64,000 bases of DNA from Macrostomum lignano (Eukaryota): assembly GCA_002269645.1 (NCBI GenBank), contig NIVC01002053.1, positions 99,837 to 163,836 of the forward strand. Direction: 5' to 3'. Positions 1 through 64,000 of the stretch are shown here, one piece after another (the stretch's first letter is position 1; each line of letters begins with the position of its first letter). The position numbers were made by a program, and so were the translations under genes. Below the pieces are notes generated by a model. The model saw only the letters and a program-made list of their open reading frames with translations. It searched no databases and had not been told where the DNA came from.

Positions 1-589
1 CTTGGCGGCGCTCCCTGCTTCACGGACCGGGTCTGCCTGTCCGCAGAACCGAAGTCTCTGGATGGGGATAGGTACCGCTGCAGCAAGGGCGTCCGGCTTG
101 AGGAGTTCAGCCAGGTGGCTTTTGTGTACATTGGCTCATGCAGGGGCTTGCACCTGTATGAGCGAGTGATAGTGCACCCACAGATGTGCGTACTGCTAAC
201 ACTTGAGCATTGAATCTGTTTGTAATTACATGTATTCCTGCTGCATGTCCAGCTACATACTCAGGTGCTTTTCTACCCTGTCAATCAATGTTTTTGCAGT
301 TACAGCACCTCTTTTTTATCCAAGCACTGAATAATTACAATGGTTTTTTCTACTTTTACACTTGTTTTTGTAATGCTTTTCATAAATATGTAAATAAATT
401 AAACGGATTTTCATCTGGTCTGGTCTGAGCCTGATTGGCCCAGAAATTCAATGAAAAAGATGAAACTTTAAGCTGAAGGCTTTAATAAACATTTTCTAAG
501 GAAAAATCTTCATACACAAGGGTATGCATGGATGTGTTCAGACATAATAGTTGGTTGGCAATAGCCCCGTTTATAGTCTAATAAACTAC

Positions 590-669
590 ATGGACTACTA
601 CTGTTTAGCTGTCCATGTCAGCTAGCCCAGTATATCGCATATGCATGGTGAATCGTTGCGCACGTTAGA
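590..669 (+). repeat. 80-bp direct repeat, left flank of the LINE (target-site duplication)
   Basis: atggactact...gcacgttaga is identical to 2881-2960 except one substitution (613 C vs 2904 T). Confidence 0.9.
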
Positions 670-2880
670 GAGACTGGTGCTCTGGCGCCTACTCTCTGTG
701 GAACTGAAGAACAAGCCGCTCAGTGAGAACCAGCACGCCTTTCGGGCAGGCAGGTCCACGGAGAGCGCGCCACACGTTTTGGTTGACATGCTGGAGAAAG
801 CCGTTCTTGATAATGGCTACGCTCTCGCTGTCTTCCTCGACATTGTTGGAGCCTTCGATAATGTCCTCTTTGAGGCTTTTGACAGAGCTCTACGTGCTAG
901 AGGAACCCACTCGCACCTCACCCGGTGGATCATGTATATGATCAGCCACCGTACTGCCACCGCACACCTGTTGGGCCACCAACGGACGGTAACCGTCTGC
1001 AAAGGCAGCCCCCAGGGCGGTGTCCTCTTTCCAGTTCTCTGGAATATGGTCATCGATGAGCTCCTCCAGGACAGCCATCTTGACCCCATCCTCAAGGTCG
1101 GTTACGCCGATGATGTCACAGCCGTGGCATCCGGACAGTCACCTGAAACCCTTAGGGACCTTCTGCAAAACTTTATTTGCTCTGCTGAACGATGGGCGGA
1201 CAGGTGCGGCCTCAGGCTCTCTGAGACGCGATCATGTTCACCAGCAGGGTAAACTGGCGTATTCGCCCACAAAGCTTTACGGGGTGGAAATTCCATCCTG
1301 TAAGCAAAACAAGTGTCTCGGCGTTACGCTGGACCACCGGCTGAGCTGGTCCACCCACGTCCAGGCCAAAACCAAAAAAGCCCTCGCGATTCTTGCGCAG
1401 CTGCGCAGAGCCGTCGGCACCACCTGGGGCCTCACCCCAAAACGGCTCTGGTGGATCTACACCGCAATGCTCCGACCGGCCGTTACCTACGCCGGCCTGG
1501 TCTGGACCAGCGCCTTGCAGATTAAAACCTGCTACGAAGCCCTCAAAAAGGTGCAGGGACGCGCGTGCCGCATGATCCTGAATGCCCCGCTCTCTGCTCC
1601 CTTTGACGGCCTCAACGCCTTTCTTTGCCTCCCGCCTCTGGACATCTTTGTCCGTCGCGAGGCTGCTAAAACCACCCGCCGGCTCATCGAGGCTGGCGTT
1701 AGCTTCAAGCCACAAAGAGCGATGGCGAAGCGCAAGCTCCTGCCGCACTCTGACCTGTGCCTTAAAGTTCTGGAGGAGAGTGGGAGTGCGGCTGTCCTTT
1801 CGGACGCTGAGCCGCGCTCCCTCAGTCTCTACCAACGCTTCAAGGTCACTATCCCCTCCAGGGAGAACGCCAACGACAGCTGGGCCCCTCAGGAGGTTCA
1901 CTGCTTTACTGACGGATCCTCCAAAGACGGTTTATCCTTACCAACGGCCGCGTGATTGCTACTCACGCCCAACACACTGGCAGACTCTCCAGCGTCTTCC
2001 AGAATGAAGTCCTTGCCATCAGCTCCTGTGCAGCTGAGCTCCACTGCAGGGACTTCAAGGACAGAAGAATCTTCTTCCACTCTGACAGCCAGGCCGCTTT
2101 ACAGGCCCTGTGTCACATCACTACGAATTCCCGAACAGTCCGCGACTGTATCGGACAGCTTAACAAGCTGGCTCGGAGGAACACCGTCCGGCTCACGTGG
2201 ATCCCAGGACACGCCGGCTTTAAAGGTAACGAGCTCGCCGACTCCCTCGCTAAGGCGGGCTCTTCCGGCTCGCCCCTTGGCCCCGTGCCCCTGGCCCCCA
2301 TCCCCGCCACAGTCATTAATCGTCAGATTAACGACTGGGCGGATATCCTGCACTTGCGCAGATGGGATGGTATCTCCAACTGCCGCCAATCTCGTGCGGC
2401 AGTGCCCAATCCATCCCTCAAGCTGCGGAGAATCCTTTTGAACCAAAATCGAAAAGATATCCGCGCTCTCACTATGACCTTCACAGGTCACGATTGCCTT
2501 GCCAGGCACTGTTTCCTCCGAAGTGCCCGCCGGAGCGAACTCTGCCCTTTCTGCAACCCCGAGAACGAAGACGCCAAGCACTTCGTCTGCTACTGCTCGG
2601 CCTTCAACCGAGACCGGCTCAACTACCTCGGGCCCAACCCGTCCCTGGTCGACGTTTGCTGGCCTGAGAACATCCCACGGCTCATCCGGTTCCTCCGGGC
2701 CACCAAGCGAGCCTCCGTCTTCTCTACCGAAGACAACGCTGCAGACAGGACCGGCAGACCTCCCTGACCGGCCCCGCGCCCTAGCCTATGCGGGTCTTTC
2801 AGGGATTAGCGGAATGGGCGACGCTCGCCTCCCCGCTGCGTCTTCGGACCGCCTGCAGCTAAGTCAAGTCAAGTAAGTCA
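670..2880 (+). mobile_element. 5'-truncated non-LTR retrotransposon (RT + RNase H + C-terminal Cys/His knuckle; LOA/Lian/I-group-like), two frameshifts
   Basis: RT motifs NQHAFRAGRSTESA, FLDIVGAFDNV, GSPQGGVL, GYADDV (641-1252 frame). Continuation CLGVTLDHRLSW...WIYTAMLRPAVTYA (1020-1955 frame). RNase H CFTDGS / SDSQAAL / WIPGHAG..GNELAD and C-terminal GHDCLARH..CPFC..H..C (1952-2767 frame). Ends in an (AAGTC)n-like tail at 2860-2880. Confidence 0.93.
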
Positions 2881-2960
2881 ATGGACTACTACTGTTTAGC
2901 TGTTCATGTCAGCTAGCCCAGTATATCGCATATGCATGGTGAATCGTTGCGCACGTTAGA
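2881..2960 (+). repeat. 80-bp direct repeat, right flank of the LINE (target-site duplication)
   Basis: Copy of 590-669, starting immediately after the LINE 3' tail. Confidence 0.9.
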
Positions 2961-3799
2961 CACAATTAAAACAGTGCATTGCTTGCTCTTCAACATTGCC
3001 CTTATTGAGCAGTATAGTATCGATGCAGTCCCAGAGCAGGTTCTGCATTTACGTGACGTACACCACACACCTGCAGTTATGCACGCGGGAATGCCGCAAA
3101 AAGAATTCGCGACGTGTTTTCCGCGCGTTTCGTGCATCTCAGATTCAGTTGCTGAATATGGAAGCAGAAAAAAATGCATGGGAATTCCGTTTGCATTCTT
3201 TCGTTTCCGGTCATCCCAGATGTTGTGAAACTCGAAGAACGCTTTATTAAATGCTCGAAATGAGGCCAGGTGAAAAGTTCAAAATGTTGCTATTTTACAT
3301 GTATATCAATTTTTATATCGGATGCCCTTTTACCGTCCTTTACCGGAGAAGTACCAGTACACGGGATGCATGGCATGCAGCCCACGAAGCAGGTGTCTCT
3401 GCAGTCTGAGCCTTTTTGCGACCACGAGACTATTCGAAGCTTAGGGATTATCGAATTTATAAGTGGCTGATGGATGTACATTTTGTATCTACAGTAATAT
3501 GTATAGGCGTACACACAGGGACTACTAAATTCTATCAGTAGTCCCTGGGCGTGCATGCTGTATACAGTACTCGTATGTACATGTAGATAATATTGCCAAG
3601 GACAACTAAAGTTTCTAACTACCCCTAAATATGTATAGCATACATGCAGTAGATAGTAGGGACATTATAAATAATTGCATCACTGTATACCAGGTAAAGG
3701 TAGCGAAGAAATATAAAACTTATAATGAATGAAGTTTCTTGCAGTTTTGACAACGAGAAAACGAAACGTACATCATTTATAGACGTATGTATAGTACAG

Positions 3800-4770
3800 T
3801 TTAGTAGGCGAGTGTAGATGTCAAGGGAGTGCTCTCCCTCAAAGTACATGATGTAAATGACCCGCACTACTGAGAGCATAGTGATGTAGCCATGAAAGTC
3901 TAACGACCCATGAGCCATGAGCCATGGCAGGAGCCATGTGTAGGAGTTAAAAATCTAGTGCTAAGCGACATGTGTTTGTGTTTAGCAAAGCCTTGTCTTC
4001 TTCTAGATTTCAGCAGGTTCAGGTTCAGATTCAGATGTCGGTATCAGGCTGTAAAACGGATAAAATGCCTAATTGGCATTAAGAATAAAGGTGAAAGCAA
4101 GGACCATTGCTGTAGAGTGGTCTACAACAGTGGTCCTTGGTGAAAGGCCTGTGTAAACATACAGGCACTGTCGATTTTCACTTTCAATTGGGGCCAACAC
4201 CGACATGCGTGACGATGAGAACTTAACGTTTAGCTTGTTATACAGTTATTGTTATTTAAATAGCCGAGATAAATAATAATTAACTTAATAGTAGATTATT
4301 CCGGCTTTCCAAAGGATATGAGAAAAACACATTTTATTTAATGTACTCCACGCGAAAGCAAATTTCAGACGAATTAAAATTATTGTTTCGCAGAAAACTA
4401 CAGATCTAATTATTTAATAAAAAATGAATATCCGGATGTAGCTAAGCTAAGGTTGCTATGCTAAGGTGCAAGGTGTAACTAAGTTTTGAGAATTAAGGTC
4501 AACAGTTAGCAGTAGACTATATTACTTAGACTACTCACGGCGGGTTCTAGTAAATCTCTTTGTAAATTGGTCAATCGATAATATCAATATGTAAGATCGA
4601 GGTCAAAGATGATGAATATAGCATTGGGCCTCCAACTTCAATTGATAAGAAAAGCTTTTTATAGGAAAACTAAAGCCGTTTGTATTCCAATGTTCAATTT
4701 CTCAATAAAGACTGCATTACTTTAGCATTTTTTCCAATAGCCATAAGCCATAGGCTAGCTAGCAATACCT
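3800..4770 (+). repeat. ~1 kb repeat, direct copy of 6865-7885
   Basis: Shared blocks gtaaatgacccgca, catgaaagtctaacgaccc, ccaacaccgacatgcgtgacgatgagaacttaa and actcacggcgggttc occur in the same order in both copies. Confidence 0.85.
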
Positions 4771-4801
4771 ACAGTGTATATTTAGTACTGTATATTAATA
4801 G

Positions 4802-5340
4802 CCCTGTTCCCCCCGTCCCCATCTTTCGACGGTCATCAATCGTCAGATCGATGACTGGGCTGACTCCCATGACAGGGACAGATGGGCGGGCACCCAAAAC
4901 TGCCGGCAATCTCGTGCCGCAGTTCCGTGCCCCTCTCGCAGGCTCAGGAACGTCCTTCTGAACCAAACTCGGAAGGATATTTGAGCCCTTGCCATGACCT
5001 TTACCGGCCATGGCTACCTCGCCAGGCACTGCTTCATCCGAGGCGACCTCGAGAGTGAGCTTTGCCCCTTTTGCGAGTACGACAATGAAGTTGCTCAGCA
5101 CTTTGTCACTTCCCTTTCTTTACCAGAGACCGGCTACGCTACCTCGGGCCTAACCCGTCCATTGACGAGGTCTGCCAGCCCGACAAGCATCCCACGGCTC
5201 ATCCGGCTCCTCCGGGCGACAAGACGAGCCAATTTTTCCCCACGGAAGATCACGCTGCAGGACGGACCGGCGGACCACCCTGACCCGGCGGACCGCCTCT
5301 CTCTGCAGCTGGGGTCTCTGCATGTAGCTGGTGCCTCTGC
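4802..5340 (+). mobile_element. degenerate 3' fragment of a related RNase H LINE
   Basis: MTFTGHGYLARHCFIRG..ELCPFCEYDNE.AQHFV and IPRLIRLLRAT parallel the C-terminus encoded at 2470-2767; frameshifted. Confidence 0.85.
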
Positions 5341-5654
5341 CTGTCTGCGGGCCTTCAGGGACGGGAGTCTCCTGCATCAGTAGGCGCTAAAAATGTGTTT
5401 CCATGCAGCACTTCTGCAGATGCGGCCAGTGCTTGACAGTCTATTATATAGCTGACTCAAGCTGCGTGTCTGAGAGACTGCCGAGAATGGGAACAGTGCA
5501 GCTGGGAAATGCGAATGAAATATCAGAAAGGATTTTTTTATTACGTGTATAGTACCTGCGATCTGCGACCCATCCCTGCCTGTGGATTAGACATTCGATG
5601 AGGCATTATTACTTTATTCAGTTCAGTCATATAGTTAGTATATATCATTTAACT

Positions 5655-6235
5655 TCATTTGAGTATTCGAAAGCTGCATTTGAGTTTTTCAAAAGCATCA
5701 TTTGAGCTATTGGTACTAATCATTTGAGTACGAGCGTATTCGAAATCATCACTCGAGTTATTCGAAATCATCATTTGAGTTATTCGAAAGCATAATTTGA
5801 GTATTCGAAATCATCATTTGAGTTATTCGAAAGCATCATTTGAGTTATTCGAAAGCATCATTTCCATTTGAGTATTCGAAATCATCATTTGAGTTATTCG
5901 AAAGCATCATTTGAATATTCGAAAGCAGAATATTCGAAAGCATCATTTGAATATTCAAAAGCATCATTTGAATATTCGAAAGCTGCATTTGAGTTGTTCG
6001 AAAGCATAATTCAAGATATTCAAAGCACCTTTCGAGTTATTCGAAAGCATCATTCAAGCTATTCAAAAGCACCTTTCAAGTTATTCGAAAGCATCATTCA
6101 AGCTATTCAAAAGCACCTTTCAAGTTATTCGAAAGCATCATTAAAGCTATTCAAAAGCACCTTTCAAGTTATTCAAAAGCATCATTCAAGCTATTCAAAT
6201 GCACCTTCCGAGCTATTCAAAAGCATCATTTGAGT
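5655..6235. repeat. ~22-bp minisatellite (gagttattcgaaagcatcattt)
   Basis: Degenerate tandem copies are visible directly. Confidence 0.9.
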
Positions 6236-6339
6236 TTCGGAATCATCATTTAAATAATGTATGCATGTTACTTAATAAGTAATTATACATGTTAAGTATT
6301 TACAAGTTAAGTAATTATACATGCCTACTATATTTCAAG

Positions 6340-7885
6340 GACTAATAGGAACTTTAAGTCCTTGACTATATTATCTGCATGTACGAACGGTATACACACT
6401 GTATGAAGCATGTGTACGACCAGGACCACTGACAGAATTTAGTAGTCCCTGTGTTCGCCTATACATATTACAGTAGATACAAAATGTACATCCATCAGCC
6501 ACTTATAAATGCAATAAATGCGATCCCAAAACTTCGAAAAGTCTCGTACGTGGTCGCAAAAAGGCTCAGACTGCAGAGACACCAGTTGTTTCGTGGGTTG
6601 CATGCCATGCATCCAGTGTACTGGTACTTCTCCGGTAAAGGACGGTAAAAGTGCATCCGATATAAAAAAATGATATAAAATAGCAACATTTTGAACTTCG
6701 CATCTGGCCTCATTATGTCTGCACATGTCTGCCAACTTTATGTCAGCACACATATGCATACATACCCTTGTGTATGAATATTTTTCCTTAAAAAACATTT
6801 GTAAAGGCCTTCAGCTTAAGGTTTCCTTTTTCCATTGAATTTAAATATATCATTAGGCACAGAATTCAGTAGGCGAGGGCCGATGTCAGAGGGAGTATAT
6901 AGCTAGTGCATTTTCTTAAGTGCATGACGTAAATGACCCGCAATACTATTTAAGAGCATACTGAGTACCGATGTAGTCATGAAAGTCTAACGACCCCATT
7001 TTCCTTGGCGCAGCTAGGAGCCAGGATGTGTGGGAGTTAAAAAATCTAGTGCTTTAAGCGATATGTGTTTGTGTTTAGCAAAGTCTTGTCTTTTTCTAGA
7101 TGTCAGGTTTAGGTTCTTTTTTTAGGTTTTTAAGGGTTTAGGTTCAGATTCAGATGTCGATTTTAGGCTGTAAAACGGAAAAATCCCTAATTGGCATAAT
7201 TGGCATAAAGAATAAAGGTAAAAGGCGCCCTGATTTTCACTTTTGGTTAACGCCAACACCGACATGCGTGACGATGAGAACTTAATCTTTATATCTTGTT
7301 ATATATTTATTGTTATTTTGATAGCTAGGATAAAAGATTTTTATTTCAATAGTGGCCTTCAACTTGCCAAAGGATATGAGAAAAATGCACTTGATTTAAT
7401 GTAGTCCACGCTAAAGCAAATTTTAGACGAAATAAACTTCTTGTTTCGTAGAATACTACAATAGTTGATAAAAGATAAAATATATTACGACGTAGCGTAG
7501 CTAGCTTAGCATGCTATGCTATGCTATTGCTAATTTGCTAAGGTCTAACTAAGGACTAAGGCCAACAGCCAGCAGTCAGCTAGGCATAACTCCGCGCCAA
7601 AACTATAATTCAATACTAGTAGGCTATTTACTTAGACTAGTCACGGCGGGTTCGAGTAAATTTCTTTGTAAATCGGTCAATCGAGTTCGAGTAATATTGA
7701 TATGTGAAAATGTGAAATCGAGGTCAAAGATGATGAAGACATAGGGCTCCAACCCCAATTGGTGGGAAAAGCTATTTATAGGAAAAACTAAACCCTTTTA
7801 AATTCCAAAGGTCAATTTCTCAATAAAGTCTGTATTGCTTTAATTTTAGTATTTTTTCCTATAACCATAGGCTAGCAATACCTAT
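6340..7885. repeat. composite duplicated segment: 6340-6860 is an inverted copy of 430-548 + 3259-3620; 6865-7885 is a direct copy of 3800-4770
   Basis: The ORF track shows the same pseudo-peptide ISDALLPSFTGEVPVH on + at 3270 and on - at 6439-6798. The reverse complement of 6750-6860 matches 430-545. Confidence 0.8.
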
Positions 7886-10844
7886 AATCTAAATCTTCAT
7901 CTTATACCATACTATACTAGGCCCCTATGCTATACTTAGGGGTTGGACAAGATCTTTATCTTGATTGTCAAGATCTCGGCACTTTTCTTAATCTCAATCT
8001 TTTTTTAAGATCTCTAAAAAAGTCAATATTTGTGACTATATGACTAGGCCTATTGGTGACTACAATATTATCATATTTATGTTTGATATAGGCCTACATC
8101 TAGTTACCAACAAGCTCAATATTAATAATTGTTTTTCCTTCTATTATGATCATTGTACCATCTTATTGTTATCATGCAGCCATCTAGTGTATTCCTTACA
8201 GATTCAGCAAAATACTTAGGTCCATCTCTATTAACAACCTAGATGGAATTGATGACTAACAAGCCCTAACTATCTACTCATATGGATACAATAAAAGAAC
8301 TGCAGCCATTGCCTACATCATCCGTCACTATCATTGAGTGCTACCACTACCAAATTTGCCTCTGTTGTATTCGCCTTTGTCATTTGATCCAAAGTATGCC
8401 ATTTAATTGTCACAATTAGCACTAATAGATAGAATAGTGTAAACAGGCCTACTAGATGCTAATTAAATTAGGCTTAATCTCAAATCTTAATTGAATCTCA
8501 ATTGTCTTGAAAGCATAGATCTTGAGCCTCAAAAATCTCAAAATGTGATATTGTCTAACCGGCTAACCCCTAACTATATTATATATTGATAGCTATACAG
8601 CTATTTAAAATTTAGTTTATTTAAGTCATTCAAAAATTGATATGCCCTGTTATTTGTAGCAGAATATATAAAATCAAAAAATGTTTAAATAAAAGTAGAT
8701 CTTATAATTAGTTTAAAAATCAAATATTACAATATATATAGTCTATATAATTATTATTTAAACTAATAGACATTTAATAATTTTATGGCCTATTCATAGG
8801 GCCTAGTGTTAGTGTTTTTGAGGTAGGGCAAAGAAATAAAGATTATTTTCTCGCTTGTGGCTTGGTTGGCTGATACCAAATTGGGGTGGTTCTAACTTTT
8901 AAATTGTCACTGGCATTGAGCTCACACAAATTAAATCTGAAAAATGGTGCAAACAAATCCCAACAAAATTTCTCCTATAATACTCTGGCTGCCAGGGTCC
9001 TCAATTCTGGGGGAAGGATAGTTTTGTTGTTAGTGAGCAGTCTCCATTAGGCACAGTTGTTCAGAGTGGGTCCTTAGACACCGAATTGGATGTACATCAA
9101 ATGCTTCAAATGCTTAAATGGTTACTATGAGTAGCCTAGTGCTGCCACCATTGTTATTTTTATATTATAGAATGTTGAGGTCTCAGAGCTTTCTTTGAGA
9201 TGAAACTTGGTTATTTTATGCCCCATGGGCAAATGACTCAATATAGGCTATGGTTCTGATTAGTTAATTTGTGATTAAAGATTGTTTAATGTTTATTAAT
9301 AGTACTGAGAACTAAGGAAAATATTAGCTAGATTAAACAAGGTGACTTATTAATATTATTTTGTCAACCTAACAATCAGATGATAGTTGGCAGTACCGCG
9401 GGTGCACTAATAAATGTTAAGCAAAAGTTACACACAAGCTAATAGACTCAATCAAGTTGTACTAAAGGTTAAGTATTAATAATCAGTTAAAGTTATGAGA
9501 AAGGGAAGGGAAAGAAAAGGCAAGGTCAAGACAAGGTCAATGCCAGGGAGCATCATTAAATAGAACAAAAAGAGCAGAATGTAGACAAACAGGGACAAAC
9601 ACTGGGGACAAAACATGGACACAAAAGACCAAACATGGAAATAGAATTTTGAAATGCAGTCAAACATAGAAAAACAAAAAATAACCAAATGGGGGATGCA
9701 CAAAACCAGGGAAAGGAGCAAGGAGGCCAAACCCAGGAAGCAAGAAAATGATGAAATTTCGCCATTACGGGGCATCTTATGGTAGACAAAATGGGCCAAC
9801 CCAGGTAACAGAAAAAGGAGGGTCACAAGATGGTCTGGAAAATTAATTTCTTAGCAGAAATTTTCAGTGCATAGTAGTGCATATCAAAAGCTAACAACAA
9901 AATGAAACATCATGTATAGTACAGAATCAAATTGACATCAAGCTGACCAGTTGGAAGCAACCATCATATTTTTTACCAATTGCTAATTTTAACTCTCAAA
10001 CTGAAAAGTGCATAATGCAATAGAAAGTTTTAAATTAAAAAGCACCAATAAAAGCCAAATGTTTTATTACTTTGATTTAGTCCACATTTTACTAGATCTT
10101 CTAGTGCCACTGCATTTTTGCTATGAATTTGTCAATAACAAATATAGGGCTTGATGTAGAACTTTGTACTTTAGCTTCATGCATAGCATATGCCAAAAAT
10201 ATATTAAAATGTAGGCCTATTCCTGCATACACACAACACTTTCCTTCAGGGAGTATGGAGGCCTAGTAGCCAAAAAGTCCCAAAATCCTAATGTAGAAAG
10301 TATATTAATCCTAGTAGTATAATCATGTATTGATTAGTTCTACTTGTTTAAAATTAAAAATAGTTATAAAAGCCTAACCAATTACCAATTTCTCAGAGAA
10401 ATTATCAAGGTTCCATTTTCTAAATAAATTGCACCTCCCCTCTCCATCTCCTGTTTCCCTCCCTCTGTGTCTCTTGGCCTTCTCTCTATCTCCTTGTCTG
10501 TTTAACCACAATAATAATGGAAATTGGCATCCCAAAGAATGAACTACACAAAATATATCTCATATTTAAACATGAGCAATAAATATTTTCTCCATGATAA
10601 GCAATCTTAACATGCATAGAAACATTGTTATTCTATTATATTTGATAAAACAAACCTTTTTTGGTAAATAAAGCTCTCTTTTCATAGAAGTTAGAACAGT
10701 CTCTATAAAGTATAGATTAATTAAAAATTAAACATTGTCATAATTGAAACTCTTGTTTTAATAACAATTTATCTAGAGTTCTGGATCTATAAAATACAAC
10801 AATTATTTATAAAATTAGATATCTTTTCTTATTAGTCTCTATAC

Positions 10845-11135
10845 CAGGGGTCCCTAACCTTCTACAGATAGTAGGCCACATTTACAACTGGCTTAGGTAT
10901 GTGGGCCACACGCTCCTTCACTTCCTTTATCCCCCTCAACCCTTTTAACCCGCAACCCCTATATCCTTTACCTTGAATATTGATATTACCTAGCATTCCT
11001 TCTTACTTTTCACTTCAACTCTTGAATGCATATACATTTGTGCACTAGGAGTGGCTAAAATAGCAATCCAAATGAATTGAAGTGTCAGGAGCCACAGTGA
11101 AATCCAATGATAGACTCAGTGGGCTGAATGTAATG
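10845..11135. mobile_element. possible decayed hAT-type MITE remnant
   Basis: Begins caggggtccc and contains ggccaca/gggccaca/gagccaca motifs like the MITE at 55187. The right TIR and TSD are not recognisable. Confidence 0.35.
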
Positions 11136-11494
11136 CAAACTTATTAAATAAAGTTTAAATAATGTTTCTTAATGAAAAGCTTCCATGTCTAAGGCTACTG
11201 GTATGTCCAAAAGAATAGTAGAATTACTATTAAAAGCAACAAATTAACTAATCATGGTACTATCAAGCATTTTAAAGAACCAAAATATTAAGTTGAATAA
11301 TTGATAATTAAAATTTAATCTTATACTAATTATACTTTCAGGGCAAAACTAGTTTGAATTGCTAATTACTAAATACAATTATTTGCATTTGGTATTGGAA
11401 CTCCAAATATTTATTAATCACAGAAGTTTTTTATCGCTGGCTAACATTGAATCAGTGAATTGCAACTCTGTCCAATGTGTGCTCTGTGGCATTC

Positions 11495-14400
11495 ATGAGT
11501 ACACCAACAAGTGATATAGGAACTCTTACTGGTAAGTGAATATTTATTATTTTCAAGCAGGTCTTGCTCAATTCGCTAGTTTAATGTTAATGAAATAATT
11601 TATGATATTTATTTTTGTACCTTAAGTGAGTAGTATAATGATTTATTAGCATTTGAGGGAGACATGTCACAGAGGTTTGAAAATTAGAGAAATTTTAGGA
11701 TTCAGCTCATGTTTCTATTTAATTGCTGCTTTTAGATTTTTACAGTTGCTGCGTTGGTCATTTAGTCTTTGCTTTATTTTATTTTTTTAGTTCAAATGCA
11801 ACAACATGCATGTTAAATACTTAAAATTTCTACCCAATTATGCATACATTGCTTATGCACTTAGTGTTTTAATTATATGCTTTGCACTTTGCAATCAATG
11901 TTAATGTATGAAATACATCATATATTTACATGTAATATTAGTAAATTTCTTTGTTATAATGTGTCCTTGTAGACTGACTGCACTTAGGATATTGAAATCA
12001 GAAGTCATCAATACCTTGAAATGTATGTTGACCAAATTAATTGCTATTAGTAATGTCCGTTTCTAACTATGAGCAGTCATACTTATACTTAGTTGTTATT
12101 GCAATGAACTTGCACTTTTTAACAATCTAGAGCTTTGTCTTACTCTTTAAACTGTCTCACTCTCAGCCTGTTGTTACTTTCATAGCTTTTTATCTTTGAT
12201 AACAACTCTCTGTAGATGCTTTTTTGTCTCATGTAGCTAAGAGACGCCAATGTTAGACATTCTTGTTAAGCAGACTGCTAATAGTAGTGCAGTATGCTGT
12301 GCATACACATTTTTTCTCTAAATCTCACAATCATGTTTGCCCTCTAAAAACAGCCTTTGCTTTAACAGAATCTAATTGAATAACTGACTCTAGCAGTTTA
12401 AGAGTTTTAAGTTCTTCCATCTGATGCTAAGAAGTGAGCAGATGCAAAGGCAAGTACAACACTCGCATAGGAGACATTGCTGCGCTCATAAGCGCCTATT
12501 TGTGCTAGCACTAACCTATCGCAATCTGATACCATACGTGGAATCGAACCCGGGCCCTCCTTAGACTAGGCTTTGTTTTTATGTTAGAAACGTTTTTGTA
12601 CATCAAAACTATCATCACTTTCCTAAATAACGATGAACTTTACAATTTGACAGTTTGACAATTTCTTTTACCTTTTAAAATGCTATCAAAATGTTCTTTC
12701 CTAGCCAGAGGCAACATGTGCATGCTAATAAGGGCAGGCAGGGGTGTGCGGTGAGTGAAGGCTGGCTAGATGATAAGAATTTGGAAAGTTTATTAGCCTG
12801 AAAACTGAGTGTCCGGCCCTACTCGACCGTCTCACAGCCTCGCTACTCAGTGTTAGTTTTTTCTCTTCTCTTAAACAAACTCCCCTAGCAGTACTTATTG
12901 TTTAATTCGGGCGAGCGATTTCCTACCTAACTGACAGCCCTAGCAACCAGCCGCACGTGTACTTGTGCGCACTCGCGCCCAGTAGAATCCAGAGCCCCCG
13001 TGGTGTGCGTGTGAGAGAGGCGAGAGACGAATGCCATACCGTGTGCTGTATTGTACGGGTATTTTGTGCGTAAACAGAAATTATATATAATAGCAGCGGT
13101 TAGCCTCTGACCCAAGAGTTTTATTAATTTATTATGCTAACAAAGACTAAGTCGTGTTTTATTCAGACACAAGGCTAGTTTTCTCTCACCCAAGCTCGAT
13201 TATATATAATAACTAACTTGGCCTAGTAACTAACCGCCGTCTATGTATTTCCTGTCGCAGATGTTCACAGCAACGAGAATTTGGCCGAAGTAGAACTAGT
13301 CTCCTTAGTGACCGAGTCGCTGCCGCGTTATAAATTGCGCGCCGATCGGCTTGTTGAGCTGACCGGTTATGCTCACAAAGACTGGATAGACGTATCGCCT
13401 AGGCACAGACGGGCCTCCATCACAGCGGATCGGAAGGCCTCTAACGAGGCGTTGACTTATGAGCAGATTAGCAAATCGTTGGACTATTTTCTATTGTGCG
13501 GACTGAGAATTAGCCAGATGACTAAGGCTTATCATGACATCGAGGCGGTCACCAGGCTGTTGGAAGAGGTTCGTGTTTTTCTTGTTCTATGTTGCTTTTT
13601 TGATTTGAATTTTTCATTCCTGGTAGGGCTACTTTTGCATACTTGTATCTGTGCACTCTTAAATCGTTTGTAGGTACCCTAGCAATTAAATCAGGGGGGT
13701 ATGTAGGTTGTAGGACGTGATTGATGTACCCTAGTAACTAAACCAGAGGGTATGTGGTTTATAGGACGTGATTGAAGTACCCTAGCAACTAAATCACGGG
13801 GTATTTAGTTTGTAGGACGTGATTGAAGTACCCTAGCAACTAAATCGGGGAGATATGTAGTTTATAGGACGTTATTGAAGTACCCTAGCAACTAACTCGG
13901 GGAGATATGTAGTTTATAGGACGTTATTGAAGTACCCTAGCAACTAAATCGGGGAGATATGTAGTTTATAGGACGTTATTGAAGTACCCTAGCAACTAAA
14001 TCAGTGGATTTGTAGTTTGTAGGACGTGATTGAAGTACCCTAGCAACTAAACAGGTGGATATGTAGTTTGTAGGACGTGATTGAAGTACCCTAGCAACTA
14101 AACAGGTGGATATGTAGTTTGTAGGAAGTGATTGAAGGTACCCTAGCAACTAAATCGAGGAGATATGTAGTTTGTAGGAAGTGATTGAAGTACCCTAGCA
14201 ACTAAATCGGGGAGATTATAGGACGTAGTTTATAGGACGTTATTGAAGTACCCTAGCAACTAAACAGGTGGATATGTAGTTTGTAGGACGTGATTGAAGT
14301 ACCCTAGCAACTAAACAGGTGGATATGTAGTTTGTAGGACGTGATTGAAGTACCCTAGCAACTAAATCGAGGAGATATGTAGTTTGTAGGAAGTGATTGA

Positions 14401-17400
14401 AGGTACCCTAGCAACTAAATCGAGGAGATATGTAGTTTGTAGGAAGTGATTGAAGGTACCCTAGCAACTAAATCGGGGAGATATGTAGTTTATAGGACGT
14501 GATTGAAGTACCCTAGCAACTAAACAGGTGGATATGTAGTTTGTAGGACGTGATTGAAGTACCCTAGCAACTAAACAGGTGGATATGTAGTTTGTAGGAC
14601 GTGATTGAAGTACCCTAGCAACTAAACAGGTGGATATGTAGTTTGTAGGAAGTGATTGAAGGTACCCTAGCAACTAAATCGGGGAGATATGTAGTTTGTA
14701 GGACGTGATTGAAGTACCCTAGCAACTAAATTTGTAGGACGTGATTGAAGTACCCTAGCAACTAAATCGGGGGGATATGTAGTTTGTAGGACGTGATTGA
14801 AGTACCCTAGCAACTAAATCGGGGGGATATGTAGTTTATAGAAGATTGAAGTGCCCTAGCAACTATATCTGGGTTTATGCAACTTTTTTGATATTTAAAT
14901 CGCCCCAATACACATTTTGTTATTCGCATTCGATGGCCAAATCTAATTATTCGAATCATACCGAATTATGAATTTCCCACAAACTCCCCAGCGCGAAACC
15001 GACCTGGAGCTGGCCGCCAGGATAGGCAAAGAGCTGCTAGAAAAGAATCGCGATCTGCAAGCAAAATGCGACATATTAGACGAACAGCTAATGCAGGAAC
15101 GAGACGTTGTAAGTAGTGTTAAGCGGGCTTTCTATGCAAAAAATCAAATGCCTAAAGATATTTTTGTGTACTATTTCAGGTGGCGCAGTTGCGACACGAT
15201 TTGCATCTGAAGGAGGAGCTGCTGGCAATCTATGCTCAGAGCGAGGATTCCGAGGTCGCAGGCGCTTCGGCAAGCGAAGGGTATGTCAGAGTGCTGTGGG
15301 GCTGGTTGATTCTGTCACAGGAATGATGATCCATTCCCACCCTGTCAAAGATATGATTATCATAACCCTCCCCGTTACAGAAATGATTACCCATTCCCTC
15401 TCTGTCACAGGAATGATTACCCATTCCCTCTCTGTCACAGGAATGATTATCCATTCCCTCTCTGTCACAGGAATCATTATCCATTCCCTGTCACAGGAAT
15501 GATTATCCATTCCCTCTCTGTCACAGGAATGATTATCCATTCCCTCTCTGTCACAGGAATGATTATCCATTCCCTCTCTGTCACAGGAATGATTATCCAT
15601 TCCCTCTCTGTCACAGGAATGATTATCCATTCCCTCTCTGTCACAGGAATCATTATCCATTCCCTCTCTGTCACAGGAATCATTATCCATTCCCTCTCTG
15701 TCACAGGAATCATTATCCATTCCCTCTCTGTCACAGGAATGATGATCCATTCCCTCTCTGTCACAGGAATCATTATCCATTCCCTCTCTGTCACAGGAAT
15801 CATTATCCATTCCCTGTCACAGGAATGATTATCCATTCCCTCTCTGTCACAGGAATGATGATCCATTCCCTCTCTGTCACAGGAATCATTATCCATTCCC
15901 TCTCTGTCACAGGAATCATTATCCATTCCCTCTCTGTCACAGGAATGATGATCCATTCCCTCTCTGTCACAGGAATGATTATCCATTCCCTCTCTGTCAC
16001 AGGAATGATGATCCATTCCCTCTCTGTCACAGGAATCATTATCCATTTCCTCCCTGTCACAGGAATGATTATCCATTCTCTCTCTGTCACAGGAATGATT
16101 ATCCATTCCCTCTCTGTCACAGGAATGATGATCCATTCCCTCTCTGTCACAGGAATGATTATCCATTCCCTCTCTGTCACAGGAATCATTATCCATTCCC
16201 TCTCTGTCACAGGAATGATTATCCATTCCCTCTCTGTCACAGGAGTGATGATCCATCCCTCCCCACCCCTTCAGTGAGTCGCTGAGCCAGTCCGTGGGCA
16301 GTTTCGCCGGTGTTCACCTCACAAACCTGGAGCGCAAAGTGAAGCAGCTCGAAGAGGAGAACATGCAGCTGCGGCTTGAGAAGTCCCGACTCAGCAGCGA
16401 CACTGACGGCATGGAGGAGCGGGAGACGGCCTTGGTGAAGGACTGCATCAGGCAGCTGGCCGAGGCCAACCTGCACATCAAAGGCCTGTCTGACAATCTC
16501 AATCAGAAAACCGATTTGTACATTAGCCAGCAGACTGAGATTACCCAGCTGCTGACTAAAAATATCGAATTGGAAAGCAAGATTAAGCGGGTGAGTCTTG
16601 TTTTGTTAGGGTTGCTAATTTAGCCTTTGGCAATGTGCTGGGTATAGTGGATTGCTAATCTAGCCTTTGGAAATGTGCTGGGTATAATGGATTGCTAATC
16701 TAGCTTTTTTGTCAATGTGCTGGGTATAATGGATTGCTAATTTAGCCTTTTTGCCAATGTGCTGGGTATAAAGGATTGCTAATCTAGCCTTTTTGCCAAT
16801 GTGCTGGGTATAATGGATTGCTAATCTAGCCTTTGGCAATGTGCTGGGTATAATGGATTGCTAATCTAGCCTTTGGCAATGTGCTGGGTATAATGGATTG
16901 CTAATCTAGCCTTTGGCAATGTGCTGGGTATAATGGATTGCTAATCTAGCCTTTGGCATTGTGCTGGGTATAATGGATTGCTAATGTGTTGGGTATAGTG
17001 GGTTGCTAATCTAGCCTTTTTGCCAATGTGCTGGGTATAATGGATTGCTAATCTAGCCTTTGGCAATGTGCTGGGTATAATGGATTGCTAATCTAGCCTT
17101 TGGCAATGTGCTGGGTATAAAGGATTGCTAATTTAGCCTTTTTGCCAATGTGCTGGGTATAAAGGATTGCTAATCCAGCCTTTGGCATTGTGCTGGGTAT
17201 AGTGGATAGCTAATGTAGCGTAAAATAGATCAGCTATCGATTTTTTTATCGTCAATATGTAAACAGCTTAAAAGTACATAATAGATTTTCGAAATGTATA
17301 GTAGTATTTAGCGGATTGCTAATCTATTCTGCAATAGTAATGCTAGCTGTATGAGCAATTTTAAGAACCAATCAACTCCACAGGTGGCAATGGAGCGCGA

Positions 17401-20400
17401 CCTGCTTGACACCAGGCTAAGAGAAGCGCAGAATGCTCAACGTGCGCTCACTGGCGAACTGGGCGATCTGCACGATCGCTATGACGAGTGCCTCGGCATG
17501 CTGGACGAAGCGCAGCAGGAGATTCGCGCGTTAAAAAAGCGCCAAAAATCGTTGCGACTTGGCGCCGCCGGTGCTCATCTATTGGCTCCGCCGTCTGCCG
17601 CGGCCGCTACCACCGCCGACGCTTCCTCTGTGGCCGCTTCCGGGGCCCGCCTGTTGCCGATGCACGCACCGGCTGTGCCGCCGCCGTACGAGCAGAGCCT
17701 CATGAGCGAGCTGGAGATGAGCTCGGCTAGGGTCGGCGGCGATCATCGGATGTGAGCGAGCTTTTGGGGAGTTGCTGGGACTGCTGTTATAAAGTACACG
17801 GGGCTCTGATGAAGCTTGTGGAATTCTATGGAAATTCTAAGGATGTCTTTAGGATTCTCTGATTGGTTGGTGAATAAGTCAATGGGATTCTCTGATTGGT
17901 CGTGAATAAGTCAATGGGATTCTCTGATTGGTTGGTGAATAAGTCAATGGGATTCTCTGATTGGTTGGTGAATAAGTCAATGGGATTCTCTGATTGGTCG
18001 GTGAATAAGTCAATGGGATTCTCTGGTTGGTCGGTGAATAAGTCAATGGGATTCTCTGATTGGTTGGTGAATAAGTCAATGGGATTCTCTGATTGGTCGG
18101 TGAATAAGTCAATGGGATTCTCTGATTGGCCAGCAAAGAAGAAACCAGTAAAATTTGTGCCATCCCACCCTCCCCAGCGCGGACAATCTCAAGGCCTTGG
18201 AGACGGTCAAGATAGTCAAAAGTGCCGCCGCCCAGGGCCTGCACGGCAGAGCTGGCATCAGGCCGACAGGCGCTGCCGCCGGCATAGCCCTCACCAGCAC
18301 TAGCTTAGGCTACGCCACTACTCTCCGCGATCCTGTTGTTGCTATGGCGTCATTGGTTACACCTGGCGACGAGGAGCAGCGCAGCGGGGCGGCCAGTTCC
18401 GGCTATCGAGACGAATGCCTGTCAGAGTGAGTTTTTAGGGAGGCTGCTTGGGGATCAGCATTCATATTGATGTTGGCTTTGCGCTGATTGATATATTCAT
18501 ATTTGTGTCTTCAGGTTTTCTAGTGACGTTTAAGATTTCCAAAAAATGCTCATTTCCTTACAAGCTGCACATTCCCCTGCAAACTGCACATTCCCCTGCA
18601 AACTGCACATTCCCCTGCAAACTGCACATTCCCCTGCAAACTGCACATTCCCCTGCAAACTGCACATTCCCCTGAAAACTGAACATTCCCCTAAAGACTG
18701 CATATTCCCTAAGCTGAACATTCTTCAAACTGTACATTCCCTGAGCTGAACTATTTTCAATGTAGCAGTTAGAATTACAATTAGATTTTTTGAATTATTT
18801 CTGTTCCAGTCGCATGATGAAGCTGGAGTCTTATCTTACTCAGCCGTGGAAGTCTCTATTCAGGTTGGGCATAATTAAGCTTAGTTTTGTCTAATTTCTA
18901 ATTTACAAAATAAGACTTCAATTCCAATTGAGGTGCAGATATCATCGGTGGTGATCTGAGAAATCTAACTGGCACAATTTCAATGGAATTTCACTTGATT
19001 GCGAGCTTAAAAGTGGTGACTTTTGTTACTCATTATCACGCTTTGGGTCGGCTTCCTCTGATCTTTCTTTAAGTCTTGATCAGTGTTCTTTCGCTAATCT
19101 CAACCTGTTTGAAAAACTTGCGCTAACAGAAGCACTAGTGTCAAATTATACTAGCATTTGCACTACTCTCGCGTGATTTGTTATCATAAATGACTCTTAA
19201 ATTCTCTCTCATGACCCTATTCTCTCCCTGACCCTATTCTCTCCCTGACCCTATTCTCTCCCTGACCCTATTCTCTCCCCTGACCCTATTCTCTCCCTGA
19301 CCCTATTCTCTCCCTGACCCTATTCTCTCCCTGACCCTATTCTCTCCCCTGACCCTATTCTCTCCCTGACCCTATTCTCTCCCTGACCCTATTCTCTCCC
19401 TGACCCTATTCTCTCCCTGACCCTATTCTCTCCCTGACCCTATTCTCTCCCTGACCCTATTCTCTCCCTGACCCTATTCTCTCCCTGGCCCTATTCTCTC
19501 CCTGACCCTATTCTCTCCCTGACCCTATTCTCTCCCTGGCCCTATTCTCTCCCTGACCCTATTCTCTCCCTGGCCCTATTCTCTCCCTGACCCTATTCTC
19601 TCCCCTGACCCTATTCTCTCCCCTGACCCTATTCTCTCCCTGACCCTACTCTCTCCCTGACCCTATTCTCTCCCTGACCCTATTCTCTCCCTGACCCTAT
19701 TCTCTCCCCTGACCCTATTCTCTCCCTGACCCTATTCTCTCCCTGACCCTATTCTCTCCCTGACCCTATTCTCTCCCTGGCCCTATTCTCTCCCTGACCC
19801 TATTCTCTCCCTGGCCCTATTCTCTCCCTGACCCTATTCTCTCCCCTGACCCTATTCTCTCCCCTGACCCTATTCTCTCCCTGACCCTACTCTCTCCCTG
19901 ACCCTATTCTCTCCCTGACCCTATTCTCTCCCTGACCCTATTCTCTCCCTGACCCTATTCTCTCCCCTGACCCTATTCTCTCCCTGACCCTATTCTCTCC
20001 CCTGACCCTATTCTCTCCCCTGACCCTATTCCCTTTCGTCCTCTTTCTCAGGTATTTTCATTTCTCTCTTCTCGCTTCCCTCTCTCCCACTTCTTTCTTG
20101 TCTTCACCGCCGCTCACACCTGTCGATTCTCCGCCACCGCCACGCAGGTCGCTAAGCGTTGGCAATCTGAGCGAAGCGAACGCCGGCTTCGCCGACATGA
20201 ACCTGGTGATGAGCAAGCTCAAAAAGGAGCAGGAGCGACGCCGGAAAGCTGTCACTCAGCGTTACAGGTAAGACGAAAACGTGCAAGTTTCAGATTTGCC
20301 AATGTTTAATTTAAAGTTCAGTTTCTCTTAAAATAAACTTTATTGGGACCTCGTCAGAGGCAGCTGTCTCGTCTCTCCTCGAGTGGCTGCTTTGAAAGGG

Positions 20401-23334
20401 TAACTCAACTAAAATAATTATCTTTTTTGTTATATTACTCAGCCACTAAGCTACTTATAGTAGTTTTTTATTTCGACCCTCAGTTGGTAATTAGGTCAAG
20501 AATTTTGCAGATTCTATCATTGCGCTTTCCATTCTCTTCAATCGGTTGGTTGATGATACCCGGGTGTGCAGAAGTGCGCCAAAAACGCTATTTCTTGTTT
20601 GTCTTAAAAAAAGCGAAAAAACGACCCAGAGTCGAACCCGCGACCTTCGAACCCCAGGTACGCATCGGAGCAGTCGGCCGGCTCCACTAGTCCTCTGTCG
20701 GCTTCGAATCCCGAGCTGAGCTCGGCCGGCTCAAGTCCGCCTCGCAACTCGTGGGACGTGGCCGCCGCGGAGCCCGAGGTTGACGAGCCGCATGACGGAC
20801 TGCCGCCGCCCCAGCAGCAGCCGCTGGCTCAGCAGCAGCATCATCATCAGCAACAGCAGCCGCAGCCGCAGTCCTCGCTGCAGCAGCATCTGCCGCTGCC
20901 AAAAGCGGCCAGCCGCATCGGGATGGGCATCGCCCCGGAGAAGCTGCAGCTGGTGAAGCCAATCGAAGGCTCCTTGACGCTGGCACAGTGGCGTAGGCTG
21001 GCCACGCCCGGCCTGCATGCTGTTGTTGTCGGCGACTTGCCCGGTGTTCAAATACGCGGCGGTCTGGAAGGCGATCCGATGCTCTGCGAACTCATGGGCG
21101 ATGCGGTCTGCGGCCAGGGAGAGGCGGATAAGGCGCAGCTCAGCCTCAGCGACATCGAGGAGGACGGTGAGGAACAGCAACAGAGGCTTGCAGATCCATG
21201 AGGATTGTATTGAGATCCATGAGGATTCTATTGAGATCCATGAGGATTCTATTGAAATCCATGAGGATTGTATTGAGATCTATGAGGATTGTATTGAGAT
21301 CCATGAGGATTCTATTGAGATCCATGAGGATTCTATTGAGATCCATGAGGATTGTATTGAGATCCATGAGGATTTTATTGAGATCCATGAGGATTCTATT
21401 GAGATCCATGAGGATTGTATTGAGATCCATGAGGATTTTATTGAGATCCATGAGGATTGTACTGAGATCTATGAGGATTGTATTTAGATCCATGAGGATT
21501 CTATTGAGATCCATGAGGATTGTATTGAGATGCATGAGGATTCTATTGAGATCCATGAGGATTCTATTGAGATCCATGAGGATTGTATTGAGATCCATGA
21601 GGATTGTATTGAGATGCATGAGGATTCTATTGAGATCCATGAGGATTCTATTGAGATCCATGAGGATTGTATTGAGATCCATGAGGATTCTATTGAGATC
21701 CATGAGGATTGTATTGAGATCCATAAGGATATTAAGATCCATGAGGATTGCATTGAGATCCATGAGGATTGTATTGAGATCCATGAGGATTGTATTGAGA
21801 TCCATGAGGATTCTATCGCGGCACACCAAAATTCTAGCGAGATCCTTTAAGATATGTAATTGCAGCATTACCTACATGCAAAATGCTTGTTACATTACAT
21901 TACCATTACCTACATTAAATGATTAATCATACTTGCTTACAAGCTCACCATCAATCAAAACGAAAAAAAACTCGCAGACGATTTCTGCCGCATCAAGTTC
22001 AAAGACGCCGAGGCCTCCGGCCTGACCTATACATACACTAACTCGAAGGTGATGCACCCGACTGACAGCTATGAGTTTGCCGCCCCGGCTCCACCTGTCG
22101 CTGCCACCTCGCCTTCGGCTGCAGCCGCTGGCAGTGCGTCGAAAATCGCTGGTGGCTCCCGGTCGGCGACCACGCTTGTGCCTGACGTGTCCAAGTGAGT
22201 GACGCTTCGGTGTGCGTGAGACAGGTAGACTGAGAGAGGGGGTGAGACAGGTAGACTGAGAGAGGGGGTGAGACAGGTAGAATGAGAGAGAGGGGGGTTA
22301 GACAGTTAGAATGAGAGAGAGGGGGTGAGACAGTTAGAATGAGAGAGAGGGGGTGAGACAGGTAGACTGAGAGAGGGGGTGAGACAGGTAGAATGAGAGA
22401 GAGGGGGTGAGACAGGTAGAATGAGAGAGAGGGGGTGAGACAGGTAGAATGAGAGAGGGGGGGTTAGACAGGTAGACTGGGAGAGTGGATGAGACAGGTG
22501 ATAATGAGGGAGGCAGAGTAGCGTCAAGGAATTGGAATCTGTTGGTCTCAGATTTACTCAGGAAGGATGGGGAATTCAAACCTGTCAGTCACTAGAAAGC
22601 AACTCCTCAGTGTCCTGATGTTCCATTATAATTTCTGCAGAGCTCCGCCGGGCAAGCAGCCACCATTTGCTTTGCAAATCGCCCGCACCCCGTCTAAACG
22701 GTGGCCGCAAGACGACGGCACATCGACATTTTCGTTGAGCTTCGGCCTCGCCGACGTACTGCGTGAACGCGGCGTCAGGAGCGCCGCCCCCGACGACATC
22801 GCCGCCAGCGCCTCGCTGCACCGGCTGCACCAGCAGCAGCAGCAACTGCCGCGGCGGCAGCGGTCCCGCCAGCCGAGCACCAGCGCCGGCCTGCCGTCGG
22901 CAGACGACGAATCCGCGTCTAGACAGCGATCGGCGTCGTCGTCGGCTTCTTCGACGGCGGACAGCAGCAACGCGGCGGCCTCGGCGTCGGCCGAAGGCGA
23001 GGAGGATGACGAAGCGACGCCGACGCACGACGGTTGGTTTTTGCCGACGCTGGGCGCCGGCCTGAGCGCCACCCTGCGCAACCTGCTGCAGGGCGTCAGC
23101 CTGGTCGCTGGCGGCCCCATGCCGCCGTCGTCCTCTTCGGATTCGTCGACCTCTTCGGCCAGCCCGCCGCTGCCGCCGGCCACCATCGCCGGATTGAATA
23201 TCTTCGGCCAGACGACGGTCGAGACTTCTTCGATGGCTAACGCCTCCGCGGCGCCTGGCGCAGTCGGCGGCGGCGGCGGTATTGTTCATCGGGTGTCGTC
23301 GCTGAGCCCGGCTGACCTGGAGCCGCCCAGTTGA
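11495..23334 (+). CDS. TRAK: Trafficking kinesin-binding protein (TRAK/Milton family; HAP1_N + Milton domain), ~1029 aa
   Basis: Exons 11495-11531, 13261-13568, 14992-15108, 15180-15280, 16275-16590, 17384-17751, 18178-18426, 18810-18863, 20148-20267, 20658-21166, 21978-22194, 22641-23334. All introns are GT-AG with consistent phases; total 3090 nt. Motifs [79 protein letters not shown] and STFSLSFGLADVLRERG match TRAK1/2/Milton. Confidence 0.92.
13680..14865. repeat. 51-52-bp minisatellite in TRAK intron 2
   Basis: Unit gtaccctagcaactaaatcggggagatatgtagtttgtaggacgtgattgaa. Confidence 0.95.
15310..16260. repeat. 30-bp minisatellite in TRAK intron 4
   Basis: Unit tctgtcacaggaatgattatccattccctc, about 30 copies. 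Confidence 0.95.
16610..17215. repeat. ~40-bp minisatellite in TRAK intron 5
   Basis: Unit gtgctgggtataatggattgctaatctagcctttggcaat. Confidence 0.95.
17852..18130. repeat. 33-bp minisatellite in TRAK intron 6
   Basis: Unit gtgaataagtcaatgggattctctgattggttg. Confidence 0.95.
18560..18745. repeat. 19-bp minisatellite in TRAK intron 7
   Basis: Unit caaactgcacattcccctg. Confidence 0.9.
19210..20030. repeat. 17-18-bp minisatellite in TRAK intron 8
   Basis: Unit tgaccctattctctccc. Confidence 0.95.
21195..21815. repeat. 21-bp minisatellite in TRAK intron 10
   Basis: Unit gagatccatgaggattgtatt. Confidence 0.95.
22215..22495. repeat. 26-28-bp purine-rich minisatellite in TRAK intron 11
   Basis: Unit gagacaggtagaatgagagagagggggt. 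Confidence 0.9.
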
Positions 23335-23439
23335 TTGACTTGAGGAGTCATGAATTAAAAAAACTGGCTTACTGACTTCTAAAGTAGGAATACACGCTCT
23401 AGTTACACAAAGTTAGAGAATCGAAGTTTCTCTTAATTC

Positions 23440-24085
23440 GGCCTAAAAACGATTTTTATTGGATCGGCCTTCAAAAATCAAAGCTTCCTAAATCGGCCTT
23501 AAAAACTGAAATTACCTAAATTTACCTTCAAAAATCGATATTATCCTAATCGGCCTTCAAGAATCTAAAATACCTAAATCGGCCTTCAAAGATCAAAATG
23601 ACCTAAATCTGCCTTTAAGAATATAAAATACCTAAATCGGCCTTCAAGAATCTGAAATACCTATATCGGCCCTCAAAGATCAAAATGACTTAAATCTGCC
23701 GTTAAGAATCTAAAATACCTAAATCGGCCTTCAAGAATCTAAAATATCTAAATCGGCCTTCAAGAATCTAAAATACCTATATCGGCCCTCAAAGATCAAA
23801 ATGACCTAAATCGGCCTTCAAGAATCTAAAATACCTAAACCGGCCCTCAAAGATCAAAATGACCTAAATCGGCCTTCAAGAATCTAAAATACCTAAACCG
23901 GCCCTCAAAGATCAAAATGACCTAAATCGGCCTTCAAGAATCTAAAATACCTAAACCGGCCCTCAAAGATCAAAATGACCTAACCTAAATCGGCCTTCAA
24001 AAACCGAAATTACCTAAATCAACCTTCAAAAATTAATATTACCTTAATCGGCCTTCAAAAGTCGAAATTTCCTAAATCGGCCTTC
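23440..24085. repeat. ~29-bp minisatellite just downstream of the TRAK stop
   Basis: Unit aaatcggccttcaagaatctaaaatacct, alternating with a ccctcaaagatcaaaatgacct variant. Confidence 0.9.
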
Positions 24086-25440
24086 AAAAAACTGCCAGTT
24101 GATTTGCTGGTTGGAGTCGTGCAGGATAAGATTTATTGAGACCAAAGCTCACTTTTATTTTTCATCGCTTAGTTTATCGGCTTTTAAAAAACTCCTCACA
24201 GTTTGCGTTTCTTAATCTCGTTCATGTTTTGTAACTTTTTTTAGATTATTTTTTATTTAACTCTTAACTTAGATTAGGGCGTCGCAGCGCCGCGCTTTGC
24301 TGTTTGTTTTATCGTAATCGATTGGCGCGTATTTAAAATCTATAGTTTTCATATGCGTTCTATTTTAGCCAGTTAATTAGTAGTGTGTATAGGACATGCG
24401 CAGGCCCAGTATGTATAGTGAGACTTAATACTAGATGTAAATAGCCTGTCCATTGCAATTTAATACCTGTGTTTACTCTTAGAATCCTGTAAATTTGCAA
24501 TATGCTTCCGAGCAGATGCATTGCCGCAATCCTGTATGATTATTACTATTGGTGATCTCTTAAATGTGCGAATCAGGGGTCGGCAGCGAACTCCGGCCCT
24601 CGGGTCTTTTTAACCTTCACTGTGACACTCTAATTGTGTGACACTAAAATTGCGACATTTCTCGTGCTATGTGACAGATTTTACGGTTCAGATCTGTATT
24701 CTTCTACTTTTCTCAGTAGTTTTAGTAAACTTAGTAAGTCTTAGTAAACTTAATTACGAGGTCTTTGTTTTATCGCTTGTTCGCTCTAGATCGACGCATC
24801 TTTGTTTTTGATGCTGATTAAAAAAAGCTTTTGCCTTCCAGAATCCTGAGTTCTTCTCTGCGTTACTTCAAGTATCTTGATGATGCTCTTTCATGCCGCA
24901 ACTATTTTAACAGCCAACCATTACATTTGACTAACTGGATATTTACAACTCAATATTAGTAAAGACTAATCAGTAGTGTTTGCTGCGCGCTATGTTTTAG
25001 ATTTAATTGGCCAGTATTCTGTTATGCTTTGTAGATTATGGACAGACGTTATAGCTTAATTTTGTGAAAACTTTTGAGTCATCATTGCTGTTTTGCTTTG
25101 TAAGCTACTCTTAGTAGCACCAAAGATATCTAACGGACGCATCTTGATCAGTGTTTTTAATCGCGTTTCGCTCATGGCTTCGTATAGAAATAGCTTAATT
25201 TGCAATAAATACTACTAACGTGTATTCGCTGCTTCTGCACTTATATTTTTAAGACTGCACTGAACTCACTGCTGTGTGAGATTGGTGAATCATATATTTT
25301 AGTCGTTGCACACTTGCCAGCCTAGCAAAGTAAAAGTTTCAAGTTGAGTCTAATTGTAGCCTAAATATTTCACTCATTTTTGTTGAGCTGCAGGAGTTCA
25401 ACTGACATTATAGAGCATCACAATCGTCATTAATGGGGGG

Positions 25441-25640
25441 GGGGTTGTAGCCTAGTAGTTAGAGCGTCGGACTCATGACCTGAAGGTTGGGGGTTCGATT
25501 CCCGATCCCAGTTTTAACAATGTGTTATCTACAGCAAGACACTTAACGCTTCAGTTCGCCCAGCTGTAAAATGGGAGCCAGCATTAGCTGGGGTAATTGA
25601 GGCTGTGTGTGGCGACCTCCAGTCCTTGGACTGAACAGCC
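25441..25640 (+). mobile_element. tRNA-derived SINE (tRNA-Met-like head, CORE-like central domain)
   Basis: A box tagcctagtagtt, anticodon-like arm gactCATga and B box ggttcgattccc, followed by gcaagacacttaac...gctgtaaaatggg, which resembles the CORE domain. gccagcattagctg recurs at ~63957-63970 and ctggggtaattgagg at ~57934-57948. Confidence 0.8.
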
Positions 25641-26330
25641 GTCAGCTGGGGGTTCAACTGACATTATAGAGCATCGCGGTGTCAGCTGGGAGCTCAACTG
25701 ATATTATAGAGCATCGCGGTGTCAGCTGGGAGCTCAACTGATATTATAGAGCATCGCGGTGTCAGCTGGGAGCTCAACTGATATTATAGAGCATCGCGGT
25801 GTCAGCTGGGAGCTCAACTGATATTATAGAGCATCGCGGTGTCAGCTGGGAGCTCAACTGATATTATAGAGCATCGCGGTGTCAGCTGGGAGCTCAACTG
25901 ATATTATAGAGCATCGCGGTGTCAGCTGGGAGCTCAACTGATATTATAGAGCATCGCGGTGTCAGCTGGGAGCTCAACTGACATTATAGAGCATCGCGGT
26001 GTCAGCTGGGAGTTCAACTGACATTATAGAGCATCACAGTGTCAGCTGGGAGTTCAACTGACATTATAGAGCATCACGGTGTCAGCTGGTGAGTTCAACT
26101 GACATTATAGAGCATCACAGTGTCAGCTGGGAGTTCAACTGACATTATAGAGCATCGCGGTGTCAGTTGGGAGTTCAACTGACATTATAGAGCATCACGG
26201 TGTCAGCTGGTGAGTTCAACTGACATTATAGAGCATCGCGGTGTCAGCTGGGAGTTCAACTGACATTATAGAGCATCGCGGTGTGAGCTGGTGAGTTCAA
26301 CTGACATTATAGAGCATCGCGGTGTGAGCT
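25641..26330. repeat. 40-bp minisatellite abutting the SINE
   Basis: Unit gtcagctgggagctcaactgatattatagagcatcgcggt. A partial unit also lies left of the SINE at ~25385-25420. Confidence 0.95.
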
Positions 26331-26456
26331 GAGGTCTAAATAGGCACAGACATAAAAATACATATGCATGTACGCGTGCACCCTACATACAGTAGCATAA
26401 TTCAATATTAACTGAGAAAACGCTAAACTACTCAGTGCAGTAAGTAGTATACAAAG

Positions 26457-26945
26457 TCAGCAAACAGCGCAGCGGCATTCGTCCCGCTCGAAGCTGCACT
26501 GCCTCCACCAGGCCTCGTCGGCGATTCGCTCAGCAGTTGTCGTTGTTGTCGTCCTCGCCAAATCGACCGCCGGTGTCCGCATGAGCAGCAGCTGCTGTTG
26601 CTGCTCCCAGTCGTAGCAGCATCTCCGGTTGGTCCGGCACCAGACCAGGCCGCACCACACGGAGCCGCAGGCGGCCAGGCCAGTGCCAATCAACAGCGCC
26701 CAGACTCCGGCCAAGCGGTAGCGCGCGGCTGTCGGCCGACCGGCGGCGTGCAGCAGCTCGGCCCGGTAGAGGCAGCTGCCGCCCGCTACTATGAGCACCG
26801 CGCCAAGCAGCGCCAGGGTCAGGCATTTCGTGTACTGGCGCCGCCGGCTGAGGACATTGGCGCTGGCGCACCGGCGCTCCTGGCAACGCCGCGTATGGCG
26901 CCGCTGTTGGCCTGCCGGACGCCTGCATGGACCATTAAAGTACAT
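26457..26945 (-). CDS. putative small two-transmembrane, Cys/Arg-rich protein of unknown family
   Basis: GC-rich 162-aa ORF with an in-frame stop upstream of the ATG and two hydrophobic stretches (CLTLALLGAVLIVAGGSCLY; LAGVWALLIGTGLAACGSVWCGLVWC). No recognisable homology. Confidence 0.5.
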   Translation of the reverse strand: MYFNGPCRRPAGQQRRHTRRCQERRCASANVLSRRRQYTKCLTLALLGAVLIVAGGSCLYRAELLHAAGRPTAARYRLAGVWALLIGTGLAACGSVWCGLVWCRTNRRCCYDWEQQQQLLLMRTPAVDLARTTTTTTAERIADEAWWRQCSFERDECRCAVC

Positions 26946-27998
26946 GTAGTACTCTACACTTGCAAATAGTACAAACCCCGCCGCCGGATGCTATCCTGAG
27001 GTTTTCGCTGTGCTCAAAAAAGATGCATTAACAAGTTCAGAGGTTACGCGCTCGTACATGTTCGAGTTTTTAGTGTATTTTGTCCCATCTTCATCTTATT
27101 ACTGTTCTTTGGTAGTGTTAAAATTTTAACTTGCTTGCCTGTCTGTGCAGTGCTGCTGCTGCCGCTGACCAGTCGAACTGCTGCCGTTAACTAGCGCGAC
27201 GCCAGCTGAGTAGCCGGGCTGCAGACGAGCTCTCTGAGCACCATAATTAGCTGCTCTCACTGGCGACAGGCTGTGGAGCTGGGAGGAGACGCGGCTGGCA
27301 CCAGGCGCCCAGTGCAGCGCGGCCAGTTCGCGCTGCCGGCCCAGCTGCCTGCTGCAGTGGCAGCAGCTTCTCGTCTGGCGGCAGCGGCAACGCTGATCGC
27401 GCGGCTCGGCTGCGAGCGTCAGCTGGTGCTGCGGAAAGTCGGACGAGTTCGAGCTGGCTGCTGCATGCTTTACTGTCAAACTGCTGTTGAGCATTGTTGT
27501 TACATACAGGTTTGGATTGACTGCTGCCCGAGCTCAGTGAGTTCGACATCAATGCACAAATACTAGCCAAATCATGTAGATGCAATATGGCGCTACTATT
27601 GGCCAATTCGTCATGATAAGAAATCAAATCTCTTGTTGCTGCGCGAGGCTTCAACTGCATGAGATCTGTGGCTGGATGCTGCTGGATGGAGCGAATTGTG
27701 TAAGCAGCTAACAGAACGCCCACGCAACAGATCCGGGTTGCATGCATGCTTGCGCACAGTTTTTAATCTCCCTGCCGAGCTGAAAATGCACTGCATAGAT
27801 GTAAACTTCGCTTACTGAGATCTATCTATACATGCATGAGCAAATCTCTGCTTGCTTAGCACTCGATAGGCTGTTGCACCGACGTGTGCCTGTCTGCATT
27901 ATTTTAATGTTCTTTAATGCAGCTGTTGTAAAACTTTGTACTGTCTTAATATTAAATTGATCCAAAACTCTGTACTCGTCGCTTAGGAGGTTATCAAC

Positions 27999-28935
27999 CG
28001 GCCCCAAGCACTGAGTTTGGCGCCGGCCTCTGGCACTGAGTTTGGCGCCGGCCCCTAGCACTGAGTTTGGCGCCGGCCCCAAGCACTGAGTTTGGCGCCG
28101 GCCCCTAGCACTGAGTTTGGCGCTGGGCCCTAGCACTGAGTTTGGCGCCGGCCCCTAGCACTGAGTTTGGCGCCGGCCCCTAGCATTGAGTTTGGCGCTG
28201 GGCCCTAGCACTGAGTTTGGCGCTGGGCCCTAGCACTGAGTTTGGCGCCGGCCCCTAGCACTGAGTTTGGCGCCGGCCCCTAGCACTGAGTTTGGCGCTG
28301 GGCCCTAGCACTGAGTTTGGCGCCGGCCCCTAGCACTGAGTTTGGCGCTGGGCCCTAGCACTGAGTTTGGCGCTGGGCCCTAGCACTGAGTTTGGCGCCG
28401 GCCCCTAGCACTGAGTTTGGCGCCGGCCCCAAGCACTGAGTTTGGCGCTGGGCCCTAGCACTGAGTTTGGCGCCGGCCCCTAGCACTGAGTTTGGCGCCG
28501 GCCCCTAGCATTGAGTTTGGCGCTGGGCCCTAGCACTGAGTTTGGCGCCGGCCCCTAGCATTGAGTTTGGCGCTGGGCCCTAGCACTGAGTTTGGCGCTG
28601 GGCCCTAGCACTGAGTTTGGCGCCGGCCTCTAGCATTGAGTTTGGCGCTGGGCCCTAGCACTGAGTTTGGCGCTGGGCCCTAGCACTGAGTTTGGCGCCG
28701 GCCCCTAGCACTGAGTTTGGCGCTGGGCCCTAGCACTGAGTTTGGCGCCGGCCTCTGGCACTGAGTTTGGCGCCGGCCCCTAGCACTGAGTTTGGCGCCG
28801 GCCCCTAGCATTGAGTTTGGCGCTGGGCCCTAGCACTGAGTTTTGCGCCAGGCTCTGGCACTGAGTTTTGCGCCAGGCTCTGGCACTGAGTTTTGCGCCA
28901 GGCTCTGGCACTGAGTTTTGCGCCAGGCTCAGCTG
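27999..28935. repeat. 25-bp GC-rich minisatellite
   Basis: Unit gcactgagtttggcgccggccccta with a gcgctgggcccta variant. Confidence 0.95.
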
Positions 28936-30238
28936 GCACTGCGTTTATCACCCGGCCTCTAGCAGGACGCATGTCCCACAAGTTCCTACTTGAACTGCTG
29001 TGCAGTGATGCAAGCCCTAGTCTCAACATTCAGCAGCTATATATGATCCAACTGGAGCTGAAAGCGGCAACTGTGCTTCACAGTTTCATGTGGCACCACT
29101 AGTGTTGTCTGTCATACATCAGTTACATAATAATTAGTATAAAATGTGGATGGATAATCCATATTTAATTGTAACTATTGCGTAATCAATCCATGCACAA
29201 GGCTAGCTACAGCATACTGAGCTGCTTCAGCGCGCACTAAAGCAATTAGAAAGTGTGGGAAAATCTGCTTTTAAATCATGCAGATAGTCGCACATGCATG
29301 TAATCGTATGTGCCAACATTATACATGTAGAAACATGGAATGATGGCAGCTTTTTTGGTTGCGCCCCACCCCCTATTATCGAGTGCAATTAGATAGACTA
29401 GCTGTTAATTTCGCAATAGTCTCTCTGGAGACCCATGCACGTAGTGTTGAAAAAACGTTATTTGTAAGAACGCGATCATATTACGAAAAAATTAATTTAG
29501 TAATTAAAAAATTGCTGAGAAAACTGCCTGAAACTGTTTCAGCGCTAATTCTTTTATTGCACCTAAAAGTGTCAGGACTTTAATGTATACTTATGTTGTT
29601 ATTCATGGCGAATTGTTTCTGTTCTAAATTCTTCACTCGTAATATAGCCATGCAAAAGTTACGCAAAATATGGGACTTGAGGAATGAAGTTAGACTCAGC
29701 AACGTTAAAAAGTCGCCACTCTATGCGCCAGTGAGCAATTTCTCTTGGACTATTCTGAAATAAAAGATACGAGAAAACTGATTGGGGTAGCTTTAATCCG
29801 TCCAACCCTCGCACACCGCTCCCCCCATATGCATAATTCAGAAATATAAAACTCAATTTTCAACCTTACGGCATTTTCATGTTCCACTTTAAAAAAGCTA
29901 AATGACGATTGATTAAACACTGATAAAATTTCCATGATTAAGATTATAGGGCTACGCGTCCTTTTAACAAAACTTGAAATTTCCATTGTGTTCCGAATAA
30001 CAGGGTCTAGAGCTTATCTAAAATTGCCTAAATGACCTCTGAGTTTTAAAGAATGCATGAAAAGCCTATTACAAAAGCCTATTACAATAAAGTATTTCTT
30101 TCTTTGTGAAAGAGAATTGACAAAAATTTAAAGTACACCCACAACAATGCAAGTTTGTTTGAATGAAAGCGCTTTTCTGGAAAATGAAGTACAGATTTAA
30201 CCTATTCTCTCACGCAGTCCAAAATCCCAAATCTCGAC

Positions 30239-32629
30239 ATGCAAAACCCAGCTTTCATCCATAATTTAAGCAAGAAAGTTCAGCAAATCCAAAGTAAAAT
30301 CACAGTAGAAACAAAAAACCCTCTCTGTTCAGCATTGCCACAATTTCTTAAAGACCTGAGAAATGCCACCAGGCATGCCAGCAGAAGATATAAGATGTTC
30401 CCCACAAGTAGCAACCTCGCATCCAAAATACAGCTTAAAAAAACATATGAAAAAAGCTTGATTTCTTGGAAACATGAATCAATACTGTGTGCAGAAAACA
30501 TGATCAACCAGGCTTATATTCAAAATGATACAAGACAGCTTTGGCAATTACTGAAACCACATAACCGCCCCAATAACAATGCAGCAATTGACGAAAAATT
30601 TGTCATACACTTTCAAAATCTTGTAACTGAACAAGACAGCAGCATTAGACTAGCATACAATCTTCACCTTGACAACCCTATTCTGACTAATTTAGAGGAT
30701 TTCAATGCCCCATTCACCAAAGAAGAAGTTATAAAACATATTAAAAAGCTCAAAACCGACAAAGCACCTGGGCATGATAAAGTATATGTAGAAACACTCA
30801 AATACCTTGAAAACGAACTTACTGACCTCCTATGCTCACTTTTCAACGAAGCACTCAAACAAGGAACCTTTCCAACTAGTTGGATTACAAATACTCTTCA
30901 TCCGATTTATAAAAACAAAGGCAGCAGTGCCGACCCCAACAATTACAGAGGAATCTGCATTCAACCAATTTTTGGCAAGCTCTTTTGCCAAATTATTAAA
31001 TCCAGACTTGAAAACCTAGCATACGCTAACAATCTTATATCAAAATACCAATACGGTTTCAAGCCCAATCACAGCACAATCGACCAATGTTTTAATCTTT
31101 ACAACATTATAAACCAGTCCATCTACAACAAAAATGAACTCTTTATCGGTTTTGTTGACTATGAAAAAGCCTTCGATAGCTTAAATCAACCGACCCTTTG
31201 GCACAAAACGGATAACCAAGGTATTAAAGGTCAAATGACAGAACTTATCAAGAACATGCATAAAAATGCCTGTTTCATTCTAAAGAAAGATGATGATGAT
31301 GATGAAACCCAGCCAATCCCAATATCTAAAGGTGTTCTTCAAGGTAACCCTCTCTCTACCATCCTTTTTGAACTATATATTGACGACATTGTTGAATATC
31401 TTGAACTCTCTAGCGCTAGGCGCTCTCTTACGAGATCTGCTTTCCCACTCATCCTGCTCTTTGCGGACGATCAAGCCATTCTAGCTAAAAACAAAGATGA
31501 ACTTCAAGACACATTTACAACTATGGAAAATTACTGCAAGCAAAACTACTTGAAAGTTAATGCAAGCAAAACAAAGTTTATGCAGGGCAGTACCAGACAA
31601 AAAAATGACACAGAAAGTTTTGCTACAAAAATAATCTACGACAACCAAGAAATAGAGGAAGTAAATGAATTTAAATACCTGGGAATTATTTTTGAACCAA
31701 AAAACAGCTTTAAAAAATGTATTGAACATCAAACTAAGCAGGGTTATTCAGCTATGTTTTCCCTACTCCACAAGGTAAAAAATACGTCCCTGGACATCAC
31801 ACTCATTCGCAGACTATTCGACGCGCTTGTCACCCCCGTTATCACGTACGGCTGTGAGCTCTGGGGCCCTCTGGCTACCATTTCTGAAACAAAAGCTATT
31901 GATAACATTCAGCTGAAATTCTACAAATATCTCCTCAATCTACCAAAATTTGCTAGCAACAGTGTGATATCATCAGAACTTGAGCTTACTCCAATCTCCC
32001 AACGAATTGCTAAAACCTATCTTACCTACTGGCTGAAGATTAGACATCAAAAACTTTGCCAAACGACACTAGAAATTTTCTACTCAAACACCAGCCAAAA
32101 AAATCCATGGAAAACAAATATACTAAAGAAACTGGAAAGTATAGACTTAAAAGCACTAACTGAAGATAAACTTTCCCAAAGCTTTAATAACGAGAAATAC
32201 CTAGTGAAAAAGCACCTCAAGATACACAGAGAAAGAGAACTTAGCCAAAAGCTAGAGAATCAGCAACATATTAAACTCTATAAAAACGCCTATCTCTACA
32301 AAAAAATCTGCAGGCCTGACCTTTCAGATTACTTTCCATGCACTTTTAGAAACAAAAAATTCCTAACAACCCTCCTAAAACTGAAATGCGAAATTACACC
32401 CAACATTTTCTCTCATGAACCATGTAGACTGTGTGGAGCGAGAAATGGTTCCGATATCCTACACTACTTGACCGAATGTCCACAAACCGAAAAGTTCAGA
32501 AAAAAATACTTCTGTCAGTACCTCCTAAATGACAAGCAAGTACACAAGTTAGGATATGCTACAAATGAAAAAAGAGTCAGAAAAGAGCTCACTGGTGTAG
32601 CTAAAATATATGAAGTCATGAATAGCTAA
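30239..32629 (+). mobile_element. intact 796-aa non-LTR reverse transcriptase ORF lacking an endonuclease domain
   Basis: KAPGHD, PIYKNKG..DPNNYRGI, QYGFKPNHST, FVDYEKAFDSL, GVLQGNPLSTILF, LLFADD, FKYLGI, LVTPVITYGCELWG and a C-terminal CRLC...H...C knuckle. In-frame stop at 30185; no APE motifs seen upstream. Confidence 0.92.
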
Positions 32630-33223
32630 AACAGTTATGCAAACTGAAACAGACATATCAGCAGTGAAATAAATCCGCCTTTCCCATTTTTAATTTCCTA
32701 CTTAATTAGCACTTAATTAGTATTTAATTAGTTTCCTATCTAATACCTATTTAAATCGTCGTCATTCGCTTAACGTAAAGTCCCTTCGAAGTTCGTTTTT
32801 GTTCATTTTTCTTTCGTTTTTACTTTTATTAACTGCAATACTTTTTTTAACTCCTTGCTTTTTCTTTCGCTTCGTTAGTCGTCCAAGTATCGTTAATAAC
32901 TTTTCCGCGTTCTTTCAAATACCATTTTGCAAAACTCGTACTAATCATAATTAAATAACTAGTGCTAAAATATTGTCTCCTATTCCTGAAGCAATCTTAA
33001 ATACATAGAAATATATTGGCCAAACAGGCTTCTTGCCTGAGCCAACTTACTACTACTACTACAAAATTTTGATATTGACCGAACTATCAATAGATAGTTA
33101 CTTAATTAATTTCTAGTAGCTGGCCCTCGCTTTTCAACTTTTCAAACGATAATAATAGTTTCAACCAGTGCACGAGGATCAACAAAGCATCATTCATATC
33201 GTATACTCGCTTTAACAGTTAAT

Positions 33224-36200
33224 ATGAAGAAAAAGAATCAACTGATGTCAACCAACAGACCGAGCCTGGCTGATGATATTGCTCAGCAAGACCAGCCTAC
33301 TCAGAAATCTGGACGAAAACGTAAACTAAATGAAGATGATGGTCCTGTATCTATAAAAGTAAGTAAAAAGCTGAACAGTGAAAGAAGAGTGTTCTCATCA
33401 CAGACACAGACACAGTTATTTATTGTATTAAGACCTAGCTTCAGCAGTTAGCAAGTTGTGAACTGCCATATTATATTGGTTTGATTGAACGCTTTGTTAA
33501 GGCTAAGCCCATAATAATTTAAATTTAATAGGGCAGGGCATTATGAGCCTATAACAGAACTCAAAACTTTATCCTTTAACATTAGAGTAAATGTGATTTA
33601 TGTTTTTGTTATAGCTTAAATGCCTTAGGCCTAATATTAGAATATCAATTAACATACACACACATATATAGTTTTCATTTTTAGTATATCTGATTCATAG
33701 TAAATGTTAATTTAATGGGCCTATATAAATCTGGATCATTTTTTAATCCTAGTCATCTTATCAAGTGCCATTTTGTAAACTTATCTACAAATAGGTTTTA
33801 GATAACTTTATTGGTCATTTTATTGTTTTAATATACATTTTTACTAGGCCTATAGAACATTTAGTTTAATCTGAACACTGAAAAGGTATATAAAAATCAT
33901 TGAGAAGGGTTCTATTGAGTCTTAAAAACTCTATATAGAGTTCTAAGTACTACAAATTAGGGGCCTAATATGTAGCTTATACAAAATGATAGTACAATGT
34001 ACATTGATTATGTATAAAAAAATTTTTTGAATTGACAGCAGTGATGAGCACTATTAAATTTATTTAACTCACACATTTTAAATGAATAAGCTAATTATGC
34101 TATTGCCAATAATTTATTTTTATTATCAATGCTAAAAAAATCCTCAAGCTGTTAAACTATCAGAGTAATAGTTGGTTGAAAGAGTTCCTAAACTACAATG
34201 CTGTTTGCCTTGAAAAACATCAAGGGCCCTTGCTACTGGGGCCATGGCCTTCTTATACTCAAGAAGGAAAGCAAGATCATCAGCTTGAAATGGTAGTATA
34301 GGATTTATTATCCCACTATCACCTTATTGATATAGCCTGTTGCTTCGCATCATCATTTAGAGAATATCAACTGAGCAGAATGTTGAATTCTTTGATTAAA
34401 TTATTAAATGAAGTCAAACGAATCAACAACTTTTTGCTAACAAATTAAAGGTAGTAAGAAAACTTTTAAAAGTCAATAACAAAAACAAGATTAATTGTTG
34501 ATAACAAAAGCAAAAAAAAGAAATTCAAATTTAATTTCGAATTTCTAAGAAAGTTAGAAACATCAGAGATTTACTATAGGTGGATTTATGTAATCTTTAA
34601 CTTATTACTCAAATAGGGTCTCGTTTTTTGTATTAAACAGTCATTAACTGTCTAGTTTTATAGCAAAAAAATATTTAGTTATGTTTGGGTAAAAATTCTT
34701 TACAATAGGTTCATTATGATTTGTAGAAAAAAATGGAAGCCAAATTTCAAACATTGATTTTGACTCTTTAGAAGAATTTATAAAGATAATTTTTGGGCAA
34801 TAGGTGTCAAAATGAATAGAAATTTTCAACCACTCAGCTTGCCACTCTACTAATACTATGTTATACTTTTATAGCAGTTATACTTTTATAATAGTAAAGG
34901 TGATACTGCTGACTCATTTAATTAGAATCAATGATAATCTTTTGGTAGCCTTAGAAATATCAGTTAGCAATTTAGAATAAGGATATCATGACAACAATTG
35001 GCTGCAATTTGATTGACACACTCTTAGAATACATTACTTGTCCTACTTAAACATATAAAATTGGCTTGCAACCAAAAATTGTCAACCAATCATGAGTATA
35101 GCATCCTGATGTATTGCTAGTGGTTCTTGCTAGAAAACTTGCAAGGAGTCAATAAGCAAGGATGTTAATTGCTTCAAACATATCTTTTTCTGCATTATTT
35201 GGGTCCCTATTGCAGCGCATGGCTTAAGTACGCCAGACGCCTACACAACCTGCGCCACGCTGTGAAATGACTTACCTGTGAAAGAAACCCTAAAGCAAAA
35301 TTAACGCAGTTTTGGGTAAACGGCAGGAGTAACTATGACTGTCTTATCAAGCCTAAATGCCTTGGCATCTAATTAGTACCGCGCCGCGCCGTACGCGCCG
35401 CGCCGCGCCGTACGCGCTGCGCCGCGCCGTATTAGATCCGCGCCGGACGCCGTCCGCCAAAATGCCCATGCGCTGCAATCAGGATTTGGGTTGAACAAAA
35501 TAATTTATAAGCAAAAGAAACAAATATAATAGTTTTCATATACCAACAAACTCCTTAATTCATGATTCTTTAATGCTTAATGCAAGCTTTAGCTTAAAAA
35601 TCAAGAACCACATAATCTATTGTCTCTTTTTTACCATTGTATAATTGTATTTTGATCAGTTTTGTGCTTTTGGGAAATATTTAATGCTTAATTGGCAGTT
35701 TAACACCTATTTTTTATTTTAAAGTACTGGAAGTACTGGCTTATCAATGGTAACTTCCATTACCAAAGTTTGTCATTCTAAAAAAAGCTAGAAAAAGTGC
35801 CACTTTAAAAGAAGCATAATTCTTAGGGCATATTGTAAACAAAACATTTAGTTGAAGGCTTTTTTTGCAGTATAATGTCTAGTGTATAGAAGAACTTTTG
35901 TTTGAATTCTAGCAATTAATTTCCCCTATTAGTGTAATAAAGTTACACTGTGCAAGTGGGGGGCACCTATTAAATATCTAAAGAATAGGCTTAGCTTCTA
36001 TGTATTTAGCACATTTCAAAGCTGCAATAAAGATTAAAAGTCATGCCAAGGAAAATTAGGGTTCATTATCAAACTTGTTTATATCTTGAATTAGACTAAG
36101 TAGATTATTTATACAAATGTGTAGTGTGATTTAATATAAGTATTGGAAATATCATTTTAGATTGGTCATAATTTTTTATGACTTATAATTGGGAGTTTCA

Positions 36201-39200
36201 AATCCTAACCTATTTAATAAACCAATTTTTAGTATGTCAACAGCAAACTGAGCCAGAAAATTCTCAAAGTTGCACAGGAGCAGCTGGCCGAAACTCGCCT
36301 GTAAGTTCAGTAAATAAAACTTGCTAAAATCAATCACCTGTCTAGATAAAAGCATTTCATTTTTATTTAGTCCAGTAAATTATAACTTAATAAACCTTTC
36401 TATGGAAGAAATCTAATGTAGGTCCAAATGTAGAATTTATAATGAAAGCTAAAATTGAGATATCAGTTTATCTGTTGAAACATCTTTCTTTCCTGGAAGA
36501 TTAACCAAATAGTCGTACTTTTGAGTAGCAACAGCAGAGTTTGATACTTCAAAAATTATATTCTACCATATGCACAGTTGTAGCTGTATTAGCAGTTTTT
36601 TTACTAGGCAGTGGCTTATTCTCACATATTTTTAACTGCCGTAGTCAGTCTATAATAGTTGTAGCCATGATTATTATGCATTAAATTAAGTTATTACTGT
36701 GAAACTAGGACTCTGGGTTTCATTCATCAAGAATGTAATGTCAGCTGGCATAATATACAGAAATCAATAGGATTAATAACAGTGCCACTTTTCCATATTC
36801 CCTTGAAATGTATAAGCAAAATTTAGCTTATTTAATTATATTATGTTTTAACTTTTTTCGTAGGTATTTTACACTGAAAAAATATTTTAGCGCCAGAACT
36901 AGATTTTAGCGCCTCAGTCTAGATTTTAGATAGGTTATAGGTATAGGTTAGATATATAGGTTAGGGTTAGAAAGTTGACAGATTTTTTTAGATTTCATGG
37001 CTTATGGGGAGCATCGCTGAGATGTCAAGGGGGGAAGTTGATATGTTAAAGCTTGTGGGGGGGGGAATAACTGACATGTCAAGGCTTACAAGGGACTGCT
37101 TTCAAAGCAGTATATTAATGCAGAGATATTGCAAAGAGATGCTACATGTAGCTTATTACAAAACTTGTACTGCATTTTTTGGCTCCCCAACGCTAAGATA
37201 CTAAGCTAAAAAATACTACTAGCGCTTCACAAACTTATGCAGATGTCAGGCTGTAGGGTTAGTGTTAGCGTTGGTGTTAGGGTATAGGGTTAGGGTTAGG
37301 GTTATAGCGTTAAGATTCGGGTTAGTGCTAGGGTTAGGGTAGCTTATAACTTAGCTCATGTAGCTTATTAAAAATGTTTATCATAGAAGCGTCATGCAAA
37401 AATAATGGAAGCGTCATGTGAAAAATAATGGAAGAGTCATGCAAAAAATCATAGAAGCATCATGCAAAAACTCATGGACAAAAGATTAAATTTAGGGTTA
37501 TGTTTAGGGTTAGGGTTAGGGCTATTAGAAGTTTTACAGGAGATTTTTTAAGATTTCAAGGCTACATGTAGCTTATTAAAAAACGTTTATTTCATTTCTT
37601 TAGCTCCCCAACGGGGGGCGTAGATTGCTAGTGCTAGCTCTTAGCGCTACAGTCTAGATCTTAGCGCTACAGGCTAGATTTTAGCGCCATAGACTAGACT
37701 TTAGCCCCACAGGCTAGCTTTTTGTGTTTTTGCACCTAGGAGAGATCTTTATTCATTCCTAGGGGGTCTTTGACCACCTTGACCTCCCCTTGATAATCCC
37801 TCATTGAGGTTAATCCTTATTTGAGGGAGAGCAGTTGGGGAGGGAATTGAGAATTAAATATTCTCAATCAAGCCTGTTGTTAATTCTCAAACAACAACAG
37901 ACAGCCGCAGTCTAAGCGAACCACAAAATCGGCGAGAGGCGGCGCATCAGCTTCGGCGAGAAAGTTCGCATCAACCGGTAGACGTCAGCGCGATGAAGCG
38001 GACAGCGACAGTGAGGACAGCGACGGCGGGGACGATGATAGTGAAGAAAGCGATAGCGACGGCGCAGACAACGCCGATGAAGGCGATGCAGGCGAGGCCG
38101 TTGATGCCAGCGCCGAGCTGGCCAATCAGCTGTACACGGATGAGGGCGGCCCGCTCGGCCAGCTGGACGCCGAACAGCTGCGCTCGTTGATCGCCGAGAA
38201 GCGAACAGAAATTGACGAAGAATTGGTGTCGGGCGTCGGCGGCGGCAGCGAGGCCGGTGCCAGCCGGGTCAGCAGCTGCTTGCCAGACTCGGTGCGGGAG
38301 CACTTCGAATCCTGCCGAGCTGTGCTCAGCCAGTACCGCAGCGGCAAGCTGCCCAAGCCTGTGAAACAGTTGCCGCATTTTTCTCAGTGGCAGGAACTGG
38401 TCGAACTGTTGGATCCAAACTCTTGGACTGCGGCGGCAATGTGCGCCGTTACTAAATACTTTGCCGCTAAAGGGAAGACGCAGGCTTTGCAATTCTTCCA
38501 GGTGAAAAATGATTCTTTTTCTTCGGATATATTGTACAAAGTCGTAGTGGCATTAGCTGTCTAATTGAATCGGTGTGCTTTTCTAATAGCAAGACAGCGT
38601 TGACGGCAGGGAGAAGGGCGCAAAGACTGAAGAAAGAAAGGCGGGGGGAGACGAGAAAGGTAAGAGGAGGGAAGAGATATGTGAGAGGGAAGAGAATGGC
38701 GCGAGAAAAGAGAAAAGCGAGAGGGGAGAGAGAAAGGTGAGAATGAGAAGAGGAGGGCGAGGAAAAGTGAGAGGTGAAGAGAAAGGCGAGAAGGGGCGAA
38801 GAAAAGCGAGAGGAGGGCGAGGAAAAGGGAGGGTAGGGTGAGGAAAGGCGAGAGAAGGAGAGAAAGGTGACATGGGGCGAAGAAAGACGAGAAGAGAGTG
38901 AGGAAAGGCAATTGGAGGTAGAGAAATGCGAGTTGTGGCTGTAGCCGGGAAATGAGAAGTGACAGTATCAGATATGACAAACTGAGAAGAAAAATATAGA
39001 AAAGAATACAAAAGATGTTTATCTTTTTACGTAGTGTAGCAGACTAGTCATTTTCACCATTGCTTTGTTAATATAGGTCTTATCGCACAACCCCTGACCC
39101 TCTCGCGCAGGGCTACTTGCTTCCCCGCTGTCGCGACGACATAGCCGAGTACAGGCGTCTTAACTTTCACTTGTACTCGGCGCTGCGCAAGGCACTGTTT

Positions 39201-39683
39201 AGGCAGCGGGAGTTTTTCTGCGGCTTACTGCTGCCCTGGGCTAGGGAGTCGATCTCCCTGCCGGAGGCTACGATCATTGGGGGCCTGTTGCGCCGGGTCA
39301 GCATCCCTGTGAAGTACGCCGCCCCGGCCCTGCACATGCTGCTGCAGCTGCCGTACAGCGGCGGCCGGGCCATTCTGATCCGGGTGCTGCTGGAAAAGAA
39401 ATATAACCTACCGGATCCTGTGCTTGGCCAGGCTTTGGCTCATTTTGTTGCTATGGAAACAGATTCGGCCGATCACCTGAACGAGGACGGTCGGCTGCCG
39501 GTGCTTTGGCACCAGGCTCTGCTGGCGCTGGTTGAACGCTACGGCGACTACTTGAGCGGCGACGAGCGGCAGCGCCTGTTGCGGCTGTGCCGGCAGCACC
39601 AGCATCCGGAGATAACGCCGGCTGTGCGACAGGCTCTCGGGGCGCTGCAACAGCGTGACGCCAGAATGGAGACTGCCGACTAG
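33224..39683 (+). CDS. BYSL: Bystin (40S ribosome biogenesis factor, Enp1 homolog), ~458 aa
   Basis: Exons 33224-33358, 36233-36300, 37901-38501, 39111-39683 with consistent phases. Motifs PSLADDI, YVNSKLSQKILKVAQEQ, YRSGKLPKPVKQLP, WTAAAM..VTKYF, LLPRCRDDIAEYRRLNFHLY, LLEKKYNLP and LPVLWHQALL. Confidence 0.95.
35205..35483. mobile_element. 279-bp non-autonomous TIR element (MITE) with 8-bp TSD, carrying a 28S rRNA-like fragment
   Basis: TIRs ccctattgcagcgcatgg / ccatgcgctgcaatcagg. ATTTGGGT is duplicated at 35197-35204 and 35484-35491. 35314-35377 resembles 28S GGGTAAACGGCGGGAGTAACTATGACTCTCTTAAGGTAGCCAAATGCCTCGTCATCTAATTAGT. Confidence 0.8.
36870..37730. repeat. dispersed repeat element with TTAGGG-like tracts and short internal tandem repeats (bystin intron 2)
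   Basis: (gggtta)n patches at 36935-36970, 37255-37340 and 37490-37522; tagattttagcgcc repeats at both ends; gaagcgtcatg repeats. Partial copy at ~43240-43490. Confidence 0.7.
38600..39000. repeat. GA-rich low-complexity tract in bystin intron 3
   Basis: Purine-only runs; the ORFs called here are low-complexity artefacts. Confidence 0.8.
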
Positions 39684-40640
39684 ACGTGGCGTTGCATGCT
39701 GCTACAGCTCGCTTGCTTGATTAGAATTGCGAGAATAAAAAAACACTAAATTTATTAAATTTTGCATATTTGGAAATCAGCTTTTGGTTTAAGTTGTTTT
39801 TTATTTCTAGTCGAGTAAAACAGATTCGCCAACAGCAGTGCAAGTTAAGCAGAAGTTAAGTTAAGCAGTAGCAGTTCTGAGCTGCAGTAGGCATACTAAT
39901 CGCCTTTACAAGCTTGAAAATTAACATTTTCGAACAAATACAGTGAACTTAACAAGTTTGAAAGGGGCTGTCAACTTAAGATCATAATGTGGAGCCCGAG
40001 TAACTTAATGTACACAAAAAATACGTAGAAGTTGGATTTGTAAAAAGTTACAAAAATTGGACCTGGAATAGGAGAGAACAAGCAAGGGGACAATTAGGAC
40101 TATTATGTAAACTTAAGCTCATAAGTTGAAGTCCCTAATTTAGCTTGGGAATGGTTAGATCTCAGTCTAGTCAAGGTCCCATCAGCATCGGCGTGTCTTA
40201 TTGTGTGGCTCTGGTCTCTATAGGCCCTTCCAACTGACGATTTTAGGATTTGACGTCAGTCTTTATAAAAGCAAAATGGTTATAAAAGGGTAAGAAAGGC
40301 ATGGAATAATTACAGTGACAGGCAGGCAAAGCGCATTCCGATACGCCTTGTGCTCCGACTGTGACCCTGACACCGGGGCGTACCGGGTAATTAGGCTGAG
40401 TGGTATTGATGCTTCCCATTTATAATTACAGGTAGGCGGAGAAGCGGGACAGCCGATTATTGTTTTGCCTACCTGCATCGTTTCGCGCCTAATTTGATGG
40501 AAAAGCATTGGTTCAATTTTCAAAGAGCTGCACGCAGTGCCTTTAATTTGTGTGTGCATTAGTTGACTCTTTCGGAAAATTAAGTTTGCTGAATCGGAAA
40601 TTGTACCATTCGAAAACTGCCGCGCCTTCCAGTTTAAGAA

Positions 40641-41010
40641 GACTCGCTTGAGTTCCAATCGAGTGAAGACAGTTGCTTGAGTTCCAATTCAGTGAAGACA
40701 GTTGCTTGAGTTCCAATCAGTGAAGACAGTCGCTTGAGTTCCAATTCAGTGAGGACAGTCGCTTGAGTTCCAATCAGTGAAGACAGTCGCTTGAGTTCCA
40801 ATTCAGTGAGGACAGTCGCTTGAGTTCCAATCAGTGAAGACAGTCGCTTGAGTTCAAATTCAGTGAGGACAGTCGCTTGAGTTCCAATTCAGTGAGGACA
40901 GTCGCTTGAGTTCCAATTCAGTGAGGACAGTCGCTTGAGTTCCAATTCAGTGAGGACAGTCGCTTGAGTTCCAATTCAGTGAGGACAGTCGCTTGAGTTC
41001 CAATTCAGCG
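40641..41010. repeat. 28-29-bp minisatellite
   Basis: Unit cagtgaggacagtcgcttgagttccaatt. Confidence 0.95.
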
Positions 41011-41787
41011 AAGACATTCTACAAGACACACCTAAACCATCAGAAGCTGTCTATCTAGCATATGAGAGGTCCATAAATCAGAAATCGGTGTATTTGCAAT
41101 CTAATTACAAAAGGATTGATAGCAAACCTGACTGGCAACGCGCTTACCGCTTTTGCTAGATGTATACTCAACAACATTAGTATACACTTATTACTGAATA
41201 TGATTGCGCAGTAAATTCTAATTGACTTGCGCCACGCAACGCAGAATTGGGCTGGGTGTAGAGGGATTGGGAAGAGCGGAAGGCAAAGATTAGATGGATT
41301 GAATCTTCCGCCCGGTTTTCATTGTTTTTTCTAGCATTTTTTAATATCAATACGCTCGTAGTTGGCAAGGTGATAGACGCTGGTCGAAGACACTGCTCAC
41401 TGGGGCAAAGGGTGGCAAATTTTCAATGTTGCTGAGTATATCTAATTTAATGGGTTAGTTCTTGCTGCATTATTGAGATTAAAAATTTCCATAACCACCA
41501 TTTTGCATTCTTCATCACATCGAACCGCACAAATGAATAAATACATGTCTACAATTGCCAAGCCTGCTAGTTGAATCTCGGTCAAGTCTGCATGAATTTC
41601 TCCTCTGGAGGGTTTGGGTGGCAATAAGAGAACTCTCGCCCTACCTATAGTCTTAAGCAACATTGATGGCTTCAGCCAATCCGAGCAAGAAAAGAGCGGT
41701 GCGCATAGATGTTAAAAACGATAGGGCTGATCCTCTAAGTCTAGGATTGATGGAAAAAGTCAAGCACTCAGATTCCAAAACTGCGTA

Positions 41788-42618
41788 ATGGAGAAACCAA
41801 TACCTATCGCTAAAAGTGGGACACACGACGATCTCAGCACAAGTGGGTGCCGGCAGCAGCAATGCAAACAGCATAACGTGCTCCATCAAGACCAACAATA
41901 TCCGCATCTGCTCTTACCGTGCGAGCAGGAGTCGAACGAGCAGCGGCAGGTGACGCACAAGACTAAGCACATGATGGCTAAGCGGAACGCCAGGGAGAGG
42001 CAGCGCGTCAAGGCTGTAAATTTGGCTTTTAGTAGACTTAGAAGGTAGGATCGATAGTACGGCAATCGTTCCGTGTACGTGTTGCATGTTAGTGCTGATG
42101 CGAATATACAAATGTTTGAATGACGGTGCGTGTTTTGAGTGCATCTTATAGTGTGATAAAATTTCTTGGCTAAAAGCATCTCATTTAGGGTATTCTGGTG
42201 ACCGGCTTGAAAACTAGTTTAATGAAGTGAGACACACAAGTGTCACAAACGAAGGGACATTAAAGCACTGCATAATCAGACACTACAAAAACGGGACCTG
42301 CATGCAGGGAATGGCATATTGAAAGGATCTGAAGGGACCTGCATGCAGGGAATGACATGAAAGAATTGGAAGGGAAACGCACAGTCCTCATGCTGAACCC
42401 GCAGGCACATCCCGTACGAGAACAAGGGAAAGCGGCTATCCAAGATGAAGACGCTGCGCATAGCCATAGACTACATCCGGCTGCTGCAGTCGGTGCTAGG
42501 CGAGCTGGACTCCGGTGTTAGCCCGGGCAGCAGTGCCAGCTACCGGGCGCTGCTGGCGCTGGCGCGGAGCAAAGAGGCGCCGCCCTGTTTTATTTGGCAC
42601 GGCGGCGGCAACGTTTGA
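41788..42618 (+). CDS. achaete-scute-like bHLH transcription factor, ~156 aa
   Basis: Exons 41788-42044 and 42405-42618 (phase 2) join to give AKRNARERQRVKAVNLAFSRLRRHIPYENKGKRLSKMKTLRIAIDYIRLLQSVL. The RNARER.RV basic region is ASC-type. Confidence 0.85.
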
Positions 42619-43239
42619 GAAACACTGAAGCGTGTTGAAGCGGTTAACACTGGATTTTAGTGTACATACGAGCGTATCATATAGTCATGGCTTGAAATAG
42701 TAACAAAAATCGTTACAATGCACACATGTATCACTCATTAACAGCATCGGTTTATTGAACGTTAAATGCATGAATAAATGTGCAGTGCATGCATGTACGC
42801 GCGGGTTAAAAATCAGCATAGACTACTACACTTTAATCTGAATTAAACGGAACTTTAATGAACGTACAGTTAGTCTAGCGGTGAAGGTTATTCCGTCTAT
42901 CCTACCAGCCAAGAGATAAGAGACACACCCTTGGTGATTTGGGATGAATATACTTATAATCATTAAATTGTGTTCGGTCTTAACGATCCATGCAGTGTCC
43001 AGACCGCTGCACATTGTTGTTGTCGGTGTGCATGAGTCTTCTCTAGTGCCCTTTAAGGCGTTAAGGCTGAACTATATGTGCTACAATTCATGTTATTGAA
43101 CAGATGAAAGCTAGCCTAGACGTGAACAGACTGAACTGCTAATGCAGCGACGTGGGTTCGAATCATAAGAGTGTAATTTTTTTATTTAAAGCTTTTTTAA
43201 TGTCCAGAAAACTTAATAGAACTTAATGTGAAAAATAAA

Positions 43240-43490
43240 AGAAGCGTCATGTAAAACATACGAGAAGTGAACCTCACACTTCGTAAAAAAAGTGTCATGT
43301 GACAAATAAAAGGAGCGTCATGTAGACATACTGTAAAATAAGCGTCATGTAAAAATGTGGGATGTGAGGGCTCACTGGGGGATCGCTAAGATATCAAAGC
43401 TGAGATGTCAAGGCTTACGGGGGGGGGGGGAATTGCTGAGATGTCAAGGCTTACGGGGGGAATTGCTGAGATGTCAAGTCAAATTGCCTT
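43240..43490. repeat. fragment of the repeat found at 36870-37730
   Basis: Shares gaagcgtcatgtaaaa and gctgagatgtcaaggcttac-polyG motifs with 37000-37100 and 37385-37460. Confidence 0.65.
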
Positions 43491-43959
43491 GCATATTCAA
43501 AACTTTATTAGTTGAGTACCTTCATTGTCATTCGATGAAAGTTCTATAGTGCGGAAATTTCCAAATCACGCCATCCTGCAGCGGCACCCTTTAGCTGCCA
43601 GCTACTTACTTGTTGTGCAGGTCGAAGTGGGCTATAGTACTACTGCACTGAAGGAAAATGAGTGCATCAAATTTGCATCCAATTAGAGTTTGGATGACAC
43701 ATTGGGGTGGGGTGACACATCCAAAGGGAGCGCATAAAAATGGGGTAAAAGGGGTGCTCAGAAAGGTATTTAAAAGCCGACAGCCGCGCCCTGATGCTCA
43801 GCAGATAGCTTTCGCAAGCAATAAAAACTGGTTGAAACTTCACTGTATACCTTGTACAGGCCAGACGGTAAGCATTCTGGTTTATAACTGTATGAGCTAA
43901 ATATGCCAAATCTCAAACTTTTTCTCGGAAACTTGTTTTTCAGAAAGCAAATCTTCCCG

Positions 43960-45565
43960 ATGGTCCGCTGGGTCCCAATCCTCGTACTGCTGTGCGCCAT
44001 CCTGCACGCTATGCGGCCCGTGACCGCGGCTGTGGACCAAACTCTGCAGCCGAAAGCTAAAGGGGCCGACGTGGTCCGAGCCACAGTTCGCAAGATCCGC
44101 AACAGCTGCATCTTTCCCAACGACTTAGGATTTCTATTGCGCGTCGCATATGTGGAGTCGAAATTCGGCCTCAACGCCAACACGTTTCGTTCCGACGCTG
44201 ATGGTTTTGGCAAAGGCATCTGGCAGTTGGACAAGATCGGCTTCGACGACACCAAACTCGGAAGCAGTACAAAAAGAAACTTGGTGAAGGAGAAGTTCGG
44301 AATTGACTGGACAACTATGACATACGCATCCGCTAACATGAACGTGCCGCTCTACAACGCTCTTGCTGCGCGACTGCTGCTCTCTCGAAAACCGGAGGCG
44401 ATTCCACCTGGCATTGAAGCGCAGGCCGACTATTGGAAGACCTATTACAACAGTGGCGCTGGCAAAGGCTCTGTAGATAAATTTATCAACGACGTCAAGA
44501 GCATACAGCCTTGCAGTACCGTTGGTGCCGACCTGCTATTCATCCTGGACGCTAGCGGCAGCATCGGATCCAGCAACTTTCAGCTCATGAAGCAGGTGCT
44601 GATTGCAGTTGCTAATAAATTATCGATTGGTCCCGCGGCTACGCAGGTGGCTGTGATCACGTTTTCCAGCCGAATAAATGAGACGATCGAATTTGGCCAA
44701 CATTCAACACTGAGCTCTTTGACTTCGGCCATTCAAGCGCTGTCATACGTAGGCGGAGGCACGTACACAAACCTGGCATTGGATCTCGTAGGATCCACGT
44801 TCCAGTCTGCTAGACCTCTGAAGGAAGGCTTTCCCCGGCTGCTTATCGTGCTGACAGACGGTGGATCGAGTGACCGTGAAGCCACTCGCCTGGCCGCGAA
44901 CAGACTGAATGCGTACAGCTGGCTTGAGCGCTACGCCGTTGCCGTTGCCGTTGGAAACCATTGCGTCATGCTCGCACGTTTATATTATACAATCTGTCAG
45001 CGCTATCACCGGCCTGACGGACGATCTTTACGAGCTCGCCTGCCAATCGTCGGTTGCGCTGCCTACGGACAATGCCGGCTTCGCAACCATGTCTGGAACG
45101 CTCCCACCGGGCACGCCTCGGAATGTGCGCGACACGGCGGTCTCTAGCGCTATCGGAAGAACCTACGCTCTGCAAGTGATTTCCGGTCGAGCTAATCTCT
45201 ACGTGTCCCTCGGCATGGAGAACCCGAGCTCCGCTGTCAATGACTACTCAGCGGAGGCGACGCCAAGCCGATTGGGAGTCGTGTTTGTCAGCTCCGCAGA
45301 CCTGGCAGCCTCGTCCGCTCCGCTGAGCAGGCGCAAACGTGAGCTGTCCAGCAGCAGCAGCAGCAGCAGCTCCAGTACCGTTCTGTACCTGTCGATTGTA
45401 CCCGAAGAAGACAGCGGGTCGGTGATGTACACGCTCGAAGCTCGCGATGGCGACACTCGCTCGCTTTATCAGAATTCGATCGCCGGCGGGCCAACATTGC
45501 TGCACTGGCCGAAGCTGGCTCTGCTCGCGGCCATGGCGATTGGCGCGATGGCGCTGTTTGATTGA
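43960..45565 (+). CDS. signal peptide + GH23/lysozyme-like domain + VWA domain + C-terminal domain + hydrophobic (GPI-like) tail; frameshift at ~44951-44958
   Basis: Signal MVRWVPILVLLCAILHAMRPVTA follows a 5'UTR intron (~43868-43943). VAYVESKFG, GKGIWQLDK and YWKTYYNSGAG mark the lysozyme-like domain. The VWA has MIDAS DASGS, VAVITFS, GGTYT..AL, VLTDG and YAVAVG, then continues in another frame as LETIASCSHVY. Ends LALLAAMAIGAMALFD. Confidence 0.85.
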
Positions 45566-46681
45566 GTCGCTTCAACTGGAAAGTGACAAGTGACGCTGTT
45601 TATACTTTAACTTTAATATTCCAGAAAAATTAGCCACACGTACTTTTATCGCAAACTAACACTAAGCTTGTTATTCAGATGAAAACTTAGCAACAGAACT
45701 AACAAAAAACTAACACAAGTGCCCGTATTTTCTCATAGCTGCGACGACAGCCGACCCGCAGCCAGCCAGAAAGAGCAGAAGACATGCCCATTTTCCTCTG
45801 ACTAAATTTTTCATTATATATATTTTTTTTCAAAATTCTCCACGAACTCTAAAACAAATATTTGCTTTCGGTTTCTAACATTTACTTTTCCAAATTTTTT
45901 AACACTGCTTTACGAATCTTATTAAAACAAAGCGAACGCAGAAAATATTTAAACTTTATTTTTTTATTGACGCAAAAATTAAACTAAGCAAAAATGTACT
46001 GCACCTAATTTTTCATATTTAAAAAGAAACAATGAATAAATATATGAATGAATGTATTTTGGGATTAGAAAAGTATTGCACCTTACCAAATAATGCTTTT
46101 TATAAATATCGGGAATCAACGGAAATAGACGCACTCGTGCACTTTTACACGCGTGAGCAAAAAGAAGAATGACTAACCCTCACTATGCAGGAACAAAAGC
46201 TCAAATTATCATGTACCTTACATACTCGTACATGTATACATATTGCTGTGCTTAAATTATTTTAACATAGCATATGGACAATCATCTCCAATGCAAGTCC
46301 TACATGAAGGTATTAAAAAATGCCAACTGGTAAACACACAATACTAATTACTTTCGAAACATATCGGCAATAATAACCATGTTCCTTTCTGCAGTACTGC
46401 ACTTCACTTAGATGCAGGGAATGAAATTCGGAAATCGCTGACAAGAAAACTTCTGTACAGTGCGACAGGAAAATATCTACTTTCGATACATATCGTCATT
46501 TACCTATGTTAATTCTACACCCACGAGTAGGTCTTAACTGCTACATATACATACGATGTAATTTAGCTTACAATGGCCGTCCGGAAAATCAATCCAAAAT
46601 AGGAGCTACAACTACTGTCTGAAAATTTCCAGAATAAATAATTTCGATACATATCGGCGAGCAATAAAAATCGCCTCAATT

Positions 46682-49600
46682 TTATACTAGATGCTCACAC
46701 ACGCAATAGGTCCTGAAAATCAGACAGCAAAGTTGACTAAGCGCAACGCAGATAATTTGACTGTCCTCCGCCATTCGGTCCAGCAGGCGGCGCAGCCCGG
46801 CCTCCGTCAGGCCCGGGTAGCAGCCGCGCCGCTCCCTCCGCAGCCGGCCCAGCAAGGCCAGCTCACTGACTCCGCCGCCGCTGCCCGTAGGAGCCGCCGC
46901 CGACGCCATCGACGCCGATGCTCCACCTCCTTCTGTTGAAGCGTCTCGCAGATGGCGCAGCGTCGCCACAATGTCCGCCCGAAGTCTCGAGTCGGCCTCG
47001 CACAGCTGGTACTGCTGGCGGCCAGTGTCCTCGCATAGCCAGGCCCGCAGCTGGCCGGATGCGACCAGCGGATCCAGCAGCCCCGACTTGATCGCCTGCT
47101 TGGTGCCAATCGACGACAGCCAGTTGGCGCTGAGCAGCAGATCCGGCAGAGTGAACTGGTGCAACCGGTGCGCGCGCAGGTGCTCAACCAGGCGCTCCTG
47201 AGACTGAGTCTCCTGGGAGATTGTGTTTTCGTTATTGAAACAGACTTTAAATCAGTTAGAGTTGCTTGTTTGGCGATAAATTAAAATAGAAAACTGAGAA
47301 TCCGAATTAAGGCTTCGACGTGTTATGAATTTCTGTACACTAAAGCCTAACCTCCTCTAACCTCAACACCCAGCTTATTTCTGTGTTTCATCAGAGAATA
47401 CACTTACTGCATTTGTTACATTTTAATGTCGAAAAAGTTGCATAATAATGCCCGATACATACGGTACAGCCGGGGCGTCGCCACAAAGGGAAAGGGGACA
47501 TGTCCATGTCTTCATGTCTTCAGGACGCCAAAATGAGTGCCTGCGGTGCCAAAATGAGTGCCTGCGGCGCCAAAATGAGTGCCTGCGGCGCTAAAATGAG
47601 TGCCTGCGGCGCTAAAATGAGTGTTTGCGGCGCCAAAATGAGTGCCTGCGGCGCTAAAATGAGTGCCTGCGGCGCCTAAATGAGTGTCTGCGGCGCCAAA
47701 ATGAGTGCCTGCGGCGCTAAAATGAGTGCCTGCGGCGCCTAAATGAGTGACTGCGGCGCCTAAATGAGTGTCTGCGGCGCCAAAATGAGTGCCTGCGGCG
47801 CCTAAATGAGTGTCTGCGGCGCCAAAATGAGTGCCTGCGGCGCTAAAATGAGTGCCTGCGGCGCCTAAATGAGTGCTAACAACACCAATTCCCAAAATAA
47901 TGTAGGAATTTTTTCATGTAGAATTCCTGACATTGTCCCCCATCATAAAAGCCGTTTTGATGGTTCCAGGCTAATTAGTAAATGTGACGAGGTTTTGTTC
48001 GAAATTTAAATTCATATTGGCTTCTCCGTTGCGTTAATTTCGGCCCTGTAATCTGATTTGATAGCCTGTCTACTAACGGTAGTATATACCGGTATGGAGA
48101 TACGCAGCTATACATGTGAGCGAAGCGGCATCACAACGTTTTCGCATCTCTTTCACTCTGTAGTAACGGAAAAAGACTTAGGTTCGATTTTATTGAGAAG
48201 CCAATAATGCTGCAAGTATTGTATAAGCGAATGCAACTCAGCGGCAAACGCGTTCCACTTTCGCGCATCTCTTCGTCCAATTCTCTCCTATTAGGGCTCG
48301 CCCCGAAGGCACAGAGCGTGTGTGCTGAATAGCCTTAGCGTTGGCGTTGTGACAGGATGCCCGCAACCCTCCTGCGAGCATTCATGTACATGTATATTTA
48401 TCTACAGGCCGAGTTCTCACTCACCCGGTGCCTGGCCGCCTCAGCCAGGCGAACCTGCCTGCTCAGCCCGTCGGGCAGCCGCAGCCGCAGGATGTAGCCA
48501 AACTGGCAGCTCGGATCGGCCAGCTGGGCCAGCCTGCTCAGCCTGAGCAGCTCCTCGTCAGGCTCGGCCATCCGATGATAGCCGCAGCTGAGCTCCCGGC
48601 TGCCGCGGAATTCCCGCACCAGGCCCCTGGCGTGCAGGCTGAGGCCCGGCCTGGGCGCCGGCTGGGCCGCCTCGGCCGCCTGCGTCTCCGCTAGCAGCAG
48701 CTCAGCCAGGCTGTCCTCAGCACCCAGCGTTGTCAGGCCGGCCAGCGCGGCTGTTGCGACGGCGCTGCTATCGCCGTAGGAACTGCCAGTCGTGGTTGCT
48801 ATGGCAACCGCGTCGAGCTGCCTGGCCGCTCGGAAACTGTGCAGCGACGGCGGCGGCGGCTGCCGCGGCTTCCACAGGGTGCAGCCGATTGAGCCGGTAC
48901 CGTCGTCAACTGCAAGGAGGAAGATGGGACGACTGCACTCAGATACTGGCAGTTTGGGAAGGGGGGCAGGGAATGATTCAGATAGGGCTGATGGCCAACT
49001 CCTAATCCTCAGTGAGTCGCTACGATCACATGACCCTTTAGTGAGTCGCTACGATCACATGACACTTTAGTGAGTCGCTACGATCACATGACACTTCAGT
49101 GAGTCGCTACGATCACATGACACTTTAGTGAGTCGCTACGATCACATGACACTTCAGTGAGTCGCTACGATCACATGACCCTTTAGTGAGTCGCTACGAT
49201 CACATGACACTTTAGTGAGTCGCTACGATCACATGACCCTTCAGTGAGTCGCTACGATCACATGACCCTTCAGTGAGTCGCTACGATCACATGACACTTT
49301 AGTGAGTCGCTACGATCACATGACACTTTAGTGAGTCGCTACGATCACATGACACTTTAGTGAGTCGCTACGATCACATGACACTTCAGTGAGTCGCTAC
49401 GATCACATGACCCTTCAGTGAGTCGCTACAATCACATGACCCTTCAGTGAGTCGCTACAATCACATGACACTTCAGTGAGTCGCACCTACCCTCAATATT
49501 TCAGTGAACCGCAACTATGCCAAGATGAATCAGGGAAGTCGCCACTATCCCCTGACACTAGTGGGCTGCCACTATTCCGTGAATCAGAAAGCAGCAACTA

Positions 49601-51065
49601 CACCAACTACTAACAAGTAGCATAACTACGAGTAGCAAAAAAGTATCTTTAACAGTAAATCCAAATTGAACGTGAGACAGGGCAGAGGTGTGCACTATTA
49701 TTGCTAATTATTAAAACTCAGCTGTGCGGGTGTGGCACAAAAACTTCGCTCACATCTGGTTTGGCCCCACCGCCCCCCCCCCTAGTCCGCGCGAACTCAC
49801 CCAAGCACTTGAAGTAACCGTCAAACTCCGTAGCCGAACGGCACAGCCCGATGACGTCAAACTTTCTGACCAGCTTTCTGCCTACTCGATATGAGACTCC
49901 GCCGTCTATAGCGGGTAGATGGAGAGATGGAAAGAGATAGGAATTACATAATGAGTAAACAATTTTCTCTTAAAGCAAGCGGAGCTTTTAAAAAGAGCGC
50001 GGCGGAGGAAGAGACTGATATTTGGAGGGCAAGAAAACTTTTTGGAGAAGTACTTTTAACTTTCTAAGCTAGAGATAGTCAACAATAAGTAGCTGTTTGA
50101 TAAGCTTGCTGAGCAGGTGAGATAGAGTGACAGCGGCGACAGGTAAAAGACTGGTAGATGGCGTAGAAGAGTAAGTGCGACAGGTAGAAGGTGTACAAGA
50201 GCAAGGAAGACAGGTAGAGGGCACAGAAGAGAGAGGGAGACAGGTAGAGGGTACAGAAGAGAGAGGGAGACAGGTAGAGGGCACAGAAGAGAGAGGGAGA
50301 CAGGTAGATGACGCAGAAGAGAGAGGGAGCCAGGTAGAGAGCACAGAAGAGAGAGGGAGACAGGTAGATGGCGCAGAAGAGAGGGAGACAGGTAGAGAGC
50401 ACAGAAGAGAGAGGGAGACAGGTAGATGGCGCAGAAGAGAGGGAGACAGGTAGAGGGCACAGAAGAGAGAGGGAGACAGGTAGAGGGCACAGAAGAGAGA
50501 GGGAGCCAGGTACATGGCGCAGAAGAGAGAGGGAGACAGGTAGAGGGCTTAGAAGAGAGAGGGAGACAGGTAGAGGGCTTAGAAGAGAGAGGGAGACAGG
50601 TAGAGGGTACAGAAGAGAGAGGGAGACAGGTAGAGGGCACAGAAGAGAGAGGGAGACAGGTAGAGGGTACAGAAGAGAGAGGGAGACAGGTAGAGGGCAC
50701 AGAAGAGAGAGGGAGACAGGTACATGGCGCAGAAGAGAGAGGGAACCAGGCAGAGGGCTTAGAAGAGACTGCTTGTCACGCCGGCTGCGGGTCAACTTTC
50801 GCCTCGATTTTCTATAGAGCCTAAAGCCCACACTGAAAGCTAAAAAGCGAAGAGACAGACGGATAGATGGCGCATAGAAACTCCAAAAAAACGAGCTAAA
50901 AAGTCTATAATGCCATTAGGCACGCCGCTAGCACTCACCGGGAGTGGACACAGCAGGTGCACTCAAGATGGCGCCAATGCAGATTGGCAGGTGCTGGCAG
51001 CAGGCTGGATCCAGCTGGGCCGCCTGCTGCTCCGCTGTAGGCTGGCCGTCATTGCCCAGCTGCAT
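46682..51065 (-). CDS. STN1: CST complex subunit STN1 (OB fold + C-terminal winged helices), ~415 aa
   Basis: Exons 51065-50939, 49905-49801, 48909-48425, 47212-46682 with consistent phases. LDPACCQHLPICIGAIL, FDVIGL, VDDGTGSIGCTLWK, ARGLVREFRGSREL and PGLTEAGLRRLLDRMAEDSQII parallel human STN1 (LDPVF, VDVLG, VDDSTGVINCICWK, PGLSEAVLQQVLELLEDQSDIV). An alternative in-frame ATG lies at 51143. Confidence 0.85.
47525..47875. repeat. 21-bp minisatellite in STN1 intron 3
   Basis: Unit aaaatgagtgcctgcggcgcc. Confidence 0.95.
49010..49485. repeat. 29-bp minisatellite in STN1 intron 2
   Basis: Unit agtgagtcgctacgatcacatgacacttt. Confidence 0.95.
50170..50765. repeat. 30-bp purine-rich minisatellite in STN1 intron 1
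   Basis: Unit agaagagagagggagacaggtagagggcac. Confidence 0.95.
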
Positions 51066-53239
51066 TATGACAGTGCCGAGCAGGGCTGCAACTATAGGCA
51101 ACGTAAACTGCCTAAATTCAATACAATCATCAGTATATCTCATAATTAGTCTCTACTGAAGTTGTTAGGCTGCGCTACAATGAGGCCCCCAGCTGTGATT
51201 CAGCTTGAGTATCTTAAAATTTATCGGTTACTTTCGAAATTGCGCCACTTGGCTCATTACCGTATAGAAAAGCTCGAATAAATGTGCGAAAAAATAAACT
51301 TGCAAAGCTCGGTTTGATTTGGTATAATTCAATGCTGCGACTTTCCGCTCAGATAACTTATTTGAATCATTCGAATTAATGAACAGATGATGTGTCGACA
51401 CAAACTAACGATGTCTTTTTTCTTTCGTCATTTAAGTTTCTTCCATAGACAATGAAGGCGTGGGGTGTAGAGGGATTTCAATGTTCAATGGTAAAGACAG
51501 GCATTAGTGAAGATCAAATCGTTACTCAATGGGAAAATCAATGTGGGACTCTGCTAAGGTATCTGCTAAGGTAATGATTAGGTATAGGATAAAACATTAT
51601 TTTTGAGGGAGCTATTTGTATAGAAATGAAAAAAGCTACCGAAAAAGACACGTTTATCTCATATCAAACATAGACGTAAAGATTTACGAGATTTACGAGA
51701 ACGCAAATACGAGTAATGTTTTGAAAGTCTTTAAAGCAATCCAGTTTCCGTAAGTAATTACGGTTTGTTATAGAATTGCAAGCATAGACGGGTCTCATCC
51801 ACTGATAAAATTTTACATAATAGAACCAGAAGACAGGCAAAACCTGCTTCTGAAGTGCGCTCTCAAGAGACTGTGCACGAATAGAGTTTAATCATGCAAT
51901 TATAGACTTGTCTAATCCTGTCTCAGAGATTGACAGGCAAATCCTAAGTCTGTCCCTTCTACAAAAACAGCAATTATTGTCTCATTAAACGGCGCAGCGA
52001 AGGACAGAAAGAGAGCACAGCCCCGCTTGCGCTTCTTTACCCGCTTTCACTGTTGCTGCCCCAGCAATCTATGCCCTGCCTGTCGTTATGAAAGCTTATT
52101 AGAGCTACAGGCCTGGAGTGTAGCGATAAAACTCAAATCCGTTGGTTGTCAGCCACGGAGAGAAAAATCTGGGTCGCACAGCAAGAAACCATCGCAGTGG
52201 CCAGAGGGAGGGGAGGCAGCGAGAAAGCGCTACTCTGACCCTCGCTGAGGCTCGCTTGCCAGCTAGTACGAGTAGAGCTGAGCAGACTCGCATTAGCAGC
52301 ACGATTATGCAGATAAGGAGCACTGCATAAAAGAACAATGAGTTGTTGCGCTAAATTGTGCTTGTATTAGGCTCGTATAGAGATGCTTAGATGAGTACAG
52401 CAAGGGACTTTTATGCTAGAACCGACAGCGTTTAACTAAATCTCCAGCTGGTCTTAATTCAACTCATACTTGCAGCATTCCTTGTATAGAAAGAGAGACA
52501 GACAGACAAGGACCGACCAGGGTGTTTACTGCATGGCAAAAGAGTAACCCGAGACCCAGACAAACTGTTCGAAAAAGAAACGAATGTCAGAGGGGCTTGT
52601 ACGAACTATACTATTCTATTGAACACGAGGGTGAGAAAAAATCTACCGAAAAGATACAATACTATTGGTTTACGAATAACACACACCCGTCAATTCCTAG
52701 AAAGAAAACTAAGAATCGTAATACATATATAAACTTTTTCTGCCAAGGAGTTGAAACAGACAGTCACTAAACTTTCGCAACATCACAAAACACAGAATTG
52801 AGATCTGTGCGTTAATTAACCTGGCTTCAACACTGGAATTCTATCGAATCGGCAAATGACAACGGGTAGGTGAAACGTGTTTACAATGGTCCAACTGCAC
52901 CAGTGGTCGTTCTGATCTGATAGAATAAGATATAATTGAAATAGGCCTTACCCACTGCAAGATGGCTAGGTGGTATCCAACAGAACAGCCGTTGCAATAG
53001 CGCGGCGCATCCAAAGGCTGCGTACAGTTTTTACAGTGCTGAGACTGGGAAGTCGCAACTCCCAGCCTGTATTTATATGAGCTGCTTCTACCGCAGCTCA
53101 AATCTGCTATCCTATCACAGCAGAGTAAACTGGAGCTTAGATTAAGTTGCCACTCGTTCACGGTGGATGCTTTGAGGAATGGCAAAAGGCAATTCAGCTT
53201 GCATGATAACCATGACAAACTCTGTTTAACAAGTCCCGA

Positions 53240-54610
53240 TTGCAACAAGACTTAAAAACCTATTTTAACCTTTTAATTGCAGAAAGCAGCCAGCGCATAT
53301 TCCTGACCCAAAGCAGCCGCTCACCATCCGCTGAGGAGGCGAACACCACGCTGGCTGTGACTCGAACCATGACCACAAGAACAAGCGCCACAACGCCAAT
53401 GACTACGAGGTCTCGAACGGCAACGGTCGCCGAGAGTAATGAGCGAATGGCAACGGAGCGTCAGCGCCGAGCTGAGGGCGCGAAACGCCTAGCCAGGCTG
53501 GAGCGAGCCAGCAGCGAGTTGGCCACCTACGGCCGGCGCAGGTTTGAAGCTACAACCGACGAGACAATAGTGCCAGCATCAGCCAGGCAACAAGTCGACG
53601 AAATTGGGTCTAAGTGCGGCCTATCACCATACACAACAGTTGTCATGGAGACAGAGACTACGCCGTCGCCGCGCGGTCCGGACAGCGGCGAGAGGCAAGC
53701 CGGTCGGATGCGGGCACGTCTAATGAATGAGCTGAGGCTGCGCCAGCCAGAGCTACCAGTCCGGTTCAGGCACGATCGGACAGCACAAGAGCTGATCCAG
53801 GAAGGCTGCTTGACCTCTCGGTCTACTCGCATCGCCGGCGGCTACCCGTGGCCAGTGAACTACAAGTACACTCCATTTCCAGAGCCGCGCTTGCAGCGTT
53901 GGACTTCGGCCCAGCGACGTCTTACAGCGGAAGCTATTGCCGCGGCAGAGGAATCGGAGCATGCGAAGGACGCCGAAGCAGACGACAGCATGGCCCAGAC
54001 TGTGCTAATTGAACTGGCAATTCCAGCGATGTCACAGAAATCGCCTTCGCCGACGCATCCGCACGTTGTATTTGATTTGCCAATGGTGACAATGTCGCTG
54101 CCGCAGCACCACCCACGCAAAGCAAGCGACAGTCAGCTGCCGACGACTACGGGCAAATTCAACGGCCTGGCACCGGTGGACAATTCTAGCGTGAAGTGGC
54201 AGCGAAGCAAGTCGCAGTCGACGGTGCAGAAGCACGCGCCGCACCGATTGCTGTCCGTGTCAACCATCGGCGACGAAGAGCGGTCCAGACGGCAGACCCA
54301 GCTGCAGAGACTGGCCCAGGTGTGCAACAGGCTGAGCAGCCATCGCCAATGCACCAAGGACGGCGCAGCCGAGGCCAGTAAAACGGAGTGCAAGCACAAG
54401 ACAGATGCTATAGACTATCTAGTGGAGGAAATCGAGGCGGCCGTGGCCAACGGCGGGCCGCTGTTCCGCACTGGGGCTGATGAGTCAGACGATCAACTAC
54501 CGGCACTGGCTTGCCCTGGCTCACTCGCTAAATCGCGTCAGCACCTGACCCGAAACTGGCTGCGGCAGCACCGTTTCCAAGGAGCTGGGCCGTCGGTCAT
54601 CATTGGCTGA
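53240..54610 (+). CDS. orphan protein, ~430-456 aa, largely low-complexity or disordered
   Basis: 1.37-kb GC-rich open frame in AT-rich surroundings, with a likely acceptor ttaattgcag at 53282. No recognisable domain; the true start is uncertain. Confidence 0.55.
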   Translation: MQQDLKTYFNLLIAESSQRIFLTQSSRSPSAEEANTTLAVTRTMTTRTSATTPMTTRSRTATVAESNERMATERQRRAEGAKRLARLERASSELATYGRRRFEATTDETIVPASARQQVDEIGSKCGLSPYTTVVMETETTPSPRGPDSGERQAGRMRARLMNELRLRQPELPVRFRHDRTAQELIQEGCLTSRSTRIAGGYPWPVNYKYTPFPEPRLQRWTSAQRRLTAEAIAAAEESEHAKDAEADDSMAQTVLIELAIPAMSQKSPSPTHPHVVFDLPMVTMSLPQHHPRKASDSQLPTTTGKFNGLAPVDNSSVKWQRSKSQSTVQKHAPHRLLSVSTIGDEERSRRQTQLQRLAQVCNRLSSHRQCTKDGAAEASKTECKHKTDAIDYLVEEIEAAVANGGPLFRTGADESDDQLPALACPGSLAKSRQHLTRNWLRQHRFQGAGPSVIIG

Positions 54611-55186
54611 TTTGCGAATGAACCACAAGTCAGTGTAGCAGCAGTGCGCACGAGCTTACAAAGATTATATTTAGCAGTAGCAAGGCGTCAGCATCAACCA
54701 AGCAATAATACTCGCTAACGCCTGGTTTGCGCATCCATTTGTATAGTACATGCGTATTACTACTGCCTGTTGAGCTGAGCTCTTTATACTCGTAACTCGT
54801 CAATTTAATGGAAACAAAGCTCCGATCTTTACAGTAGATTTATGAAGGCATACCAAGCGGTTGTCTTTAACATTATCCGACTGTCTTTGCTCGAAAATGC
54901 ATTCTCGTAATGAATCAAAATGTTTTTTAACTATTAAATTGTAAAGCTTTGAATGTGGCCTAAGGTACTGCTATATCTGTATAATATTTTTGTGCCCATT
55001 AGAACATGCATTAAGTGTGTAGTTCACCAAATCACGATGCAAAAATCGAGGATTATTGTAAATAAAATCATTTTAAACTGCGTTAAAATGATAATATACA
55101 CAAACCACTATTCGCACAGGCCATTATGGATATTTCTGTACCATTTAAAAAATGAAGATGGAGCAATCCCACAAAATGGTTTAAAT

Positions 55187-55698
55187 CAGGGGTCGGCAAA
55201 CTTTTTACCTTAAGAGCCAGATAGAGAACCTAGCGCATGACTGCGGGCCAGAGGGGATAGAGGAGAGGAAATTGAGAAGAGAAATAGGAGAAAGGAGAAA
55301 AGGGAATAAAGGAGACGAGAGACGAGGGGAGAGAAGAGATGAAATAGGAGAGAAGAGAGGAGAGGAGAGAAGAGAGGGAGAGGAGAAGGTAAGGGAGATG
55401 GGAGATGAGAGGAGGGGAGAGAGTAGAGGAGAGGAGGGGAGAGGAGAGGAGAGAGGAGAGCAGAGAGAAGAGGAGAGAAGAGAGGAGAGGAGAGAGAAGA
55501 GGAGAGAAAAGAGGAGAGGAGAGGAGAGGAGAGGAGAGGAGAGAGAAGAGGAGAGAGAGAGATGACAGAAGAGAGCTGAGAAGAGACAAACCCTGAGCTG
55601 ACCGCATTGCTATTGTGAAGCTTCAAAGGAACCGAGGGCCGGATAGAGAGGCTTCGCGGGCCGCATGTGGCCCACGGGCCGGTGTTTTCCAACCCCTG
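55187..55698. mobile_element. hAT-type MITE with perfect 8-bp TSD and an internal GA-rich expansion
   Basis: TIRs caggggtcggcaaac / gttttccaacccctg. GTTTAAAT is present at 55179-55186 and 55699-55706. The same terminus occurs as a fragment at 24574. Confidence 0.92.
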
Positions 55699-55821
55699 GT
55701 TTAAATTTGGCTTCGGCATGCAGCTTCGGAGATGGTCGAGATGCCAATTCTTCCTCAAAACAGCCAGAAATAATTTTTTGGTACTTTTAACACGACGAGG
55801 TTGGAATTCAAAGCTAGTCTA

Positions 55822-56785
55822 CTTCGGGTCTGTCATAAGTAATGTCACTGATGTGAAAACAGACGAACTTGCAATCGCAGATGAACAAAACTGTACCACT
55901 CAACAACATAGAGTCCCCCAATATCAATCACCCTCTGGCAGTGCTCATACAGCTTGTCCACCTCAGCCTACAGGTGTTTTTCCTCCAACTGCCGTAACCA
56001 GTGCAACGCGGCCTGTTTGACCTCTTCATGGTTTGCGAAGCTCAAATTCAGCCTTCAGCCATTTGAACAGGAATCTCTTGCACAAGTTGAAGTCCGGGCT
56101 GTAGGGACTCTGTCAGAGCAGATTTACTCGCCATGCAGGCAGAAAATTCGAAAAAGCCTTACAGGTGTGCGGCCGTGCGGTGTCCATCTGCCACAGAACC
56201 TCGTCCAGGTGACATGGATTTGACCGGAGAGTGCGCCAGAGGTCTCCAGTGTGCCGGATAAAGTCGATAAAATACTGGCCATCGACTTTGGTGTTCGGTG
56301 GAGTTGTGCAGATGGAGACTCGTTCATTTGGCGTGAAGGCTACCAGCAGCATGGTCTTCTTGTCCAAGATGGACTTCCTGGTCACAGTCGCCCTGGAGTC
56401 CCCAGCTCCCAGCCAGCAGCGATTGTCTGCCTTGCTGCCCTTGCCATCCAGGTGGAGCCAGCTTTCATCCTCAGCAACCAGGCAGTTTAGGATGTCATTC
56501 AAGCCCCGGCTGCTAAACACCTTGCGAATCTGCTTGGTGCAGGCGTCTTGTCGAGATTCATGGTGATTTTTGTTCGCTGCATAGACGATTTTTCATCGCG
56601 TTGCACTTGCTAAATGTGCTTGGCGTATTCTTGCGATAGCTTGGGCCATAAACAACCTATGCACGTCTCAAATGCACTGGTATTGCTTCACTAAGTATAC
56701 TTTGCAGCTACGCTACCCACAAGTCCATGTGCCTACATATTTTAGACAGAAGCCTGCAGTGACATTACTTATGACACACCCGAAG
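55822..56785 (-). mobile_element. internally deleted mariner (Tc1/mariner) transposon, pseudogenised
   Basis: 29-bp TIRs cttcgggtctgtcataagtaatgtcactg / cagtgacattacttatgacacacccgaag flanked by TA. Transposase motifs VAEDESW, KKTMLLVAF, QMDTARPH, then a stop followed by QSPYSPDFNLC. Confidence 0.92.
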
Positions 56786-59169
56786 TAAGTCATTCTAGTT
56801 TTTTTTTCTAGGACTCTTCGGTTGAAAAAATAAAATAGTAAAACAGTAAATAGTATAATAATGGAGTAACTTACTGGATAGCAAAGCTAAGGATTAACAA
56901 TTTGTTGGCCTAACATACTACGAGTACTTATGCTACTTACGAGCATAAGTAGAGGGTAAAGAACACAATAAGCTGTCCACGAAACGATTAAGTTACCTAC
57001 CAATTAGCTAGCTATTAGTGAAGATAAATTGTGCTACAGAGAAATGACCCATAACTATTTTATGATATGCAAAATCCTTTACAAAGAAAGTAAATAAATT
57101 AAAGTAAACTTTTATTGAAATAATCCATGTAGAGAAATTGCCATTGCGCAAGATTCTATTATTTAAGTTAAAGCAAAACGGCAATAAATAAGTGTTTATG
57201 TAACAAACAAATAAAAACAAATAAGCACAGCAACTGTAAGACTTTGAAGTAATACAAAGCGCTTTATCATTTGAAAAGTGAAAGAAAATGTTGTCGGACA
57301 ATATTTAATTTCACAATAAGTCAATAAAACATAATAGTGCACTCGTGTTTGTTAATTACAAAAACGGCATTACGCAAATAGATAAGTGAGTTGAGTAGTT
57401 AATTGAGATCTATTCAGTTACAAAATTTCCGTGGAGTCACGAGGGATAAATAAATAAACGGTTTACTTTAAACTGTATTAAACAATTTATTGCTGTACTG
57501 AGTCGCCAATAATAAAAAAAGTTTCTCTCTCTTTCTTAGTCTGAAAATTCGGGCTGGTCGGTGCAGTAATGCAGTTACGAGCGTAATCGGCACATACTGG
57601 ACTTTAAGTGAATCCGTCCTTCCTATATGCATGTACATGGCGTAGTAGGTTCGGGCCATTAAAACTTTATTTAGCAAATTTTAAATAGCTACGAGTGTAC
57701 GCAGCCGCGAGTGAGTGAAGCGGTTAGGTTTATCGATTTTTTCAACCCTACAGTCCTAGATTTTCTAACCACGGCTATTGGCTACGCCGCTCTGGCTAGA
57801 GGTGGCTGAGGCTTATCGATTTTATTATCTGTTTTTAAAACCCCAACCATTAATCTTTTCTAACCTCCGATAGCCGTCATAATGAATGGCTATAGGCTAA
57901 GCAGACTTCTAGCCACAACGGCGGCCTGACTGACTGGGGTAATTGAGGAATATCGATTTTTAGTGTTTTCCACCCTAGCCTCTAACCCCGATAACCATGC
58001 TAGGCTTATCGGTTAACAGACGTGAACTTTTAATCGTTTTGTTATTAACTACGCTACCCCACTTCACGAAGTGTGTTGATAATACAAGACACGGAATCAA
58101 GTTATTTTGTACAACTCCTAGGACAGGGCAGGGCCCATACATTATAAAGTAACAAGCTGTAGGTGTAGATTATTAAACTGACAAAAACGATACTGAATTA
58201 AAATATAAAGGATACGTTAGTTGAGAGCAATAAACGCCTGATTAAAATGTCAGGTAAGTGCATTTGCAAAGATTAACGACAGGACAGGGAAATAAAATAT
58301 TGAAATACACTCAGTACTTGTGATTGAATGAACAAACTGTAAAGATGCATAGTTGCGAACTATAAGCAACTGTCAAAACTCTGATGAATGCAGAAATACG
58401 AGCAAATACGTACAACTTGGACTGTCATGCTGATAAGAAAATTGTCATTGAGAAACTGCACACAGAAACACGTGCATGGACTTCCGTCGCTCCCGCCTCA
58501 ACTCAAAATGCAAGCAAGATCAATTTTAATAAAACTCCCTAAACACCAGTATTGATTATTTATTGATAGGTACAAATATATAAATAGATTTTTGGTCTAC
58601 TAAAAAACTTGAAAACAGCACAATAAAGATGTGACAATGTGGACTCTCACCGAGTAGTGCATAGTTGACACACTGCTTGCAGATATAAGACGTTTATAAA
58701 AAAATAAACATAAAGCAGTGGAAAAATCAAGGATTTAGCTTTATATATGTATTATCGTAAGGAATCAAAGAAAATAAACAGGATTGTGGGCGTTGAGTGA
58801 GCAACCAGTGGTTTAGTACAACTTAATACAAAAATATAAGTGATTTGTTTGAAAATAAATCGGCTATATGATGCCTAAATAGTGACAAAAATACGTGTCA
58901 TATGTGATTATAATAAACACAGGTAAAGATTAACAAACAGCATGTACAGGTTACAGATACAATGTGACATGCAGAGTTTAGATATGATATATAAATGCTC
59001 AGAAGCACACAAAAAACAATCTTATCGAAAGTTTAGATTATTTTAACTTGGCTGACAGTGATTGTGACAGGAAAAAGTTGCGGGCAGGAAGAAGGGCTAT
59101 TATATACATGCGCACAAAAAAGTACACAGCTGGTCATGCAATCGAGACTAAGATAAGCGGCGTCACGAA

Positions 59170-62100
59170 TCACTTAACAGCCCAAGAGCAGGTGGGATTA
59201 ATCTTGAGCAGGTAATAAATCTGTGTGTTACCGGGCAGCCGGCGCTCATTGATGTTGCCGCCAACCTCGTACAGGGAGGTGGTGGAGGGGTCGCAGCCCA
59301 GCCCGTGAAGAACTTCGGCAGCGGTGGTGGACGGCGAGATTGGAACCAGCTGGCTGCGGTTGGTGCTGGCCTGGTGAACACTGATGCTTACCTTGGTGAG
59401 AGGGGGTGAAGTGGTCAGGTATGGGAAGTTGCTTGATTAGCGCCGAAGTGTGCAGGAGTGGGCAAGCGGCCTACTTTTACTAAAGGCTGTTAGTGAATTT
59501 GGGAGGCTACTGAAGGATCTGAGAGGCTACTAAAATCTGACGGGCTGTTGAAGGATCTGATGAACAGATAAGTTTAGATCTATTTATAGATCTAAAAGGG
59601 GTCACTAAAAACAGGGATTAGATTACTGAATTAGGATCAGATAAGACAGCTGAAGTATCGGATGAGACAGCTGAAGTATCGGATGGGACAGCTGAAGTAT
59701 CGGATAAGACAGCTGAAGTATCGGATGAGACAGCTGAAGTATCGGATGGGACAGCTGAAGTATCGGATAAGACAGCTGATGTATTGGATGGGGCAGCTGA
59801 AGTATCGGATAAGACAGCTGAAGTATCGGATGGGACAGCTGAAGTATCGGATGGGACAGCTGAAGTATCGGATGGGGCAGCTGAAGTATCGGATAAGACA
59901 GCTGATGTATTGGATGGGGCAGCTGAAGTATCGGATGAGACAGCTGAAGTATCGGATGGGACAGCTGAAGTATCGGATGAGACAGCTGAAGTATCGGATG
60001 GGACAGCTGAAGTATCGGATGGGGCAGCTGAAGTATCGGATGGGACAGCTGAAGTATCGGATGAGACAGCTGAAGTATCGGATGGGGCAGCTGAAGTATC
60101 GGATGAGACAGCTGAAGTATCGGATGGGACAGCTGAAGTATCGGATGAGACAGCTGAAGTATCGGATGGGACAGCTGAAGTATCGGATGAGACAGCTGAA
60201 GTATCGGATGGGACAGCTGAAGTATCGGATGGGACAGCTGAAGTATCGGATGGGACAGCTGAAGTATCGGATGAGACAGCTGAAGTATCGGATGGGACAG
60301 CTGAAGTATCGGATGAGACAGCTGAAGTATCGGATGGGACAGCTGAAGTATCGGATGGGACAGCTGAAGTATCGGATGAGACAGCTGAAGTATCGGATGG
60401 GACAGCTGAAGTATCGGATGGGACAACATGCGACAACTCACCTGCTGGTTTTGGATCGATGTCGCAGAAGTTGAGCTGTTAAACACCGGACTGTCAACAA
60501 CTGCAGCTGCCAGAGAGGATACGGGCGTTTTTGCTGCAGCAGCAGCTGCCTGCTTGCGCAACAGTTTGGCCGCCTTCTTGGCGCTGCTGGCGCCGCCGCC
60601 GCCGCTGGTGCTGGCAAGCTGGCTTAATTTATTAGGCGGCTCGCGCAACTGTTTAATTAGAAACTCTGGCACGCTCCACACTATGGTGCGATATTTAATG
60701 AGCATCTCAACTAATCCGATTAGATTGCCAGTCTCAGCCAACAGATTGGCGCCTTCTCGTTGCGCTTTCTTCGAAGATTGAATGGCGAATAAATTTGGCG
60801 CCATGACGGTTGCTATGGCTTTCAGATTCATTCGATTGTGCTTGTGCTGCTCGATTACCTGACAGAGGGTGAATTGTGTGTGGGAGATCGAATATCATAC
60901 TGATTAAGCTGAAGCTCAACTTACACAGGACTTCGCGCCGATGGGCTAGGGAGGGAGCGGGTAAGATAGAGAATAGCTGGGGCAGGGAGTAGGGAGAGAA
61001 TAGCTGGGGCAGGGGGTAGGGAGAGAATAGCTGGGGCAGGGGGTAAGGGAGAGAATAGCTTGGGTAGGGGTAAGGGAGAATAGCTGGGGCAGAGGGTAAG
61101 GGAGAGAATAACTGGGGCAGAGGGTAAGGGAGAGAATAGGTGGGGCAGGGGATAGGGAGAGAATAGCTGGGGCAGGGGGTAGGGAGAGAATAGCTGGGGC
61201 AGGGGGTAAGGGAGAGAATAGCTGGGGCAGGGGGTAGGGAGAGAATAGCTGGGGCAGGGGGTAAGGGAGAGAATAGCTGGGGCAGGGGGTAAGGGAGAGA
61301 ATAGCTGGGGCAGGGGGTAGGGAGAGAATAGCTGGGGCAGGGGTAAGGGAGAGAAAACAGGCAAAGAAAACTTGGGGTGGTTGAATATAGAGACCCAATT
61401 TCAAATCACGATATGTGGAAAAAAACTCTACACTAAAACTTAGGGTTGAAAAAAAACAATCAAGAAATGCGCAAATCATTTTCATGAGACAGACGCGCAC
61501 CTTAGCAAACAAGTCGACCATCAGGCGCAGCGTGCTACAATTAGGCGTTGGCAACAGCAGCACAAGCAGATTAAGGCCTAACAATCTGTCCATATCGTGC
61601 TGAATACAGCGCAGTTTTAAATAGAAATCTGCATAGGCTGTTGAAGTCAGCGGCTCGGGCAGCTCACGCAGGAAGGCCTTCAACAGGCCGGCTAGGTCGT
61701 GCCAGTCAGCGGTCAGACGCTGATGCTGCTGCTCGGTGTCGGCCATCAGCGCCTTGATGCCGGCTGACTCGGCCCGCTCCCTGGCCTGGCGGATTCTCTG
61801 CAGCGAGCCGGGGACGCGGAACAGGCCTTCGGTGCGCAGCGCTTCCGGCCGTTCAAGCTGACCGACAATCCAGCGGACCAGCTGAGGCACCCCGTCGCTA
61901 CTGGAGCTGCCGCTCTCCTTAGCAACCAGCTGGTCAAGCGGCACGCCGAAACAGCTGGCAACAACAGAGCGCCGCGAAGCCGACCGGCCGCGTGACGACG
62001 GCTTCCTAAACGCCGGATCGCAGTCGTATTTATCGAACAGGGCGGCCAGCTCCAGGTGGGCCAGAGCTCGAATCTGCTGCCTATCTGGCTCGCTGAAATC

Positions 62101-63065
62101 GAATATGCTGGCATTGCCCAGGCGGTTGTTGGGCAGTACGAAGGTCGGGTATTGCTCAAGGCCCGACGTGGCAACAGGTGTAGCACCGCTGCTGCTTACA
62201 GATGGAGCCTGTGAGGGAGAGGACAGAGAAAAACAGTGAACGAGTAGTAGCGTGTGGTCCGTGTGGAATTAAAACAATTTTTGAAGGCCGATCGATTGTA
62301 ATTTGTCAAATTGAAAATAAATAATAAAAGATGACAATAAAAATAAGCCCCTGATCCTCTGGCAAGGCGGCCAGGTGTGACAGACAGCGACACGGTCTGT
62401 ATGATAATTACCTGATCTGCGTGTAGTGGCGTTGCCCCGGCAACAGGCGCTGCAGTTCGTCCCGTCACTTGCAGCAGATCGTCCTCCGAGTCGCCGGTGT
62501 CCTCCGATCCGGTGTCCGCGTCGGCAACGCCCGAAGTTGCCGCTGCTGTCCCGGCGACCCCAGCCTCGCTGAACAGCTGTCTAACATCCTGCCTAGAGGC
62601 CAGGCCTCGTTTAGCTTTCAAAGTAGCGATCCGCTTCATCACGGCATTGAGCTGCTTCCTGCTCATTCTTTGATAGTGCGCGTCTAGTGCCGAATCTGCG
62701 GCGCTTAAATCGGCCCCAGCTTGATGATCGCCGATGGCGTTTGACGATGCCGTCGACGCTGACTCGGTCGACGTTGACATTGGCGACGATTGCAATAGTC
62801 GGCGAGCGATGTCGGCCAGCAGCGGTGAGCCGGTCTGTTCGAGCCAGTCCGCCGCGCTCTCGGCTTCGTCCGGGGTGCGCGAGTCCAGCTCATCATCGTC
62901 AGACTGGTAGCCGGCACCGTTGCGCCAGCTGCGGACGGCCGCAAGCTCGGCCGCGAACTCGCCGCTGCTACTGCTCGGCTCGCTGCACAGGCCGCTGTCG
63001 GCGCCGCCGCCGCCGCCGCCGCCGTTTTGGCTGCCGTTTTTGCCCAGTTGCTGTGCCTTGGCAGC
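59170..63065 (-). CDS. Rho GTPase-activating protein, ARHGAP18/28/40 (conundrum) family; 5' end not resolved
   Basis: Exons 63065-62412, 62208-61501, 60858-60442, 59391-59170, all phase 0. Motifs RTPDEAE..DWLEQTG, SRKQLNAVMKRI, DRQQIRALAHLELAALFD, TEGLFRVPG, HDLAGLLKAFLRELPEPL, NRMNLKAIATVMAPNLF and LYEVGGNINERRL...LLKINP...WAVK. Confidence 0.92.
59635..60422. repeat. 21-bp minisatellite in the last RhoGAP intron
   Basis: Unit acagctgaagtatcggatggg. Confidence 0.95.
60965..61355. repeat. 27-28-bp G-rich minisatellite in a RhoGAP intron
   Basis: Unit gggagagaatagctggggcaggggta(a). Confidence 0.95.
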
Positions 63066-63899
63066 CTATAGGCGGGGGGGGGGAGTTAACGAGCATAGTA
63101 GCTGGGCCTGTGCCTGAACTGAACGTTAAAAAGTAATCTACGCTACATATCGGTAGCTGATCTAGTCTGGGTAAGACTCTACCACCCGTCAATTCTTCTA
63201 AATCCCTCTTTGAGAACTCCTCCTGAACTCTTAAAAGCAATTTACGCTACATGTCGGTAGTGGGCTATTCGGGAAAACTACTTCGTACTATATCCTGATG
63301 TCTATCTAGTCAAGGCAGCACTCTTAAGACACTAATTACTAAATGATTAAATTACTTAAACAATTTACGCTACATATCGGTAGTCAATAATCACATTATA
63401 TATAATAGTTAGACTTTATTTATCAACATAAAATAGGTATATGATCATATGATTATACGTAATGTATTGACATACAAAGACCGAAAAGAAGATGCCTCAT
63501 AATACAAGACCAACTTATACCAAATTACAGTATATAAGTAGCCGCAGCTGGCAGATGCTTGCTTGAAGAGTTTAAAAATGGCGCAGACGAAGATTAAGAG
63601 ACTCTGTTTTTATATTATAAAGTTTGGATCCCGATAGCTTTAATAAAACTCAATACAAGTCAGCGAATTGAAAGCTACTCGAGTATATATATGCTACTAA
63701 CAATAGCAGTAAATTCCGCGGATCGCATTGAAAAACATTTATATTAGGCGGCAAAAATAATCTATAACTAACATAATAAAACCAGTTATATTGAGATCAT
63801 TGGATATAAGCTGTGAAAATCATAAATTCCATTCCATTAGTAACGACAACCAAATTTTAATAATACTGCGAACATCAAAACGGAGATAGAACACAAATA

Positions 63900-64000
63900 T
63901 TACTGGAGGTCCTGGGTTCGATTTCTCTCCCCTTAGCCGCTGCGCGAATCGCAGGACGCCAGCATTAGCTGATAGACAGTCTCCAATCGCTGGTCCAGCA
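63900..64000 (+). mobile_element. tRNA-derived SINE fragment
   Basis: B box gggttcgattt followed by gccagcattagctg, which is shared with the SINE at 25441. Confidence 0.55.

What the first reader, a model, noticed from the sequence alone, without database searches (positions are those of the whole stretch)
43960..45565. Surface-anchored lysozyme/lytic-transglycosylase-like + VWA protein
The N-terminal ~160 aa show the four GH23/SLT-type motifs in order: AYVES.FG with a putative catalytic Glu (codon 44155), G.GIWQLDK (compare g-type lysozyme GLMQVDK), P.YN..AA..L and YYNSGAG. YWK.YYN...GKG also recalls uncharacterised phage/bacterial lysozyme-fold proteins. It is fused to a MIDAS-intact VWA adhesion domain, a further domain and a GPI-like tail, with no intron in the coding sequence. 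This suggests a membrane- or mucus-tethered peptidoglycan-cleaving or sensing protein for antibacterial defence or microbiome control, possibly with a horizontally acquired catalytic domain. I know of no characterised protein with this architecture.
Basis: partly seen in the sequence, partly recalled or inferred. Interest (0 to 1): 0.8.

Follow-up and report, generated by a model that had tools for sequence, protein, structure and literature searches.

The report
Frameshifted flatworm lysozyme-like VWA surface gene
This flatworm gene encodes a surface-tethered protein whose first domain belongs to an undescribed lysozyme-like family shared by bacteriophage lysis proteins and many marine invertebrates, but this copy is broken by a 20-base frameshift.

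Summary
The N-terminal 162 residues (44029-44514) belong to a large family with no Pfam entry: 1198 cluster representatives, and PHROG 3108 in phages.

- The proposed catalytic Glu (codon 44155-44157) is kept in 148 of 156 members aligned (about 95%).
- The AlphaFold model is confident, and its structural neighbours are lysozyme-superfamily proteins, though weakly.
- Profile comparison lines the Glu-Ser and GIWQ motifs up with the catalytic motifs of E. coli SLT lytic transglycosylases.
- In phages the domain sits in the endolysin slot next to holin and spanin, or at the end of internal virion proteins.

The VWA domain, its MIDAS motif and the GPI-like tail are also confirmed.

The order lysozyme-like domain, VWA, beta-sandwich, hydrophobic tail recurs in molluscs, brachiopods, echinoderms and a mite. 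None of these proteins is characterised.

Compared with an intact paralogue in Macrostomum lignano (545 aa, 95% identical over the N-terminal 318 residues searched), the window has a net 20-base deletion at a (GCCGTT)3 repeat (44935-44952). This shifts the frame inside the VWA domain.

The likely function is cleavage of bacterial cell-wall peptidoglycan at the animal's surface. No activity has been tested.

The parts
43930..43941 (+). cttgtttttcag, a possible 3' splice or trans-splice acceptor just upstream of the start codon
   Evidence: Read from the sequence. It is conserved in paralogue L001, whereas the upstream ATG at 43903 is not. Its function is inferred only.
43960..44028 (+). Start codon and 23-residue signal peptide (MVRWVPILVLLCAILHAMRPVTA)
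   Evidence: Hydrophobic core followed by V-T-A. The annotated paralogue P0001 starts at the same Met. No signal-peptide predictor was available.
44029..44514 (+). Lysozyme-like N-terminal domain (162 aa): PHROG 3108 family, distantly SLT/GH23-like
   Evidence: 1198 representatives at E<=1e-3. PHROG 3108 at E 1.5e-18. AF2 pLDDT 91.5. Foldseek neighbours are lysozyme-superfamily proteins. hhalign against an SLT profile gives E 2.6e-4.
44155..44157 (+). Codon of the putative catalytic Glu (Glu66 of the precursor), followed by Ser
   Evidence: Invariant in 27/27 and present in 148/156. It aligns with the catalytic Glu-Ser of EtgA and of MltE and the SLT profile. It lies at the end of helix 35-44 in the model.
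44215..44235 (+). GIWQLDK motif, equivalent to SLT motif II (GLMQ)
   Evidence: Aligned to GIMQ of EtgA and to GLMQ of the SLT profile. E. coli MltD itself reads GIWQ.
44530..45040 (+). VWA domain, split between frame 1 (to about 44950) and frame 2 (from 44951)
   Evidence: PF00092 at E 1.2e-29, covering profile positions 1-140 of 174 in frame 1. The remainder (LETIASCSHVYIIQSVSAITGL...) is in frame 2 and matches the paralogue, which covers 172 of 174.
44548..44562 (+). MIDAS motif D-A-S-G-S. The Thr and Asp partners lie within 44752-44769 and 44851-44874.
   Evidence: Read from the translation. DxSGS is present in 30 of 36 tri-domain homologues.
44935..44952 (+). (GCCGTT)3 repeat marking a net 20-nt deletion, which causes the frameshift
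   Evidence: Pairwise DNA alignment with paralogous locus L001. The only other indel in the coding sequence is 12 nt and in frame, at 45364.
45145..45147 (+). Premature stop of the shifted frame 1, after about 64 out-of-frame residues
   Evidence: the ORF listing and translation.
45038..45454 (+). C-terminal beta-sandwich domain (frame 2)
   Evidence: Found after the VWA domain in 36 non-redundant homologues by iterated HMM search. AF2 shows a beta-sandwich, pLDDT 72 overall and 80-92 in the strands. No Pfam match.
45329..45340 (+). RRKR, a furin-type dibasic site in a disordered loop, followed by poly-Ser (45347-45376)
   Evidence: The loop has pLDDT below 50. RxK/RR occurs at the same loop in 8 of 36 homologues from different phyla.
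45473..45562 (+). GPI-signal-like C terminus: NSIAGG (candidate attachment site), spacer PTLLHWP, hydrophobic KLALLAAMAIGAMALFD
   Evidence: Hydropathy scan. Of the 20 homologues that end soon after the C-domain, 14 have the same kind of tail.
45563..45565 (+). Natural stop codon (TGA), shared with the paralogue

Best explanation
The interval is a frameshifted duplicate of a Macrostomum lignano gene.

The intact form, paralogue BOX15_Mlig019589g1, encodes a secreted and probably GPI-anchored protein built in this order:
- signal peptide
- a lysozyme-like glycosidase domain
- a VWA domain with an intact MIDAS site
- a beta-sandwich domain carrying a furin-type site in an exposed loop
- a hydrophobic C-terminal tail

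The N-terminal domain belongs to an unannotated branch of the lysozyme superfamily. Phages use this branch as an endolysin and as a virion-borne wall-piercing domain (PHROG 3108).

Inferred mechanism: Glu66, at the end of a helix, acts as the general acid that cleaves the MurNAc-GlcNAc bond of peptidoglycan. Asp91 in GIWQLD may position a water molecule, as in goose-type lysozymes. The VWA domain would tether or cluster the enzyme through metal-dependent binding. The beta-sandwich would act as a stalk. Furin cleavage could release or mature the ectodomain.

In the window copy, a 20-nt deletion shifts the frame inside the VWA domain. At best it could make a truncated, unanchored protein with the lysozyme-like domain, most of the VWA domain and a nonsense tail.

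Shown here: homology, conservation, predicted fold class, phage gene context, and the frameshift.

Inferred: enzyme activity, substrate, anchoring, processing and biological role.
For: Identity and genomic setting
- P0001 from M. lignano is 95% identical.
- The locus is collinear with L001 over 8.5 kb.
- The neighbours are eukaryotic genes: Bystin, RhoGAP and retrotransposons.

Family
- 1198 representatives.
- PHROG 3108 at E 1.5e-18.
- 21 phage records by tblastn.
- BFVD phage protein at TM 0.83, E 1.7e-7.

Lysozyme-like nature
- Glu is invariant or present in about 95% of members.
- The model is confident and all-alpha with a small hairpin.
- Seven of the top eight PDB hits are lysozyme-superfamily enzymes, mostly wall-degrading: GH23 chitinase (two chains), Slt, MltE, phiKZ gp144, a GH73-type hydrolase and GH19; the eighth is a GH124 cellulase.
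- The viral hits are muramidases, SLT and LT_GEWL proteins.
- The family profile hits EtgA at the catalytic motif.
- hhalign against five E. coli SLT domains gives E 2.6e-4 and probability 42%. All four motifs fall in order in the extended alignment.
- Pfam SLT is the only family hit repeatedly, in 6 of 45 members, best E 0.002.

Phage function context
- In Klebsiella phage VLCpiS6a the homologue is directly followed by a holin (phrog_785) and an Rz-like spanin (phrog_89).
- phiKO2 Gp54 lies between small Gp53 and the overlapping pair Gp55/56.
- P0142 follows the capsid and nozzle genes in a podophage-like contig.
- The N terminus of P0056 matches 'internal virion protein'.

Architecture
-.

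Frameshift
-.
Against: - No match to Pfam SLT reaches the curated threshold, and the window protein itself gives none.
- No solved structure matches by sequence.
- Foldseek matches to PDB lysozymes are individually insignificant: E 0.36-5, TM 0.37-0.47.
- The best PDB hit is a chitinase, so the substrate could be chitin.
- PHROG 3108 is itself annotated 'unknown function', and no member has been assayed.
- GPI anchoring rests on hydropathy only.
- dN/dS after the frameshift (0.45) is no higher than before it (0.35-0.46). The lesion is therefore recent, or possibly an assembly artefact, in which case the gene would be intact.
Confidence: 0.7

Rival explanations
1. The window copy is intact in the animal, and the 20-nt lesion is an assembly or consensus error. 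The gene would then encode the full anchored protein, like its paralogue.
For: - Frame 2 stays open for 218 codons to the natural stop.
- It is 87% identical to the paralogue.
- dN/dS downstream (0.45) equals the upstream value.
Against: - The lesion is a complex event: 32 nt are replaced by two extra GCCGTT units. That is not a homopolymer-type sequencing error.
- Duplicate decay is expected in this highly duplicated genome (my own knowledge of M. lignano, not tested here).
Confidence: 0.2
2. The lysozyme-like domain of the animal proteins no longer cleaves anything. It serves as a glycan-binding module for peptidoglycan or chitin in a matrix, adhesion or pattern-recognition protein, with the VWA domain doing the main job.
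For: - VWA proteins of invertebrates are often matrix or adhesive proteins.
- 3 of 49 VWA-fused members have lost the Glu.
- Asp68 is present in only 32 of 49.
Against: - Glu is retained in 46 of 49 VWA-fused members.
- The whole motif set (G47, G63, W65, P107, W136, Y140) is as conserved in animals as in phages. This argues for retained catalysis.
Confidence: 0.15
3. The domain is an active glycosidase, but in animals its substrate is chitin or another GlcNAc polymer rather than bacterial peptidoglycan. It would, for example, remodel chitinous structures or digest food.
For: - The best PDB structural neighbour is the GH23 chitinase of Ralstonia sp. A-471.
- Many phyla that carry the family make chitin (my own knowledge).
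Against: - Phage members sit in lysis cassettes and virion proteins, where the substrate is peptidoglycan.
- Animal and phage domains are up to 49% identical.
Confidence: 0.1
4. The sequence is phage or bacterial contamination in the assembly rather than an animal gene.
For: - The domain matches a phage family.
- The coding sequence has no intron.
Against: - It is fused in frame to a eukaryote-type VWA domain, with a signal peptide and a GPI-type tail.
- It is flanked by Bystin, RhoGAP and retrotransposon sequences.
- A collinear second locus exists in the M. lignano assembly.
- A homologue in another animal has a spliceosomal intron at the domain junction.
Confidence: 0.01

Closest known systems
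SLT / GH23 lytic transglycosylases and goose-type lysozymes (Pfam PF01464; E. coli MltE, MltD, Slt70; EPEC EtgA)
   Same: - Small, mostly helical domain.
- Catalytic Glu-Ser at the end of a helix.
- G-(L/I)-(M/W)-Q motif about 20 residues later; MltD even reads GIWQ.
- A later helix beginning with Pro, and a Y-N-x-G motif in the same order.
- Structural neighbours in Foldseek.
   Different: - No hit reaches the Pfam gathering score.
- Profile-profile probability is only 42%.
- TM to solved GH23 structures is about 0.45.
- There is an extra conserved N-terminal helix and an 'FGIDW' segment.
- The family has its own strongly conserved residues: W94, P126, Q132, W136.
PHROG 3108 phage proteins (e.g. 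Klebsiella phage phiKO2 Gp54, VLCpiS6a gp66; C-terminal domains of podophage internal virion proteins)
   Same: - The same domain family by sequence (E 1.5e-18).
- Same length.
- Same conserved Glu and motifs.
   Different: - The phage members are standalone proteins of about 150-165 aa in lysis cassettes, or the ends of proteins of 800-1300 aa injected with the DNA.
- The flatworm protein is a secreted eukaryotic fusion with VWA, a beta-sandwich and an anchor signal.
- PHROG lists the family as 'unknown function'.
Antibacterial genes that animals acquired from bacteria or phages (GH23 g-type lysozyme, PMC12855814; from memory: GH25 muramidases, Tae/Dae amidases, phage-type lysozymes of bivalves)
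   Same: A wall-degrading domain shared between phages or bacteria and scattered animal phyla, and then domesticated with a signal peptide.
   Different: - This is a different domain family.
- The direction and number of transfers are not resolved here. An unsupported NJ tree places the phage-like sequences basally.
- It is fused to adhesion-type domains.
CLCA-type and anthrax-toxin-receptor-type VWA surface proteins (analogy, from memory)
   Same: An extracellular hydrolase or ligand-binding head, then a VWA domain with MIDAS, then a beta-rich domain, with proteolytic processing and a membrane anchor.
   Different: There is no sequence relationship outside the VWA domain, and the head domain is a glycosidase-like fold rather than a metalloprotease.
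PliG, periplasmic inhibitor of g-type lysozyme (for the C-terminal domain only)
   Same: Best Foldseek PDB match of the C-domain model, with three orthologues among the top hits (E 2e-3, TM 0.60-0.65 on the target).
   Different: - No sequence similarity (hhalign probability 0.7%).
- The model has only medium confidence.
- Many unrelated jelly-roll and cupin folds score almost as well.

Membership tests
Pfam SLT (PF01464) / CAZy GH23 | Match to the curated family model above its gathering score | tested here: not met
   The window protein gives no hit at E<=1. P0005 gives E 0.1. Six of 45 family members give sub-threshold hits, best E 0.002.
Pfam SLT (PF01464) / CAZy GH23 | Catalytic Glu (usually Glu-Ser) at the C-terminal end of a helix | tested here: met
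   VES at 44152-44160. Glu is present in 148 of 156 members. It lies at the end of helix 35-44 in the AF2 model. It aligns to the catalytic Glu of EtgA and MltE.
Pfam SLT (PF01464) / CAZy GH23 | Motif II G-L-M-Q about 20 residues after the Glu | tested here: met
   GIWQ aligns to GIMQ and GLMQ. MltD has GIWQ.
Pfam SLT (PF01464) / CAZy GH23 | Motifs III and IV (helix after Pro/Asn; A-Y-N-x-G) in order | tested here: inconclusive
   They line up only in the low-confidence extension of the hhalign alignment.
Lysozyme-like superfamily | Lysozyme-like fold | tested here: inconclusive
   Seven of the top eight PDB hits, and most of the top 15, are lysozyme-superfamily enzymes, but with E 0.36-5 and TM 0.37-0.47. 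The viral library gives SLT, LT_GEWL, muramidase and endolysin models below the true family members.
Lysozyme-like superfamily | Cleavage of peptidoglycan or chitin glycosidic bonds | not testable with these tools
   This needs an enzyme assay.
PHROG 3108 | Significant match to the family HMM over its length | tested here: met
   E 1.5e-18, profile positions 30-154 of 160.
Phage endolysin (as a functional class, for the phage members) | Gene adjacent to holin and spanin genes | tested here: met
   In VLCpiS6a the order is homologue, holin (phrog_785), Rz-like spanin (phrog_89). phiKO2 Gp54 lies between Gp53 and the overlapping Gp55/56. Other phages show unannotated small neighbours.
VWA domain (PF00092) | Match above the gathering score | tested here: met
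   104.2 bits against a cut-off of 23.8.
VWA domain (PF00092) | MIDAS residues DxSxS...T...D | tested here: met
   DASGS, GGGTYT and LTDGG are present.
VWA domain (PF00092) | Complete domain in one reading frame | tested here: not met
   Frame 1 covers profile positions 1-140 of 174 and the rest is in frame 2. There is a net 20-nt deletion relative to the paralogue.
GPI-anchored protein | N-terminal signal peptide, plus a C-terminal small-residue site, a spacer and a terminal hydrophobic stretch | tested here: inconclusive
   The sequence pattern and hydropathy fit, and the tail recurs in 14 of 20 short homologues. No GPI predictor or experiment was available.
Metazoan tri-domain family (lysozyme-like + VWA + beta-sandwich; unnamed) | All three domains in this order | tested here: met
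   Window frames 1 and 2 together show this order, and 36 non-redundant representatives share it, including Haliotis, Batillaria, Lingula, Acanthaster, Amphiura and Halotydeus.
PliG (C-terminal domain) | Sequence-profile similarity to PliG | tested here: not met
   hhalign probability 0.7%. There is fold resemblance only.

The most novel reading that the evidence does not exclude
Animals possess a further, so far unrecognised type of lysozyme. It would be related to a phage endolysin and virion-lysin family (PHROG 3108) and was probably exchanged with phages early in animal evolution.

In many invertebrate phyla it would be deployed as a membrane-tethered module: enzyme, VWA, beta-sandwich, GPI anchor. 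Secreted single-domain forms occur in corals.

A more speculative extension: the PliG-like beta-sandwich holds the enzyme in check until furin cuts its exposed loop.
Probability: 0.4. Interest if true: 0.8.

Novelty: new variant of a known kind. Interest (0 to 1): 0.62.

Why it matters
The recognised animal lysozyme types are few: c, g, i, and some phage- or GH25-type acquisitions. A further family of more than a thousand sequence clusters, shared with phage lysis and DNA-injection proteins, would add a new element to invertebrate antibacterial defence or microbiome control.

It would also give a function to a phage family now labelled unknown. That family is a new endolysin type found in Klebsiella, Vibrio and Shewanella phages. 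It offers another case for studying gene exchange between phages and animals.

The conserved fusion to a MIDAS-bearing VWA domain and an anchor suggests a way of keeping a wall-cutting enzyme at the epithelial surface. This can be tested directly in the genetically tractable flatworm M. lignano.

Tried and rejected
Searches that gave nothing:
- Single-sequence search of the N-domain against PDB sequences: no hit.
- NCBIfam: no hit.
- Literature searches for the family or the architecture. Only the g-type lysozyme HGT paper (PMC12855814) was relevant as background, and it does not mention this family.

Comparisons that were weak or spurious:
- hhalign of the family profile against the single Slt70 C-terminal sequence gave a spurious alignment away from the catalytic Glu.
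- Against MltE alone, the alignment fell on the right motif but with probability 1.4%.
- I replaced both with a five-sequence SLT profile.

C-domain:
- The profile search of the large protein database timed out once, probably because of the poly-Ser words.
- The retry found nothing at E<=1e-3.
- The C-domain model therefore rests on only three sequences.
- The PDB sequence search gave only noise.
- Pfam gave no recurrent family.
- The PliG sequence comparison was negative.

Other attempts:
Bacterial and prophage distribution was therefore not surveyed.
- An 88-nt GT..AG interval (44913-45000) would also restore the frame. I considered it and rejected it as an intron: it would delete conserved VWA strands, and the paralogue reads straight through the same DNA.
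- The ends of contig L012 show no poly-A tail or leader, so they give no evidence of transcription.
Full report
**What is in the sequence**

The window is eukaryotic DNA. It carries retrotransposon reverse-transcriptase ORFs, minisatellites, and exons of Bystin, a RhoGAP protein and a HAP1/TRAK-like protein.

The best database match of the gene is a 545-aa hypothetical VWFA protein of the flatworm Macrostomum lignano (P0001, BOX15_Mlig019589g1). It is 95% identical over the first 318 residues.

The locus that encodes P0001 (L001) is collinear with window 40.6-49.1 kb. Identity is 96-97% in the flanks and 91.6% across the gene. The two are therefore duplicated or homeologous copies.

**The reading frame is broken**

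- An upstream in-frame ATG at 43903 is not conserved in the paralogue.
- The interval is not one ORF. Frame 1 runs from 43960 to a stop at 45145-45147, and the C-terminal third of the protein is in frame 2.
- DNA alignment with L001 shows why. The paralogue encodes Y-A-V-G-M-E-S-D-V-N-H-D-E-L-E-T-I-A-S. The window reads TAC GCC GTT GCC GTT GCC GTT G GAA ACC ATT, that is (GCCGTT)3 at 44935-44952, a net loss of 20 nt.
- The only other indel in the coding sequence is 12 nt and in frame, in a poly-Ser loop.
- A GT..AG interval at 44913-45000 would also restore the frame. It would remove conserved VWA strands, and the paralogue reads through the same DNA, so I reject it as an intron.
- dN/dS between the copies is 0.35-0.46 in every part, including 0.45 downstream of the shift. 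The lesion is therefore recent or, less likely, an assembly fault.

**The N-terminal domain (44029-44514)**

It has no Pfam, NCBIfam or PDB sequence match. It is nevertheless a member of a very large family.

- An exhaustive HMMER search found 1198 cluster representatives at E<=1e-3 and 442 at E<=1e-10.
- The proposed catalytic Glu (codon 44155-44157) is invariant in 27 of 27 close homologues and present in 148 of 156 of a wider set.
- By group, the Glu is present in 46 of 49 VWA-fused animal proteins and in 10 of 10 phage-like proteins.
- G47, G63, W65, Q66, P107, P126, W136 and Y140 are almost as constant.

**Predicted fold**

- An AlphaFold2 model built on 27 sequences is confident: pLDDT 91.5, pTM 0.88. 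It is mostly helical, with a small hairpin right after the Glu, and the Glu ends helix 35-44.
- Against the PDB, the best Foldseek hits are a GH23 chitinase, Slt, MltE, phiKZ gp144, a GH124 cellulase, a GH73-type peptidoglycan hydrolase and a GH19 chitinase. Hen lysozyme and leech destabilase follow within the top 12.
- All of these are lysozyme-superfamily enzymes, but each match is weak: E 0.36-5, TM 0.37-0.47.
- Against predicted viral structures, the top hit is a 1021-aa protein of an uncultured tailed phage (TM 0.83, E 1.7e-7).
- Four small viral proteins come next, and then a long list of SLT, LT_GEWL, muramidase, endolysin and tape-measure lysin models.

**Sequence-profile evidence for a link to SLT**

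- The family profile's only near-hit in PDB sequences is EtgA, a type III secretion peptidoglycan hydrolase. VES aligns on its catalytic NES, and GIWQ on GIMQ (E 0.17).
- I built a profile from the catalytic domains of E. coli MltE, Slt70, MltD, MltC and MltF. hhalign against it gives E 2.6e-4 and probability 42% over the Glu-Ser to GLMQ segment.
- Pfam SLT is the only family that recurs among 45 members, in 6 hits with best E 0.002, all below threshold.
- I conclude that the domain is a new family of the lysozyme superfamily. It is probably a distant relative of GH23 and not a member by curated criteria.

**Phage context**

- The domain matches PHROG 3108 ('unknown function') at E 1.5e-18.
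- tblastn finds it in 21 phage records, from Klebsiella, Vibrio, Shewanella, Pseudoalteromonas, Salmonella and Pseudomonas phages.
- In Klebsiella phage VLCpiS6a, the 165-aa homologue is immediately followed by a holin (phrog_785) and an Rz-like spanin (phrog_89). That is the endolysin position of a lysis cassette.
- phiKO2 Gp54 lies between a 101-aa protein and an overlapping gene pair of the spanin type. A survey of spanins (PMC6139136) lists phiKO2 as having a two-component spanin.
- In metagenomic phage contigs the domain forms the C-terminal end of very large proteins.
  - P0142 (1279 aa) follows the capsid and nozzle genes, the place of internal virion proteins in T7-like phages.
  - The N terminus of P0056 matches the PHROG 'internal virion protein'. 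Its C-terminal domain is 49% identical to the flatworm domain.
- Both settings are ones in which phages use peptidoglycan-cleaving domains.

**The rest of the protein**

- The VWA domain is solid: PF00092 at 104 bits. In the paralogue it is complete, covering 172 of 174 profile positions. The MIDAS residues are present.
- A third domain of about 140 residues follows. Iterated HMM searches find it after the VWA domain in 36 non-redundant homologues.
- Those with names come from Haliotis, Batillaria, Lingula, Acanthaster, Amphiura and the mite Halotydeus. They are annotated as 'uncharacterized' or, misleadingly, as collagens.
- Corals (Montipora) have short secreted single-domain forms.
- The C-domain model is a beta-sandwich of medium confidence: pLDDT 72 overall, with the strands at 80-92.
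- Its best PDB neighbours are PliG proteins, which are inhibitors of g-type lysozyme (E 2e-3, TM 0.60-0.65 on the target). Many generic jelly-roll and cupin folds follow closely.
- There is no sequence similarity to PliG. I treat the resemblance as a curiosity.
- A disordered loop carries RRKR (45329-45340) followed by poly-Ser. An RxK/RR site occurs in the same loop in 8 of 36 homologues.
- The protein ends with NSIAGG, a short spacer and a 17-residue hydrophobic tail.
- Of the 20 homologues that end soon after this domain, 14 have the same kind of tail. This fits a GPI-attachment signal, although no predictor was available.

**Evolution**

- A neighbour-joining tree of 156 domains has no support values. 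It places the phage and phage-like sequences in basal groups and all VWA-fused proteins in one large derived group together with short secreted forms.
- This is compatible with an old transfer between phages and animals but does not prove it.
- The flatworm coding sequence has no intron.
- The homologue P0004, from an unidentified eukaryote assembly, contains a 96-nt GT..AG intron that the ORF caller read through. It lies exactly between the lysozyme-like and VWA domains (L013 6533-6628).

**Verdict**

Three corrections are needed:
- This copy is frameshifted.
- The domain is a separate family rather than a GH23 member.
- The architecture is widespread, though uncharacterised.

Enzyme activity, substrate, anchoring, processing and biological role remain inferences.

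Noticed in passing
window 43766-45664 compared with flanks 41225-42622 and 46741-49136: Between the two duplicated loci, the gene is more diverged (91.6% identity) than its flanks (96-97%). Synonymous divergence rises along the gene: dS is 0.04 in the lysozyme-like part, 0.10 in the VWA domain and 0.15 in the 3' part. I have no explanation; relaxed constraint, diversifying selection or patchy gene conversion are possible.
   Followed up: partly
window 45329-45376: There is a furin-type RRKR site followed by a poly-Ser run in a loop of the C-terminal domain predicted to be disordered. Dibasic sites recur at the same loop in homologues from other phyla.
   Followed up: partly
window 45038-45454 (model m2ee26e71dc80): The beta-sandwich domain's best structural matches are PliG proteins, the bacterial inhibitors of goose-type lysozyme. 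This is odd next to a lysozyme-like domain. The match is marginal and has no sequence support.
   Followed up: partly
L013 6533-6628: Homologue P0004, from an unidentified eukaryote assembly, has a 96-nt GT..AG intron in frame, exactly at the junction of the lysozyme-like and VWA domains. The ORF caller read through it.
   Followed up: partly
L002 1890-13556: A marine metagenome contig with podophage gene order: capsid, nozzle, then a 151-aa, a 1279-aa and a 1195-aa protein. The 1279-aa protein ends in the same lysozyme-like domain.
   Followed up: partly
P0024, P0025, P0036, P0069 (representative proteins): Some family members consist of two or three tandem copies of the lysozyme-like domain with no VWA domain. 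Their organisms are unknown.
   Followed up: no
window 30239-32629: An uninterrupted 796-aa reverse-transcriptase ORF (RVT_1, E 7e-31) lies in an AT-rich block (about 33% G+C, 30-37 kb). It looks like a young non-LTR retrotransposon. A second, GC-rich element with RVT_1 and RNase H fragments lies at 641-2767.
   Followed up: partly
window 15286-16277, 21017-21926, 50056-50831, 59618-60831: Long minisatellite arrays give open reading frames in several frames on both strands, for example the repeated SDTSAVP unit at 59.6-60.8 kb. These ORFs are probably not genes.
   Followed up: no
window 39117-39683, 17351-17755, 60946-61944: Exons of ordinary eukaryotic genes: Bystin (E 1e-53), a HAP1_N/TRAK-like protein and a RhoGAP domain protein. 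They confirm the chromosomal context.
   Followed up: partly
window 43930-43941: A pyrimidine-rich tract ending in CAG lies 18 nt upstream of the start codon and is conserved in the paralogue. It is a possible acceptor for a 5'-UTR intron or a spliced leader.
   Followed up: no
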